Virus record (IMG/VR): IMGVR_UViG_3300025674_000053
Location: 1 to 54,717 of that record
Source of the DNA: a virus
Lineage: Duplodnaviria; Caudoviricetes
Length of the DNA stretch: 54,717 nucleotides
Strand: one strand, 5' to 3'
The notes under the pieces are model-generated. The model had not been told where the DNA came from. It ran no database searches and was given only the letters and a program-made list of their open reading frames with translations. A program made the position numbers and the translations under genes. Positions 1 through 54,717 of this stretch are shown piece by piece; the first letter of the stretch is position 1; every line of letters starts with the position of its first letter.

Positions 1-598
1 AAAAATACTTGGAGGTGAACCAACAACTCACCCACAGTTCCCCGAAATCGTTGACTTTTTGCTCGATTCAGGGGTAGCAAAAGAGGTTTGGTTAAATACA
101 AATGCTCTGAATATGACTGAAAAAGTAGTAAGTGCATGTTCTAAATTAGATAAAATTTTAATAAGTATATATCCTATGGTAGATACGAATACAAATCAAG
201 TGGCAGAGTACAAAAATAGTGGACTTACTAGACAGTTCAAGAAAGTTCACATAGCAGTAATGACAAGTTTCGAGAAGTTTGGTGTGCCACAACCACATCT
301 ACAGTACACACCTGAAGGAAACTGGAAAAGGTGTTGGCAGAAAGAATTTTGTAGAACAATAGAAGGAGAAACAATGTATCAATGTGCTATTTCTTTTGGT
401 AGAAAAGCAGAAGGAATACACATAGCAGATTGGGGTACTAAATTAGACAGACCTCTAAAGATGTGTGATACTTGTTATTTTCCTCCAGCAGAAGAACAAT
501 GGAGTAGTTTGAAACCTAAGAAGGATTACAGAAACCTTCACAAAGGTATCAAATTATGGAGAGAGTATAAAAACAAAATAAATATAAAGGAGATTTAA
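1..598 (+). CDS. Radical SAM protein, 5'-truncated by window edge
   Basis: Frame is open from base 2 (KILGGEPTTHPQF...). GGEP and NTN motifs are typical of radical SAM enzymes, with a Cys-rich C-terminus (CxxC). Confidence 0.7.
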   Translation, partial: KILGGEPTTHPQFPEIVDFLLDSGVAKEVWLNTNALNMTEKVVSACSKLDKILISIYPMVDTNTNQVAEYKNSGLTRQFKKVHIAVMTSFEKFGVPQPHLQYTPEGNWKRCWQKEFCRTIEGETMYQCAISFGRKAEGIHIADWGTKLDRPLKMCDTCYFPPAEEQWSSLKPKKDYRNLHKGIKLWREYKNKINIKEI

Positions 599-599
599 C

Positions 600-1238
600 A
601 TGGCAAATCATGTATATTTTAACATCGAAGTCACTGGTGTTGATGAAAGCGAATGGGAACAGACAGTTTTGTCTGAGAAAGTGACAAGAAAGAACTACGA
701 TGATGAGGACTACACAGTGTTAGAACCTCTAGAGTTAGAGAAACAACCTTTCATGCAAGGGTGTAAACCTGAGTTTGATGAAGATGACTACCTAAAAGAC
801 TCATACAACTGGTACTGCAATAATGTAGGTGCTAAGTGGTGTCATATTGAAAGTTGGGAATACAGTTATATTACAGGTTATTCAGCATGGTGTCAACCTA
901 CAGCAATGGTAGAGAACTTACTAGAGTACCTAAGTATGACTTATGACAAAGAGTTCAGTGCTAAAATGACATTTGAAGATGAGTTCAGAAACTTCATAGG
1001 AGTAGAATGGTATGACTCATACAAAGTAGGAGATGAGTGGGCAGTAGGTATGGATGAAAGCATTATAGATGGTGGAGACATAAACCTAAAAATAGAAGAA
1101 AACTACAAACTAGATATATCTGACGATGACTTTGATTGGTGGGGAGAATATAAAGACATCAATGGAGAAATGACAAACCCATCAGAGTATGCAGACGACC
1201 TAGTTTATGCTTTCTTTGATGATGGAGTGTGGAGATGA
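600..1238 (+). CDS. Hypothetical protein, possibly DUF1281/YubB ferredoxin-like
   Basis: AGGAG SD. Motifs MANHVY, YNWYCNNVGAKW and SAW resemble the family. Acidic. Confidence 0.45.
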   Translation: MANHVYFNIEVTGVDESEWEQTVLSEKVTRKNYDDEDYTVLEPLELEKQPFMQGCKPEFDEDDYLKDSYNWYCNNVGAKWCHIESWEYSYITGYSAWCQPTAMVENLLEYLSMTYDKEFSAKMTFEDEFRNFIGVEWYDSYKVGDEWAVGMDESIIDGGDINLKIEENYKLDISDDDFDWWGEYKDINGEMTNPSEYADDLVYAFFDDGVWR

Positions 1239-1480
1239 GTCAATACACAGATATAGTAGAAAAACGAAGACTCTACCTAAAAGCAGAGGAGTGGGGTAAT
1301 AAAGTATCTCAGATATACTCTACGAAAGGTGGTATGGGTGATTTAGGATATGGCATGGGTATGTTTGTTTACTACAACAATGGTGCAGTACATAAACTAA
1401 AAGGTGACAGAATTGAAATAGTGCAAGTTCCGAACAGTATAGAGGAGGTCATAGATGACTACCAAAGACAAGGAATCTGA
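1235..1480 (+). CDS. Hypothetical protein
   Basis: ATG overlaps the upstream stop (ATGA); GGAG upstream. Confidence 0.6.
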   Translation: MSQYTDIVEKRRLYLKAEEWGNKVSQIYSTKGGMGDLGYGMGMFVYYNNGAVHKLKGDRIEIVQVPNSIEEVIDDYQRQGI

Positions 1481-1610
1481 ATTTTATTCACTAGAACTAA
1501 AGTACGGAAAAGAAGAAGCAATTCGCATCGCTGCAGAAGAGTGGGGTGAATCAGTAAACATAGTAAAGCAAAGAGTCAAAGACTGGGAGGACATAACAAA
1601 GTGGCTATAA
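1455..1610 (+). CDS. Small hypothetical protein (51 aa), not in ORF track
   Basis: GAGGAGG SD before ATG; MTTKDKESEFYSLELKYGKEEAIRIAAEEWG...; fills the gap between neighbours. Confidence 0.65.
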   Translation: MTTKDKESEFYSLELKYGKEEAIRIAAEEWGESVNIVKQRVKDWEDITKWL

Positions 1611-1909
1611 ATTATACAGAAAAACAAGTAAAACATATGATAGAAGCATATACATTTGAACCAACTAGAGAAACTGTGGAAAAATTAGCAGAAGAATATA
1701 ACAAGAGTGTAAAATCTATTATAGGTAAACTAAGTAGAGAAGGAGTATATAAGAAAACCGAGTATACTACCAAAACTGGAGAGAAACCAGTAACAAAATT
1801 AGAGTTAGTGCAAGAACTAGCAGAAAGATTAGATATTAACCCCAACGCCCTAGCGGGTTTAGAAAAAGCACCCAAGGTAGCGTTAAAAAAGATATTGGAG
1901 GCAATATGA
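1601..1909 (+). CDS. Putative HTH DNA-binding protein of T5-like phages
   Basis: GGAGG SD, GTG start. Helical basic pattern VEKLAEEYNKSVKSIIGKLSREGVY. Confidence 0.55.
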   Translation: MAINYTEKQVKHMIEAYTFEPTRETVEKLAEEYNKSVKSIIGKLSREGVYKKTEYTTKTGEKPVTKLELVQELAERLDINPNALAGLEKAPKVALKKILEAI

Positions 1910-2127
1910 GAGTATGTAAACTAGTGAAAGCTGGTGAAAATGTAAAATTAATTGACAAGCATGGACTATATGCAGAAGTGATGGGTCTTATCGAAAGCCC
2001 CAGCGGGTACAAAGCAAGACTTAAATTTGCTGATGGTCATAGAGAAACCCTAAGCGTACAAAGAGTGCGTATGCTACAGTCTGAAGTACCTAAGAGTAGA
2101 AATGGAGGATTCTGGGATAACCACTAG
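1906..2127 (+). CDS. Hypothetical protein
   Basis: GGAGG SD, ATGA overlap. Confidence 0.6.
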   Translation: MRVCKLVKAGENVKLIDKHGLYAEVMGLIESPSGYKARLKFADGHRETLSVQRVRMLQSEVPKSRNGGFWDNH

Positions 2128-2159
2128 GGTACACGGGAAATTAGATTAAATTGAGGAAG

Positions 2160-2186
2160 AACCCACTTAATTGTGGGTTTTTTATT
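2160..2186 (+). terminator. Rho-independent terminator, possibly bidirectional
   Basis: AACCCAC-ttaatt-GTGGGTT hairpin followed by a T run. Confidence 0.8.
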
Positions 2187-2466
2187 GCTTAGAGAAAATT
2201 TTGAATTGGTGCAAGTTTCTTAGAATTAAGACGTGATTGTAGTAATTAGTGGTTAAAGTGGGTGTTTATAAAGTCGTTGATGTTGACTTTAGCGATACTT
2301 GGTTGTATCTTGTTGATATGTTTATACAATTAACACTCTGTCATTGTCCCAGATTAGATGCTCAGCTGTCACTCTCGCTTCGCTTCGTTCCAGCTTCTCA
2401 GCATCAGTTAGGACTAACGAGTGTAATCGGTAGTTCGTATTGACTATATAATCAAATTATGATATT

Positions 2467-2495
2467 ATTATATCACAACTTTTATCATAATGCAA
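2467..2495 (-). promoter_or_regulatory. Sigma70-type promoter firing leftward into a non-coding region
   Basis: TTGCAT-17 nt-TATAAT on the minus strand, preceded by AAAAACACTTC, which resembles the AAAAATAGTTC of the other promoters. Confidence 0.65.
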
Positions 2496-2619
2496 GAAGT
2501 GTTTTTCCTAGGGGTATGAAATTGTGTTTTATTTTAAGTTGAGAATCCAAGAAAATATTTTGACTTTTTAGTGAGGATTGTAGAATTTAGTTTAATTGTT
2601 CTTGTGATTTTCGTAGGGG

Positions 2620-2847
2620 TCAGATTTTCTTTGCGATACGCAATCTTCTTTCGAGTTGAAATGCTTTTCGTTTCTCTAATTCTCGTGTTCTTTTCCTATA
2701 ATTGTTCATTTCATTTCGCTTTTGATTGGGTTTGATGTAATATTTTCTGTTTCTGCACTCCTCTTTTATTCCAGCATTGTCGCATTTCTTCCGAAAGATA
2801 CGCAGTGCTTTTTCGAAACTCATATTCTTAGAATCAACTCTTGGCAT
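2620..2847 (-). CDS. rpsU: Phage-encoded 30S ribosomal protein bS21
   Basis: MPRV...SFEKALRIFRKKCDNAGIKEECRNRKYYIKP matches the S21 pattern (F.ALRRFK..C...G...E.R.R..Y.KP). AGGAGG SD before ATG 2847. Confidence 0.9.
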   Translation of the reverse strand: MPRVDSKNMSFEKALRIFRKKCDNAGIKEECRNRKYYIKPNQKRNEMNNYRKRTRELEKRKAFQLERRLRIAKKI

Positions 2848-3010
2848 CAGACCTCCTGTGAAAAGTCCATCCACGTTTCCGTAGATAGTATACTAATGAG
2901 GTGACAGATGACGCACTCCTGTCCAGTGTACGTGCGATATCTTCTGTTGGCTTTACATTGTAATGCCGTTTGATGTATTCTTTTTCTGCCATAGTCCATG
3001 TTTTTTTCAT
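2834..3010 (-). CDS. Small Myb/HTH-like DNA-binding protein
   Basis: WTMAEKEYIKRHY...EDIARTLDRSASSV pattern. ATG lies 6 nt after a -10 box. Confidence 0.6.
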   Translation of the reverse strand: MKKTWTMAEKEYIKRHYNVKPTEDIARTLDRSASSVTSLVYYLRKRGWTFHRRSDAKS

Positions 3011-3016
3011 ATCTAT

Positions 3017-3045
3017 ATTATACAAAAATTTTTGATTGCTGTCAA
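3017..3045 (-). promoter_or_regulatory. Sigma70-type early promoter for the HTH-rpsU operon
   Basis: AAAAATAGTTC-TTGACA-17-TATAAT on the minus strand. Confidence 0.85.
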
Positions 3046-3076
3046 GAACTATTTTTAGGTATGTTCTAGATTATTC

Positions 3077-3105
3077 TTGACTTATGGTGGGAAAGTTGCT
3101 ATAAT
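3077..3105 (+). promoter_or_regulatory. Sigma70-type promoter, divergent from the previous one
   Basis: TTGACT-17-TATAAT. Confidence 0.8.
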
Positions 3106-3111
3106 ATATCT

Positions 3112-3258
3112 ATGAATGAAAATGATATATACTATTTATTTTTTCTAGCGATGTGTGTACATCTTGCCTATTCGCTGGGAAAACAACTCGGAATAAGAAC
3201 CACGATAGACTATTTGGAACACAAAGGACTCATAGAGTTTGATGACTCTGAAAAATAG
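3112..3258 (+). CDS. Small membrane protein (48 aa), likely leaderless
   Basis: MNENDIYYLFFLAMCVHLAYSLGKQLG... has a hydrophobic N-terminus; ATG 6 nt after the -10 box. Confidence 0.6.
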   Translation: MNENDIYYLFFLAMCVHLAYSLGKQLGIRTTIDYLEHKGLIEFDDSEK

Positions 3259-3261
3259 TTC

Positions 3262-3290
3262 TTGACATCAAGGTTAAATTTTGATATAAT
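3262..3290 (+). promoter_or_regulatory. Sigma70-type promoter for hsp20
   Basis: AAAAATAGTTC-TTGACA-17-TATAAT. Confidence 0.85.
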
Positions 3291-3383
3291 TATTTTGTAA
3301 GTGATAAGTTTCACTTGCGTATTGGTGCATCTACCGTTTTTGGAGATGCGAGTATTTACTGAAAAGGAATTATGGAGAAAAAT

Positions 3384-3764
3384 ATGAGTATAGATTTAAG
3401 TAAATTTTGGCTTGGATTGGATATGCCTACACTACCGAGTTACACGGAGAGTGGATATCCGAGATATAACCTAATCGAAAGGCAAGGCGACTATCGTATA
3501 GAAGTTGCAGTACCAGGTTGGAAAAAAGATGAGTTGGAGATAGTCTTTGATAACAAAGAACTCCACATCAAGGGTAAAAAAGAACAGAAACTGGGAGCTG
3601 ACGAACAATTTGTTCATCAGGGGCTAAGTCTGAAATCTTTTGAACGAAGATTTATTCTAAACGCTGACCTACAAGTAGATGAAGTAAGTCTACAAGACGG
3701 ATTACTGACAATCCAACTAACACGAACTCCAGATTCCAAGAGAAAAATCTTGGAGATTAATTAA
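3384..3764 (+). CDS. Small heat shock protein (Hsp20/IbpA family)
   Basis: YPRYNL...YRIEVAVPG...FVHQGLSLKSFERRF...DGLLTI alpha-crystallin signature. Start is 3372 or 3384. Confidence 0.92.
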   Translation: MSIDLSKFWLGLDMPTLPSYTESGYPRYNLIERQGDYRIEVAVPGWKKDELEIVFDNKELHIKGKKEQKLGADEQFVHQGLSLKSFERRFILNADLQVDEVSLQDGLLTIQLTRTPDSKRKILEIN

Positions 3765-3892
3765 TGAAAGCATTAGCAAAAGTTCGTGATAGTATATGTG
3801 AGAACGGAGAGTTCTGCAACATGGTTGCAAATACAACTCTCGTATGTGCCTTTGGTGGCATCATGCTGAATAGCATTGTCGTTCTTTCATAA
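3764..3892 (+). CDS. Small hydrophobic protein (42 aa)
   Basis: GGAG SD, TAATG coupling to hsp20, hydrophobic C-terminal half. Confidence 0.5.
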   Translation: MKALAKVRDSICENGEFCNMVANTTLVCAFGGIMLNSIVVLS

Positions 3893-3947
3893 ACTGTCAG
3901 AATGTATTCGGGGACTCATTGCGAGTCCCCAACCTATAAGGAGAAGT

Positions 3948-4391
3948 ATGAAAATTTCAATAGAAGGATTAAGTTTAATTAAGAAGTTCGAAGGACTAGA
4001 ACTAGAGGCATACAAGTGTGCAGCTGGTGTGTGGACTATCGGATATGGACATATCAAAGATGTCAAAGAAGGAGACAAAATATCAAAGGCTGAAGCAGAT
4101 GAGATGCTAGTACATGAGATTGAGGAGTACGAAAACTACGTGAACACAGCAGTAAACGTTCCACTATCTCAGAATCAATTCGATGCAATTGTGTCTTGGG
4201 TGTTCAATCTCGGTAATGGTAATCTTCGCGCTTCAACTATGTTGAAAGTCATCAACTCTGGCGACCATGCTGGAGTCCCCGCTCAAATCAAAAGGTGGAA
4301 CAAAGCAGGGGGTAAGGTCTTAGAAGGACTTATCCGAAGAAGAGAAGCAGAAGCTTTGTTATACGAAGGCAAAGATTGGACTCATGTCTGA
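3948..4391 (+). CDS. Endolysin, GH24 phage lysozyme
   Basis: FEG...AYKCAAGVWTIGYGH, QFDAIVSWVFNLG, GLIRRREAE. AGGAG SD before ATG 3948. Confidence 0.93.
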   Translation: MKISIEGLSLIKKFEGLELEAYKCAAGVWTIGYGHIKDVKEGDKISKAEADEMLVHEIEEYENYVNTAVNVPLSQNQFDAIVSWVFNLGNGNLRASTMLKVINSGDHAGVPAQIKRWNKAGGKVLEGLIRRREAEALLYEGKDWTHV

Positions 4392-4623
4392 GTTTAGAGA
4401 AAAATTAAAAGACTGGTGGAACTGGTTTAAGTCCCTGTTCATTACATATTATAAACTACAAGTTAGTTATAATCATACATGGGGAGACGCAGACGACCAA
4501 ACCTTTGTAGTCAAAAAATTCCACAAGAAACAAGAAAAGTTCCTCTCATTCACCACACAAGATGGAGAACTAGTAGAAATACGAGGTGCAGAAGGACTTA
4601 ACTACAGGATAACAGAACTATGA
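4384..4623 (+). CDS. Hypothetical protein
   Basis: Overlap-coupled ORF in the lysis operon. Confidence 0.6.
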   Translation: MSEFREKLKDWWNWFKSLFITYYKLQVSYNHTWGDADDQTFVVKKFHKKQEKFLSFTTQDGELVEIRGAEGLNYRITEL

Positions 4624-5006
4624 ACCAATTAACTATAGGTGGTTTAGTTGTACTAGGAGGTCTTTGTTACTTTTTATACAACCAAAACGAAACCTTAAAG
4701 GAAAACAACATAAAGTTAGAAAACGCAGTGCAAGCCCAGCAAGAGGCAATGGACACACTGAGAGAGTCTTACGAAAAACAAGGTAAGTCTCTAATGAATA
4801 TGTCTAGAAGAAACTCAGAAATAGAAGCTGAGAAAGCAGAGTATCTTGCAATATTTAGCAGACACAATTTAGATATGTTAGCATTGAAAAAGCCTGGACT
4901 CATGTCAAACAGGTTCAACAATGGTAGTGAAAAAGTGATGGAGGGAATGGAAGATGATACAGAAAAGTTATACGAGCTTACTGTGCCTAGCACTGACGAT
5001 AAGTAG
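4620..5006 (+). CDS. Putative i-spanin (Rz-like)
   Basis: N-terminal TM helix followed by coiled coil; downstream of the endolysin and overlapping a lipoprotein gene. Confidence 0.6.
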   Translation: MNQLTIGGLVVLGGLCYFLYNQNETLKENNIKLENAVQAQQEAMDTLRESYEKQGKSLMNMSRRNSEIEAEKAEYLAIFSRHNLDMLALKKPGLMSNRFNNGSEKVMEGMEDDTEKLYELTVPSTDDK

Positions 5007-5448
5007 TTGTAGTTTACTTCCTACTAAGAAAGTAGAGATAGTATCTAAACCACTAGAAATCGATATAATGCAACCAGACTTACCCAGACCACTAGAACTT
5101 ACCGCACCTAAATGGTGGGTAGTATCAGAAGCAAGGATAGCAAATCCTTGTATCAAAAGATTACAAGACGATGGCAGTATGAAAAGACCAAAGAGCTGCA
5201 TCAAAGAAGATACCGAAAATCCAGATTGGCCAGAGGGTTACACCTACTTAGACCAGTTCTTAGATGAAATGAAAGAGCAGAACAATGGAGAAATATTGTT
5301 CGTAGGAACAACAATCGGAGATTACAAAGTTATGTCAGAAGATATGCAAGAACTTAAAAGGTATATCAATCAACTAGGAGAAGTAGTAATATATTATAGA
5401 GAAGTAACTGCTCCTAAAGCTCCAAGCGAGACAAAAAATGAGAAATGA
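4954..5448 (+). CDS. Putative o-spanin lipoprotein (Rz1-like)
   Basis: Signal peptide with lipobox-like ISSC, Pro-rich segment, overlaps the preceding gene. Confidence 0.6.
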   Translation: MIQKSYTSLLCLALTISSCSLLPTKKVEIVSKPLEIDIMQPDLPRPLELTAPKWWVVSEARIANPCIKRLQDDGSMKRPKSCIKEDTENPDWPEGYTYLDQFLDEMKEQNNGEILFVGTTIGDYKVMSEDMQELKRYINQLGEVVIYYREVTAPKAPSETKNEK

Positions 5449-6176
5449 AAAAGATTCTAATAAACAACAGGGGAGTACTAAAAGACTTAGATTTAATGGC
5501 ACAGCAAGTGCTAAGACATCCGAGTACATTTAGGTACACTCCACCACCAAATGTCAGCATGGCAAGACTTAAACAAGTTATGGATGCAGACGATGGAACA
5601 ATAGAAGAATGTAATGGAGTAGACTATTCAGGTAGGCACTTCCATACACATGAGTATAGATACTATCCAAGTAGAAAAACAGGCGTAAAAACATTTAGTA
5701 AACCAGAGCCATGCACAACTAAGTATAATTTCTTAGGTTGGTTAAGAAAAGCAACCAACAATAAAGCATGGGAAATGGACACTTGGGAAATACAACCAGA
5801 GTATCATGGATGGACTCCATGGCATAGTGGTAAAAACAAACCTATAAATTTTATAAGATTTGTATGGAATTCAGGTGTAGGAGTAACAAATTATGTGTCT
5901 GATGGTAAGCATTATAAATACAGAGATTCTAAGTACACAGGACAAAAGAATTGGAATTGTTTAGTAGGAAAACTAGACGGAAGACAGTACTTATCCGATA
6001 GAAATATTGGTAATCACAAGAGAGTCATTCTACAGTTTAGTTTACCTTCTAAGTACACAGCTACAATGGATGAATTTGTACACATACTGTCAGCAGGAAA
6101 TAAAGAAGAAGCTGCACCAGGAGTACCTACATCTAACTATGAACGTGACATGATGCTAGGTAAATGGACAGCTTAA
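5445..6176 (+). CDS. Hypothetical protein (possible beta-helix oxygenase-like fold)
   Basis: Coupled ORF; WTPWH and a C-terminal R are only weakly suggestive. Confidence 0.45.
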   Translation: MKKILINNRGVLKDLDLMAQQVLRHPSTFRYTPPPNVSMARLKQVMDADDGTIEECNGVDYSGRHFHTHEYRYYPSRKTGVKTFSKPEPCTTKYNFLGWLRKATNNKAWEMDTWEIQPEYHGWTPWHSGKNKPINFIRFVWNSGVGVTNYVSDGKHYKYRDSKYTGQKNWNCLVGKLDGRQYLSDRNIGNHKRVILQFSLPSKYTATMDEFVHILSAGNKEEAAPGVPTSNYERDMMLGKWTA

Positions 6177-6361
6177 AACAACTTTTAACTTTATTATTCT
6201 GGAGGAAAGATTTAAACTCCTCTGCTAAATGGTTTGATAGAAACCAACCAGCACAAGACAGATTCTGGGAGTTGGAAGATTGGAATGAAGAACTTGAGGA
6301 ACGAATAATAAAACTAGAAGATGAACTTAACAATATCAACAATAAAATCAATAGCAAGTAG
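6164..6361 (+). CDS. Small coiled-coil protein
   Basis: Heptad-like C-terminus; overlap-coupled. Confidence 0.55.
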   Translation: MDSLKQLLTLLFWRKDLNSSAKWFDRNQPAQDRFWELEDWNEELEERIIKLEDELNNINNKINSK

Positions 6362-6836
6362 AAATGTATGGAGTGCTGACTGGGGGATGCCTTTTGGTGA
6401 CGCCATACTTTTTTACAAACATGACATAGGTCGTACCGACTATAATCACACTCATCCCGAGTGGAGAAACAATCAAAAAGAAATAATGAAAGAACTTGAC
6501 ATCAGCAATAAAGTGTCAGGTTACAGTAGGGTAATGAAGATTACTTTATATAGATTTACAGAACGAAGTTTCCATCAAGCAATGGGAAGAAAAGCTATTT
6601 ATATATCACTAGGCGAGAATATAATTCTAGGAAGTAAACGTCCTGGACATCACATCTATGGTGAAATGGACAAGGTAAATGCTACTCCTTCTTGGAAAAG
6701 TGATTTTTATGACAAGAAGAAGATATGGAACAGTTATGTAGAAGATGAGGAGTTTGAAGTAGTAGGTAATATGGCTACAACTATGGTATATCCCAAGACA
6801 GGCAATATGTTTATAGAGGTGTGGTATGAGGTATAA
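6321..6836 (+). CDS. Hypothetical protein
   Basis: 171-aa ORF in the operon. Confidence 0.55.
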   Translation: MNLTISTIKSIASRNVWSADWGMPFGDAILFYKHDIGRTDYNHTHPEWRNNQKEIMKELDISNKVSGYSRVMKITLYRFTERSFHQAMGRKAIYISLGENIILGSKRPGHHIYGEMDKVNATPSWKSDFYDKKKIWNSYVEDEEFEVVGNMATTMVYPKTGNMFIEVWYEV

Positions 6837-7767
6837 AACAGATTCATTTACAGTTGATGATAAAGACAACGGAGCTTTAGGTCAATCAGAAAAAACATAC
6901 CAACCTATTCACGATGAATACGATAACTCGCACAAAGCTAATAGAGTAGACTCAAAGTATTTAGATGCTACGGGTAGTGATACTACAGTAATACAAGTAC
7001 CAAAATCCAAAGATACAAAAAGGATTCCTGTATTTGTAGGTGCAAGTGACCATCCATGTGATAAGATACAAGAAAAGATACTAGCGTATACACTACATAA
7101 AAATTCTAGTAGACCATTGGACATAACATTTCTAAGACCAAGTATGTTTCCTGGAGTATCTGCATTTGGTTGGGGTACACCTTTTACAGGATTGAGGTAT
7201 GTAATACCAAAACTTATGGGATTTAAGGGAAAAGCTATCTATATGGATATGGACATGATAAACTTTAGAGATATTAGTGATTTTTATGACATAAACTTAT
7301 ATGGTAGACCTTTTGGAATGGTATGGGACGCAAAGATGATGGCAGGAAACAAAAGGGGAAGCTATTGTGATAGTATGATGTTGATGGATTGTGCAAAGAC
7401 ACAAGAATTTTTTGACTGGAATGAAGTTCATTCTTGGGGTGCAGTAACACCAGGCTTTAAGTGGATATTTATGGAAAGACTAAGAGCTAGAGCAAATCCT
7501 AACAATGAAGTAGAGAATATGATGATAACAAGAATAGACTCTAGGTGGAACTGTTTTGATGGGTATATAACAGACAGTCTTTTGAATGAAGACGAAGAAC
7601 AGGACGAGTATAAATTAAATCAGATATTCCATTTACATTTAACAGCACTTAGCTATCAACCATGGCACAGTTCATATTTGATGAGTGCTAAAGCAACGCA
7701 TAAAAGAACAGACATCACAGATTATTGGTGGCAGTTAGTAGATGAGGTAAGAGCCCTTGAAATTTGA
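6826..7767 (+). CDS. Glycosyltransferase, GT-A fold (GT8-like)
   Basis: IPVFVG, TPFTGLRYVIP, AIYMDMDM (DxD), SMMLMDC, RWN and HLT..QPW motifs. Confidence 0.8.
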   Translation: MRYKTDSFTVDDKDNGALGQSEKTYQPIHDEYDNSHKANRVDSKYLDATGSDTTVIQVPKSKDTKRIPVFVGASDHPCDKIQEKILAYTLHKNSSRPLDITFLRPSMFPGVSAFGWGTPFTGLRYVIPKLMGFKGKAIYMDMDMINFRDISDFYDINLYGRPFGMVWDAKMMAGNKRGSYCDSMMLMDCAKTQEFFDWNEVHSWGAVTPGFKWIFMERLRARANPNNEVENMMITRIDSRWNCFDGYITDSLLNEDEEQDEYKLNQIFHLHLTALSYQPWHSSYLMSAKATHKRTDITDYWWQLVDEVRALEI

Positions 7768-8443
7768 AGAGCTGCTAGGCCCAATGGGTGTTGATAGATT
7801 TTATGAACAATACAAGGGTAAAAAACATTTTATAATTAAATCAAAGACCAGATTTAAAGATTATTTTAGTTGGCACGAGTTCGATAACTACCTCAATCAA
7901 ACAAAGATTGGGCAATGGGATAGAACTCCACAGTTACAGGTAGTTGATGATAAGGGTGGCAAGTGGTGTAAAAAGAAATCCGAGCAACCAAAGACTAGAG
8001 AAGAACTACTTGAGATGTGGAAAAATGGACACAGTTTTATACTAACCATCAGTGAGTTTCTTAATAAACAAATGTGGCAACAATGCCAAGAGTTTGAGAA
8101 ACACTATGGAGTTGGGCAAGCGAATATTTATTGTAGTAATCAAAAGGATGCAAAAACATTTAGTATTCACGCTGACTCTACAGATAACTTTCTTTTTCAT
8201 GTAAGAGGAAAGATACGCTGGTACATATACAAAGAGTTTCATAACAAGGGCATGCCGTACAGACCAGACAGTACAACCTTGTTAGACAGTTTTGTTCTTG
8301 ACGAAGGTGATTTACTTTACATTCCGAAAGGGCAATTCCATAGGGTAGAAACCCTAAGTCCAAGAATATCAATCAGTTTTCACTTTCAAGAGAAAGGGGA
8401 TAAACCTTACAAGAGGAAAGATTGGTACGATTGGAAGCCGTAG
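7757..8443 (+). CDS. JmjC/cupin-4 2OG-Fe(II) oxygenase (YcfD/RoxA-like)
   Basis: HAD...NFLFHVRGKIRW...LDEGDLLYIPKGQFH gives the HxD...H triad. Confidence 0.85.
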   Translation: MKFEELLGPMGVDRFYEQYKGKKHFIIKSKTRFKDYFSWHEFDNYLNQTKIGQWDRTPQLQVVDDKGGKWCKKKSEQPKTREELLEMWKNGHSFILTISEFLNKQMWQQCQEFEKHYGVGQANIYCSNQKDAKTFSIHADSTDNFLFHVRGKIRWYIYKEFHNKGMPYRPDSTTLLDSFVLDEGDLLYIPKGQFHRVETLSPRISISFHFQEKGDKPYKRKDWYDWKP

Positions 8444-8452
8444 GAGAATATT

Positions 8453-8824
8453 ATGGCAGACGAGCGATTCAGTGGCGATATGTCACGGAACGAAGTAGAG
8501 ATAGACTTAAGTAAGTTTATGGAACTGGTAACTGAGAACAGTAATCTCAAAGCTGAGATAACAGAACTCAAAGCAAACAAGGAGCCAGACAATCCATGGC
8601 AGCGTTGGATATTCTTATCAAATATGATAGACGCATGGAGAATCTTTCCGAGAGCTTTCTTATCAGTATACATATTCTTACTATACTACGCAACAATGTG
8701 GTTCATGAACTTGGAAGACCCAACACTCGAACAGTCAGGTTTAATATCTGTCATAGTAGGTGCTGGAGCGGCTTGGTTTGGTCTTTATGCTGGTACAGCA
8801 AAAGACAAAATCAATAGCAAGTAA
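8453..8824 (+). CDS. Membrane protein with two TM segments (holin candidate)
   Basis: AGGAG SD; coiled coil followed by DAWRIFPR and two hydrophobic helices. Confidence 0.55.
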   Translation: MADERFSGDMSRNEVEIDLSKFMELVTENSNLKAEITELKANKEPDNPWQRWIFLSNMIDAWRIFPRAFLSVYIFLLYYATMWFMNLEDPTLEQSGLISVIVGAGAAWFGLYAGTAKDKINSK

Positions 8825-8826
8825 TC

Positions 8827-8931
8827 ATGAACTCGATGTGGAAACACTTCTGCCGATGGATAAAGGACGTAGTCTACGTGCCTGTCGGTGAGAAGTGTCC
8901 ATATTGTAAGAAATCAGAAAATAATACTTGA
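8827..8931 (+). CDS. Tiny Cys/His zinc-finger-like protein (34 aa)
   Basis: MNSMWKHFC...EKCPYC. Confidence 0.4.
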   Translation: MNSMWKHFCRWIKDVVYVPVGEKCPYCKKSENNT

Positions 8932-8956
8932 CATATGGTTATAAATTTAGTATAAT
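8928..8956 (+). promoter_or_regulatory. Sigma70-type promoter
   Basis: AAAATAATAC-TTGACA-17-TATAAT. Confidence 0.85.
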
Positions 8957-8962
8957 ATTCAT

Positions 8963-9121
8963 ATGAAAAATACAGAATACAAAGAACACAGAACTTGTCA
9001 GATGTGGAATGCTGAGACAAAGTCATTTGATGATTGGCATATCGGAGAGTGCGAACACTGCGGAGAAGAACTAGACCATCAGTCTGGCGAATGTCCAAAG
9101 TATAAGTGCTGGATAGCATGA
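8963..9121 (+). CDS. Small zinc-ribbon protein (52 aa), likely leaderless
   Basis: CEHC...CPKYKC. ATG 6 nt after the -10 box; stop overlaps the next ATG. Confidence 0.6.
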   Translation: MKNTEYKEHRTCQMWNAETKSFDDWHIGECEHCGEELDHQSGECPKYKCWIA

Positions 9122-9717
9122 ATCTATTTTATCTTGACGAAGACCTCGACAAGTGCGCTGAGTACCATGTCGACAAGCACATAGTAAAGATGCCTCTCGA
9201 GGCAGCACAACTCTTATGTACTGCGATATGGGTCGATGCAAAGCTAGGCTTTGTTCCTCGTGCATTGGACAAAGAAGAAAGAGAAGTTCTGAATAGTGAG
9301 AAAGCCAAGATTAAACATCTTCCTTTGGAAGAAAGACCACTCACACCATACCTGCCGATGATGTACAATCATCCTTGCACAATATGGGTTCGGTCTAGCT
9401 TGGATAACTTTGAGTGGACTCATTGTTATGCTAACGCACTCAACGATGAGTACCACTATCGTTATGGTAAACAACACAAGTCTATTGTAGAAGTAGTAAA
9501 TAAACTACCCGAACCAAAGAATCTACCTAGACTTGGATTCACAGAGTTCGGACTAGCAATGCCTGATGAACTGAAAGACTACGATAATCCTATACAGAGT
9601 TATCGTGACTACTATCATCTTGACAAAGCTACGTTCGCAGCATGGTCTCACAGAGACAAGCCTTACTGGTGGAATGAAGATTACGCCGACTATGAGGAAA
9701 GGATAACAGCAAAATGA
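9118..9717 (+). CDS. Pyrimidine-dimer DNA glycosylase / endonuclease V-like protein
   Basis: MNLFYLD...HVDKHIVKMPLEAAQLL, NHPCTIW, EY..RYGK.H and YRDYY motifs. Confidence 0.8.
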   Translation: MNLFYLDEDLDKCAEYHVDKHIVKMPLEAAQLLCTAIWVDAKLGFVPRALDKEEREVLNSEKAKIKHLPLEERPLTPYLPMMYNHPCTIWVRSSLDNFEWTHCYANALNDEYHYRYGKQHKSIVEVVNKLPEPKNLPRLGFTEFGLAMPDELKDYDNPIQSYRDYYHLDKATFAAWSHRDKPYWWNEDYADYEERITAK

Positions 9718-9938
9718 CAGATGATTATTTAGGAGACAACTTAATTAAGTACGAAGTCAATGGTATGTCTATGGTATTTCCAAAAGACATAACAGAAGAA
9801 GAACTACACAAGGCAATTATGAAAAGACTAAACAGTCTATATTTTACTAAAAGACCTATAGTAGTTAGAAAAAGTAATGGGGAAGAATATAAATTACTCA
9901 ATGGCACACGGATGCAGGGTAAAAGACACTCATCATGA
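9714..9938 (+). CDS. Hypothetical protein
   Basis: ATGA coupling on both sides. Confidence 0.55.
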   Translation: MTDDYLGDNLIKYEVNGMSMVFPKDITEEELHKAIMKRLNSLYFTKRPIVVRKSNGEEYKLLNGTRMQGKRHSS

Positions 9939-10138
9939 ATTTAGAACAATTAATTGCAGTAGCAGAGGAGAAACCACAAGTAATGGGAAAAGCAGAAGTT
10001 ATAAAACAAAATCTGAAAACACAACACGATAAAGTCAGTGCTGAGATTGGTATCCTCGAAAAACAATTAGCAGACAAGAAAGAGTATCTTGCAAAGATTG
10101 AGGGTGGAATAGATGTAGTTGATGAATTACTAAAATGA
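9935..10138 (+). CDS. Small coiled-coil protein
   Basis: ATGA coupling; heptad pattern. Confidence 0.6.
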   Translation: MNLEQLIAVAEEKPQVMGKAEVIKQNLKTQHDKVSAEIGILEKQLADKKEYLAKIEGGIDVVDELLK

Positions 10139-10812
10139 TAGTAATTGAGGACGATTTCTACCCAAATCCAGATGAGGTGCGTAAGAACGCACTAAATATG
10201 TTTTTTATGCCTGGAGTGAAAGGCAAGAAGGTTATGTTTGCAGGACAGAGGTCTCTTGGCAGTTTTTCTGCACAGAACAGACTATACTGTAAGAATAGAT
10301 TAGAGAAGTTAATAAACAGAAAGATAATACTATTCCCTACCAATAACAGTAACTGTAGCTTTACTCTAGGCAAAGACTTGCATGGACAAGACCATAAGTA
10401 TAGAAATTGGATTCATCAAGATAAAGGCGACCACGAAACAAAGAGAACAAAACATTTGAACTCTCAGATGTTTGCGGCTGTCTGTTATTTGACACCAAAT
10501 AATATAGCACCTTCTTTGAAGTATGGAACAGGACTGTTCACTAATGTAGAAACAGGAAAGAACTGGGCTACTGAAGGCAAAGGTTATGGTAAGTCCTTAA
10601 ATTTTTCAGGAGAGTGGCCAGGTGAGCCAGGGTATGACTTACACACTTACGTAGGTAATATGTATAATAGAATAGTAGTATACCCTGCTACTTACTGGCA
10701 TGCTCCTTACAATGCAGGTTTTGGACATGACAAGTACTCAGGAAGATTAATTCAAGTATTCTTTTTTCACGCAGAGAAAAGCGGAGTAGAAAGAGCATAT
10801 GAGCTTAATTAA
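10135..10812 (+). CDS. 2OG-Fe(II) oxygenase (DUF6445-like)
   Basis: IEDDFYPNPDEVR, WIHQD (HxD), AAVCYLTP, YNRIVVYPATYWH, GRLIQVFF. Confidence 0.75.
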   Translation: MIVIEDDFYPNPDEVRKNALNMFFMPGVKGKKVMFAGQRSLGSFSAQNRLYCKNRLEKLINRKIILFPTNNSNCSFTLGKDLHGQDHKYRNWIHQDKGDHETKRTKHLNSQMFAAVCYLTPNNIAPSLKYGTGLFTNVETGKNWATEGKGYGKSLNFSGEWPGEPGYDLHTYVGNMYNRIVVYPATYWHAPYNAGFGHDKYSGRLIQVFFFHAEKSGVERAYELN

Positions 10813-11806
10813 ATTAAATGGCAAAGGCATAAGAGACTTAGAGAAGAATGTACTGCACGAAGAAATAACTAAAAGCGAGAAAAATAAAGAGTGGTTAAAG
10901 TACCATTCAATAGTTCCAAAACTATGGGACAGACCTCGCTTACATTGTTATGCTTACTCTCTCTACGGAGATGAGAAGTACTTAACTTATCTTAGATACT
11001 CTATTATGAGTTTGCGTATGGTACATAATGATGCAAAAATTATAGTTTTTGCAGAAGAAAAGTTATGGGCAAAAGCAAGAGAAGAACTAAAACACTTAAT
11101 ATTTGAACACGATATAATATTTGTAAAAGGTGTTGGTGCTTGTTACAAGCAAGTTCTTGCGTGCCACTACATATTGAAAGACTACAAACACTGTACGATT
11201 TTAGATGCAGACCTTTTCTTTTTAAGCAAGAAGAACGATAGCTTTAGACAGTACTTGAATATTGTAAAAGATTTAATTAACAAGAATCCTAAGTCTTTTG
11301 TGTGGGCATTTGGTAGAAAAGAAACACCAAACGTAAACGATACTGTTATGTATAAGAGAGGTAGAGAGGAGACTCTTTGGCCTCACACTTATATCTGGGA
11401 CATGGAAGAAGAAATGGATATGGATATAGTACAACTTCTGGAAAAGGAGACACTATGGAACATCTCCTATATATTTTCTTTCAGTCCCAAGCAGTTGCAG
11501 TCTGATAAATACAAAGCATGGGCAATGTGGACTATGTTTAATAATAATATGTGTGATGAAACTTGCTGGTGGCTATGGAGTAAGAAGTATAATTGGAAGG
11601 CTTTTTACTGGAATAATGTAAATAAGAATCTTAGTATAGATTCTAAGACACACGAAGGCAAAGAGGTTCATCTATTTCAACCCATGTTTACAGACGAGTT
11701 AGAAAAGAAAATACATAGAAGATACCAAACTTTTATGGCAATACTAGAGATAGAAAATAAATACAAAGAGTTTATACATGAGCGATTACAACACGAACAA
11801 ATTTAA
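10799..11806 (+). CDS. Putative GT-A glycosyltransferase
   Basis: YSLYG...YLRYSIMSL N-terminus, ILDADLFF DxD motif, later DE motif. Confidence 0.5.
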   Translation: MSLIKLNGKGIRDLEKNVLHEEITKSEKNKEWLKYHSIVPKLWDRPRLHCYAYSLYGDEKYLTYLRYSIMSLRMVHNDAKIIVFAEEKLWAKAREELKHLIFEHDIIFVKGVGACYKQVLACHYILKDYKHCTILDADLFFLSKKNDSFRQYLNIVKDLINKNPKSFVWAFGRKETPNVNDTVMYKRGREETLWPHTYIWDMEEEMDMDIVQLLEKETLWNISYIFSFSPKQLQSDKYKAWAMWTMFNNNMCDETCWWLWSKKYNWKAFYWNNVNKNLSIDSKTHEGKEVHLFQPMFTDELEKKIHRRYQTFMAILEIENKYKEFIHERLQHEQI

Positions 11807-12095
11807 CGAGGACGAAGCACTCAAAACGCTTCAAACCTATATTGAATCCACATACGATGGACATTATAGTATGAATAAAATACAGTCTACTGAGTTCATA
11901 TTTGACGCAGGGCATGGAGAAGGTTTCTGTTTAGGAAACATAATAAAGTATGCACAGAGATATGGAAAGAAAGAAGGAAAGAACACAGCAGATTTATTAA
12001 AAATTTTACATTACGGAATTATTTTACTAGGGGCAACATATGAGAACGAAAAAACACGAAAATCTTACACAAGCAAATATAACCAAGGTAATTGA
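11778..12095 (+). CDS. DUF3310-like phage protein
   Basis: HY...GFCLGNIIKYAQRYGKK...DLLKILHY. Confidence 0.7.
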   Translation: MSDYNTNKFNEDEALKTLQTYIESTYDGHYSMNKIQSTEFIFDAGHGEGFCLGNIIKYAQRYGKKEGKNTADLLKILHYGIILLGATYENEKTRKSYTSKYNQGN

Positions 12096-12699
12096 GTTAT
12101 TAAACCCTACAGATGGTAGTAAGCCAATCACTAAGAAAGAAGCATGTAGTATACTTAACATAGCTTACAACACAACTAGATTGGGCAACATCATCGCAGA
12201 GTTTCATGAGATGCAAGAGTTCCGTGCAAGAAGAAAAGCACAGAATAGAGGCAAGGCGGCAACGCCACAAGAAATACAAACAACAGTACAAATGTACTTA
12301 GAAGGAGACAATGTCAGTGATATTGCCAAAGCACTATACAGGTCTCCAGCATTTGTAAAAGGTATCATTGATAGAATTGGTGTACCACAAAAATTGGCAA
12401 TGACGGACTATCAGGGGAGAAGAGAGGCTATGCTACCAGAACAATGTGTAGCAGATGAATTTGAACCAGAAGAAAGAGTTTGGGCAATTAGACAGAACTA
12501 TCCAGCGATAGTAAAGCGAGAGTTACAACCTGAACTTGCAGAAGAAAGAGGTTACAAATTATACCTTGTTGACACGATAGAGTGTACACAAGACGACTTA
12601 AAAAATACATACTTCCCACATTTGAGTCATGCAGGAAAGCAATACTGTTTACCAGCATATGATATGGGCAGTCTAAGACATTTACGAGAGTATATGTAA
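12040..12699 (+). CDS. D2: T5 D2-like DNA-binding protein
   Basis: TKKEACSILNIAYNTTRL plus a second HTH; first gene of the T5-type replication block. Confidence 0.65.
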   Translation: MRTKKHENLTQANITKVIELLNPTDGSKPITKKEACSILNIAYNTTRLGNIIAEFHEMQEFRARRKAQNRGKAATPQEIQTTVQMYLEGDNVSDIAKALYRSPAFVKGIIDRIGVPQKLAMTDYQGRREAMLPEQCVADEFEPEERVWAIRQNYPAIVKRELQPELAEERGYKLYLVDTIECTQDDLKNTYFPHLSHAGKQYCLPAYDMGSLRHLREYM

Positions 12700-12710
12700 A
12701 AAGGAAATAT

Positions 12711-12950
12711 ATGGAATATATAATTGCTATGTGGTTTTCTGCGTGGCTAATACAACTGTGGTCAATATTTAGACCAATTTGGTTACTAATACCAAAAGGC
12801 AATATGGTCATGAGACATAAATATATCACTGGAACTGTAATGGCAGTAATGGTATTCGTTTTAGTACCTTTACTATTATTACCAATGATGAGTGATACAC
12901 ATAGATTAAGATTTCAGAATAGTTTTCTGAGAGGATTATTAGGAGAATAA
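12711..12950 (+). CDS. Small membrane protein
   Basis: AAGGA SD; two hydrophobic segments. Confidence 0.6.
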   Translation: MEYIIAMWFSAWLIQLWSIFRPIWLLIPKGNMVMRHKYITGTVMAVMVFVLVPLLLLPMMSDTHRLRFQNSFLRGLLGE

Positions 12951-12951
12951 T

Positions 12952-13164
12952 ATGGCATACATAGGCAACCCCTATTACGATGCACTTGAAGCAAAGTACA
13001 TAGCACAGATAAAAGAAGCACAAGCAGTATTGCAGACATACTTTCAAAACTCTGTAGGTATCGGAGAACACTCTGATTTATTACCTGAGTTTGATAAGTG
13101 GGTAGAGCAACTTGCAAGTGCAGATGAAAAGCTACAAGCATTGCGCAAGTTACTAAAAAGATGA
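12952..13164 (+). CDS. Hypothetical phage protein
   Basis: AGGAG SD; VGIGEH motif common in phage hypotheticals. Confidence 0.65.
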   Translation: MAYIGNPYYDALEAKYIAQIKEAQAVLQTYFQNSVGIGEHSDLLPEFDKWVEQLASADEKLQALRKLLKR

Positions 13165-13517
13165 ATCAATCACTAATCTTAGAAGATGGTGATGTAAAGA
13201 TTGCTGTAGTACGAAACACATACGAAAGAGCTGTGTTTCACTATATGCATGGACTAGACTTTATAGGTTTTGATAACTGGTTAATGGAAGGCAACTTAAA
13301 AAATCAGTTTGAACTATATAAAGAATGTGACCACTTCATAGATTTTAATGATTGGCAGAATGAATTAAAGCTTTTAGACTTACATCCAAAAGATACTTCA
13401 GTTATGGAAGGTCAAGTGGGAATATCTGACTACAAGAACTGGTACACACTAAAGAGCCGACAAGTAATATTCCATCTGTATATGGATGAGATTAAACATT
13501 ACGGGTATAGCTACTAA
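13161..13517 (+). CDS. Truncated or degenerate sulfotransferase (Sulfotransfer_2)-like protein
   Basis: VVRNTYERAVFHY resembles the 3'-PB motif, with YKNWY...DEIKHYGY tail. No N-terminal 5'-PSB loop. Confidence 0.45.
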   Translation: MNQSLILEDGDVKIAVVRNTYERAVFHYMHGLDFIGFDNWLMEGNLKNQFELYKECDHFIDFNDWQNELKLLDLHPKDTSVMEGQVGISDYKNWYTLKSRQVIFHLYMDEIKHYGYSY

Positions 13518-13527
13518 AAAATAGTTC

Positions 13528-13556
13528 TTGACTCATGCTTAAAATTCTTGTATAAT
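13528..13556 (+). promoter_or_regulatory. Sigma70-type promoter
   Basis: AAAAATAGTTC-TTGACT-17-TATAAT. Confidence 0.85.
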
Positions 13557-13580
13557 ATATTTATATTAAGGAAATAAGCA

Positions 13581-14051
13581 ATGAGTGACAGATTTTACCA
13601 ACAAATGCTAGACACCACAGGTTGGTGCCCTGGTTATCGTAATACTAGTACTATTGCCGAATACAAACAAAACTACACATTAAAAAGGAAAAGAAACATG
13701 GCGTGGACAGACGAAAGTAAAGAACAAGCAGTTGAGATGTATACTGCTGAAGAACCGACTCCAGACAATAGTATGGAGATTGTTAAGATGATTGCTGAAG
13801 AATTAGGCGAGAGCCCAAATGGTGTCAGAATGATTCTTACTAAAGCAGGAGTATATGTAAAGAAAACTCCAGCTACTAAATCTAGCAGTGGTGGAACTGG
13901 TGGTGGCAGAGTAAACAAAGCTGCTGCTCAAGACGAGTTAGCCAAAGCTATTAGTGATATGGGCGAAGAAGCAGATGATGCTATCATCAGCAAGCTAACA
14001 GGGAAAGCTGCTACATATTTCACAAACTTAATCAACAAACTTAACGATTAA
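13581..14051 (+). CDS. D3: T5 D3-like DNA-binding protein (alternative start 13698)
   Basis: MAWTDE...EIVKMIAEELGESPNGVRMILTKAGVYVKK; synteny. Confidence 0.65.
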   Translation: MSDRFYQQMLDTTGWCPGYRNTSTIAEYKQNYTLKRKRNMAWTDESKEQAVEMYTAEEPTPDNSMEIVKMIAEELGESPNGVRMILTKAGVYVKKTPATKSSSGGTGGGRVNKAAAQDELAKAISDMGEEADDAIISKLTGKAATYFTNLINKLND

Positions 14052-14062
14052 TACCCCTGAAA

Positions 14063-14095
14063 ACATGGGGAGGGCAACCTCCCTGTGTATTTTTG
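14063..14095 (+). terminator. Rho-independent terminator
   Basis: GGGAGG-gcaa-CCTCCC stem with GNRA loop followed by a T-rich tail. Confidence 0.75.
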
Positions 14096-14171
14096 TATCT
14101 AACAAAAGCACCTTACAGAGTAATACCATGATTGGACGGTAATAGATATTAACCTACCAACAAGGAAACGC

Positions 14172-14444
14172 ATGAAAAAAGACGATTTTGTTAAAAAACT
14201 TGATGACGCTGGCGATGCCATTGTTACATACAGAAGTCAAAATAGTCGCAGAATGAAATATAATGTTTGCACTAGTGACTTTAATAATAAGTATATACAA
14301 GAGAAAAAGAATCGAGCAAAACCAAATGATAGACAGGTTTTATTATTTTGCTGGGATACTGACTCCTATAGACTATTATCGCCTGAGAACGTGACTTCTA
14401 TCGTTCCTTTATCGAGGATATTGAAGAATGATAGAATTACATGA
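14172..14444 (+). CDS. Conserved T5-like hypothetical (WYL/Sm-like fold possible)
   Basis: AAGGA SD; LLFCWDTDSYR motif; syntenic position. Confidence 0.6.
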   Translation: MKKDDFVKKLDDAGDAIVTYRSQNSRRMKYNVCTSDFNNKYIQEKKNRAKPNDRQVLLFCWDTDSYRLLSPENVTSIVPLSRILKNDRIT

Positions 14445-14730
14445 GGCACCAGCTGTCTATGAAAAAGAAATAAGTTATAACGAAGCTAAACATGAAAAAG
14501 TATTCGTTATGATAAATACTTTTCGTGGAACAGAATATATACACATAAGAAAATATTATCAAGACTTTGACGAAGAATGGAAACCTACCAAGGACGGTAT
14601 TGCCATGCCTTTAGATTTTAATAATAGTCGTGGACTATTTGAGGCGTTAGTTGAGATTCTGTCAATATCAGAGGTCAAAGGAGTATTAGAAACTCATTTC
14701 AAAGAAGTTCTCGATAAGATATACCTATAG
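14428..14730 (+). CDS. PC4/p15-like ssDNA-binding protein
   Basis: NTFRGTEYIHIRKYY...WKPTKDGIAM is the PC4 signature. Confidence 0.8.
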   Translation: MIELHEAPAVYEKEISYNEAKHEKVFVMINTFRGTEYIHIRKYYQDFDEEWKPTKDGIAMPLDFNNSRGLFEALVEILSISEVKGVLETHFKEVLDKIYL

Positions 14731-14746
14731 CATCAAAAAATAATAC

Positions 14747-14775
14747 TTGACAAATCCTTAAAAATTCTGTATAAT
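14747..14775 (+). promoter_or_regulatory. Sigma70-type promoter (leaderless ligase A mRNA)
   Basis: TTGACA-17-TATAAT, then ATTCAT-ATG. Confidence 0.85.
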
Positions 14776-14781
14776 ATTCAT

Positions 14782-15720
14782 ATGAATAAGACAGAATACC
14801 TAGAATTATGTAATCAAAAGTATGCAGAAGGTAATCCTATATTACCTGACGATGTATACGATAGACTCGTAGAGAATACCGAACTTGAAAATAAAGTTGG
14901 GTATGATGTAAGCGAGGCGAGACATAAACATCCTTACCCAATGTATTCATTACAGAAAGTCTTTATCGGAGAAGATAAAGAACCAGATTGGGATTCCAAA
15001 CAACCACACATAATGACTGCCAAGTTGGACGGTGCAGCTGTGTCTATAACTTATATAGATGGCGTACTGACACAGGCATTGACTCGTGGAGATGGTAAAG
15101 CAGGACTAGATATTACTGATAAAATTAAGACTTTAGTACCAAATAAAATATGGAGTAAAGGACTGAAACAGATTACTGGAGAAGTTGTTGCCCCTAAGAA
15201 AATACCAAATGCTAGAAATTATGCAAGTGGTGCTTTGAATCTAAAGGACTTAGAAGAATTTAAATCTCGTGATTTAACTTTTATTGCTTATGGTATTCAA
15301 CCAGCAATTTGTCCCGAGTGGACTGCTGATATGGGCATGGTAAAAGACATGGGATTTAATACTGTCACACTTAGTGATTGGAATGAATTTCCTCAGGACG
15401 GTAAAGTTGTAAGGGTCGACTCTAATAGATATTTTGACACATTAGGCCACACCTCACACCACCCTAGAGGAGCTTTCGCTCTAAAGACAAGACAGGCTGG
15501 AATAGTTACTCGACTCTTGGACGTTGAATGGAATGTCGGGAAATCAGGTGCTGTATCACCAGTTGCAATCTTAGAGCCTTGTGTCATAGGAGAGGCGACA
15601 GTAAGCAGAGCAACCCTACATAATATCGGATATATCGAAGCATTAGACTTAGAGATTGGATGTGATGTAGAGGTTATTCGTAGTGGAGAAATCATACCTA
15701 GAATTGTAAAACGAGTATGA
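14782..15720 (+). CDS. ligA: NAD-dependent DNA ligase subunit A (adenylation + OB domains)
   Basis: KLDG active site, TRGDG, RNYASG, DG.VV, RATLHN, RSGEIIPRI. Confidence 0.93.
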   Translation: MNKTEYLELCNQKYAEGNPILPDDVYDRLVENTELENKVGYDVSEARHKHPYPMYSLQKVFIGEDKEPDWDSKQPHIMTAKLDGAAVSITYIDGVLTQALTRGDGKAGLDITDKIKTLVPNKIWSKGLKQITGEVVAPKKIPNARNYASGALNLKDLEEFKSRDLTFIAYGIQPAICPEWTADMGMVKDMGFNTVTLSDWNEFPQDGKVVRVDSNRYFDTLGHTSHHPRGAFALKTRQAGIVTRLLDVEWNVGKSGAVSPVAILEPCVIGEATVSRATLHNIGYIEALDLEIGCDVEVIRSGEIIPRIVKRV

Positions 15721-15917
15721 AACTGAAAGATAAGATACAAAAAAGACTAGATGTACTAGAGTTTATGATGCGTAATAATATACACCTCGCAGACCCCGAC
15801 GGGTGCATGGACTATAGTTGTAGCATTAGTAAGTTTTGGTCAGTTCTTTCAGAAGAAGATAGAGATTTTATCCAAGGTTGCCAGTCTTCAATCGAAGAAG
15901 GCTGGGAGTGGAAATGA
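15717..15917 (+). CDS. Hypothetical protein
   Basis: ATGA coupled on both sides. Confidence 0.6.
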   Translation: MKLKDKIQKRLDVLEFMMRNNIHLADPDGCMDYSCSISKFWSVLSEEDRDFIQGCQSSIEEGWEWK

Positions 15918-16549
15918 GAGTACTAATTCTAGCAAATGGAAGAACTGGCAGTACAAGTCTTATGTTAGGACTTGCCAGTGGACTTCGTTGTGAGTACATA
16001 GCAGAGCCTTGGAATCTAGACCTAATCGATAAAATAGAACCCAAACATCATGAGATAGATTATCACAATCTTCCCGAAGATGTAGTAGTAAAGTGTATTG
16101 TAAATGTAAAGCAGTACCTTGGATTCTATATGTATTGGACAAATTGTCCTTTTGATTGTTCAGGACTAGACTGGTTGGACAATGGTAGTGAAGCTGTATT
16201 TTGGTATAGGTTTGCACAGAAGTTTGACAAAGTTATAATACTAGATAGATATGATGTTAGAGCAAGAGTGTTAAGTGCATTACACGCACAACACTATGAA
16301 GAGTGGCATGGCGAGTATGAGTTCAAAGAGGAGATAATACCTCCACATAAAAATATGAAAGAACTATATATCAAGGAAGAAGTCAGTAGTGAACTCTTAA
16401 AATTGCTTTCGAGAAAATTAGAAGTTGATATAACATACTATGAAGAAATTTTCAATAATAAACAAAGGGAAAGTTATTTCGGTCTTCCAATAGATTCTGA
16501 GAAACTTTTTGAAAATTTCCTAAATACAAAACATAGGTATCAACAATGA
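15914..16549 (+). CDS. Sulfotransferase-like (P-loop fold) protein
   Basis: ILANGRTGSTSL 5'-PSB loop, EP motif, ILDR...S, YYEE. GGGAG SD before ATG 15914. Confidence 0.65.
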   Translation: MRVLILANGRTGSTSLMLGLASGLRCEYIAEPWNLDLIDKIEPKHHEIDYHNLPEDVVVKCIVNVKQYLGFYMYWTNCPFDCSGLDWLDNGSEAVFWYRFAQKFDKVIILDRYDVRARVLSALHAQHYEEWHGEYEFKEEIIPPHKNMKELYIKEEVSSELLKLLSRKLEVDITYYEEIFNNKQRESYFGLPIDSEKLFENFLNTKHRYQQ

Positions 16550-16926
16550 GTGGCGGCGTATATAATAAAACCTTTTTTGACAACCATCCGTGGGAGAAAG
16601 AAAAGGACGGCATACTATATGGCATAGTACTGGTAAACATGCAAACATGGGAACGAGAAACAATAAAAGTCGGCATCGCAAAAGGGCGAACATTCAAAGA
16701 CGCAGTAAAAAGAGGGCGTGGCTTCACCAATTACGATATAAGAATACAGAGGCTTTGGCAGGGGACGATATACGACTGCTGGAGATGGGAACAGAAACTA
16801 CACAAGATGTTCGAGAATGACAGACACAAAACACAGCACCATTTTGGAGGGCATACGGAATGCTTTAGCATGGAATCAAAGATTCTACAAAGCTTCCCCA
16901 AAAAGAATGACATATTTAGGGATTAG
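16546..16926 (+). CDS. GIY-YIG/T5orf172-like endonuclease
   Basis: GILY...IKVGIA...R...EQKLH...GHTECF. Confidence 0.6.
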   Translation: MSGGVYNKTFFDNHPWEKEKDGILYGIVLVNMQTWERETIKVGIAKGRTFKDAVKRGRGFTNYDIRIQRLWQGTIYDCWRWEQKLHKMFENDRHKTQHHFGGHTECFSMESKILQSFPKKNDIFRD

Positions 16927-18253
16927 TGAAGGGTTCCACGATGCAGCTATTGCAGTCGTGAGAGACCAAAAAATACTATTTGCTTCTCATATAGAGAGAA
17001 TGACACGCAAGAAGAATGATGCGTGGGTGCCAGAGTGGGTCAAAGAACACGCATATAACGAGTACGCATATGATAAAACAATATTTTACGAACATACTGA
17101 AATCAAGAATTGTAGACGAGAGATGTACGGACTGGCAGCGACAGAGAATGGCAGAGCGTACGATGTCAGAGATATACTTCACCATAAAAGTCACTACGCC
17201 AGTGCTTATTTTACTGCTCCTTTCGTACCTAACAGCACAGTTGTCATAGATGCTATAGGTGAGTTTGATACTGCAAGTATTTGGGTAGATGGAGAAAAAG
17301 TATGGAGTCGACAATACCCATGGTCACTAGGTCTATTTTATAGTGCTATAACAAAACGAATAGGACTGAAACCTAATGAAGATGAGTATATCACAATGGG
17401 CATGGCTGCATATGGAGATATAACAATCGACATGATGAAGTTCATTAACGAAAACCACCACAAAGGTATTCCAATGCGTAAATGGTTTTGGGAAACACCT
17501 GAAGATATAGCTGCTTCAGCACAAGCACACTTAGAGAATGAACTCATGGAAATATTTGCAAAGGCTCGTAAGTATGGGCCGAAGGTTGCATATGCTGGTG
17601 GAGTTGCGTTAAACTGTGTAGCGAACAGTAAGATTCGTAAAATGTTTGATGATATGTGGATATTCCCAAGTCCAGGGGATGCAGGTAGTTCACTAGGGTG
17701 TATACTAGCACATACACAACAAAAGATAAAGTTTGAAGATTGCTACTTAGGGTACGATATAGATAGAGAGGTAAACCCCATAAAAGTAGTAGAAGAAATA
17801 ATTAATAATAAAGTAGTAGGAGTAGCAAATGGAAAAGCAGAGTTTGGCCCTAGGGCGCTTGGTAATCGTAGTCTGCTTGGCGATGTCCGTTACGATATTA
17901 AAGACACAGTCAATGATATCAAACGTAGACAGAAGTTCAGGCCTTTTGCCCCCGCGATACTTGAGGAGTTTGTAGATGAATATTTTGAAGGGTATGCTAA
18001 TGAGTATATGCAGTATGTTTCAAAAGCAAAACATGACTACGATAGCGTCTCACACGTCGATGGAACAGCACGAGTACAGGTGGTTAGAAAAGACAGTAAG
18101 TCAATACTTCGACCCATACTAGAAACGTATTATGAAGCTACCAAAGTGCCTATGTTATTAAACACAAGTTTGAATATTAAAGGGCAACCCATGGTAAATA
18201 CTTGGGAACATGCCAAAGAGTTTGAAAAGAATTATGGAGTAAAAGTATTTTGA
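16907..18253 (+). CDS. O-carbamoyltransferase (NodU/CmcH/TobZ family)
   Basis: LGISEGFHDAA, HHKSH, DAIGE, MGMAAYG, GGVALNCVAN, EFGPRALGNRS, RPFAP, HVDGTARVQ, LLNTSLN. Confidence 0.92.
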   Translation: MTYLGISEGFHDAAIAVVRDQKILFASHIERMTRKKNDAWVPEWVKEHAYNEYAYDKTIFYEHTEIKNCRREMYGLAATENGRAYDVRDILHHKSHYASAYFTAPFVPNSTVVIDAIGEFDTASIWVDGEKVWSRQYPWSLGLFYSAITKRIGLKPNEDEYITMGMAAYGDITIDMMKFINENHHKGIPMRKWFWETPEDIAASAQAHLENELMEIFAKARKYGPKVAYAGGVALNCVANSKIRKMFDDMWIFPSPGDAGSSLGCILAHTQQKIKFEDCYLGYDIDREVNPIKVVEEIINNKVVGVANGKAEFGPRALGNRSLLGDVRYDIKDTVNDIKRRQKFRPFAPAILEEFVDEYFEGYANEYMQYVSKAKHDYDSVSHVDGTARVQVVRKDSKSILRPILETYYEATKVPMLLNTSLNIKGQPMVNTWEHAKEFEKNYGVKVF

Positions 18254-19083
18254 GTGAATCAGTACTAGATTTAAATTATGTAGACAATCCTGATACTTGT
18301 AAGAGATATACAAGTACACGCCCTGACATCTATTTCAATGGAGATAGTTTTACGCAAGGTATGGAATTACAGGATAGATTCAATGGATGTTATACACATC
18401 TTGTAGCAGAACACTTTAATCAAACATGGGGCAGGTCATCAAAGATAGGTGGAGGTAATGACAGAATACTGAGAGTTACTTCATCCGATATGTTGATGAT
18501 GCCCAAGAAACCTAAACTAGCAATAATACTTTGGTCTGGCCCGAACAGACATGAGTACCTAAGTAATCTCAATATTTGGAGACAAGTAGGGCATATTCGT
18601 TTTGCTTTTGACAGGAGGGATTTAGAAATAAAAAGAAGTGATATATACTGCCACCCTGACATGACTCGTGAACAGTACGAAGGTTGGAAGAAATATATGG
18701 CAAACTGTAGAACTATTAAATGGAATCTACACGCAACTCTTATGAGTATGATTTATCTTAGAAGGTTATTCAACAGTGAGGGCATACCTCATTTGTATTA
18801 CTGGATGTCAAAGGGACAAGTAGATTGCGCACTAAAATCTTTAGATGAGATTAAAAAAGAGGGAGCTAATGTCATATGGGAACAGCAATACAATATGACT
18901 AAAAAGGATTTCTTGAGAGAAATACCTGAACTAGAAGATGAAGGTTTCTATGAAATGACAAAGTTTAGATTAAAGAACCAGTATGGCCCAATGGACCATC
19001 CGTTAGAGGAAGGTCATCAAGCAATGGCCGATAGAATTATAAAGGATATATATGATAAAAAATTGGATAAAGTATTTAAGTAA
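18250..19083 (+). CDS. SGNH/GDSL-like hydrolase or acyltransferase (DUF6071-like)
   Basis: FNGDSFTQG (block I), GGGNDRI, C-terminal DHP...GH. Confidence 0.7.
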   Translation: MSESVLDLNYVDNPDTCKRYTSTRPDIYFNGDSFTQGMELQDRFNGCYTHLVAEHFNQTWGRSSKIGGGNDRILRVTSSDMLMMPKKPKLAIILWSGPNRHEYLSNLNIWRQVGHIRFAFDRRDLEIKRSDIYCHPDMTREQYEGWKKYMANCRTIKWNLHATLMSMIYLRRLFNSEGIPHLYYWMSKGQVDCALKSLDEIKKEGANVIWEQQYNMTKKDFLREIPELEDEGFYEMTKFRLKNQYGPMDHPLEEGHQAMADRIIKDIYDKKLDKVFK

Positions 19084-19156
19084 AAAATTGAAAGCATGGA
19101 AGTTTCAATGGGACAATCGAAACGTGGTAGAAGATACCCACATCTACGAGGAGTAG
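19052..19156 (+). CDS. Tiny hypothetical protein (34 aa)
   Basis: AAGGA SD; MIKNWIKYLSKKLKAWKFQWDNRNVVEDTHIYEE. Confidence 0.45.
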   Translation: MIKNWIKYLSKKLKAWKFQWDNRNVVEDTHIYEE

Positions 19157-19202
19157 TAAATTTTGATTGTACAAATTTTCCTGAGCAAATCAAAAATAGT
19201 TC

Positions 19203-19231
19203 TTGACAGATGCTTAAACTTTTTGTATAAT
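19203..19231 (+). promoter_or_regulatory. Sigma70-type promoter
   Basis: AAAAATAGTTC-TTGACA-17-TATAAT. Confidence 0.85.
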
Positions 19232-19258
19232 ATATAATATATTTGAGAGAGAAAAAGA

Positions 19259-20017
19259 ATGACAACAATCACACCACCAACCAACTGTCCTTGTTGTGAC
19301 TCCATACTGGAGTTAGTAAACGAGCAGTTGTTTTGCAGAAACACAAAGTGTCCTGCACAGTGGAGTAAAAAGTTGGAGTCCTTTTCCTCTACTCTTAAAA
19401 TCAAAGGGTTAGGCCCTTCGACTATCTCTAAGTTAGGTGTCGAATCCTTACCCGAGCTTTACGAACTTACTGTATCTGATATACAGGATAAGATTCACAG
19501 TGAAAAATTAGCTGAGAAACTCTATGACGAACTACAAAAGTCTAAGAGTAGCAAGCTGGTAGATATTCTGCCTGCTTTCTCAATACCACTTATTGGTCGG
19601 TCAGCTTCTCAAAAATTATGCGATACGATATCACACATCGAAGATATTAGCGAGAACAGTTGTACTGAGGCAGGTATCGGACCAAAAGCATCAGCTAATC
19701 TGGTAAACTTCATGGAAACAGAATTTTATCCGAACAGATACATAGACACATTACCCTTCAATTGGAATAATAAAATTAGTAAAAAGAAAGAGGTCACTGG
19801 TGTTGTATGTATTAGTGGTAAGTTAAAAAGCTACCCTACAAAGGCTCACGCTACGAAAGTACTAGAGTCATATGGATTTGTAGTAAAATCAAGTCTGACA
19901 AAAGAATGTACTCATCTCATAAATGAGTCAGGTATCGAGTCAGCAAAGACGCAGACAGCTCGTGACCGAGGTGTTTTAATAATAAGTAATATAAAACATT
20001 TAATTGGAGAAAATTAA
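19259..20017 (+). CDS. ligB: NAD-dependent DNA ligase subunit B (Zn finger, HhH, BRCT)
   Basis: PTNCPCC...LFCRNTKC, IKGLGP, IPLIGRS, VCISG BRCT domain. Confidence 0.9.
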   Translation: MTTITPPTNCPCCDSILELVNEQLFCRNTKCPAQWSKKLESFSSTLKIKGLGPSTISKLGVESLPELYELTVSDIQDKIHSEKLAEKLYDELQKSKSSKLVDILPAFSIPLIGRSASQKLCDTISHIEDISENSCTEAGIGPKASANLVNFMETEFYPNRYIDTLPFNWNNKISKKKEVTGVVCISGKLKSYPTKAHATKVLESYGFVVKSSLTKECTHLINESGIESAKTQTARDRGVLIISNIKHLIGEN

Positions 20018-20019
20018 AA

Positions 20020-20736
20020 ATGGCATTACCAAAATGGACAGACGAAAGAACACAATCTTTAGTGGACTTTGTCGGTGGAGAAAGCCCTGTATCACAGGCA
20101 ACTGTTGCTAACGCAGCAGACGAACTAGAAACTTCAGTAAGAAGTGTTAGTTCAAAACTAAGAAAAATGGGTTTTGATGTAGAACTAGCTTCTGCTTCAC
20201 AATCTAAGTCTTTTTCAGATGAGCAAGAAGCAACTCTTAGCACATTCGTACAAGACAATAGCGGTTCTTACACTTATGCAGAAATCGCTTCTAACTTTGA
20301 AGGCGGAGCTTTTTCAGCTAAGTCAATTCAAGGTAAAATCCTTTCTATGCAGTTAACAGAACATGTTAAACCTGCTCCTAAAGTTGAGACTGTTAAGTCT
20401 TACAATGAGGAAGAAGAAGGACAATTTGTATCATTAGTTAATGATGGTGCATTTATTGAGGACATCGCTGAAGCTTTAGGCAGAAGTGTAAACTCAATCA
20501 GAGGAAAAGCTTTATCACTCTTAAGAGCTGGTGAAATCAATGCTATTCCTAAGCAGAAAGAAACCAAAGGTTCAAGCAAAGCTGACCCTTTAGCAGGTGT
20601 CGACATTGACGGCATGACTGTTGAAGAAATTGCTGATGAAATCGGCAAAACAGTAAGAGGCGTGAAAACAATGCTTACTAGAAGAGGCTTACAGTGCTCA
20701 GACTATAACGGTGCTGCTAAAAAAGAAATAGGCTAA
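20020..20736 (+). CDS. D5: T5 D5-like DNA-binding transcription regulator
   Basis: Repeated HTH units (SVRSVSSKLRKMG, SVNSIRGKALSL, TVRGVKTMLTRRG); follows ligB as in T5. Confidence 0.8.
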   Translation: MALPKWTDERTQSLVDFVGGESPVSQATVANAADELETSVRSVSSKLRKMGFDVELASASQSKSFSDEQEATLSTFVQDNSGSYTYAEIASNFEGGAFSAKSIQGKILSMQLTEHVKPAPKVETVKSYNEEEEGQFVSLVNDGAFIEDIAEALGRSVNSIRGKALSLLRAGEINAIPKQKETKGSSKADPLAGVDIDGMTVEEIADEIGKTVRGVKTMLTRRGLQCSDYNGAAKKEIG

Positions 20737-20752
20737 TACCTATTCATCTCAT

Positions 20753-20787
20753 GGCGAGCTTTCCTTCGGGATTGCCTCGCCTTTTTT
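20753..20787 (+). terminator. Rho-independent terminator
   Basis: GGCGAG...cTTCGg...CTCGCC followed by T6. Confidence 0.8.
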
Positions 20788-20817
20788 ATAACTTAATAAT
20801 TGTTTTGGGAGATTCAA

Positions 20818-22179
20818 TTGACATTAGAAAGTGCATTACTTAAGCAAATACTTGCGAATGGTGATTTTAATACTTGGAACGGGTTAAAAGAACACTATTT
20901 CCCTGAAGGTGAGTACCGAAAACTGTGGAAAATAGTAGACAAGCACGTACACAAGTATCATGACTTGCCAACATTTGAAGATTTAAAACTAGAAGTTCGT
21001 TCAAGAGAACTTCAAGAAAAGATTTATGCTATTGAGACAGTAGAGACAGATGTTGCTCCAGAATTATTATTAGATTATTTAAAAAATCAATTTACACAAA
21101 GTGAGATTCTTACAAGAATTGAATCTTTTGTAGACAATCAAATAGCTATCGGCGATGCTCGTGAGAACATTGACTTACTACAAGAAATTGTAGTGCAAGT
21201 AGAAGATAGGGTAGAAACCAATGACGAAAACGAAAGTATGGAAACTATCGAGCTGTTTGACAGTGAGGAAGATTACGCTAAGTATCTACCTCTAGGTCTT
21301 AATCATGAGTATGATTTTGACTATAAATTCTCTCCCAAAGACCTGGTCGTTGTTGGCGGAAGTCGTGGTGGAGGTAAATCATTTACGTGTTGTAACGTTG
21401 CCGTATCGGCTACCGAAAAAGGTAAGTCGGCACTATACTTTACAATCGAAATGGAACCAAGACAGATTCTTCAAAGAGTCTGTGCTATGGCATGTAATAT
21501 TCCTATCAAGCGAATCAATACTAAAAATCTATCTCCTATGGAGTGGCATAAAGTAGCTGATTGGTGGGCAGGAAGATTTGAGAAAGGAGAAGAAGCTAGG
21601 GAAGCGTTCAATGAACACGAAGATTTTGATAAGTTCCATTATCAATTGACTCGTAATCCCTTACGTACAGATGTTCCTCAAGTAGACATCTACTACGACC
21701 CAAGTCTTACACTCGCTAAAATTATTAGTGTAGTAAGACAAAAGGTTGCATCTACTCCAGACCTTGGCATAGTTATTGTGGATTACCTAAACCAAGTCAG
21801 ACGCCACAACGCTCCCAGTCGTGGTGGTCAGTACGAATGGACTGAACAGATAGAGATATCCAAAGGGCTAAAAGCACTAGCCCAAGAGAACAATGTCCTT
21901 GTTCTCTCAGCATTTCAAACAAACGAAAAAGGAGAAGCAAGATTCGCCAAGGGTATTCTTGACGCAGTTGATGCTGCCTACAGTATTCAGCATTGGGGCG
22001 ACACAGAACCTGCAATCAAGTTGAAATGTGATAAGATGAGAAATGGAAAAGTAGAAGGCTTCGTATCCACAATGAATTGGGACAGCCTACGTATCGGTCC
22101 TCAAACTGAGATAGACCCAGACGAGAAAGCTGAAATGAAAGAAGCTTTATCTACAGGAGAAAGTGCTTATGATTTATAA
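20818..22179 (+). CDS. D6: DnaB-like replicative helicase (T5 D6-like)
   Basis: Walker A GSRGGGKS, FTIEM, IVDYLN, Q motif. TTG start after GGGAG. Confidence 0.88.
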   Translation: MTLESALLKQILANGDFNTWNGLKEHYFPEGEYRKLWKIVDKHVHKYHDLPTFEDLKLEVRSRELQEKIYAIETVETDVAPELLLDYLKNQFTQSEILTRIESFVDNQIAIGDARENIDLLQEIVVQVEDRVETNDENESMETIELFDSEEDYAKYLPLGLNHEYDFDYKFSPKDLVVVGGSRGGGKSFTCCNVAVSATEKGKSALYFTIEMEPRQILQRVCAMACNIPIKRINTKNLSPMEWHKVADWWAGRFEKGEEAREAFNEHEDFDKFHYQLTRNPLRTDVPQVDIYYDPSLTLAKIISVVRQKVASTPDLGIVIVDYLNQVRRHNAPSRGGQYEWTEQIEISKGLKALAQENNVLVLSAFQTNEKGEARFAKGILDAVDAAYSIQHWGDTEPAIKLKCDKMRNGKVEGFVSTMNWDSLRIGPQTEIDPDEKAEMKEALSTGESAYDL

Positions 22180-22843
22180 CCCTTTACAACAAAGAATATG
22201 TATTGGAGTAATTGATACTAGAGATTTATTTAGAACAATTCCATGCCCCAGTATGAACAATGTAAAAGGGTGGTGGCAGCGACAGCAGAATAGACAAGAC
22301 ATAAGACTGTATGCTTTCATCAAAGATGTATTACAGAATGGATTTGTAGACCCACTTATTGTGTGGTACAATGATGGTAAACAAGAGTTCTCATTACATC
22401 CTGGAATGAATAGAGTAATGCTAAACAAAGTCTTAAAATTACCTATGCAAGCATGGGTAATCAGTGCAGATATAAAAGACTACAGAAGATTAGGAAAAGT
22501 ATTTCCAGGCATTACAAAATTGAAACTAGACCCCAGCGGGAATAGAGATATAAAAATGACTGCACAACATAGAAAAGATAATAGATTATATGAAATTGTA
22601 TTTGACAATGACAAGATACTTCCAACTATGAGAACTGCTAAAAATGATGCAGAGTGGGCAGAAGTCCACAGCCGAACAGGTTTTTATGTGTGGTGTGGAG
22701 GAGAACAAATTTGCAAGATAGGTACTCCAACACAAAACGACCACTGGAACGTAAAAGATGTATCAGGTATCTACGAACTTGCACTCAAATACTTTTTTAA
22801 CTACGAGGTAAAAAATGCTTTTATACACAGAAGAACAACTTAA
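22169..22843 (+). CDS. ParB/Srx-like domain protein
   Basis: VLQNGFVDPLIV...HPGMNR resembles the ParB-N core. Confidence 0.5.
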   Translation: MIYNPLQQRICIGVIDTRDLFRTIPCPSMNNVKGWWQRQQNRQDIRLYAFIKDVLQNGFVDPLIVWYNDGKQEFSLHPGMNRVMLNKVLKLPMQAWVISADIKDYRRLGKVFPGITKLKLDPSGNRDIKMTAQHRKDNRLYEIVFDNDKILPTMRTAKNDAEWAEVHSRTGFYVWCGGEQICKIGTPTQNDHWNVKDVSGIYELALKYFFNYEVKNAFIHRRTT

Positions 22844-22988
22844 AGTAGCGTACACAACATATTTACGCAAACTTATTTTTGCAAATAAACAGGGCATAGA
22901 AGTGCCTTTTCCAACACTAGAACAGTTTAGAGAAATCTATGAAGATGAATGGAATCAAAGATACAGGGAAATGAATGAAGGACTATAA
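22815..22988 (+). CDS. Small hypothetical protein (57 aa)
   Basis: GAGGT SD; MLLYTEEQLKVAY...PTLEQFREIYE. Confidence 0.6.
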   Translation: MLLYTEEQLKVAYTTYLRKLIFANKQGIEVPFPTLEQFREIYEDEWNQRYREMNEGL

Positions 22989-23346
22989 AAAACACGAACT
23001 ATTAGTAGAAAAACTATGTAGAGATGCAGGGCATGAAGTAGATACTCAAGTTCCTTATTGGAGTGACTACAAAGGAAAAGACAGTTTTATGGATATAGTT
23101 CTATATAATAACTTAGCAATTGAATGTAAGTTTCAAAAAGGCACAGGTACAGCAGATGAAAAGTTTCCTTATGTAATGCAAGAATGTTTTAAAAACTGGG
23201 GCGGAGGAATAATAGTTGTAGATGGTAGTTGGTGGGACGAAGACCAAGGATTAAATATAGTAACATACTGTAAGACAATTGCACATAAGTGGAACTCCGA
23301 AGTACTATACTTAGAAGAATTTAAGGAGAGAGTACATGGCTTATGA
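22975..23346 (+). CDS. PD-(D/E)XK nuclease superfamily protein
   Basis: MDIV...AIECKFQ..TGTADEKFPY. Confidence 0.7.
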   Translation: MKDYKKHELLVEKLCRDAGHEVDTQVPYWSDYKGKDSFMDIVLYNNLAIECKFQKGTGTADEKFPYVMQECFKNWGGGIIVVDGSWWDEDQGLNIVTYCKTIAHKWNSEVLYLEEFKERVHGL

Positions 23347-23824
23347 TAGAGTAAGTAGAGAAACTGCGGAACTAGTACCATTACCTCCACATACTTGGTA
23401 TGTGAGAACAGTTGGATGGTTACTAGAACAAGACAAAGTAAAAGAAAATATACAAAACGTTCCGCTAAATGAAAAGTTAAGGGAAAGTTTGGCAAAAGAC
23501 GGAGTAAAATCTCCCATACTCTGCATGCCAAACTGGTACCCCATAGCAGGGAGTCAGAGGATGAGATGTCTTCAGGAACTCCCTGCCCTACATGGGCAAG
23601 AGATAAGAGTCTGCCGATTCGATAAAGAATGGTGGTTAGTATTCTATCTATGGGGTCAAACACAAGAAAGAGACAGAATGGTAGCAATCTATTTCCAAAT
23701 GCTAGAATTAGTATGGAAGTCAATGTACTATGAGGAGAATGGTGCAGACTCTATGGGAACAGACTACAAAGAATTTGAGAAGATAGGAGACGAGCTAGAT
23801 GGCTGGAAACACAAACAAACCTGA
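23336..23824 (+). CDS. ParB/Srx-like domain protein
   Basis: SLAKDGVKSPIL...IAGSQR. Confidence 0.5.
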   Translation: MAYDRVSRETAELVPLPPHTWYVRTVGWLLEQDKVKENIQNVPLNEKLRESLAKDGVKSPILCMPNWYPIAGSQRMRCLQELPALHGQEIRVCRFDKEWWLVFYLWGQTQERDRMVAIYFQMLELVWKSMYYEENGADSMGTDYKEFEKIGDELDGWKHKQT

Positions 23825-24392
23825 GAACTATTTACCTGAAGGCATACCCGAGTTTGGAAGTATGCGTTTTAACCCACCTTCTAATTGGGTGGAGTGGAAA
23901 ACAAAAAGAAATACTGAGTGGTTTGGACTTGTAGCGTTGGCACATTCTTTAGAGATTGACAATGGCTACATGATAGAGATAGGAACATATGCAGGGGAAT
24001 CTACTGCAATATTCGCATCTAGTGGTAAATTTAAAAAGATTCATACGATTGACCCTTACTTTTATGGATGCGCGCACGAAGTATACATGGAAGCAAAGGT
24101 TAACTGCAGATACTGGGACTACATAGAGTTTCATAGAGATTACTCTCAGAACTGTTCAAACAAGTTTACAGATGGAGTATTTGACTTTGTTTATGTAGAT
24201 GGCGACCATCAAGGACACGCAGTAGCAAAAGACTTAGATTTATACTGGCCGAAAGTAAAACCAGGTGGGTACATGGGAGGGCATGACTATAACAAACAGT
24301 ACTGGCCTGAAGTATATAAAGCTGTAAACAATAAGTTTGGAAACAAAATAATGCAAGTATTTGACGATAAATCATGGGTAGTTCGAAAATAG
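23799..24392 (+). CDS. Class I SAM-dependent methyltransferase (Methyltransf_24-like)
   Basis: IEIGTYAGES, IDP, DFVYVDGDH, KPGGYMGGHDY. Confidence 0.85.
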   Translation: MAGNTNKPENYLPEGIPEFGSMRFNPPSNWVEWKTKRNTEWFGLVALAHSLEIDNGYMIEIGTYAGESTAIFASSGKFKKIHTIDPYFYGCAHEVYMEAKVNCRYWDYIEFHRDYSQNCSNKFTDGVFDFVYVDGDHQGHAVAKDLDLYWPKVKPGGYMGGHDYNKQYWPEVYKAVNNKFGNKIMQVFDDKSWVVRK

Positions 24393-24395
24393 TTC

Positions 24396-24424
24396 TTGAC
24401 AAGAACTTAAAATTCGTGTATAAT
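24396..24424 (+). promoter_or_regulatory. Sigma70-type promoter
   Basis: AAAATAGTTC-TTGACA-17-TATAAT; primase ATG 10 nt downstream with no SD. Confidence 0.85.
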
Positions 24425-24434
24425 ATATGTAATT

Positions 24435-25274
24435 ATGATAGCAGAAGACTTATTAAGAGAGAAGAAAATACAGTATACCCTAAGTGGTAGGGATGCTCTT
24501 ATACATTGTCTAAACCCTGAACATGATGATAACTCTCCTTCAATGAGAGTAGATAAAGTTACAGGAATATTTCACTGTTTCTCATGCGGTTACAAGGGTA
24601 ATCTGTTTACATATTTTGGTGCACCTGCTTCTCCACTAGAAGTTCGTATGCACAGAATTAAAGAATCAATCAACAAAGTCAGGTCAGCAACTGTCGGTAT
24701 CCAACTCCCAAAGGATAGACTATCGTGGAAAGGTGGTGGAATCAGAAATATATCTGAAGAAACTCTTGCTAAATGGGATGCGTTCACATGGAACGTTCCT
24801 AAGTTTGAGAATCGCATCATCTTTCCGATACGAGATATCACAGGCAAGACGGTGGCTTTAATAGGTAGAAGTCTGGACGACTTCAGTAATCAAAAGTATT
24901 ATATCTACCCACAAGGTGTAGAGATGCCTTTTTGTCCAGCAAAAGTAAAACCTATACAAAACAGAGTTATATTGGTAGAGGGCATCTTTGATGCTCTTAA
25001 CCTTTGGGACAAAGGTCTCAAGAATACTGTGTGTACATTTGGCACACAACAAGTCAATTGGGTCAAACTAAGTCTACTGAAACTCCAAGGTATCACAGGA
25101 GTTGACATTATGTTTGACGGAGATGATGCAGGAATACAAGCGGCTGAGAAAGCCAAAGACCTTGCTGACAAGTTAGAAATGTCCGCAAGAGTAGTAAAAT
25201 TACGAGATAATATAGACCCTGGCAATCTAACAACGCCAGAGATAGAAAGATTAAAGGAAAAATTATATGGCTAA
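24435..25274 (+). CDS. DNA primase
   Basis: CHC2 zinc finger (CLNPEH...HCFSC) and TOPRIM (VEGIFD, FDGDDAG). Confidence 0.93.
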   Translation: MIAEDLLREKKIQYTLSGRDALIHCLNPEHDDNSPSMRVDKVTGIFHCFSCGYKGNLFTYFGAPASPLEVRMHRIKESINKVRSATVGIQLPKDRLSWKGGGIRNISEETLAKWDAFTWNVPKFENRIIFPIRDITGKTVALIGRSLDDFSNQKYYIYPQGVEMPFCPAKVKPIQNRVILVEGIFDALNLWDKGLKNTVCTFGTQQVNWVKLSLLKLQGITGVDIMFDGDDAGIQAAEKAKDLADKLEMSARVVKLRDNIDPGNLTTPEIERLKEKLYG

Positions 25275-27525
25275 TGTAGCACTAATAGAAACAACAATGT
25301 CCAGCACGAACTGGGATAAATACTTTGACTTTGAATATGATAGGTTTGCCCTATGTTCAGATAGTTCAAAGAAGAAAATTTTGAAAAGAGATGTTGATAT
25401 CGAAATCGATATCGATGCGTACGAATGGCTCATTGTTGTAGGTTCAGAGCCTTTCAAAATGTATACTAGAAAAACATCTATAACTGAGTACAATGGAAAA
25501 GTTTGCGATGATAAATTTTTAGCAATAATCAATCCTGCTATGATAAAGTTCAGACCAGAAGCAAAGAAGACATTCGAGGAAGCGGTCGAGAGTATAACGG
25601 GATATGTGAGTGGAAAACTCAAACAAATGACCATACCAAAAGACAGATGTTATGGCATACAAGACACAGACGAATTAAATGCGTGGTTACAGAAAGCATT
25701 AGACCACGAAGGCGACTTCATAGCGCTTGACTCCGAGACATCAGCATTGTACTGCCGTGATGGCTACATGCTAGGTTTCTCGATGTCCTATGAATTTGAG
25801 CATGGTATCTATGCCGATTGTGAGTGCATGGATGAAGAATCTGAGAGACTCATGCAAGAGATATTCAATAAGAAACGAGTTGTATTTCATAACGCTAAGT
25901 TTGATTTACAATGGTTTGAGTATCACTTCAACTTTGAGTTTCCTCATTTTGAAGATACTATGCTTATGCATTATATGTTTGACGAGAGACCAGGAACACA
26001 TGGTCTTAAGACACTAGCAATCAAGCATACTCCATATGGAGATTACGAAGCAGAACTTTCTAACTGGATTGCTGACTTCAAGAAAAGAACAGGTATACTC
26101 AAAGATTCTTTTGATTATAGTATGGTTCCATTTGAAGTTATGCGAAACTACGCAGCAATGGATGCTATCGTAACGTTTATGTTATTTGAGAAGTTTGAGA
26201 AAGCTCTCAAAACAAATGATAAACTCTATGGAGTATACAGAAGAATCCTAATAGAAGGATGTAGATTTCTAAAATGTATCGAGAGCAATGGCGTTCCCTT
26301 CGACAAAGTTCGTTTAGAATTTGGTCAGAAGCGTATGGGCGAAGATATTGATGCAGCAGTAAAAGCTCTATATGAGTTTCCTGAAGTCAAACAGTTTATC
26401 GCAGACAAGGGTGCATTTAACCCTAACTCAACTCTGCAACTAAGAGCTTTACTCTTTGACTATATCGGACTGAAGTCTGACAAGAAAACCGCAACGGGTG
26501 CACTCAGTACAGATGCTGAAGTACTTGGTAATCTTGCAGAAGAACATGATGTGCCTAAACACATTCTAGAAGTTCGTCAAAAGGTTAAAATCAAGACTAC
26601 ATATCTTGATAAAATTATTCCTAACCTAGACATGGATGGAAGACTTAGAACAAACTTCAATCTACATGGCACAACCAGTGGTAGATTGAGTAGTAGTGGT
26701 AAACTTAATATGCAACAGCTCCCTAGAGATAATCCCACAGTAAAAGGCTGTATCAAAGCCAAAGCAGGACACAAGATTGTGGCAATGGACTTGACAACAG
26801 CAGAAGTATACTGTGCGGCTGTACTAGCAGATGATAAAGGTTTGATGGAAGTATTTAGAAGCGGTGGTAACTTTCATAGTACGATTGCTAAACAAGTATT
26901 CAGATTACCTTGCGATGTTGATGATGTCGCAGAAATGTACGGTGCACAAAGACAACAAGCTAAAGCTGTTACCTTTGGTATCATGTATGGAGCTGGGCCG
27001 AAGAAGATAAGTGAACAAGTAACAAAGGATAGTGGAGAATACTTCAGTATGCAAGATGCAGCAAATACTATTAAAGATTATTTTGAGGCGTTCCCTAAAC
27101 TTCGTGAGTGGCTAGACAACCAAAAGAAATTTATTCAAGCGAATGGATTTGTTTATAGTAGGTTTGGCAGAAAGAGAAGATTACCTGATGTCCATTCACA
27201 GGACAAAGGAATCGCTTCTCATGAAGTGCGTAGTGGAATTAACTTCTTAGTACAATCTGTAGCATCTGATATCAACCTTATGGGCGGTATCGATATGCAG
27301 AGGTATATAGAAAAGACAGGAATGAAATCTAAGATATTTGCACTTGTTCACGATTCGGTTTTAGCAGAAGTGCCTGAAGATGAGATAGAACACTACTCAG
27401 AAAAATTACAAGAGTTTATACAAAAAGATAGAGGACTATCAATACCTGGAGCTCCAGTTGGGTGTGACTTTGATGTTGCTGATGATTATTCACTAGGCAA
27501 GTTTGAAAAGTTATATGCAAGTTAA
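25267..27525 (+). CDS. Family A DNA polymerase with 3'-5' exonuclease
   Basis: DSET, HNAKFD, YAAMD exonuclease motifs; TTSGRLSS, RQQAKAVTFGIMYG (motif B), VHDS (motif C). Confidence 0.96.
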   Translation: MANVALIETTMSSTNWDKYFDFEYDRFALCSDSSKKKILKRDVDIEIDIDAYEWLIVVGSEPFKMYTRKTSITEYNGKVCDDKFLAIINPAMIKFRPEAKKTFEEAVESITGYVSGKLKQMTIPKDRCYGIQDTDELNAWLQKALDHEGDFIALDSETSALYCRDGYMLGFSMSYEFEHGIYADCECMDEESERLMQEIFNKKRVVFHNAKFDLQWFEYHFNFEFPHFEDTMLMHYMFDERPGTHGLKTLAIKHTPYGDYEAELSNWIADFKKRTGILKDSFDYSMVPFEVMRNYAAMDAIVTFMLFEKFEKALKTNDKLYGVYRRILIEGCRFLKCIESNGVPFDKVRLEFGQKRMGEDIDAAVKALYEFPEVKQFIADKGAFNPNSTLQLRALLFDYIGLKSDKKTATGALSTDAEVLGNLAEEHDVPKHILEVRQKVKIKTTYLDKIIPNLDMDGRLRTNFNLHGTTSGRLSSSGKLNMQQLPRDNPTVKGCIKAKAGHKIVAMDLTTAEVYCAAVLADDKGLMEVFRSGGNFHSTIAKQVFRLPCDVDDVAEMYGAQRQQAKAVTFGIMYGAGPKKISEQVTKDSGEYFSMQDAANTIKDYFEAFPKLREWLDNQKKFIQANGFVYSRFGRKRRLPDVHSQDKGIASHEVRSGINFLVQSVASDINLMGGIDMQRYIEKTGMKSKIFALVHDSVLAEVPEDEIEHYSEKLQEFIQKDRGLSIPGAPVGCDFDVADDYSLGKFEKLYAS

Positions 27526-27991
27526 TTTTGAACCAGACTGGGATTATATGCTCGAGAAGTCTTGTGACTTCTATGCAAGAACACCTTATATAGATTTAAA
27601 TACAGGGTATACTTATGCCGATTATATGGACAGTAATATAGAAAAGTTTTTGGGAATCAATCCAGCAGAAGTATCAGTAGTTGAATCAAAAGGAAAACAA
27701 ATTAAATTAACCAATCCACATCAAATGGGTTTAGGAAGTCTCATAGTAGCTAGATTTGAATGGCGATGGGAACACAGAGGACCAAGGCATTTTCCAAAAG
27801 GTGCAAAAAGTTGTGTAGAATGGAACTTAAGAGAACAAAAAGCATACATAACAAATCTGTCTAACAATGTAAAACCAATATCTGTTGTACAACCCGAACA
27901 AGTATGGTTTTGTGCATATGGCACTAAATCTTATGAGGAAATAGTAGATTTTTGGAGAAAAACTTGGAAAGTGAGAACAATAAATGATTAG
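27515..27991 (+). CDS. Hypothetical protein
   Basis: Overlap-coupled ORF. Confidence 0.55.
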   Translation: MQVNFEPDWDYMLEKSCDFYARTPYIDLNTGYTYADYMDSNIEKFLGINPAEVSVVESKGKQIKLTNPHQMGLGSLIVARFEWRWEHRGPRHFPKGAKSCVEWNLREQKAYITNLSNNVKPISVVQPEQVWFCAYGTKSYEEIVDFWRKTWKVRTIND

Positions 27992-28448
27992 ATATCCAGT
28001 ATATGTATTACATAATGAGCCAGAGGAACTGGACAATATGCTATGGCTTGAAGACCAAGTCATTGATGATAGAAATATGTTAGGGGAATCCCTAGGATTA
28101 AGAAGACTACAGACTCCAATGAAGAGTTTGTATCCACTTAAGTATCAATGTGATGATGAAGTAGCGATGCTTAAACACAGGGGAAAACATTTTGTTGATT
28201 CTAATGGACTATACTTTTACAATGAAAAGCTAGAAACAGCTCCATTGAAGTATCATAAAATTAGAATTGTAAAGAAAAAAGATGTGGCAACAGTATTATG
28301 GCTAAAGGATTGTCCTTTTCCTTTTACTGTGGCAAGACCACCAAAGGCAGAAGAAACATGGGCAGGTATACTTTATAAAAAAGGTATACCTTATGCTTTA
28401 TGGGAGTATGCAACTGAAAGGAAAAAAGACACATGGCGCAAGATTTAG
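27984..28448 (+). CDS. Conserved T5-like hypothetical protein
   Basis: YPVY...VIDDRN..G.SLGLRRL; located between polymerase and D10 as in T5-like phages. Confidence 0.6.
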   Translation: MIRYPVYVLHNEPEELDNMLWLEDQVIDDRNMLGESLGLRRLQTPMKSLYPLKYQCDDEVAMLKHRGKHFVDSNGLYFYNEKLETAPLKYHKIRIVKKKDVATVLWLKDCPFPFTVARPPKAEETWAGILYKKGIPYALWEYATERKKDTWRKI

Positions 28449-28687
28449 ATAAATTAAAAAGAAAACTAGAGAAGAAAATATGTCTAGTGCAGTTTGAATG
28501 TTTAAAAACAGGAGAAACAAAAACAAGAGAAATGACTACTAATCCTGATTGGACTAGAGGTATGGACATGAGAGCAATTAATGAAGATACTAGTAAAGTA
28601 GATAATAAAATTATCATGTATGACGTAGAGTTTATGAAGTGGCATGATATAAAGGAAAACACAATATTACACTGGAAAGAGTTATAA
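28433..28687 (+). CDS. Small WYL/DUF2693-like protein
   Basis: VQF....GE...REMT...MYDVE...W pattern. Confidence 0.45.
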   Translation: MAQDLDKLKRKLEKKICLVQFECLKTGETKTREMTTNPDWTRGMDMRAINEDTSKVDNKIIMYDVEFMKWHDIKENTILHWKEL

Positions 28688-30204
28688 TGTGTGGGTTTGT
28701 AGTCACTAGTTTAAATAACGAAGCAGATAAGTATATAGATGCCCAGCGTTTCAGAGGTCCTGATGCACGAGGCGAAACTATTAGGTACATGACAAACCTT
28801 ACATTTGCTCATGTGTTATTAGACATATCAGGGGAAAGTGAAGTTCAACCTTATATAACCAAGAAAGGTAATATAATGGTATTTAATGGAGAAGTATATG
28901 ACTCTAACATACCAAACGATACTAAGTTCTTGGCAGAGGGCTATGAGAAGTATGGATTTAAGTTTATAGAGTTTGCAAATTGGCATGGCTCTTTCTGTTT
29001 TATGAATTACAAAACAGGCATATGCGATATCGTAAGAGACCATTTTGGAGCTAAGCCCCTGTGGATAAAGAAAGAATATAACAAAGAAATATCCATATCT
29101 ACTAGCTTAGCTAGTTTTGTAGGCTCTGAGACAGTAGACATATCTGACAGCTTTTGGAAAAATCCTATATGGATGTATAAAGGCTCTCCCTTCAAAAATA
29201 TAATAAAAGTAGAGCCAGGCCAGTTGTATCACTATAATACTATAACACAAGTACTAAAGAAGGGTACTAATCTGTGGAATGGCTACAGAATAGATAATAA
29301 ACCTTTAGTAGAAGAAGAATTTAAAGAAAACTTAGTAAAAGGAATACAGTTAGTAGCAAAAAACAAACAAAAGACTGCTATATTTTTAAGTGGAGGTTTA
29401 GATAGCACCTGTGCTTTAGGAGTAGTAAAAGATATGGGGTTAGATTTAACTGCATATATTTGTGCATACTCTGATGAAAAAGGGGATATGTATAGACAAG
29501 AAATATTTGCTGACGAATCCGACTTAGCAATAAAAACTTGTGAAGAGTGGGGCATACCATACAAAGTAGTAACTCTAACTAAAAAACAAAGAGATGAGTA
29601 TGGAAAAGCTTGGGTAGAAGGAAATAACTATTTATGGAATGATAGTAACAGAAGAGCTCCCAGATACGCACTTGCTAAAGCAGCTTCGGAAGATGGATGT
29701 AAAGTTGTACTAACAGGTGATAGTGCTGATGAATTTTTCAGCGGATACCAACATCATGCTAAAAGATATACAAAAGGATATAACCAACAATGGATAGAGA
29801 ACTTTTGTAATAGACAAAGATGGTTAAGTGAGCGTATATTTAAAAACGATAAACAAGGATTTAACTCTACACTATTCATGGATTTAATGAGTACAAGTGA
29901 AAACAATGTATTAGCTGCTGACCAAACATGCGGATTATTCGGTATGGAATCTAGACCAGTGTATTTATCACAAGAGTTTACTAGATATGTCTACGAGACT
30001 GATGGTAAAATAAAAATGAAAATGCACAAAGATTATGCGTCTGGCACTTACAAGTATTTATTAAGGGAAGTTATGTCAGATTATTTACCTAAACATATAA
30101 AAGAAAGAAAAAAGAAATGTGGATGGTCTAGTCCTTGGGATAATAATTCAAACGAAATGAGACAACATAATAAAAAAGTATGGGAAGAATGGACAAACAG
30201 ATAG
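28687..30204 (+). CDS. Asparagine synthetase B-like glutamine amidotransferase
   Basis: N-terminal MCG, RGPD, FNGEVY, RDHFGAKPL, LSGGLDS, TGDSADE, KYLLRE. Confidence 0.9.
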   Translation: MCGFVVTSLNNEADKYIDAQRFRGPDARGETIRYMTNLTFAHVLLDISGESEVQPYITKKGNIMVFNGEVYDSNIPNDTKFLAEGYEKYGFKFIEFANWHGSFCFMNYKTGICDIVRDHFGAKPLWIKKEYNKEISISTSLASFVGSETVDISDSFWKNPIWMYKGSPFKNIIKVEPGQLYHYNTITQVLKKGTNLWNGYRIDNKPLVEEEFKENLVKGIQLVAKNKQKTAIFLSGGLDSTCALGVVKDMGLDLTAYICAYSDEKGDMYRQEIFADESDLAIKTCEEWGIPYKVVTLTKKQRDEYGKAWVEGNNYLWNDSNRRAPRYALAKAASEDGCKVVLTGDSADEFFSGYQHHAKRYTKGYNQQWIENFCNRQRWLSERIFKNDKQGFNSTLFMDLMSTSENNVLAADQTCGLFGMESRPVYLSQEFTRYVYETDGKIKMKMHKDYASGTYKYLLREVMSDYLPKHIKERKKKCGWSSPWDNNSNEMRQHNKKVWEEWTNR

Positions 30205-30593
30205 GATTTACTTGCGGAGCATTTGATTTGCTTCATGCAGGACATATAGTAATGCTCAAAGAAGCAAAAGATAACTGTGAGTATTTAATAGTAGGATTAC
30301 AAACAGACCCTAGTATAGATAGGCAGGAGAAGAAGCAACCAGTACAGTCTATATTTGAGAGATATATACAACTACGAGCAGTTAAGTATGTAGACGAAAT
30401 CATTCCTTATGATACAGAACAAAGTCTATTAGACTTGCTAGAAGCAACACCAATACATCTTCGATTTGTTGGAGAGGATTGGACAGATAGACATTTTACA
30501 GGAAAAGGATTACATGAGATTTTTTACACTAGTAGAGCTCATTCTTTTTCTAGTACGAATCTAAGGAATAAGATACATGAAAGCAGTTCTTAG
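30189..30593 (+). CDS. Cytidylyltransferase (TagD / glycerol-3-phosphate cytidylyltransferase-like)
   Basis: GAFDLLHAGH (HxGH), LIVGL, ER...VDE, GEDW, SST. Confidence 0.88.
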   Translation: MDKQIGFTCGAFDLLHAGHIVMLKEAKDNCEYLIVGLQTDPSIDRQEKKQPVQSIFERYIQLRAVKYVDEIIPYDTEQSLLDLLEATPIHLRFVGEDWTDRHFTGKGLHEIFYTSRAHSFSSTNLRNKIHESSS

Positions 30594-31857
30594 TAACAGA
30601 ATATACATGAGTGTAACTAAAGAGTTACACAATATTATCGAAAAGGAACTTACTTATAGTATTCCTCCACGTATACCTACAGACCCACCTTTAGTATTTA
30701 AAACAATACGATTTATAAAAGAAGGTTTGATATCCATACCTATCGGAAGAGTGGATTTAATCCCAGACGATTACGAAATAATCGACAAGAGGGTTAATGT
30801 GCCAACAGAACATGAAAAGTTTAAGTTTGAATTACGACCAAGTCAAAAGAGGGTGCATGACGAGATAGATGACAACGCTATAGTTAACGCTTGGGTAAGT
30901 TGGGGAAAGACATTTACAGGTTTAGCTATCGCAGCGAAGCTTGGTCAGAAAACATTAGTTGTTACCCACACAACTAACTTAAGAAACCAGTGGGAAAAAG
31001 AAGTACAAAAATGCTTTGGAATACAGGCAGGCAGAATAGGTAGTGGACAATTTAATATAAAGGCACCTATCGTTATCGGGAATATACAGAGTTTGTACCG
31101 AAAAATGGACGATATAAAACAAGAGTTTGGAACATTGATATTAGATGAAATGCATCACGTCAGTAGTCCTACTTTTACTCGTATTGTAGACGAAATGCCT
31201 ACGAGATATAAGATAGGCTTGACAGGAACTTTAGAGAGAAAAGATGGACGCCATGTAGTTTTTAGAGACTACTTTGGGCATAATGTTTTTAAACCGCCTA
31301 AAGAAAACTATCTTATACCAGAGGTGCATGTTATAAAGTCTGATATAAGATTCTTAGATGGTTCATTTACGCCTTGGGCAGAACGCATAAATCACTTAGC
31401 ATACAATGAAGAATATGTGCATAGTGTTGCAATGATAGCTGCAAAATATGCTGCACTAGGACATAAGGTATTAGTAGTGTCTGATAGAGTTGCATTTCTA
31501 AAAGCTTGTGCTAGATTAGTAGGCGACAATGCAGTATCAATTACAGGGGATATGGATTTTGAAGAAAGAGAAAAAACTATGGAACAAATAAAAGAGGATA
31601 AAAATATACTCTTTGGTACACAGTCTATTTTCTCAGAAGGTATATCTCTAAACGATTTAAGTTGTTTAGTATTGGGTACACCAGTTAACAATGAACCTTT
31701 GCTTACACAGTTAGTAGGTAGGGTTATAAGAGATAAAGAAGGAAAAGAAAAACCAGTGGTAGTAGATATTCACTTAAAAGGAAAAACAGCAACCCGACAA
31801 GCAAATGCTAGAATGGGTTACTACTTAAAACAAGATTATGAGGTAAAAGTGTTATGA
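30577..31857 (+). CDS. D10: Superfamily 2 helicase (T5 D10/UvsW-like)
   Basis: LRPSQ, SWGKT, DEMHH, GLTGT, QLVGRVIR. Confidence 0.9.
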   Translation: MKAVLSNRIYMSVTKELHNIIEKELTYSIPPRIPTDPPLVFKTIRFIKEGLISIPIGRVDLIPDDYEIIDKRVNVPTEHEKFKFELRPSQKRVHDEIDDNAIVNAWVSWGKTFTGLAIAAKLGQKTLVVTHTTNLRNQWEKEVQKCFGIQAGRIGSGQFNIKAPIVIGNIQSLYRKMDDIKQEFGTLILDEMHHVSSPTFTRIVDEMPTRYKIGLTGTLERKDGRHVVFRDYFGHNVFKPPKENYLIPEVHVIKSDIRFLDGSFTPWAERINHLAYNEEYVHSVAMIAAKYAALGHKVLVVSDRVAFLKACARLVGDNAVSITGDMDFEEREKTMEQIKEDKNILFGTQSIFSEGISLNDLSCLVLGTPVNNEPLLTQLVGRVIRDKEGKEKPVVVDIHLKGKTATRQANARMGYYLKQDYEVKVL

Positions 31858-32750
31858 GCGAAATTGAATTAAATTTAGATGAAATGAGGAAGCATAAGTT
31901 TATGATTGCTACTCCTATGTATGGAGGTATGTGTCATGGACTATACACTAGGTCTCTTATGGAAACCTGTGGAACACTGCAACAGTATGGGGTAGGTGCA
32001 CAGCTATTTTCTATATTCAATGAGAGTCTAATAACTAGAGCTAGAAACTATTGTGTAGCAAACTTTCTAAAAAGTGATTGTGATTACTTAGTTTTTATAG
32101 ATAGTGATATTGGGTGGAGGTCAATGGATTTTATGTACATGTTACATTTAATTACAGATAATCCTGATAAGTATAGAATTATGTGCGGACTTTATCCTAA
32201 GAAAACTATTGCATGGGAAAAGGTACTACACGCTGCTAAAAGCGGTATGTATGACGAAGCACCTTGGGAACTAGAGCAGATAGGAGGAGACATGGCGTTC
32301 AATCCTTTACCTAGTGAGTACCCCGATGGCCGAGCGCCTGTATTTGAGCCTATAAAAGTAAGAGAGGGCGCTACTGGTTTTATGATTATACAAAGAAGCG
32401 TATTTGAAGAATATGCAGAAGCACACCCTGAGTTGCTATATACTCCTGACCATCTTAGAGAAGGAGAGTTTGCACCAGGTGAAAAGATAACTGCTTTCTT
32501 TGATTGCATTATTAATGAAGATAACAGATATCTTTCAGAAGATTATATGTTTTCAGAGTACTGTATAAATCTTGGTATAGATATTTGGGCATTACCTGCA
32601 GTAGAACTAATGCATTGTGGCTCACATATCTACAGAGGAAATCTTGTCAAAATGGCTCAAAGCGATGTTCATGCTACAATCTCACCAGACGAAGTCGCTA
32701 ACATGCAGAACAAACCCAATGACTTAAGACACGACAAAAATAGTTCTTGA
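31854..32750 (+). CDS. GT-A glycosyltransferase-like protein
   Basis: IATPMYGG, ESLITRARN, FIDSDI (DxD), ATGFM, YLSEDY. Confidence 0.75.
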   Translation: MSEIELNLDEMRKHKFMIATPMYGGMCHGLYTRSLMETCGTLQQYGVGAQLFSIFNESLITRARNYCVANFLKSDCDYLVFIDSDIGWRSMDFMYMLHLITDNPDKYRIMCGLYPKKTIAWEKVLHAAKSGMYDEAPWELEQIGGDMAFNPLPSEYPDGRAPVFEPIKVREGATGFMIIQRSVFEEYAEAHPELLYTPDHLREGEFAPGEKITAFFDCIINEDNRYLSEDYMFSEYCINLGIDIWALPAVELMHCGSHIYRGNLVKMAQSDVHATISPDEVANMQNKPNDLRHDKNSS

Positions 32751-32775
32751 CACGAGTTCAAAAATTTGTTATAAT
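32747..32775 (+). promoter_or_regulatory. Sigma70-type promoter
   Basis: AAAAATAGTTC-TTGACA-17-TATAAT. Confidence 0.8.
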
Positions 32776-33168
32776 ATGTTACTATTTAATTGGAATAAGA
32801 TAATGAGAGTAAGCAAAGGGAATGTTGCTGATGCAATACAAATCCTTCGTATAATTACTTACAAGATTGAACCAAAAAATTATCATGATAAGACTTTTAA
32901 GTTTTATCAGTATCGATTCGGTGGACAGTCGTATCTCCTAAACCCAAAGGAGTTACTAGAAACTGGTCGAGCATTGAGTGATAGAGAAGTTGTTGAATAT
33001 GCAGGTGTCGCATCATTCCGCAATTATCACAACTATGTAAACACAAAAGACACCACACTAGACCTTCTGGAATGTCCAATTTCAGAAGAAATTATAAACA
33101 ATAACAGACTGCTTGAAGTCAAAAATGGAAGGGTACACTTTTGCTTTGAGGAGACATTAGGAGAATAA
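32776..33168 (+). CDS. Conserved T5-like hypothetical protein
   Basis: Syntenic between D10 and D11. Confidence 0.6.
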   Translation: MLLFNWNKIMRVSKGNVADAIQILRIITYKIEPKNYHDKTFKFYQYRFGGQSYLLNPKELLETGRALSDREVVEYAGVASFRNYHNYVNTKDTTLDLLECPISEEIINNNRLLEVKNGRVHFCFEETLGE

Positions 33169-33170
33169 TT

Positions 33171-33803
33171 ATGGCTATAGGCTTTAATACAACAAAGGGC
33201 TCAGCCCAAAAATCTAAAATCGAAACATATAACTACGCAGGTAAAGAAGACCACCATGTAAGACTGGTTGGTGACTTATTACCTAGGTACGTCTATTGGA
33301 TTAAAGGTGAGAATGGTAAAAACATTCCTATGGAGTGTCTAGCTTTTGATAGAAACTCAGAAACTTTTAATAACAAAGAACATGACCATGTTCGTGACTT
33401 TTACCCAGACTTAAAATGTGGATGGTCTTATGCCGTTCAGTGCATAGACTACGCCGATAAATCAGTAAAAGTTCTTAATCTAAAAAGAAAACTATTCGAC
33501 CAAGTTATAGTAGCTATGGAAGAGTTGGGTGACCCAACAGACCCAGTCACAGGATATGATATCCATTTCAAAAGAAAGAAGACTGGCCCACAGGTATTTA
33601 ATGTTGAGTATCAATTACAAGTTCTAAAGTGTAAACCAAGAGAACTTGAAGATTGGGAAAAAGAACTAACCGCAGACCTTAAGTCTATGGATGATGTTTT
33701 GCCAAGACCAACAGCAGACGCACAGTTAGAATTGTTGAGAAGAGTAAATGACCAAGGTGGAGAAACACCTGAGGAAGTATCAGAGGAGTTTGACGTATCA
33801 TGA
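33171..33803 (+). CDS. D11: T5 D11-like ssDNA-binding protein
   Basis: VRLVG..LPRYVYW, ECLAF, DPTDP..GYD, NVEY; acidic tail; synteny. Confidence 0.75.
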   Translation: MAIGFNTTKGSAQKSKIETYNYAGKEDHHVRLVGDLLPRYVYWIKGENGKNIPMECLAFDRNSETFNNKEHDHVRDFYPDLKCGWSYAVQCIDYADKSVKVLNLKRKLFDQVIVAMEELGDPTDPVTGYDIHFKRKKTGPQVFNVEYQLQVLKCKPRELEDWEKELTADLKSMDDVLPRPTADAQLELLRRVNDQGGETPEEVSEEFDVS

Positions 33804-34321
33804 TTGGAGTAGGAGAGAAGTTTCCTGCATTTAAATTGCAGGGTGTCAATAAAGACAACGAGTTTGTAGAAGTTTCAGTTACTGAACACTATGACCCGTT
33901 AAAGCACGATTATACAGTAATCTACTTCTATCCGAAAGATTTTACATTCATATGTCCAACCGAAATAGCGGGCATGGATGTATTAGTGGATGAAGCAAAC
34001 GTAATCGGTATTAGTGGGGATAATGAGTTCTGTAAATTGGCTTGGAAAAAAGACAATGAACTTATTGGAAACATTAATCATTCATTAGCAGCAGACTGCG
34101 GCTTAAGACTTTCAGACGAACTAGGAATAGTTGATGAAGAAGCAGGAGTTTGTTATAGAGCAACCTACATTATTGATAGAAATGATGTAGTACAACATGT
34201 AAGTGTTAACGCACTTGACACAGGCAGAAATGCAAATGAAGTTCTTAGAACTTTACAAGGCATTAAAGCAGGTGGATTAACGGGGTGTGAATGGACACCT
34301 GGGGATGACTTCGTAGTATGA
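33800..34321 (+). CDS. ahpC: Peroxiredoxin (AhpC/Prx1 family)
   Basis: FYPKDFTFICPTE, RATYIID, GRN..EVLR, C-terminal Cys. Confidence 0.92.
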   Translation: MIGVGEKFPAFKLQGVNKDNEFVEVSVTEHYDPLKHDYTVIYFYPKDFTFICPTEIAGMDVLVDEANVIGISGDNEFCKLAWKKDNELIGNINHSLAADCGLRLSDELGIVDEEAGVCYRATYIIDRNDVVQHVSVNALDTGRNANEVLRTLQGIKAGGLTGCEWTPGDDFVV

Positions 34322-35271
34322 TTTTATTTACAGCAGATTGGCATATAAAACTTGGACAAAAGAATGTACCTGTAGGGTGGGCATGCTCACGCTATGAGAT
34401 GTTCTTTGAACAAGTGCAGGACGCTGTAGATAGTCATGGAGTAACCCTCCATATCATTGGCGGGGACTTGTTTGACCGAGTCCCTTCCATGGATGAACTT
34501 ACTTTGTACTTTGATTTTGTGAAAAGAACAAATGTAAGAACAATTATCTATGATGGCAACCATGAAGCCACTAGAAAGAACAAGACTTTCTTTGATAATT
34601 TGAAGAGAGTAACAAATGAACTTAATCCACTAGTAAGTGTGATTACAGAAACATACTATGAAGATAACTGGTGTATCTTGCCTTACGCAGATTTACACAG
34701 AAAAAATAGTATAGAAAATATAGATGCAGAACATCTATTCACTCATGTGCGTGGAGAGATACCACCTCATGTTAACCCAGAAGTAGATTTAACTAGATTT
34801 GATAAGTACACAACAGTTTTTGCTGGAGACTTACATGCTCACGAGAATACTCAACGAAACATTGTATATCCAGGAAGTCCCATGACTACATCATTTCATA
34901 GAAACGAGGTCCAAACGGGGTATCTAATTATTGATGATTCGTTTAATTGGACATGGCATCAATTCGACTTACCACAACTTATTCGTAAGACTGTGGATAA
35001 TACGGAAGAAATGGTACAGACAGACTTTCACCACACTATTTACGAAGTCACAGGAGATATGCAGGATTTGGCACAGGTCAAAAACTCAGAACTTCTTGAT
35101 AAGAAAGTTGTAAATAGAACTGTGGATGCAAGACTAGACTTGAGTGGTGATTTATCTATTTCTGATGAATTAATAAAGTATCTTCAAGAGATTCTATCTT
35201 TTGATGATGATAAAATAAAAAACATAATGGGAGTATTTAATGATTATTCTTCAGAAGTTGAAGTGGGATAA
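34318..35271 (+). CDS. D12: SbcD/Mre11-like nuclease (T5 D12)
   Basis: ADWH, GDLFD, GNHE, GDLH, YPGSP. Confidence 0.9.
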   Translation: MILFTADWHIKLGQKNVPVGWACSRYEMFFEQVQDAVDSHGVTLHIIGGDLFDRVPSMDELTLYFDFVKRTNVRTIIYDGNHEATRKNKTFFDNLKRVTNELNPLVSVITETYYEDNWCILPYADLHRKNSIENIDAEHLFTHVRGEIPPHVNPEVDLTRFDKYTTVFAGDLHAHENTQRNIVYPGSPMTTSFHRNEVQTGYLIIDDSFNWTWHQFDLPQLIRKTVDNTEEMVQTDFHHTIYEVTGDMQDLAQVKNSELLDKKVVNRTVDARLDLSGDLSISDELIKYLQEILSFDDDKIKNIMGVFNDYSSEVEVG

Positions 35272-37054
35272 CTGCTTTTCCTACGGGGCAGGTAACGAGA
35301 TTGACTTATCAGAATCAACTCTCACACAATTAGTAGGAACAAATGGAGTGGGAAAATCCTCTATTCCCCTTATATTAGAGGAAGTTTTATTTAATAAGAA
35401 TAGTAAAAATGTTAAGAAAGCCGACATCGCAAACCGTTATGTCAATAATGGTTATAATATCAGCTTATCTTTTACAGTGGATGCTTCTGAGTATGTTATT
35501 AGCGTAAATCGTAAATCTGCTTTGAAGTGTAAACTTACCAAAGATGGCGAGGATATAAGTTCACACACAGCGTCAAATACTTACAAGACGCTTGGAGAAA
35601 TATTGGGTATTGATTTTAAGACGTTTTCGCAATTAGTGTACCAAAACACCAACGCATCATTACAATTCTTGACAGCGACAGATACTAATCGTAAGAAGTT
35701 CTTAATTGACCTCTTAAAACTAGACGATTATGTCGCATACTTTGATACTTTCAAAGAAGCAGTAAGGGTTGCTAGTAGTACAATTACAAGTGAGCAAGCC
35801 AAAATTGCAACAATTGAGAAATGGCTTACAGACAATTTTTTGGAAAATACAGAACTACTTGAAAAGATGATTTTACCAAAAATTTCGGAAGAAGACGAAC
35901 AATCTTTGCGTTCTTTACAATTAGATTTTGAAAATATCTCCGAAAAGAACAAAAAAATAAATCTGAATGAAAGTCTGAAGGAACAGTTAAAATCGATAGA
36001 CCTTGATAAAGCAAAAATGCAATTGACAAGCTATCCTGAAGAACAACCTTATATAGAACATTTAGGAAAAGTACAGACACTCAAAGTAGAAAGTCTAAAT
36101 GAAAAAGAGATGGTAAGTAAATATACTGACCTAATGTCTCAAACAAATGCAGAGTGCCCCACTTGTAGTCAAACTATAGATGATGCTTTTGTAGCTAGTC
36201 AGCTAGAGAAACATGAGGCTGAGTTTGCAAAAATTAACCAAGAGTTGGAAGAACAGCAACAACTCACAGATACAATTAGTAAAGAAAATGAGATACATAA
36301 ACAAGCAAAACGGAATGTCAAACAGTGGGAGGACCTCTACAGGTCTATCGACATTGACCTCCCGGAACAAGCAATTAATGCAGAAGAAATCCAAGAACAA
36401 ATTCAGGAACTTCGTACAAAAATTGCCACTGCTAGGTCGTCTCTTCAAGAGGTAATTGATGAAAACGAAAAAAGAGAAAGGCATAACACAAGAATTGGAA
36501 TTATTCTTGAGCAAACGGAACAGTTTGAGAGCGACCTTAGTGAAAGCGAGTCTAGATTACAGAGTGCAGAAGACAAACTGGCGGTACTTGAAACACTTAA
36601 GAAGGCTTTCTCGACAAACGGACTCTTAGCCTATAAAATAGAGAGTTTAGTAAAAGAGTTAGAAGTTCTTACAAATGAATATCTAGCAGAGTTTAGTGAT
36701 GGTAGATTTGCCATCAATTTTGTAGTGGAGAATGATAAACTAAATGTGGAAGTGTCAGACAACGGCAATATTATTGACATCCTTGCTCTTTCTAGCGGCG
36801 AGTTAGCTAGAGTAAATATTGCAACGTTAGTATCAATTAGGAAGTTAATGGCTTCAATAAGTAGAAGCCAAATCAATGTTCTTTTCCTTGACGAAGTAAA
36901 CCAAGCGTTAGACGAAGTCGGAAAAGAAAAAGTAGTAGAGGTATTGTTAAAAGAAGAGAATCTTAATACATACATGGTGTCACATGGTTGGACACATCCT
37001 CTGCTAGAGAAAATAGAAATAATAAAAGAAGACAACATCAGTTCTCTTGAATAG
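35240..37054 (+). CDS. D13: SbcC/Rad50-like ATPase (T5 D13)
   Basis: GTNGVGKS, coiled coil with CPTC hook, LSSGE, FLDE, SH. Confidence 0.92.
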   Translation: MIILQKLKWDNCFSYGAGNEIDLSESTLTQLVGTNGVGKSSIPLILEEVLFNKNSKNVKKADIANRYVNNGYNISLSFTVDASEYVISVNRKSALKCKLTKDGEDISSHTASNTYKTLGEILGIDFKTFSQLVYQNTNASLQFLTATDTNRKKFLIDLLKLDDYVAYFDTFKEAVRVASSTITSEQAKIATIEKWLTDNFLENTELLEKMILPKISEEDEQSLRSLQLDFENISEKNKKINLNESLKEQLKSIDLDKAKMQLTSYPEEQPYIEHLGKVQTLKVESLNEKEMVSKYTDLMSQTNAECPTCSQTIDDAFVASQLEKHEAEFAKINQELEEQQQLTDTISKENEIHKQAKRNVKQWEDLYRSIDIDLPEQAINAEEIQEQIQELRTKIATARSSLQEVIDENEKRERHNTRIGIILEQTEQFESDLSESESRLQSAEDKLAVLETLKKAFSTNGLLAYKIESLVKELEVLTNEYLAEFSDGRFAINFVVENDKLNVEVSDNGNIIDILALSSGELARVNIATLVSIRKLMASISRSQINVLFLDEVNQALDEVGKEKVVEVLLKEENLNTYMVSHGWTHPLLEKIEIIKEDNISSLE

Positions 37055-37071
37055 CATTACGAAAGTATTAC

Positions 37072-37100
37072 TTGACAAGAGAGTTGTTTTCTGTTATAAT
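37072..37100 (+). promoter_or_regulatory. Sigma70-type promoter
   Basis: TTGACA-17-TATAAT. Confidence 0.8.
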
Positions 37101-37120
37101 ATATTATATTTGGAGACAAT

Positions 37121-37348
37121 ATGAAAGTAGAAATATACAGCATACCCAACTGCACTTACTGCAAGAAAGCTAAGTTCTTAGCTGACCACGCTGATGAAGT
37201 GACTAGAGTTGAGTATAAAATGATTGGAACAGACTTTTCCGCAGCAGACGTTAGAACGTTATTTCCTGGTGCAAGAACATTCCCGCAAATCAAAGTTGAC
37301 GATAAACATATCGGTGGCTACACAGATTTGGAGAAGTTAATTGGTTAA
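37121..37348 (+). CDS. grx: Glutaredoxin
   Basis: CTYC, TFPQI, IGGY. Confidence 0.9.
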   Translation: MKVEIYSIPNCTYCKKAKFLADHADEVTRVEYKMIGTDFSAADVRTLFPGARTFPQIKVDDKHIGGYTDLEKLIG

Positions 37349-37829
37349 TAGCAGACAGAAAGGGAACAACGCAGAACTAAAAGTAGCAGAGATGCTTCAC
37401 AGAATTACAGGAGAAACCTTTACGCAAACTCCTGGTAGCGGTAGTGGTAAAATAAAAGGTGACTTGATGATACCACACAAGAATAATAAGTTTACAATCG
37501 AAGTAAAATTCTACCGAGATATGGCATTTAACCATAAAATATTTACTCAAAAGAGTAACACCTTTGTTGGGTGGTGGACTAAGTTAGTAGAACAGGCGGA
37601 ACAGATGAATCAAGAACCCCTGCTCATTTTCAAAGAAAACCACTCACGCTGGTATGTGGCAACGACAAGAAAGCCACTTTACAAAAAACATATGTACATT
37701 AATTGGCTTGGGTGCTACGTTACCTTTGCTGAGCAATTTTTAGAAACACAAAACATGGAATTTACAGATGGCGATAAAGTTTACGAACCATGGAAAGCCG
37801 AGCCCGAACGGGAACTTACTGATTGTTGA
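37341..37829 (+). CDS. D14: Holliday junction resolvase-like endonuclease (T5 D14)
   Basis: SRQKG..AE, PGSG, GDL, IEVK; synteny. Confidence 0.8.
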   Translation: MVNSRQKGNNAELKVAEMLHRITGETFTQTPGSGSGKIKGDLMIPHKNNKFTIEVKFYRDMAFNHKIFTQKSNTFVGWWTKLVEQAEQMNQEPLLIFKENHSRWYVATTRKPLYKKHMYINWLGCYVTFAEQFLETQNMEFTDGDKVYEPWKAEPERELTDC

Positions 37830-38619
37830 TGGACTCAATCTAGCTTTTCGATGGAAACACCAAGGTAATACTGACTTTGAACATGAATATGTTCGTACAG
37901 TTCAGTCACTTGCCAAGTCCTACAACTGTGGAGAGATAGTCGTCTTAGGAGATGGCGGTAGTAATTACCGTAAAGAAATCTATCCAGAGTACAAAGCAAA
38001 TCGTAAAGAACGATATGCAGAACAAACCCCCGAAGAAGAAGCCGAGTTCTTAGAATTTTTACAAGAATTTGGTACAACTATGAATACTTTAAAGTATAAG
38101 GGGTATCTTACGCTCAAATATCAGGGCGTAGAAGCTGATGATATAGCCGCTCTTATCTGTCAAAACAGAGAAGAATTAGGTCTCGAAGAGATTTGGATGA
38201 TATCATCAGACCGCGACTGGGATTTACTAGTCGATGAAAACATCAGTCGTTTTTCGACTGTAACTAGAAAAGAAACAACACTCCTAAATTGGGACGAGCA
38301 TTATGACTTTGACCCTGAGTACTTTTTAACATATAAGTGCTTAACTGGAGATAAAGGAGATAACGTACCTGGAGTTGATGGTGTTGGCCCTAAGCGAGCA
38401 TCCCAGCTTATAGAACAGTATGGCGATATCTTTGATATTATGGCGAGTTTGCCTCTTGAAGGAAAGTACAAGTATATTCAGAACTTAAATGAGTTCGGAA
38501 GCGAAGGACTAGAAACAGGAATACAACTCATGGATTTAACTTATGACGTAGACGGTGCAGTCTTAGGTCATGCAAAAGAAATTATAGGATTAGTAGAAGA
38601 TTATGTCAGTAAAAATTGA
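37768..38619 (+). CDS. D15: Flap endonuclease / 5'-3' exonuclease (T5 D15)
   Basis: VDGLNLAFR, YKANR, EADD, SSDRD, GDKGDNVPGV.GVGPKRA. Confidence 0.93.
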   Translation: MAIKFTNHGKPSPNGNLLIVDGLNLAFRWKHQGNTDFEHEYVRTVQSLAKSYNCGEIVVLGDGGSNYRKEIYPEYKANRKERYAEQTPEEEAEFLEFLQEFGTTMNTLKYKGYLTLKYQGVEADDIAALICQNREELGLEEIWMISSDRDWDLLVDENISRFSTVTRKETTLLNWDEHYDFDPEYFLTYKCLTGDKGDNVPGVDGVGPKRASQLIEQYGDIFDIMASLPLEGKYKYIQNLNEFGSEGLETGIQLMDLTYDVDGAVLGHAKEIIGLVEDYVSKN

Positions 38620-40375
38620 TTTTAGTAAAGATAAACTTTTAGATGATTTTGCACATGCAACTCTAAAAGATAGATATATGGTAGGTGATGAGACTTCACC
38701 TCAAGAAGCTTTTGCTCGTGCTGCAATGGCTTTTGCAGATGATGATGACCACGCACAAAGGTTATACGATTATGTAAGTAATCTGTGGTTTATGTTTGCC
38801 ACACCAGTATTATCAAATGGAGGTACTCGCAGAGGGCTTCCGATTAGTTGTTTTTTAAACTATGTTGATGATAGTAGAGAAGGAATTACAGACCATTTTG
38901 TAGAAAATGCGTTCTTAAGTTCTTTCGGAGGAGGTATTGGCGGTAGCTGGAGTGACGTAAGGTCTATGGGAAGTAAAACTTCTAAAGGCTCGGAATCCAC
39001 TGGTGTCATACCTTTTGTTAAAGTTGTAGATGCAGAGATGCTTGCATTCTCACAAGGTGTAACTAGACGGGGTAGTTATGCTGGGTATTTACATATCTCT
39101 CACCCCGAAATTGAGGAATTTTTAGATGTTAGGAAACCTACTGGCGGTGATACAAACCGCAAGTGTCTTAACCTTCACCACGGTATCGTTATATCTGATG
39201 CTTTCATGGAGCTCATACACTCCGCAAGTAAGTATCCCGACTTCGATGATAGTTGGGAGTTGGTTGACCCTCACTCTCATGAGGTCAGAAAAACTGTAAG
39301 TGCAAGAGCATTGTGGGTTAAGATACTACAAAATAGAATAGAAACAGGCGAGCCATACATAATGTATGAAGATGCAGTACAAAACGCCTTACCTGACTTT
39401 CAGAAAAGAAAGGGGTTACAAGTACATCACTCTAATTTATGTAGTGAGATTACTCTTGCTACTGACGAAGAAAGAACAGCAGTATGTTGTCTTTCTAGTG
39501 TAAATTTAGAGTATTATGATGAGTGGAAAAACCATCCCTCATTCATCCCCGACTTGATTAGGATGCTAGATAATGTATTAACATACTTTATTGAAAATGC
39601 ACCTAGTCAATTAGACAAGGCTAAGTTCAGTGCTTACAGGGAGAGAAGTATTGGACTTGGTGCAATGGGGTTTCATGCATACTTGCAGAAAAATAGTATT
39701 CCGTTTGAGAGTGCTATGGCAGGTGGTACAAACTTAGAAATGTTTGCATTTATTAAAAGACACGCAGACAACGAAACTAGAAAACTAGCGGCAGAAAGAG
39801 GTGCTTGTCCAGATGATGATTCTTGTACAGTAAGAAATGCTCATCTATTAGCTATTGCTCCTAATGCTAGTTCTAGTATTATTTGTGGAAACACAAGTCC
39901 AAGTATTGAGCCATATAGAGCCAATGCTTACACACAAAAAACAAAAACAGGAAGTAACTTAGTAAAAAATAAGTTCTTAGATAAAATCATCAAAGAAAAA
40001 GTTACTCCTGAACTGTATGATGAAACATGGTCTAGCATAGTTGCAAACAAAGGAAGTGTGCAGCATTTAGATATACTAGATGATTGGGAGAAAGATGTAT
40101 TCAAAACAGCAGTAGAAATTAATCAGTCGTGGGTTATAGAACACGCTTCAGTCAGACAAGAGTTTATCTGTCAGTCACAAAGTGTCAATCTATTCTTCCC
40201 GCCTGATGTAAATAAAGGGGATTTGCATAATGTTCATATGTTAGCATGGGCAAAGAACTTAAAAACATTATATTACCTAAGAAGTGAAGCTATTGGCAGA
40301 GCCGATAATGTATCTTCTTTGGCTAAAAGAGAGATAATCTTTGAGCAATCAGATTGTCTAAGTTGCGAGGGATAA
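38603..40375 (+). CDS. nrdA: Class I ribonucleotide reductase alpha subunit (short, no ATP cone)
   Basis: ATPVLSN, ISCFL, SNLCSEI, VCCLSS, APNASSS, LYYLRS, C-terminal CLSCEG. Confidence 0.95.
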   Translation: MSVKIDFSKDKLLDDFAHATLKDRYMVGDETSPQEAFARAAMAFADDDDHAQRLYDYVSNLWFMFATPVLSNGGTRRGLPISCFLNYVDDSREGITDHFVENAFLSSFGGGIGGSWSDVRSMGSKTSKGSESTGVIPFVKVVDAEMLAFSQGVTRRGSYAGYLHISHPEIEEFLDVRKPTGGDTNRKCLNLHHGIVISDAFMELIHSASKYPDFDDSWELVDPHSHEVRKTVSARALWVKILQNRIETGEPYIMYEDAVQNALPDFQKRKGLQVHHSNLCSEITLATDEERTAVCCLSSVNLEYYDEWKNHPSFIPDLIRMLDNVLTYFIENAPSQLDKAKFSAYRERSIGLGAMGFHAYLQKNSIPFESAMAGGTNLEMFAFIKRHADNETRKLAAERGACPDDDSCTVRNAHLLAIAPNASSSIICGNTSPSIEPYRANAYTQKTKTGSNLVKNKFLDKIIKEKVTPELYDETWSSIVANKGSVQHLDILDDWEKDVFKTAVEINQSWVIEHASVRQEFICQSQSVNLFFPPDVNKGDLHNVHMLAWAKNLKTLYYLRSEAIGRADNVSSLAKREIIFEQSDCLSCEG

Positions 40376-41338
40376 ATGAGCAAACTATTAGAAGAAAGAG
40401 ATTATTATAAACCTTTTGATTATCCTTGGGCGTTTGAGTTCTATAAGAAACAACAACAAATGCATTGGCTACCTGAAGAAGTGCCACTCCAAGATGACAT
40501 CAAAGATTATAACCAAAAATTATCAGAGGGCGAAAGAAAACTTATAGATAATATATTTAAGTTTTTTACACAAGCTGATGTAGATGTATGTTGTGGATAT
40601 GCAAAGCATTATTTACCAACATTCAAACAACCAGAAATAAGAATGATGCTAGTTAGTTATGCTGCTATGGAAGCAGTACACCAAGAAGCATATTCTTTGT
40701 TACTAGAGACATTAGGAAAGTCAGATGAACAATACACAGAGTTCTTTGAAATACAAGCTATGGCAGAGAAACATGAGTATTTAACTGACTTTAATATGTC
40801 AAGTCCACACGAGATTGCAAAAACAATGGCAGTTTATAGTGGATTTACAGAAGGAGTACAACTATTTAGTAGTTTTGCTATACTTCTAAACTATCCTAGA
40901 CATAATCTTATGAAAGGTATGGGGCAGATAGTAACATGGTCTATAAGAGACGAGTCACTTCATGTTGAAGGACTATCAAAACTCTTTAGGACTTTTATTG
41001 CAGAAAATCCAGATATATGGACAGATAAACTGAAATATGAGATATATTGTGCAGCAGAACGCGTTGTTGAATTAGAAGATAAGTTTATTGATGTTTGTTT
41101 TGATAAAGCAGACATACCTGACTTAACAGCGAAGGAAGTAAAAGAGTATATTAGATATATTGCAGATAGAAGATTACTAGGTCTAGGAATGAAAAACATA
41201 TTCCATAGTACTACTAATCCACTGCCTTGGATTGATATGCAAGTAAACGCAGTTGAGCATACCAACTTTTTTGAAAACCGTGCTACCGAGTATGCTAAGG
41301 CTAGTACACAAGGAAATTGGCAGGATATATTTAAATGA
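40376..41338 (+). CDS. nrdB: Class I ribonucleotide reductase beta subunit
   Basis: HWLPEE, EAVHQEAYS, EGVQLFSSF, DESLH, NFFE.R.TEY. Confidence 0.95.
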   Translation: MSKLLEERDYYKPFDYPWAFEFYKKQQQMHWLPEEVPLQDDIKDYNQKLSEGERKLIDNIFKFFTQADVDVCCGYAKHYLPTFKQPEIRMMLVSYAAMEAVHQEAYSLLLETLGKSDEQYTEFFEIQAMAEKHEYLTDFNMSSPHEIAKTMAVYSGFTEGVQLFSSFAILLNYPRHNLMKGMGQIVTWSIRDESLHVEGLSKLFRTFIAENPDIWTDKLKYEIYCAAERVVELEDKFIDVCFDKADIPDLTAKEVKEYIRYIADRRLLGLGMKNIFHSTTNPLPWIDMQVNAVEHTNFFENRATEYAKASTQGNWQDIFK

Positions 41339-41553
41339 GCGAAGAACAAAGTATCACCATTGACGGCGTAGCACACTTTATTAGAGATTTATCTGATGAA
41401 CAGAAAGCTATAGTTACGTCTATAAATGTGGCAGACCAAGAGATTGAAAGATGTAAACATCTTATAGCTATCTGCCAGACAGCCAGACAGGCTTATATTA
41501 ATGATTTAGGTAATCAATTAAATAGTAGCGATGTCGGTGAAGAAGACAGTTAG
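41335..41553 (+). CDS. Small hypothetical protein (DUF6447-like coiled coil)
   Basis: ITIDG...DLSDEQK pattern; ATGA coupling. Confidence 0.55.
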   Translation: MSEEQSITIDGVAHFIRDLSDEQKAIVTSINVADQEIERCKHLIAICQTARQAYINDLGNQLNSSDVGEEDS

Positions 41554-42844
41554 ATTTTATATACTCACTACTGCAGCAGGTAGGTATTTAGACTGGTATG
41601 ACAGAAGTGCCTCTACAGACACTAGTTTTAAAAGTTTACAAATACATTTTGACCCGCGATGGTCAAATATACCTTACAAAGATGCAGTAGTAGTTATAAA
41701 TACGCCTGACTCGGGGTATGAACAAGCAGTAAGTAAGTGGTGTTCTGAAAGAAACATAGAACACCATATTACTGAATGTAATGGAACTCCAGGTAAAGGA
41801 AAAAATGAACTGCTAAAAATATTCTTGAAGTCTAATGACGACTACATGGTACAAATTGACGGAGATGATATGTTAACCCCTTACGGGGTTGATTTGTATA
41901 AAGGGTTTGCAAAAGAAGGTGCGCCCGATAGTATAATTATATATCATCAGTGGTCTCAGTTTATAGATAAATATGGACAAAGACACTTCACAAGAATCAT
42001 GAATAATCAAGATAGACCTGCAAATTTTGAGAAAGATAAAGAATTTCTGGGTCAGTACATGCCATTAGCTTATAAGTATCAGAAATGGTATAGAAAAAAA
42101 GTTGATGAACTAGGTGGACTAGAGGCTGTTATAAATAAATTTGCTCAGTATACAAATGATATGCATGAGATGTGTAGAAAGTATAATGAAACATACTTCT
42201 CTCATGTGACTAATCAGATGATGGTAGATAATCACTGTAGACCTGTATGGTATTCAAGAAAAGCAGCAGAGTACAGATTTGATGAAACTATGCGAATAGG
42301 AGAAGATACTAGATTCTATTTACATTTAAAGACAGCGCACTATAAAGGATTACTAAATGTTAAAAGATTAAAAGAAGTTCCTTGTAGTTATGTATATAAT
42401 AATTTGTATGGCGGAATAGTAGCAGACGAATCAAATGGCATGACTAATATGCTTTGGATGGAAAAGTATATGAAGTATGTAGAACAAGATGTAAAAGAAG
42501 GGAAAATAGGTAAATACCCAAATTTACCCGAATTACAAGTGTCTATACCAGACCAAGTAAACGATTATTATATCACACAAGAGTTTAATATAGATGATTT
42601 AGACCCTAATAGTGAAGCATATAAGAACATAAAACTGTGCGATGAAACTAGAATTGCACTAAAAAACAAAATAAAAAGGATTCAAGAAGATACTTACTTT
42701 TCATCTAAAAAGCTGATTACTAGTATAAAACCTGGAGGAGCACACTGGGCATACTTCTCTAATCCTTTCTTTAAAAATATTTATTCCGTCTGTCCTATGG
42801 GAGAGAAAATGGAACATTACTTTCAAAAAAGGATAATACTATGA
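41531..42844 (+). CDS. Putative GT2-like glycosyltransferase
   Basis: VVVIN, ECNGTPGKGKN, YMVQIDGDD, IGED motifs. Confidence 0.6.
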   Translation: MSVKKTVRFYILTTAAGRYLDWYDRSASTDTSFKSLQIHFDPRWSNIPYKDAVVVINTPDSGYEQAVSKWCSERNIEHHITECNGTPGKGKNELLKIFLKSNDDYMVQIDGDDMLTPYGVDLYKGFAKEGAPDSIIIYHQWSQFIDKYGQRHFTRIMNNQDRPANFEKDKEFLGQYMPLAYKYQKWYRKKVDELGGLEAVINKFAQYTNDMHEMCRKYNETYFSHVTNQMMVDNHCRPVWYSRKAAEYRFDETMRIGEDTRFYLHLKTAHYKGLLNVKRLKEVPCSYVYNNLYGGIVADESNGMTNMLWMEKYMKYVEQDVKEGKIGKYPNLPELQVSIPDQVNDYYITQEFNIDDLDPNSEAYKNIKLCDETRIALKNKIKRIQEDTYFSSKKLITSIKPGGAHWAYFSNPFFKNIYSVCPMGEKMEHYFQKRIIL

Positions 42845-43470
42845 AAATTTTTATTGGGTACGAATCTGAATACCCAGAAATGTTTGACGTATGTGCAAAA
42901 AGCATAACTCGTTACAATTCCAATCATGAAATCATACCACTCAAAAAATCGGAAATATCCGAATATACTCGTCCATTTCAGAACGAGAGTACGGAATTTG
43001 CCTTTACTCGTTTTCTAGTACCACAGCTCTGTGACTACGAAGGACAAGCTTTATTCTGTGATGGAGATTTCTTATGGCTTTGTGACCCTGAAGAAGTTAT
43101 GGATTATTTTTCCGATGAACATACAGTTCATGTGGTAAAACATCCTAGTTTCCTCGTTAAGACTAAGAAAATGATAAACAAGAAAAATCATGGTTATCCT
43201 AGAAAATACTGGTCAAGTCTCATGCTTTTTAATAATCCTAAGTGTACAGAACTTACTTATGATTATGTAAACCAAGCCCCAGCGGGTGCATTGCATGAGT
43301 TGCGGTGGGCGGACAGCATAGGAGAACTTCCCGCGCAGTACAATGCCATGGTAAATTACTACAAATTTAAAAGACCAAAAGCCCTACACTACACAGACGG
43401 CGGGCCTTGGTTAAATATAAACGAAGACTCGGAGCTTACAGCATTATGGATGAAACTTTACAGAAGTTAA
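42841..43470 (+). CDS. GT8-like glycosyltransferase
   Basis: KIFIGY, STEFAFTRFLVP, FCDGDF, YPRKYWSSLMLFN, HYTDGGPW. Confidence 0.82.
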   Translation: MKIFIGYESEYPEMFDVCAKSITRYNSNHEIIPLKKSEISEYTRPFQNESTEFAFTRFLVPQLCDYEGQALFCDGDFLWLCDPEEVMDYFSDEHTVHVVKHPSFLVKTKKMINKKNHGYPRKYWSSLMLFNNPKCTELTYDYVNQAPAGALHELRWADSIGELPAQYNAMVNYYKFKRPKALHYTDGGPWLNINEDSELTALWMKLYRS

Positions 43471-44108
43471 CAGAAAACAAAAATTTAATACTTGTGGGAA
43501 ACTCTGTCGAAATCATGCAATATGATTTTGGACAATACATAGATAGTTTTGACACAGTTGTGCGATTTGGGAAAGGTGTACCTGACATTACAAATAGTGA
43601 ACATGTGGGAACTCGTACAGATATTTGGATTACTGGATGGTTAAGAATGAACTTCTATCCTGCGTTTGAAAAAGCATACCCCTTGTTTAATCGTTGCCGT
43701 ATAAATCTCGACAAATACCCAGACCATAGAGGAGCACCGCCTTGGGGTCACGATAATGATATGTTCTCAGATGAAGAATTAAAAGTTATATTTGAAGATG
43801 TTGGTGCAGTTAATAATAAATGGGGGAAGGGCAAACGTCCAAGTGCAGGTTATCTCGGTATATTATTTTTCTTACAGAAGTGTAATTATAAAAGTTTGAC
43901 ACTAATTGGATTTGATTTCTTTTCTAAAAAGTTACCAATAAAGACAGGCGAAGATTACCCTTCAAGTTGGCACATGCCTATAAATGCTTCGGGTACAAAT
44001 CCTCATAATCCTAATGAAAAAGAGATAGTTTCTAAATGGAGAGATGAAGGTAAGTTAAATTGGAAAGTTCTTTCCGACCTAAAAGAGGAGATGTTAAAGT
44101 TTTCCTAA
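43446..44108 (+). CDS. GT29 sialyltransferase-like protein
   Basis: LILVGNS...GQYIDSFDTVVRF...VGTRTD (sialylmotif L-like), PSAG...LIGFDF (S-like), H....E (VS-like). Confidence 0.7.
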   Translation: MDETLQKLTENKNLILVGNSVEIMQYDFGQYIDSFDTVVRFGKGVPDITNSEHVGTRTDIWITGWLRMNFYPAFEKAYPLFNRCRINLDKYPDHRGAPPWGHDNDMFSDEELKVIFEDVGAVNNKWGKGKRPSAGYLGILFFLQKCNYKSLTLIGFDFFSKKLPIKTGEDYPSSWHMPINASGTNPHNPNEKEIVSKWRDEGKLNWKVLSDLKEEMLKFS

Positions 44109-45014
44109 TCTATATCCTACTTGTATAAGTTTACTCGCAGTACCTTTTTGTCTATTTGATTTGTATGATATGTTTTCACATACTCTTGCATTTCTATAGT
44201 TTACAGGTATCTTTGGTATAAGGTCTGCATATAGTTCCCATGGAGTAGATAGTTGAGTTCCTGTAGTACACTTAGCATATCCAAGTTCTAGTGCCTTTGT
44301 AGGCATAGCAATACTCCAAGATTTTCTAAGCATTACATTATAATTCAAGTATTCTCTTGAAGGCAAAGCATCCCATTGAATAAGCAAATCACTCTTACCA
44401 TTCATATATCTAGGTAATACTCCGTGTGGTCTATTGTGTAATTTTGAAAAGAAGAACTGGTTTGTTGCTGCAAGTACTCTACTGTCGTAGTTCTGATAAA
44501 AGCCTTGTGCATAGAATAAATCAGTATCTCTTGCATCTTTTAGTAAGTCGTAGTTTATCATAAAAAACTCTGTGTCCCAGTTTGCAGGCATGTCTCCTTT
44601 AGCAAAATCTAGTATACCGTAGTAGTTTTCAAAATGAGGGTGTCCTATAAAAGTTTTCTTTCTTGACAAGTGTGCCATTTTATTTTGGAAAAAGTCTTCG
44701 CTTGGTATTTCATTCTTCCAATTATCTTTTAGGAATATTCTATTTCCACCTGCATACATAATTCTTTTATGCAACCCTTTATCTTTCCAGAATAGTCTAA
44801 GATGTTGTATTGCTCTTGCAGCAAAATCTTTCTTCCAATAGCTTTCGTAGATTCTTACATTGGGTATATTTTCAAATATCCAGCTTACTGGCAAATCGGC
44901 ATAGTCATCCTCATGCACATATAAGTGCAGACGAAAATCCTCATCTTTGTCAATCAGCGAAGCTATAGTGAAGTAACTCCAGTCTGGCTTCCATGTATGT
45001 ACTATCTCAATCAT
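44094..45014 (-). CDS. Hypothetical protein, possibly degenerate GT-A glycosyltransferase
   Basis: TIASL, FFMINYD and LPRYMN resemble the GT8 layout, but no DxD is present. Confidence 0.4.
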   Translation of the reverse strand: MIEIVHTWKPDWSYFTIASLIDKDEDFRLHLYVHEDDYADLPVSWIFENIPNVRIYESYWKKDFAARAIQHLRLFWKDKGLHKRIMYAGGNRIFLKDNWKNEIPSEDFFQNKMAHLSRKKTFIGHPHFENYYGILDFAKGDMPANWDTEFFMINYDLLKDARDTDLFYAQGFYQNYDSRVLAATNQFFFSKLHNRPHGVLPRYMNGKSDLLIQWDALPSREYLNYNVMLRKSWSIAMPTKALELGYAKCTTGTQLSTPWELYADLIPKIPVNYRNARVCENISYKSNRQKGTASKLIQVGYRLGKL

Positions 45015-45891
45015 TTGTTTTCTTAAACTCCCAAAAATTATTTATATAATTATTCATTCGTGCTTGTGCATCTTCATCAAAGGCAAATATAATACCTGAA
45101 TTAGTTGCTGAAAATATTTTTTCTATACCGCCTCTTGCTTGTGCACAGGCATAGTAAATACTTTCGTATGTTAGTAAACTTTTTTCTCTTTCTTCTTTTG
45201 TATAACTTATCATTCTTAAATGCTTCTTAAGTAATAATGCAATGAGTCCCATTTCACTATTTGGCATTGTAGCAACATGAGAACATTTCATTAATAGTTC
45301 CATACCACCTGATTTTTTATCTAAAACTTTGTCTTTGCCAAACTTTCTTTTTAGTCTAGCAACATATAAATCAGTAGTAATTGGATGTGGTTTTATTACA
45401 TAACCTTCATCTATACATTGTTTTATTCTACCCCAATGAACACAATTTGGTTTAGTAAGTAAGTTTGTTCCTGGAGGAAATACTACTTTATCGTATTCTT
45501 CATCAGTATGTTTTAAATGATATTTATTTCTAAGATTATTTTTGACTTTTTGTATTCGTTCTTCGTCAATTTTTATGTCAGAATTAACAATACTTAACAT
45601 CAATTTATCATTTATTTTTACACTAGGAACCCTTAAGTATATACCTGCTCCTAGAAAATCTGTGTATAACCACTTTCTAATAGTATGTAATTCATTAGTA
45701 TTGAACCACACATCATATTCAAAAGTTAGTCCAAACCTTTGGTCTGGGATAAGTTCCTTTTTCATTTGACCCAGTTCATTTAAATCTTCTTTAGGTCTTG
45801 TACAAGAACCTGATTTAAATATATGAGTTGTTTGGTCACCTAATTCTTCTACAGAAGCAAAAGGTACTAATTTATTAGTCCTTACTACCAT
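45007..45891 (-). CDS. Capsule polysaccharide KpsS/KpsC-like (GT-B) protein
   Basis: VIKPHP motif followed by ELL....V.T..SEMGLIALL..K. Confidence 0.6.
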   Translation of the reverse strand: MVVRTNKLVPFASVEELGDQTTHIFKSGSCTRPKEDLNELGQMKKELIPDQRFGLTFEYDVWFNTNELHTIRKWLYTDFLGAGIYLRVPSVKINDKLMLSIVNSDIKIDEERIQKVKNNLRNKYHLKHTDEEYDKVVFPPGTNLLTKPNCVHWGRIKQCIDEGYVIKPHPITTDLYVARLKRKFGKDKVLDKKSGGMELLMKCSHVATMPNSEMGLIALLLKKHLRMISYTKEEREKSLLTYESIYYACAQARGGIEKIFSATNSGIIFAFDEDAQARMNNYINNFWEFKKTND

Positions 45892-46051
45892 TCTCTAGCC
45901 TTTTAATTGTATGTTTTAAATCTACTATATGTAACTCTTGTTCTTTCAGTCTTTCTTCAAACTGATGGATTGAGTCAAATAAAGCACTGGCTAAGCTTTC
46001 TAGCTTGTCACTCACATATTTAGGAGTGATATCTTTTTCTTCTAATTTCAT
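45875..46051 (-). CDS. Small coiled-coil protein
   Basis: GGAG SD before ATG 46051; heptad pattern. Confidence 0.6.
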   Translation of the reverse strand: MKLEEKDITPKYVSDKLESLASALFDSIHQFEERLKEQELHIVDLKHTIKRLENGSKD

Positions 46052-46071
46052 TGTTTCTCCGTTGGTAATTA

Positions 46072-49000
46072 TTAATCTTCCGACCACTGGCTACCATCCC
46101 AGAAGGACGCATTAAATGCTTCTGCGCTAGAAACTTCTGTGTCGAAGATTGTTCCAGCTGCTGATGCGGTAATTCTTTCAAATACTTGTGTACCTGTCTC
46201 AAACGTTGTAGTTGTAGTAGGAGTTGTCGTCCTAGTTGTATCTGTATCTCTAGTTGTTTGAATTGTTGTAGTTGTACTTTGACCTGTTGCATAGGTTGTA
46301 GTTCTAGTTGTATTGAATGTTGTAGTTGTATTAAATACTGTTGTTCTACTTGTTTCAGTCGCTCTACTAGTATTGAATGTACTTGTCGTGTCTCTACTAG
46401 ACCCTGTGCTTCTACTTGTAAGAGAGGCTCTTGAAGTTTCATATGTAGATACTGTGTCTTGACTTGTGACAGTTCCTCTACTTGTAAGAGAATCTCTTGA
46501 GGTTGCAAAGGTAGATACTGTATCTTTGCTTGTAACAGTTCCTCTAGTTGTTTCTGATAGTCTAGAAGTGTTGTATGTAGATACTGTATCTTTTGAAGTA
46601 AGTGTTGATTTACTTGTCCCTGTAGTAGTATTTGTATCAAACGTTGTAGTTGTACTTTTACTTGTGCCTGTTGACCTAGTTGTAAGAGTTCCTTGAGAAG
46701 TAGCATATACTGTCGTGGTGTCTCTACTTGTAAGAGTTGCATTACTTGTATCTGTTGATTGTGTTGTATTAAATACTGTTGTAGTATCTTTACTTGTTCC
46801 TGTAGTTCTAGTTGTATCTGATACTCTTGAAGTATTAAATGTAGTACTTGTACTTTTGTCTGTTCCTGTAGTTCTAGTTGTATCTGACAGTCTAGAAGTA
46901 TTAAATGTTGTTGTTGTATCTCTATCTGTAACTGTTCCTCTAGCTGTGTTAAATACTGTTGTAGTATCTCTACTTGTTCCTGTGCTTCTAGAAGATAGTC
47001 TTGAAGTTTGATATGTTGTCTCAAATTCTGTAGTTCTACTTGTATTTGTTGTCTGAGTAGTATTATAACTTGTTGACTGCGCAGTATTACTTGTTCTACT
47101 CGTATTTGTTGTAAATGATGTATTGTACGAGGTAGACTGTGCCGTACTACTCGTTCTACTCGTATTCGTTGTAAATGATGTATTATACGAAGTAGATTGT
47201 GCAGTACTACTTGTTCTACTTGTATTTGTTGTAAATGATGTATTATACGAAGTAGATTGTGACGTACCAGTTGTTTTACTTGTATTTGTTGTAAACGACG
47301 TGTTGTACGAAGTAGATTGTGCAGTACTACTTGTTCTACTTGTGTTAGTAGATTGTGTAGTAGTGTAACTTGTTGATTGTGCAGTATTACTTGTTCTACT
47401 TGTATTAGTAGATTGTGTAGTAGTATAACTTGTTGACTGCGAAGTATTACTTGTTCTACTTGTATTTGTTACCTGAGTAGTAGTATAACTTGTGGAAATA
47501 ATAGTATCTGTAGTTGCTGAAGTATTTGTAGTCCTTGTTGTAGCAAAGGACGTATTGTTAGTAAATACTGTTGTTCTACTTGTGTTTGTGCTTCTTGCAG
47601 TTGTAAATGATGTATTATCAGTATATTGTGTAAGTCTACTTGTATTTGTACTTCTTGTGGTAGCAAAGGATGTGTTATCAGTAAATACTGTTGTTCTACT
47701 TGTTGCAGTATTTCTTGTTGTAGCTTGTGATGTATTATCACTATATTCTGTAAGTCTACTTGTCGCAGTATTTCTTGTTGTAGCTTGTGATGTATTATCA
47801 GTATATTCAGTTGTTCTACTTGTTGCAGTATTTCTAGTTGTAGCTTGCGATGTATTATCAGTGTATTGTGTAAGTCTACTTGTGTTAGTAGAGTTTGTAA
47901 AGCCTGTACTTCTTGTTGTAGCAAAGGACGTATTGTTAGAAGTATTTGTATTTCTACTTGTCGCAGTGTTTCTTGTTGTACCTGCTAAGTCTTCAGTTAC
48001 TCTAGTCGTATTATTTGTAAATGCAGTATTTACAGATGTGTTTGTTCCGAAAGACGTAGCGTTTGTGAATGATGTATTACTAGCATACTCTGTAGTTCTT
48101 GCTGTATTATTTGTAAATCCTGTACTTCTACTTGTGTTTGTTCCAAAGGATGTAGAGTTTGTAAATCCTGTGTTATCGGTATATTCAGTTGTTCTTGCTG
48201 TGTTATTTGTAAATCCTGTACTTACACTTGTGTTTGTACCGAAGGATGTAGAGTTTGTAAACCCTGTACTTGCTGTATATTCAGTTGTTCTCGCTGTGTT
48301 TGTAGCGAATGAAGTAGCATTTGTAAACTCTGTAGTTCTCGCTGTGTTAGTTGCGAATGAAGTAGAATTTGTAAACGCTGTATTTCTTGCTGTGTTGGTA
48401 GCTTGAGAAGTGTTGTAATTAGTACCTGTAATACCTGCAGTAATAGTATCCGTAAATAATGTAGCTTGAACGTAGCCCTGACTATAAGAGAAGTATGTAT
48501 ACGTAAACGAAGTAGTAGTAACATGCGATGTATTTGTAGCCCTACTAGTTCCAAAACTGGTATTATTTGTAAATCCTGTACTTCTTGCTGTGTTTGTATT
48601 TCTTGTAGTATTATTTGTAAATCCTGTACTTCTTGCTGTGTTTGTATTTCTTGTAGTATTATTTGTAAAGCCTGTACTGTTTGATGTATTTGTATTTCTA
48701 GCAGTATTTGTGTTTCTAGTTGTATTTGCTGCAAATTCTGTAGTTCTTGCTGTGTTAGTTGCGAATGAAGTACTTCTTGATGTATTTGTACCTCTTGCTG
48801 TATTTGTATTTCTAGTCGTGTTAGCTGTATATTCAGTTGTTCTTGCTGTGTTTGTAGCAAATGAAGTAGAATTTGACGTGTTTGTACTTCTACTTGTTGC
48901 AGTATTTCTAGATGTATTTGCCGTAAACTCTGAAACTCTCGATGTATTCGTAGCAAAGGCCGTAGCGAAAGATGTATTTGTACCAAACGAAGTAGAGTTT

Positions 49001-50937
49001 GTAAATGATGTACTTCCTGTGTATTCTGTTAGTCTTGCTGTATCATACGAAGTATTTCTCGCTGTATTTGTATTGACAGCAGCAAGTGCTGTATTTCTAG
49101 AAGTGTTTGTAGCAAAAGCAGTATTGTACGAAGTACTATTCGTGAAGCCTGTACTTCTTGATGTATTCGTAGCAAACGCTGTATTGTAGGATGTACTGTT
49201 TGTAAAGCCTGTACTTCTTGATGTATTCGTAGCAAAAGCAGTATTATATGATGTAGAGTTTGTAAAGCCTGTACTTCTACTTGTGTTTGTAGACTGTGTA
49301 GTAGTATACGAAGTATTTACTGCATCTAACGCTGTATTTCTAGATGTATTGGTAGACTGAGTAGTAGTATAGTTTGTATTTACTGCATCTAACGCTGTAT
49401 TTCTAGAGGTGCTTGTAGATTGTGTAGTATTGTATGAGGTACTAGCCTCAAAAGCAGTGGTTGTATCATGTGCAGTATTTCTTGTTGTAGCAAATGATGT
49501 ATTGTCTTCGTAAGCAGTTGTTGTACTAAACGTTGTAGTTCTAGTTGTGCCAAATGATGTATTATCTGAATAAGCAGTTGTTGTACTAAACGTTGTAGTT
49601 CTAGTAGTAGCAAATGATGTATTATCTGAATAAGCAGTTGTTGTATCAAATGTTGTTGTTCTAGTGGTTGACTGAGATGTACTGTCCTCATATGCAGTAG
49701 TTGTATCAAATGTTGTTGTTCTAGTCGTAGATTGAGAGGTACTGTCTTCATATGCTGTAGTCGTATCAAATGTTGTTGTTCTAGTCGTAGATTGAGATGT
49801 ACTATCTTCATATGCTGTAGTCGTATCATATGTAGTTGTTCTTGTAGTTGATTGTGACGTACTGTCCTCATATGCTGTAGTAGTCTCAAATGTTGTAGTT
49901 CTAGTCGTAGCAAACGAAGTACTATTTGTAAATTCTGTAAGTCTATTAGTTAAAATAGTCGTATCAAAGAAAGTTGTAAATGTAGTTGTAGTTTCGTACG
50001 CTGTTGTAGTTGTGAGCGTAGTATTAAACGTTGTAGTTGTTGTAAAATCTGTTGTAGTTTCAAGCGTTGTGTTAAACGTTGTTGTTGTAGTAAACGTTGT
50101 TGTTGTATTAAATGCAGTAGTCGTATTTCTGCTAGTTTCAAATACTGTTGTAGTCTCAAATGTTGTAGTTGTATTAAATGCGGTAGTTGTAGTTTTACTA
50201 GTATTAAATGTTGTAGTTGTAGTAAACGTTGTAGTTGTGTTAAACGCAGTTGTTGTAGTAGTATTTGTATCAAACGTTGTAGTTGTAGTAAACGTTGTAG
50301 TTGTGTTAAACGCAGTTGTTGTACCTTGCGTAGTTGCATAAGTTGTTGTAGTATTAAATGCAGTTGTAGTACTAAACTCTGTTGTTGTTGTTATTGTTGT
50401 GTTAAACGTTGTTGTTGTATTAAATGCAGTTGTAGTTGTAAAATCAGTTGTTGTAGTTGTAGTTGTATCAAATGTAGTTGTTGTATTAAACTGCGTTGTT
50501 GTTGTAAAATCTGTAACCGTAGTAATGGTTGTATTGAAAGTTGTTGTAGTGTTAAATGCAGTGGTGGTAGTAAATGCAGTTGTAGTATTGATTGTAGTTG
50601 CAAATACTGTTGTAGTTTCAAAAGTAGTAGTTCTGTTTGTTTCAGTACTTCTTGATGTATTAAATTCTGTAGTTCTACTAGTATCGAAACCTGTTGTTGT
50701 ATTGTAGTCAGTATCAAAAGCTGTAGTAGTATTAAAGGTAGTTACAATATCAGTGGTATTTGTTGTTCTCGCTGTGTCAGTATTTCTAGTTGTTTCATGC
50801 ACAGCAGAAAACGGCCCCGCAAGGTTGCCGTTATCGTTTACATATACTTCATTGACCCTTCGTATTGTGCCGCCATCGTTGACTGCAAGGAAGGATATCT
50901 GACGTAATGTACCACTGTCATTAACATATATTGCCAT
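46072..50937 (-). CDS. Giant Thr/Ser/Asn-rich repetitive fibre-like protein (1621 aa)
   Basis: Uninterrupted ORF. N-terminus IYVNDSG..R...VYVND and C-terminus FWDGSQW resemble phage fibre-associated motifs. Located among late genes. Confidence 0.8.
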   Translation of the reverse strand: MAIYVNDSGTLRQISFLAVNDGGTIRRVNEVYVNDNGNLAGPFSAVHETTRNTDTARTTNTTDIVTTFNTTTAFDTDYNTTTGFDTSRTTEFNTSRSTETNRTTTFETTTVFATTINTTTAFTTTTAFNTTTTFNTTITTVTDFTTTTQFNTTTTFDTTTTTTTDFTTTTAFNTTTTFNTTITTTTEFSTTTAFNTTTTYATTQGTTTAFNTTTTFTTTTTFDTNTTTTTAFNTTTTFTTTTTFNTSKTTTTAFNTTTTFETTTVFETSRNTTTAFNTTTTFTTTTTFNTTLETTTDFTTTTTFNTTLTTTTAYETTTTFTTFFDTTILTNRLTEFTNSTSFATTRTTTFETTTAYEDSTSQSTTRTTTYDTTTAYEDSTSQSTTRTTTFDTTTAYEDSTSQSTTRTTTFDTTTAYEDSTSQSTTRTTTFDTTTAYSDNTSFATTRTTTFSTTTAYSDNTSFGTTRTTTFSTTTAYEDNTSFATTRNTAHDTTTAFEASTSYNTTQSTSTSRNTALDAVNTNYTTTQSTNTSRNTALDAVNTSYTTTQSTNTSRSTGFTNSTSYNTAFATNTSRSTGFTNSTSYNTAFATNTSRSTGFTNSTSYNTAFATNTSRNTALAAVNTNTARNTSYDTARLTEYTGSTSFTNSTSFGTNTSFATAFATNTSRVSEFTANTSRNTATSRSTNTSNSTSFATNTARTTEYTANTTRNTNTARGTNTSRSTSFATNTARTTEFAANTTRNTNTARNTNTSNSTGFTNNTTRNTNTARSTGFTNNTTRNTNTARSTGFTNNTSFGTSRATNTSHVTTTSFTYTYFSYSQGYVQATLFTDTITAGITGTNYNTSQATNTARNTAFTNSTSFATNTARTTEFTNATSFATNTARTTEYTASTGFTNSTSFGTNTSVSTGFTNNTARTTEYTDNTGFTNSTSFGTNTSRSTGFTNNTARTTEYASNTSFTNATSFGTNTSVNTAFTNNTTRVTEDLAGTTRNTATSRNTNTSNNTSFATTRSTGFTNSTNTSRLTQYTDNTSQATTRNTATSRTTEYTDNTSQATTRNTATSRLTEYSDNTSQATTRNTATSRTTVFTDNTSFATTRSTNTSRLTQYTDNTSFTTARSTNTSRTTVFTNNTSFATTRTTNTSATTDTIISTSYTTTQVTNTSRTSNTSQSTSYTTTQSTNTSRTSNTAQSTSYTTTQSTNTSRTSSTAQSTSYNTSFTTNTSKTTGTSQSTSYNTSFTTNTSRTSSTAQSTSYNTSFTTNTSRTSSTAQSTSYNTSFTTNTSRTSNTAQSTSYNTTQTTNTSRTTEFETTYQTSRLSSRSTGTSRDTTTVFNTARGTVTDRDTTTTFNTSRLSDTTRTTGTDKSTSTTFNTSRVSDTTRTTGTSKDTTTVFNTTQSTDTSNATLTSRDTTTVYATSQGTLTTRSTGTSKSTTTTFDTNTTTGTSKSTLTSKDTVSTYNTSRLSETTRGTVTSKDTVSTFATSRDSLTSRGTVTSQDTVSTYETSRASLTSRSTGSSRDTTSTFNTSRATETSRTTVFNTTTTFNTTRTTTYATGQSTTTTIQTTRDTDTTRTTTPTTTTTFETGTQVFERITASAAGTIFDTEVSSAEAFNASFWDGSQWSED
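47035..47890 (-). repeat. 60-nt (20-aa) coding tandem repeats, C-terminal arm (8 + 6 units)
   Basis: Units STSY[NT]T[ST][FQ]xTNTSRTSxTAQ and TSRxTxYTDNTS[QF]ATTRxTx are visible as vertical alignment in the 60-column lines. Confidence 0.9.
49090..49920 (-). repeat. 60-nt (20-aa) coding tandem repeats, N-terminal arm (8 + 6 units)
   Basis: Units S[FQ]xTTRTTTFDTTTAYEDxT and TSYxTx[QF]xTNTSRxTxxxxx. Confidence 0.9.
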
Positions 50938-50940
50938 CTC

Positions 50941-51162
50941 TTAACTCGAATATACAAACCATACATGACCGTCACTCGTGCCGGAAGTATTTGTTGGTGC
51001 GGTTGTTGTAATTGTAAAAGGTAGTCTAGCTTTTGCGATAGTACCTGAGCCTACCTTACTAGCTGCGACAGACCCTTCGAAGTTTCTACTTGCGTCAATT
51101 ACGTCAGCACCATCAATTTTGATACCAGCGTCCTCGATATTAAAATCTAATTTTTGTCCCAT
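50941..51162 (-). CDS. Small tail-fibre-associated protein
   Basis: GAGGT SD; C-terminal TTAP....DGHVWFVY motif typical of fibre proteins. Confidence 0.6.
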   Translation of the reverse strand: MGQKLDFNIEDAGIKIDGADVIDASRNFEGSVAASKVGSGTIAKARLPFTITTTAPTNTSGTSDGHVWFVYSS

Positions 51163-51163
51163 G

Positions 51164-54100
51164 TTATACCTCTATTGTTGTCCTTATAAACTTGAACGCC
51201 ATAGTATCTGTACTTGCTGGCGTTGCTCTTAATCTTACATTTCCTGAATTTATATCCGCATCAAATGTTGCCTGCGCTCCATTTTCAAAAATAGATGCGT
51301 ACTGTGTTAAGTATACATCAGTTCCGTCATGGAATAATAAAATTTCAATTGCTTGAAAATCTGTGTCTGTTGAATTATGTACCTGTACTAAATACTTAGC
51401 AGTTCTAAATGTAGCTACTGCAAAACTATCTAATGTAAACTGTGCTGTTGCAGATGAACTTCCTGAGCCTACACTCATACCAGCTACTTCATCTAAGTGA
51501 AGCATTTGTGGTGGATTACTATCTCTTACACCTAGTGTTTGTATATTTGTAATATCTCCTGTACCATTACCTAGATTTAAATCTCCAGTAAAGTTAATAT
51601 TACCTGACATTGTTTTACCACCAAGTGCTGCACTTGATAGTTGTGTAGTAGTTACAGAATTATTTGCAATCTCACTTGACCCAACAGCGTTTGCTGCTAT
51701 CTTTGCTGCTGTAACTGCATTAGCTGCTATTGAGCCTGTTGCTACTTGTGCACCACCAATTTTTGCTGTTGTAACTGCATCATCTGCTAAATGTATAGTA
51801 TCAATACTACCACTTATTAATTCTGCACTATCAACTGAGTTAGATGCTAAATCGCCTGCTGCAATAGTACCGTCAGCTATTTGTGTAGTTGTAATAGAAC
51901 CGTCTGGTATTTTTGCTGCTGTTATAGCGTTATCTGCAATTTCTGCTGTTCCTACAACACCGTTTTGGATTATGCCAGCTGTGACCGAGTTAAGTGCTAT
52001 TTCGCTTGTTCCGACAGCATTACCAGCTATCTTTGCACTTGTTACTGAATTATCTCCAATATGTATAGTATCAATTGAACCTGTTACGAGTTCTGCTGAA
52101 TCTACTGAGTTTGCAGCTAGTTCTGTTGCTGATATAGAACCTGCAACTATTTTTGATTGTGTTACTGAGTTATTAGCTAAATCTGCTGTTACAATAGAGC
52201 CATTTACTATTTTTGATGAGTCTACTGAATTAGCCGCTAGTTTACCTAGTGTTACTTGTGCGTCTGCAATATGTATTGTATCAATACTGCCTGAAACTAT
52301 CTCACCACTATCTACTGAATTTGCTGCTAAGTGACCTCCATTTATAAGGCCATTTGCTATTTGTCCAGCAGAATCTATAGCATTATCTGCTATTTTTGAA
52401 CTTACTATTTGGTCAGACCCAATATGTCTTGTTAAAATTCCACCTGATATAATTTTTGTTGCATTTACATTGTTATCTGCAATATTTGCTGTTAAGATTG
52501 TATTGGCTGCTATCTCAGCTGTTGTAATACTTCCTGCTACAATCTTACTTGCATTTACAGTATTGTTTGCTATTGCACTTGCTGTACCTGTTAAGTTACC
52601 TGTAACATTTCCTTCTACGTTTGCTACAAGTGTTCCGACTGCATATCCTGTACCTTCTGTATTTACTGTTGTGGTTGGCGCAGTCTGTAAATCTTTAAAT
52701 ATTTTCCACTTACCTGAGTCTCCAGCATCTCTGAAGAAACCTGAGTATTTGTCTGTTCCTGATTGGTCGTATAGTCCATAGAAACCAATGTCAACTGAAT
52801 CTGCTGAATCATTTGTTGTTGCTAATGCAAGTAGTGGGTCTGCTACATTAATTGTTGTAGAAGATACTGTAGTTGTTGTTCCTGATACAGTTAAGTTTCC
52901 AGATAATACTACATTACCTGAGAAAGTCTGTCCACCAAGTGCTGTACTTGCTAGTTCGCTTGTTCCTATACTGTTTGCGGCTATTTCTGAACTACCTACT
53001 GCATTTGCTTGAATTTTTGCTGATGTAACTGAGTTACCTGCTAGTTGATTAGTATTAATTAAACCGTCTTGAATAAATGCAACACTGTTGATTGCATTAT
53101 CTGCTATTTTGTTTGCTGTTACAGAATCAGTCGCTAGTTCACTTGAACCTACTTGTCCTGCTCCGATTTTTCCTGCAGTAACAGAGTTAGCAGCTAAATG
53201 TATAGCATCTATACTACCTGTAACAAGTTCTGCTGAGTCTACTGAGTTTGCAGCTATTTGTAAAGCGCCTACAGCATCAGTTGCTATGTGTGATGAATCT
53301 ATAGCATTGGCAACGATTCTATTACCATTGATTGCATTGTGTGCAATATTTCCTGCAACAATTGTGGAATCTGCTATTTTAGCACTTGTAACTGCGTCGT
53401 CTGCTAAATGTATAGTGTCTATGCCGCCCGATACAAGTTCTGCTGAATCTACTGAGTTTGCTGCTAATAAATCTGCTGTTACAGTACCACTTGGAATATG
53501 TATTGCTCCAATAGAGTTTTGTGCTATTTCTGAAGCACCTATTGTATTTTCCGCTATTTTTGCACTAGTGATTGCATTATCAGCCAGGTCGGCCGTAGCT
53601 ATAGTGCCGTTGACTATCTTAGCTGAAGTGACAGAATTATCTCCGAGTTTGGCAGTTGTGACAGCTCCCGCGGCGATTTTTGCAGTAGTAACCTGTAAAG
53701 CTCCTATGTGTATCGTATCGATAGAGCCAGTAATTAATTCTGCGCTGTCAACACTGTTTGCTCCAAGTTGAGTGCTAGTGATACTCCCATCAGCAATATG
53801 ATGAGCAGTAACGTTGTTTCCAGCAATCTTCGCTGTTGTAACCGCGTTTGCCGAAATGTGAATTGTGTCGATACTACCAGTAGCAATTTCGCTTGAATCG
53901 ATTGAATTTTCTGCTATTTCATTCGAGGTTATTGCATTTGCAGCTATCTTGGCTGTGGTAACTTGACCAGTTCCAATGTGGATTGTGTCAATACTTCCTG
54001 TTACTAATTCTGAACTGTCTACTGAGTTTGCAGCTAAGCCTGCGGCTGTTACCGAGTTATCTGCTACTGCAGTTACAGCTGTTGCTTGTAATTCAGCTGC

Positions 54101-54250
54101 TCCAACAGAGTTTGTTGCTAATTCTGCAGCTGTTACAGAATTTAAAGCTAATTCAGAAGCTGTAATAGCATTGGCCGCAATCTTACTTGCAACTACACTA
54201 TTGTTACCTATTGAATCTTGTTGTACTAAAAACTTACCTATTAACGGCAT
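51164..54250 (-). CDS. Long tail fibre-like protein with 10-aa repeats
   Basis: Many (A/G)xN(S/A)(V/I)TxAK(I/L) decamers, central GNLTVSGTTTTV...DIGFYG domain, C-terminal FRTAKYLVQV domain. ATG at 54250. Confidence 0.75.
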   Translation of the reverse strand: MPLIGKFLVQQDSIGNNSVVASKIAANAITASELALNSVTAAELATNSVGAAELQATAVTAVADNSVTAAGLAANSVDSSELVTGSIDTIHIGTGQVTTAKIAANAITSNEIAENSIDSSEIATGSIDTIHISANAVTTAKIAGNNVTAHHIADGSITSTQLGANSVDSAELITGSIDTIHIGALQVTTAKIAAGAVTTAKLGDNSVTSAKIVNGTIATADLADNAITSAKIAENTIGASEIAQNSIGAIHIPSGTVTADLLAANSVDSAELVSGGIDTIHLADDAVTSAKIADSTIVAGNIAHNAINGNRIVANAIDSSHIATDAVGALQIAANSVDSAELVTGSIDAIHLAANSVTAGKIGAGQVGSSELATDSVTANKIADNAINSVAFIQDGLINTNQLAGNSVTSAKIQANAVGSSEIAANSIGTSELASTALGGQTFSGNVVLSGNLTVSGTTTTVSSTTINVADPLLALATTNDSADSVDIGFYGLYDQSGTDKYSGFFRDAGDSGKWKIFKDLQTAPTTTVNTEGTGYAVGTLVANVEGNVTGNLTGTASAIANNTVNASKIVAGSITTAEIAANTILTANIADNNVNATKIISGGILTRHIGSDQIVSSKIADNAIDSAGQIANGLINGGHLAANSVDSGEIVSGSIDTIHIADAQVTLGKLAANSVDSSKIVNGSIVTADLANNSVTQSKIVAGSISATELAANSVDSAELVTGSIDTIHIGDNSVTSAKIAGNAVGTSEIALNSVTAGIIQNGVVGTAEIADNAITAAKIPDGSITTTQIADGTIAAGDLASNSVDSAELISGSIDTIHLADDAVTTAKIGGAQVATGSIAANAVTAAKIAANAVGSSEIANNSVTTTQLSSAALGGKTMSGNINFTGDLNLGNGTGDITNIQTLGVRDSNPPQMLHLDEVAGMSVGSGSSSATAQFTLDSFAVATFRTAKYLVQVHNSTDTDFQAIEILLFHDGTDVYLTQYASIFENGAQATFDADINSGNVRLRATPASTDTMAFKFIRTTIEV

Positions 54251-54251
54251 C

Positions 54252-54584
54252 TTATGTTTGCTCCAAATACGATAGAACGACATCTACCGAACTTGCCGTG
54301 TTTGACGAAACTTTTATAATATCCCCTGCTTCTAAAACGACTTTTGCGTCGCCTCCTATTGGTGCAAGTGTTGAACCTGCTGGTATCTCTACTCCGTTCA
54401 CAATTGAGGCATGATGGTCTGAACTAGCATTATAAAACTGACAAGTAACAGTAATATCTGCTCCTGCAGTATTACATAAATATAATCCGATTATTGTTGT
54501 AGTTGTACTTGATGGACAAGTGTATACAGAGGTTAAACTTGTACCTACGTCAACTCCTGTCGCTGTTTTAAATGCTGATGCCAT
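54252..54584 (-). CDS. Small virion structural protein
   Basis: VYTCP....TIIGL.LCN...KVVLEAGD.I.V pattern common in aquatic phage tail modules. Confidence 0.6.
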   Translation of the reverse strand: MASAFKTATGVDVGTSLTSVYTCPSSTTTTIIGLYLCNTAGADITVTCQFYNASSDHHASIVNGVEIPAGSTLAPIGGDAKVVLEAGDIIKVSSNTASSVDVVLSYLEQT

Positions 54585-54588
54585 ATCT

Positions 54589-54717
54589 CTATCCTAATGC
54601 TATTGAGAAAGCAACCAGGTCGTCTGTTGTTAACGCTCCTGGTACATGACTTGCTAGTACTACTACTGAGCCATTTGATGCTTTCGTATAAATCTTTTGG
54701 TCAGCCACATTCATAGC
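54589..54717 (-). CDS. Partial tail-associated protein (C-terminal 42 aa)
   Basis: Open frame from the window edge: AMNVADQKIYTK...VAFSIALG*. Confidence 0.55.
   Translation of the reverse strand, partial: AMNVADQKIYTKASNGSVVVLASHVPGALTTDDLVAFSIALG

What the first reader, a model, noticed from the sequence alone, without database searches (positions are those of the whole stretch)
46072..50937. Giant mirror-symmetric, self-complementary protein: a predicted ~800-residue-per-arm antiparallel beta-hairpin filament
Seen in sequence: the main non-repetitive aromatic segment inside the repeat region (FTYTYFSYSQGYVQATLF) lies almost exactly mid-gene, and repeat blocks mirror around it with matched period and copy number. 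16-mers flank the centre on both sides; six 20-mers (about 49090-49445) mirror six (about 47525-47890); eight 20-mers (about 49460-49920) mirror eight (about 47035-47495); 16/22-mers occur at both ends. The variable residue reads F,QQQQ,FFF,QQQ,FFF on the outgoing arm and QQQ,FFF,QQQ,FFFF,Q on the return arm. Read antiparallel, every F faces a Q and every Q an F (14/14), and the R four residues after F/Q faces the Y four residues before Q/F. Partner codons 49913/47054 and 49115/47846 put the axis at about 48480-48484, the S-Q-G (about S819-G821) of YSQGY, a plausible beta-turn. Inference: the chain folds back and zips along its length like a protein 'stem-loop', with both termini at the virion base and an aromatic tip that may bind receptor or glycan. 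Fully extended it would reach at most about 270 nm (800 x 0.34 nm). I do not know of a described phage fibre like this.
Basis: partly seen in the sequence, partly recalled or inferred. Interest (0 to 1): 0.93.

Follow-up and report, generated by a model that had tools for sequence, protein, structure and literature searches.

The report
Giant fold-back beta-hairpin phage fibre
A 1,621-residue phage protein whose first half is matched, residue by residue and in reverse order, by its second half, as if the whole chain folds back on itself into one very long two-stranded ribbon; I found no description of such a fibre design.

Summary
ORF 46072-50937 (-) encodes a 1,621-aa protein with 39% Thr. 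Its N-half and C-half are mirror-complementary along the whole repeat region, not only in the 20-mers. In a gapped fold-back alignment, 123 of 149 aromatic-containing columns pair an aromatic with R/Q/K, and none pairs two aromatics.

I fetched 43 unique full-length homologs of 792-1,621 aa from uncultured viral contigs. In 43 of 43 the best antidiagonal is i+j = L+1+14..16 (z 8.4-14.7). Arm lengths range from about 390 to 815 residues and track each other (r = 0.995). A short non-repeat, Glu/Tyr/Gly-rich segment sits at the axis. The F/Q patterns differ between homologs but stay complementary. The special residues keep a strict two-residue periodicity for over 700 residues, which points to one uninterrupted beta strand per arm.

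Best reading (about 0.7): each chain folds back into a two-stranded antiparallel beta ribbon, with both conserved termini at the base. The virion role, oligomeric state and tip function are unknown. AlphaFold2 gave no confident model. Some near-identical variants differ by a unit in one arm only. No family, solved structure or paper I found matches.

The parts
46072..50937 (-). Whole gene: a 1621-aa Thr-rich repeat protein (stop codon 46072-46074).
   Evidence: No hit in Pfam, PHROGs, NCBIfam or PDB.
50803..50937 (-). Conserved N-terminal domain, residues 1-45. It contains three VND-G-T-[LI]-R-like motifs and is the proposed base of the fibre.
   Evidence: Present in all 60 full-length ORFs. 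The invariant columns of alignment A2 cluster here: M1 N6 D7 G9 L11 R12 F16 and so on to F43.
49918..50787 (-). Outgoing arm, aromatic-rich 5/6/22-residue repeats (residues about 51-340). It faces the basic 22-mers of the C-terminal zone.
   Evidence: 66-nt and 18-nt arrays. F faces R/K/Q in the mirror alignment.
49438..49917 (-). Outgoing block A: eight 20-mers (residues 341-500). Variable residue reads F QQQQ FFF. Unit geometry: variable residue 0, R +4, F +8, Y +14.
49072..49437 (-). Outgoing block B: six 20/21-mers (residues 501-622). Variable residue reads QQQ FFF. Two units are 21-mers; they and a third single-residue insertion at residue 621 shift the register by one residue each.
   Evidence: Single-residue gaps at residues 517, 538 and 621 in the fold-back alignment.
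48508..49071 (-). Outgoing 16/32-residue repeats (residues 623-810).
   Evidence: 48/96-nt arrays. Aromatic:R pairs with the return 16/32-mers.
48454..48507 (-). Non-repeat aromatic centre, residues 811-828 (FTYTYFSYSQGYVQATLF). The symmetry axis is at S819/Q820. The alignment leaves residues 812-823 unpaired as the tip loop.
   Evidence: This is the least Thr/Ser/Asn-rich 14-mer of the protein interior, 3 residues from S/2.
47878..48453 (-). Return 16/32-residue repeats (residues 829-1020).
   Evidence: 48/96-nt arrays and the mirror alignment.
47518..47877 (-). Return block A': six 20-mers (residues 1021-1140). Variable residue reads QQQ FFF. A-type geometry. It faces block B.
47038..47517 (-). 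Return block B': eight 20-mers (residues 1141-1300). Variable residue reads QQQ FFFF Q. B-type geometry (variable residue 0, R +6, Q +12, Y +16). It faces block A.
46213..47037 (-). Return arm, basic 22-residue repeats (residues about 1301-1575). It faces the aromatic N-terminal zone.
   Evidence: 66-nt arrays and the mirror alignment.
46075..46212 (-). Conserved C-terminal domain, residues 1576-1621 (..FERITASAAGTIFDTEV..FWDGSQW..). Proposed to sit beside the N-terminal domain at the base.
   Evidence: Conserved in all full-length homologs.
51164..54283 (-). Context: the upstream neighbour, a 1039-aa tail-fibre-like protein.
   Evidence: phrog_892 'tail fiber protein', E 3.1e-104. tblastn hits to annotated tail fibre and minor tail proteins. 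Same position in 8 of 8 loci inspected.
44094..45891 (-). Context: two conserved downstream genes (294 aa and 306 aa) of unknown function. They are possible glycosyltransferases; this is a lead only.
   Evidence: Synteny in 8 of 8 loci. phrog_26179. Atlas feature hits to a KpsS/LipB-like cluster (0.94) and a GT14 'Branch' cluster (0.92). No Pfam or NCBIfam hit.
42841..44108 (+). Context: two convergent genes, one GT8-like (weak) and one GT29-like.
   Evidence: Glyco_transf_29 at 30.3 bits, above the cut-off of 23. Glyco_transf_8 at 19 bits, below the cut-off of 24.3.

Best explanation
The gene encodes a fibrous structural protein of an uncultured phage that is distantly T5-like. Residues about 46-811 run outward as one long beta strand. 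The chain reverses at a 12-residue aromatic loop (812-823). Residues 824 to about 1575 run back antiparallel and pair with the outgoing strand residue by residue (i+j = 1637-1640). This brings the two conserved terminal domains together at one end, the presumed attachment point. One face of the ribbon carries Thr plus cross-strand pairs of one aromatic (F/Y) with one medium or long side chain (R, Q, K; V/I/L in one clade). The other face carries small residues (T, S, N, A).

Shown: the pairing rule, its register, its conservation, and the co-variation of arm lengths and of F/Q patterns.

Inferred: that this reflects physical beta pairing; that the pairing is within one chain; that the mix of repeat types and the aperiodic F/Q pattern fixes a unique register in an otherwise repetitive zipper; that the object is a virion fibre up to about 250 nm long (about 750 pairs x 0.33 nm); and that several chains may bundle, as in other phage fibres.
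For: 1. Window protein. The fold-back alignment used a pair matrix trained on 15 other homologs. It gives 123 aromatic:R/Q/K columns out of 149 aromatic columns, 0 aromatic:aromatic columns, and only three 1-residue gaps and one 5-residue gap inside the repeat arms. The mirror score is 509.6, against 4.2 for the direct orientation and -86 +/- 22 for block shuffles.

2. Family. In 43 of 43 unique full-length homologs (792-1621 aa) the top exact antidiagonal is L+1+14..16, with z 8.4-14.7. In L017, for example, 130 of 151 aromatics face R/Q/K on a single antidiagonal.

3. Pooled over 30 distinct lengths: 1722 aromatic:polar plus 923 polar:aromatic columns, but only 1 aromatic:aromatic and 4 polar:polar. 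Independence within one face would give 264 and 230. Both orientations of a pair are used, so this is a pair rule and not a difference in arm composition.

4. Arm lengths co-vary, r = 0.995. In sequence pairs 89-93% identical, equal-sized indels lie at roughly mirror positions. Examples: L032 versus L048 has 10 aa at 376-385 and 10 aa at 629-638; L062 versus L066 has 8+8 and 4+4.

5. F/Q strings differ between homologs but stay complementary, and A-type units always face B-type units: 14/14, 11/11, 11/11, 9/9, 9/9, 9/9 and 6/6.

6. Strict period 2. In L017 the special residues fall in 137 of 359 even columns and 8 of 360 odd columns. Face 1 is T55 F13 R12 Y6 Q5 (%). Face 2 is T26 S23 N18 A15 (%).

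7. A distinct segment sits at the axis, enriched in E (12.3% versus 1.0% in the arms), Y (14.2 versus 2.5), G (7.1 versus 2.8) and P (1.2 versus 0.1). 26 of 30 tips contain G or P. A search that does not use the pair rule places it within +/-10 residues of S/2 in 33 of 43 homologs.

8. The termini are the conserved parts and the middle is the variable part. This is the reverse of the usual fibre layout and is what a fold-back predicts.

9. Slipping the register by 16, 20, 22, 32 or 44 residues halves the good pairs and creates clashes. In L017 the native register gives 139 good pairs, 1 aromatic:aromatic and 9 aromatic:small; slipped registers give at most 70 good pairs.

10. There is no DNA inverted repeat in the gene.

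11. The gene lies next to a tail-fibre-like gene in conserved synteny.
Against: - Nothing structural backs the inference. AlphaFold2 gave mean pLDDT 28.9 for residues 700-940 and 32.5 for the full 792-aa homolog L051.
- Whole-unit changes in one arm only do occur, in 6 of 43 sequences: L039 and L040 (20 aa unpaired in the out arm), L067, L005, L003 (40+14+5) and L054 (16). In the five with a near-identical sister those units are the only difference; L054 has no such sister in the set.
- A strict one-to-one test for mirror-paired indels found a partner for only 139 of 421 indels: 127/403 at 80-90% identity, 12/15 at 90-98%, and 0/3 at 98% or more. Many of the misses look like one indel split in two by the aligner, but I did not test that.
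- The gapped alignments were optimised with a matrix that rewards the rule, so their counts lean towards it. The exact-antidiagonal counts do not have this bias.
- Copy numbers in the window rest on one short-read assembly. Independent contigs from four runs cover every part at 99% or better, but none spans a whole array.
- Sequence alone cannot separate pairing within a chain from pairing between chains.
- Nothing shows that the protein is in the virion.
Confidence: 0.7

Rival explanations
1. The same antiparallel, residue-level pairing occurs, but between chains. Two or more full-length chains lie head to tail without folding back, so N- and C-terminal domains sit at both ends of a fibre twice as long.
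For: Every count on i+j = constant fits this reading as well as it fits a hairpin. No structure decides between them.
Against: A special non-repeat segment rich in Glu/Asp/Gly/Pro or aromatics sits exactly at the axis, where an antiparallel dimer needs nothing special. A fibre with attachment domains at both ends has no obvious way to mount on a virion (inference).
Confidence: 0.12
2. Each arm folds locally, as a beta solenoid or serpentine with one 16/20/22-residue unit per rung, and the two compact arms lie side by side antiparallel. The complementarity would then be unit to unit rather than strand to strand.
For: Repeat lengths of 16-22 residues and Thr-rich two-faced strands recall the beta-solenoid antifreeze and ice-nucleation proteins (recalled, not tested). 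Unit counts match between facing blocks.
Against: All four special positions of a 20-mer (0, +4, +8, +14) face their mirror positions, not just one edge of the unit. The in/out alternation is never interrupted by turns over more than 700 residues. Gly and Pro are nearly absent from the arms (2.8% and 0.1%). Arm lengths agree to within a few residues, not just in unit number.
Confidence: 0.08
3. There is no physical pairing. The mirror pattern would be a by-product of direct segmental duplication (A-B copied to A'-B'), shared periodicity and chance.
For: A resembles A' and B resembles B' in the same direction. In the window the return F/Q string equals the outgoing string rotated by two units, so the window's 14/14 alone does not discriminate (my reading).
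Against: The direct orientation scores 4.2 against 509.6 for the mirror. In L007 and L002 the A and A' arrays have different unit numbers (4 versus 10, and 4 versus 8, by eye), while A matches B' and B matches A'. 43 of 43 homologs show the rule. Aromatic:aromatic columns number 1 where about 264 are expected. Block shuffles reach at most 41, against 76 observed.
Confidence: 0.02
4. The protein is a disordered, mucin-like, heavily O-glycosylated Ser/Thr-rich coat or hair with no fixed fold.
For: 52% Ser plus Thr. Putative glycosyltransferase genes lie alongside in conserved synteny. AlphaFold2 confidence is low everywhere.
Against: A disordered chain has no reason to keep a residue-exact mirror code, a period-2 pattern and equal arms. 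Only 2 Pro in 1621 residues, unlike mucins (recalled). Glycosylation of a folded ribbon remains possible and is compatible with the best explanation.
Confidence: 0.03

Closest known systems
Needle domain of the phage T4 long tail fibre protein gp37
   Same: [quoted passage not shown] The needle measures about 150 by 25 Å (passage read in PMC3004832). Each chain therefore runs out and back (recalled from Bartual et al. 2010, which I did not read here). This is the nearest precedent for a fold-back beta fibre with its distal tip in mid-sequence.
   Different: That needle is only the last ~215 residues of gp37 and about 15 nm long. It is not built of tandem repeats, and its core has His-coordinated iron (recalled). 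The window protein has 3 His. Its whole length, about 750 pairs, would be the hairpin, and it has a simple cross-strand code. There is no sequence relationship: no PDB hit at E <= 0.01 and no Pfam hit.
Antigen I/II family streptococcal adhesins (A-region/P-region stalk)
   Same: The chain folds back. The A repeats and P repeats intertwine into a fibrillar stalk of more than 50 nm. The N- and C-terminal domains form the base, and the middle of the sequence sits at the tip (passage read in PMC4048849).
   Different: That stalk is an alpha helix wound with a polyproline II helix, and it carries a globular V domain at the tip. Here the composition (39% Thr, 2 Pro) and the strict period of 2 point to beta strands, and the tip is a loop of about 5-14 residues. 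The organism and function also differ.
Repetitive beta fibres of viruses (adenovirus triple beta-spiral, T4 gp5C and gp12 triple beta-helices)
   Same: These are long, thin, repeat-built, beta-rich virion fibres. The gp5C triple-stranded beta helix is described in PMC3004832 (passage read). The gene context here is likewise next to a tail-fibre-like gene.
   Different: In those folds each repeat contacts its neighbours in sequence and the other chains, and the C terminus is distal. Here the contacts implied are between residue i and residue L+16-i, and both termini are proximal.
Thr-rich beta-solenoid antifreeze and ice-nucleation proteins
   Same: They have Thr-rich, two-faced beta strands and repeat lengths of about 12-19 residues (recalled, not tested here).
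   Different: Those proteins use local coils with turns. Here the in/out alternation is unbroken and the complementarity is a mirror one. Pfam finds no match.
RNA stem-loops (as an analogy only)
   Same: Both have a single chain pairing with itself antiparallel around a loop, a pairing rule, compensatory changes on both sides, and paired insertions and deletions.
   Different: This is a protein. The 'code' is aromatic against a medium or long side chain, T:T, N:N and A:S. The pairing itself is inferred, not observed.

Membership tests
T4 gp37-type fold-back needle | Sequence or profile similarity to gp37 or related solved fibre tips | tested here: not met
   phmmer of the whole protein against PDB found 0 sequences at E <= 0.01. 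The N- and C-terminal domains gave nothing at the default 0.001; the best was E 0.0049 to an unrelated protein (SAKe6BC). Pfam found 0 families.
T4 gp37-type fold-back needle | Each chain runs to the tip and back, with antiparallel strands | tested here: met
   Met at the level of sequence co-variation only: i+j is constant in 43 of 43 homologs, with a turn-like segment at the axis. No structure was obtained.
T4 gp37-type fold-back needle | Homotrimer giving six strands, with a His-metal core | tested here: inconclusive
   The oligomeric state is not resolved by anything run here. Only 3 His in 1621 residues, so a His-metal core is not expected.
Phage tail fibre (generic) | Encoded in the tail or fibre gene module | tested here: met
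   The gene lies directly downstream of a 1039-aa protein matching phrog_892 'tail fiber protein' at E 3.1e-104. The gene order is the same in 8 of 8 loci inspected.
Phage tail fibre (generic) | Present in the virion, attached by a conserved domain | not testable with these tools
   The N- and C-terminal domains are conserved. There is no proteome or micrograph, and no cultured phage carries the family.
Beta-solenoid repeat proteins (antifreeze or ice-nucleation type) | One coil per repeat, with turns that interrupt the in/out alternation, and contacts between residues i and i+period | tested here: not met
   The alternation is unbroken over about 720 pairs (137/359 versus 8/360). G is 2.8% and P 0.1% in the arms. 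The dominant constraint is i+j = constant.
Antigen I/II-type fold-back stalk | Alpha-helical repeats paired with Pro-rich polyproline II repeats | tested here: not met
   2 Pro, 39% Thr and a period-2 pattern.
Mucin-like O-glycosylated Ser/Thr-rich protein | Ser/Thr/Pro-rich disordered repeats together with dedicated glycosyltransferases | tested here: inconclusive
   Ser plus Thr is 52%, but Pro is 0.1%. One neighbour passes the Pfam GT29 cut-off. Three others are leads only. Glycosylation itself cannot be tested here.

The most novel reading that the evidence does not exclude
A whole protein works as a 'protein stem-loop'. A single chain of 800-1600 residues zips into one two-stranded beta ribbon 110-250 nm long. 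A cross-strand pairing code holds it in a unique register: an aromatic faces R/Q/K or an aliphatic residue, and T:T, N:N and A:S fill the rest. The aperiodic F/Q pattern and the mix of 16-, 20- and 22-residue repeats act as a barcode against slippage. The family evolves as RNA stems do, by compensatory substitutions and paired indels. The fibre may be coated with O-glycans made by the glycosyltransferase-like genes next to it. This would be a new architecture for fibrous proteins and a natural template for designing long beta ribbons of set length.
Probability: 0.55. Interest if true: 0.95.

Novelty: categorically new. Interest (0 to 1): 0.9.

Why it matters
If the inference holds, this is a fibre built on a principle not seen in the described phage or cellular fibres I could compare it with. 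The whole shaft would be one intramolecular beta hairpin. The distal tip would be the middle of the sequence. The length would be set by equal numbers of residues in two arms that are not alike.

For protein science it offers three things: an unusually large natural data set on cross-strand pair preferences (thousands of pairs in 43 sequences); a case of compensatory evolution at the level of both substitutions and indels; and a possible answer to how a repetitive zipper avoids mis-registration.

For phage biology it defines a widespread family with no match in Pfam, PHROGs or NCBIfam (79 viral-contig loci, none in cultured phages or in 185,579 bacterial and archaeal species genomes). The family is probably a very long appendage of distantly T5-like phages from aquatic metagenomes. 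It sits beside putative glycosyltransferase genes.

The claim is directly testable by expressing a short member of the family.

Tried and rejected
**Structure prediction**
- AlphaFold2 on residues 700-940, with a 12-sequence alignment (A1), gave mean pLDDT 28.9 and pTM 0.18.
- AlphaFold2 on the full 792-aa homolog L051, with a 33-sequence alignment (A2), gave mean pLDDT 32.5. Both low-confidence models draw a hairpin at the predicted tip (fragment strands 103-120/123-135; L051 strands 391-401/405-414). At this confidence that is not evidence, and I did not run fold searches on the models.
- Complex prediction with three copies of residues 700-940 returned 'no answer' (score 0.00, controls not folded). 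It says nothing for or against a trimer.

**Searches that found nothing**
- tblastn against 50,697 phage records with the whole protein, the N-terminal 50 aa and the C-terminal 46 aa.
- megablast of window 30000-54717 against the same collection.
- Pfam, PHROGs and NCBIfam.
- PDB.
- The search for homologous proteins on residues 1-60, limited to lengths 891-2837 aa. I did not search shorter or longer proteins.
- Genomes of 185,579 species.
- The protein searched against its own record found no match at E <= 0.001.

**Literature.** Six searches turned up nothing describing such a protein. For those searches I saw only titles and the start of each abstract. I read passages in PMC3004832, PMC12143355, PMC9659904, PMC4048849 and PMC6851490. 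PMC12143355 and PMC6851490 had nothing relevant. Supplements were not consulted.

**Methods dropped**
- The sliding-window period track was too noisy.
- Summing a log-odds matrix over whole antidiagonals fails when 21-mers shift the register.
- The strict one-to-one paired-indel test paired only 139 of 421 indels.

**Read laying.** Logan contigs from four runs cover the gene, but none spans an array, so they do not check copy number. One of the four is an RNA library, which does not show transcription. A few low-depth joints (3.9-9.6) were not followed up.

**Idea rejected.** A palindrome or mirror repeat at the DNA level would not give this pattern. There are 0 inverted repeats in the gene, and the reverse complements of the Phe, Gln and Thr codons do not produce the observed partners (by reasoning).


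Full report
**What is there.** The window is a complete IMG/VR viral record of 54,717 bases, estimated about 52% complete. ORF 46072-50937 on the minus strand encodes 1,621 residues: 39.0% Thr, 12.7% Ser, 9.6% Asn, 6.7% Phe, 5.8% Arg and 2 Pro. Tandem Repeats Finder puts 60-nt arrays at 47033-47493, 47534-47884, 49089-49429 (60 and 63 nt) and 49454-49923. It puts 48/96-nt arrays on both sides of position 48480, and 66-nt arrays near both ends.

The protein reads as follows:

| Residues | Segment |
|---|---|
| 1-45 | N-terminal domain |
| 51-340 | aromatic 5/6/22-mers |
| 341-500 | block A, 8 x 20 |
| 501-622 | block B, 6 x 20/21 |
| 623-810 | 16/32-mers |
| 811-828 | aromatic non-repeat centre |
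| 829-1020 | 16/32-mers |
| 1021-1140 | block A', 6 x 20 |
| 1141-1300 | block B', 8 x 20 |
| 1301-1575 | basic 22-mers |
| 1576-1621 | C-terminal domain |

**The observation.** The variable residue reads F QQQQ FFF QQQ FFF going out and QQQ FFF QQQ FFFF Q coming back. All 14 outgoing units face a unit of the opposite state. The position sums are 1637-1639 (my sums of the positions), so the axis is at S819/Q820.

First, A resembles A' and B resembles B' in the same chain direction. A-type units have Y at -6 and R at +4 from the variable residue. B-type units have Y at -4 and R at +6. The mirror therefore always puts an A-type array opposite a B-type array, and that is what makes R face Y on both sides. 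It also means the window's return string is the outgoing string rotated by two units, so the window's 14/14 alone would not exclude a direct duplication.

Second, the rule is wider than F against Q. In a fold-back alignment, 123 of 149 columns that hold an aromatic pair it with R, Q or K, and none pairs two aromatics. The pairing runs from the tip to about residues 60 and 1575. The only gaps inside the arms are three of 1 residue and one of 5 residues.

Controls: mirror score 509.6, direct orientation 4.2, block shuffles -86 +/- 22, residue shuffles -368 +/- 15. The exact antidiagonal 1637 holds 76 pairs, against at most 41 in 100 block shuffles and 39 when the return arm is reversed. The repetitive 1039-aa neighbour gives at most 7.

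**Homologs.** One scan of viral contigs returned 79 loci. Sixty full-length ORFs gave 43 unique proteins of 792-1,621 aa. All have the same N- and C-terminal domains.
- I counted aromatic:R/Q/K pairs on every exact antidiagonal. The top one is L+1+14..16 in 43 of 43, with z 8.4-14.7. In several clades nearly every aromatic obeys the rule on a single antidiagonal: L017 130 of 151, L034 124 of 143, L051 63 of 76.
- Enrichments over shifted registers are large: F:R 360 versus 52, F:Q 230 versus 18, Y:R 224 versus 16. T:R is 2 versus 248 and F:T is 13 versus 229.
- Pooled over 30 distinct lengths there are 2,645 aromatic/polar columns in both orientations, 1 aromatic:aromatic and 4 polar:polar.
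- In the clade L053/L054/L056 the partner is R 120, V 42, I 31, L 14 and K 13 of 237. The general rule is therefore an aromatic against a medium or long side chain. It is rarely Thr or Ser (1 Ser and no Thr of 237 in this clade; 3 Thr of 140 in the window), and almost never another aromatic.

**Do both arms change together?** Out-arm length ranges from 404 to 816.5 and return-arm length from 387 to 803.5, with r = 0.995. The difference is 10-20 residues in 23 of 30 distinct lengths. Moderately diverged pairs show equal-sized indels near mirror positions. L032 versus L048 has 10 aa at 376-385 and at 629-638. L062 versus L066 has 8 aa at 275-282 and 711-718, and 4 aa at 469-472 and 525-528.

Against this, a strict automatic one-to-one test paired only 139 of 421 indels. 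Six of 43 sequences carry an unpaired whole unit in one arm: L039, L040, L067, L005, L003 and L054. Five of these differ from a sister sequence only by such units. L034, L039 and L067 are 100% identical apart from one 20-mer. L006/L005 and L008/L003 are 99.9% identical. L054 has no such sister in the set. These cases are either fresh slippage events or short-read collapses, and I could not tell which.

**F/Q co-variation.** The outgoing strings differ:

| Protein | Outgoing string | Complementary, A facing B |
|---|---|---|
| window | FQQQQFFF\|qqqfff | 14/14 |
| L007 | FFFF\|qqqqqqffff | 11/11 |
| L001 | FFFF\|qqqqqff | 11/11 |
| L002 | FQFF\|qqqqqf | 9/9 |
| L008 | FQFFFF\|qqqff | 9/9 |
| L003 | not listed here | 9/9 |
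| L010 | FFQF\|qff | 6/6 |

The counts cover every unit whose partner is also a recognised unit. By eye, L007 has A=4, B=10, A'=10, B'=4, and L002 has 4, 8, 8, 4. So the direct-duplication reading fails, and A=B' and B=A' hold.

**What kind of structure?** The special residues keep one parity for the whole arm: L017 137/359 versus 8/360, L041 84/226 versus 0/226. One face is Thr plus the pairs. The other face is T/S/N/A. All repeat periods are even (16, 20, 22, 32). The 21-mers of the window's clade appear as single-residue bulges. An uninterrupted two-residue alternation with almost no Gly or Pro in the arms is what one continuous beta strand gives. It is not what a solenoid with turns or a helix gives (inference from general beta-sheet geometry).

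**The axis.** The least Thr/Ser/Asn-rich 14-mer of the interior lies within +/-10 residues of S/2 in 33 of 43 homologs, where chance is about 0.02 each, and within +/-25 in 39. This central 16-mer is enriched in Glu, Tyr, Asp, Gly and Pro. 26 of 30 contain Gly or Pro, and the sequence differs between clades: FTYTYFSYSQGY, LEEDSEGEEY, FDPENGT, EEESGTF. A turn-like, variable middle combined with conserved ends favours a fold-back within the chain over head-to-tail pairing of separate chains. It does not prove it.

**Register.** Slipping by 16, 20, 22, 32 or 44 residues at least halves the good pairs and creates aromatic:aromatic and aromatic:small mismatches. The mixture of repeat types and the aperiodic F/Q runs may therefore serve to fix the register (inference).

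**Context.** The DNA polymerase is 43% identical to those of T5-like phages of about 110 kb. The gene always follows a 110-aa gene and a roughly 1000-aa tail-fibre-like gene (phrog_892). Two conserved genes of about 300 aa follow it, and then two convergent genes. One of these passes the Pfam GT29 cut-off. The others are only leads to glycosyltransferases. Glycosylation of the fibre is a hypothesis.

**Comparison with what is known.** The nearest precedents are the gp37 needle of T4, a six-stranded antiparallel needle of three chains (passage in PMC9659904), and the fold-back alpha/PPII stalk of streptococcal antigen I/II adhesins (passage in PMC4048849). Neither is related in sequence, repeat-built in this way, or of this extent. 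No family library, solved structure, cultured phage or prokaryote genome holds a relative. Six literature searches found no description.

**Limits.** There is no confident structure. The oligomeric state is unresolved. Virion location, function and glycosylation are untested.

**Verdict.** The fold-back interpretation is supported by co-variation at about 0.7. I rate the architecture as categorically new, or more cautiously as a new variant of a phage fibre. Interest 0.9.

Noticed in passing
window 42841-45891; loci L013, L019, L029, L034, L041, L044, L046, L071: A conserved block of four genes lies next to the giant gene. Two ~300-aa genes of unknown function give Atlas feature hits to KpsS/LipB-like and GT14 'Branch' clusters. 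A GT29-like gene passes the Pfam cut-off. A weak GT8-like gene is below the cut-off. Together they suggest the Ser/Thr-rich fibre is glycosylated.
   Followed up: partly
L034 residues 624-643 and 798-817, compared with L067 and L039/L040: Three otherwise 100% identical proteins differ by one 20-residue unit, missing from the out arm in L067 and from the return arm in L039. The L034 form was assembled identically in four records. L006/L005 and L008/L003 are similar cases. These are either bulged intermediates of arm-length evolution or short-read repeat collapses.
   Followed up: partly
L053, L054, L056 (whole proteins): In this clade Val, Ile and Leu largely replace Gln as the partner of aromatic residues (R 120, V 42, I 31, L 14, K 13 of 237). 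The tip carries Cys (..ASFCDEQG.., ..YFCEEQ..).
   Followed up: partly
window 51164-54283 (-): The 1039-aa tail-fibre-like neighbour is itself highly repetitive (..SVDSAELVTGSIDTIHI.. units). It looks like a direct internal duplication of repeats plus a Gly-rich segment. It shows no mirror signal: the top antidiagonal holds 7 pairs.
   Followed up: partly
window 50671: Contigs from all four public runs laid on the gene read G where the window has A. No other differences or indels were reported.
   Followed up: no
window 25267-27525 (+) and 14782-41338: The replication module includes a family A DNA polymerase 43% identical to those of T5-like phages, a DnaB-like helicase, an NAD-dependent ligase, SbcCD-like nucleases, both ribonucleotide reductase subunits and a Nol-like carbamoyltransferase. 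This suggests a distantly T5-like genome of about 105 kb.
   Followed up: partly
window 46020-50717, both strands: Many 80-334-aa ORFs overlap the giant gene in other frames (Leu/Gln-rich or Val-rich). They are by-products of the low-complexity repeats and not separate genes.
   Followed up: no
window 45800-51200 in run X4: A metatranscriptome library holds contigs covering the whole gene at 99% or better. By the tool's own caveat this does not show transcription.
   Followed up: no
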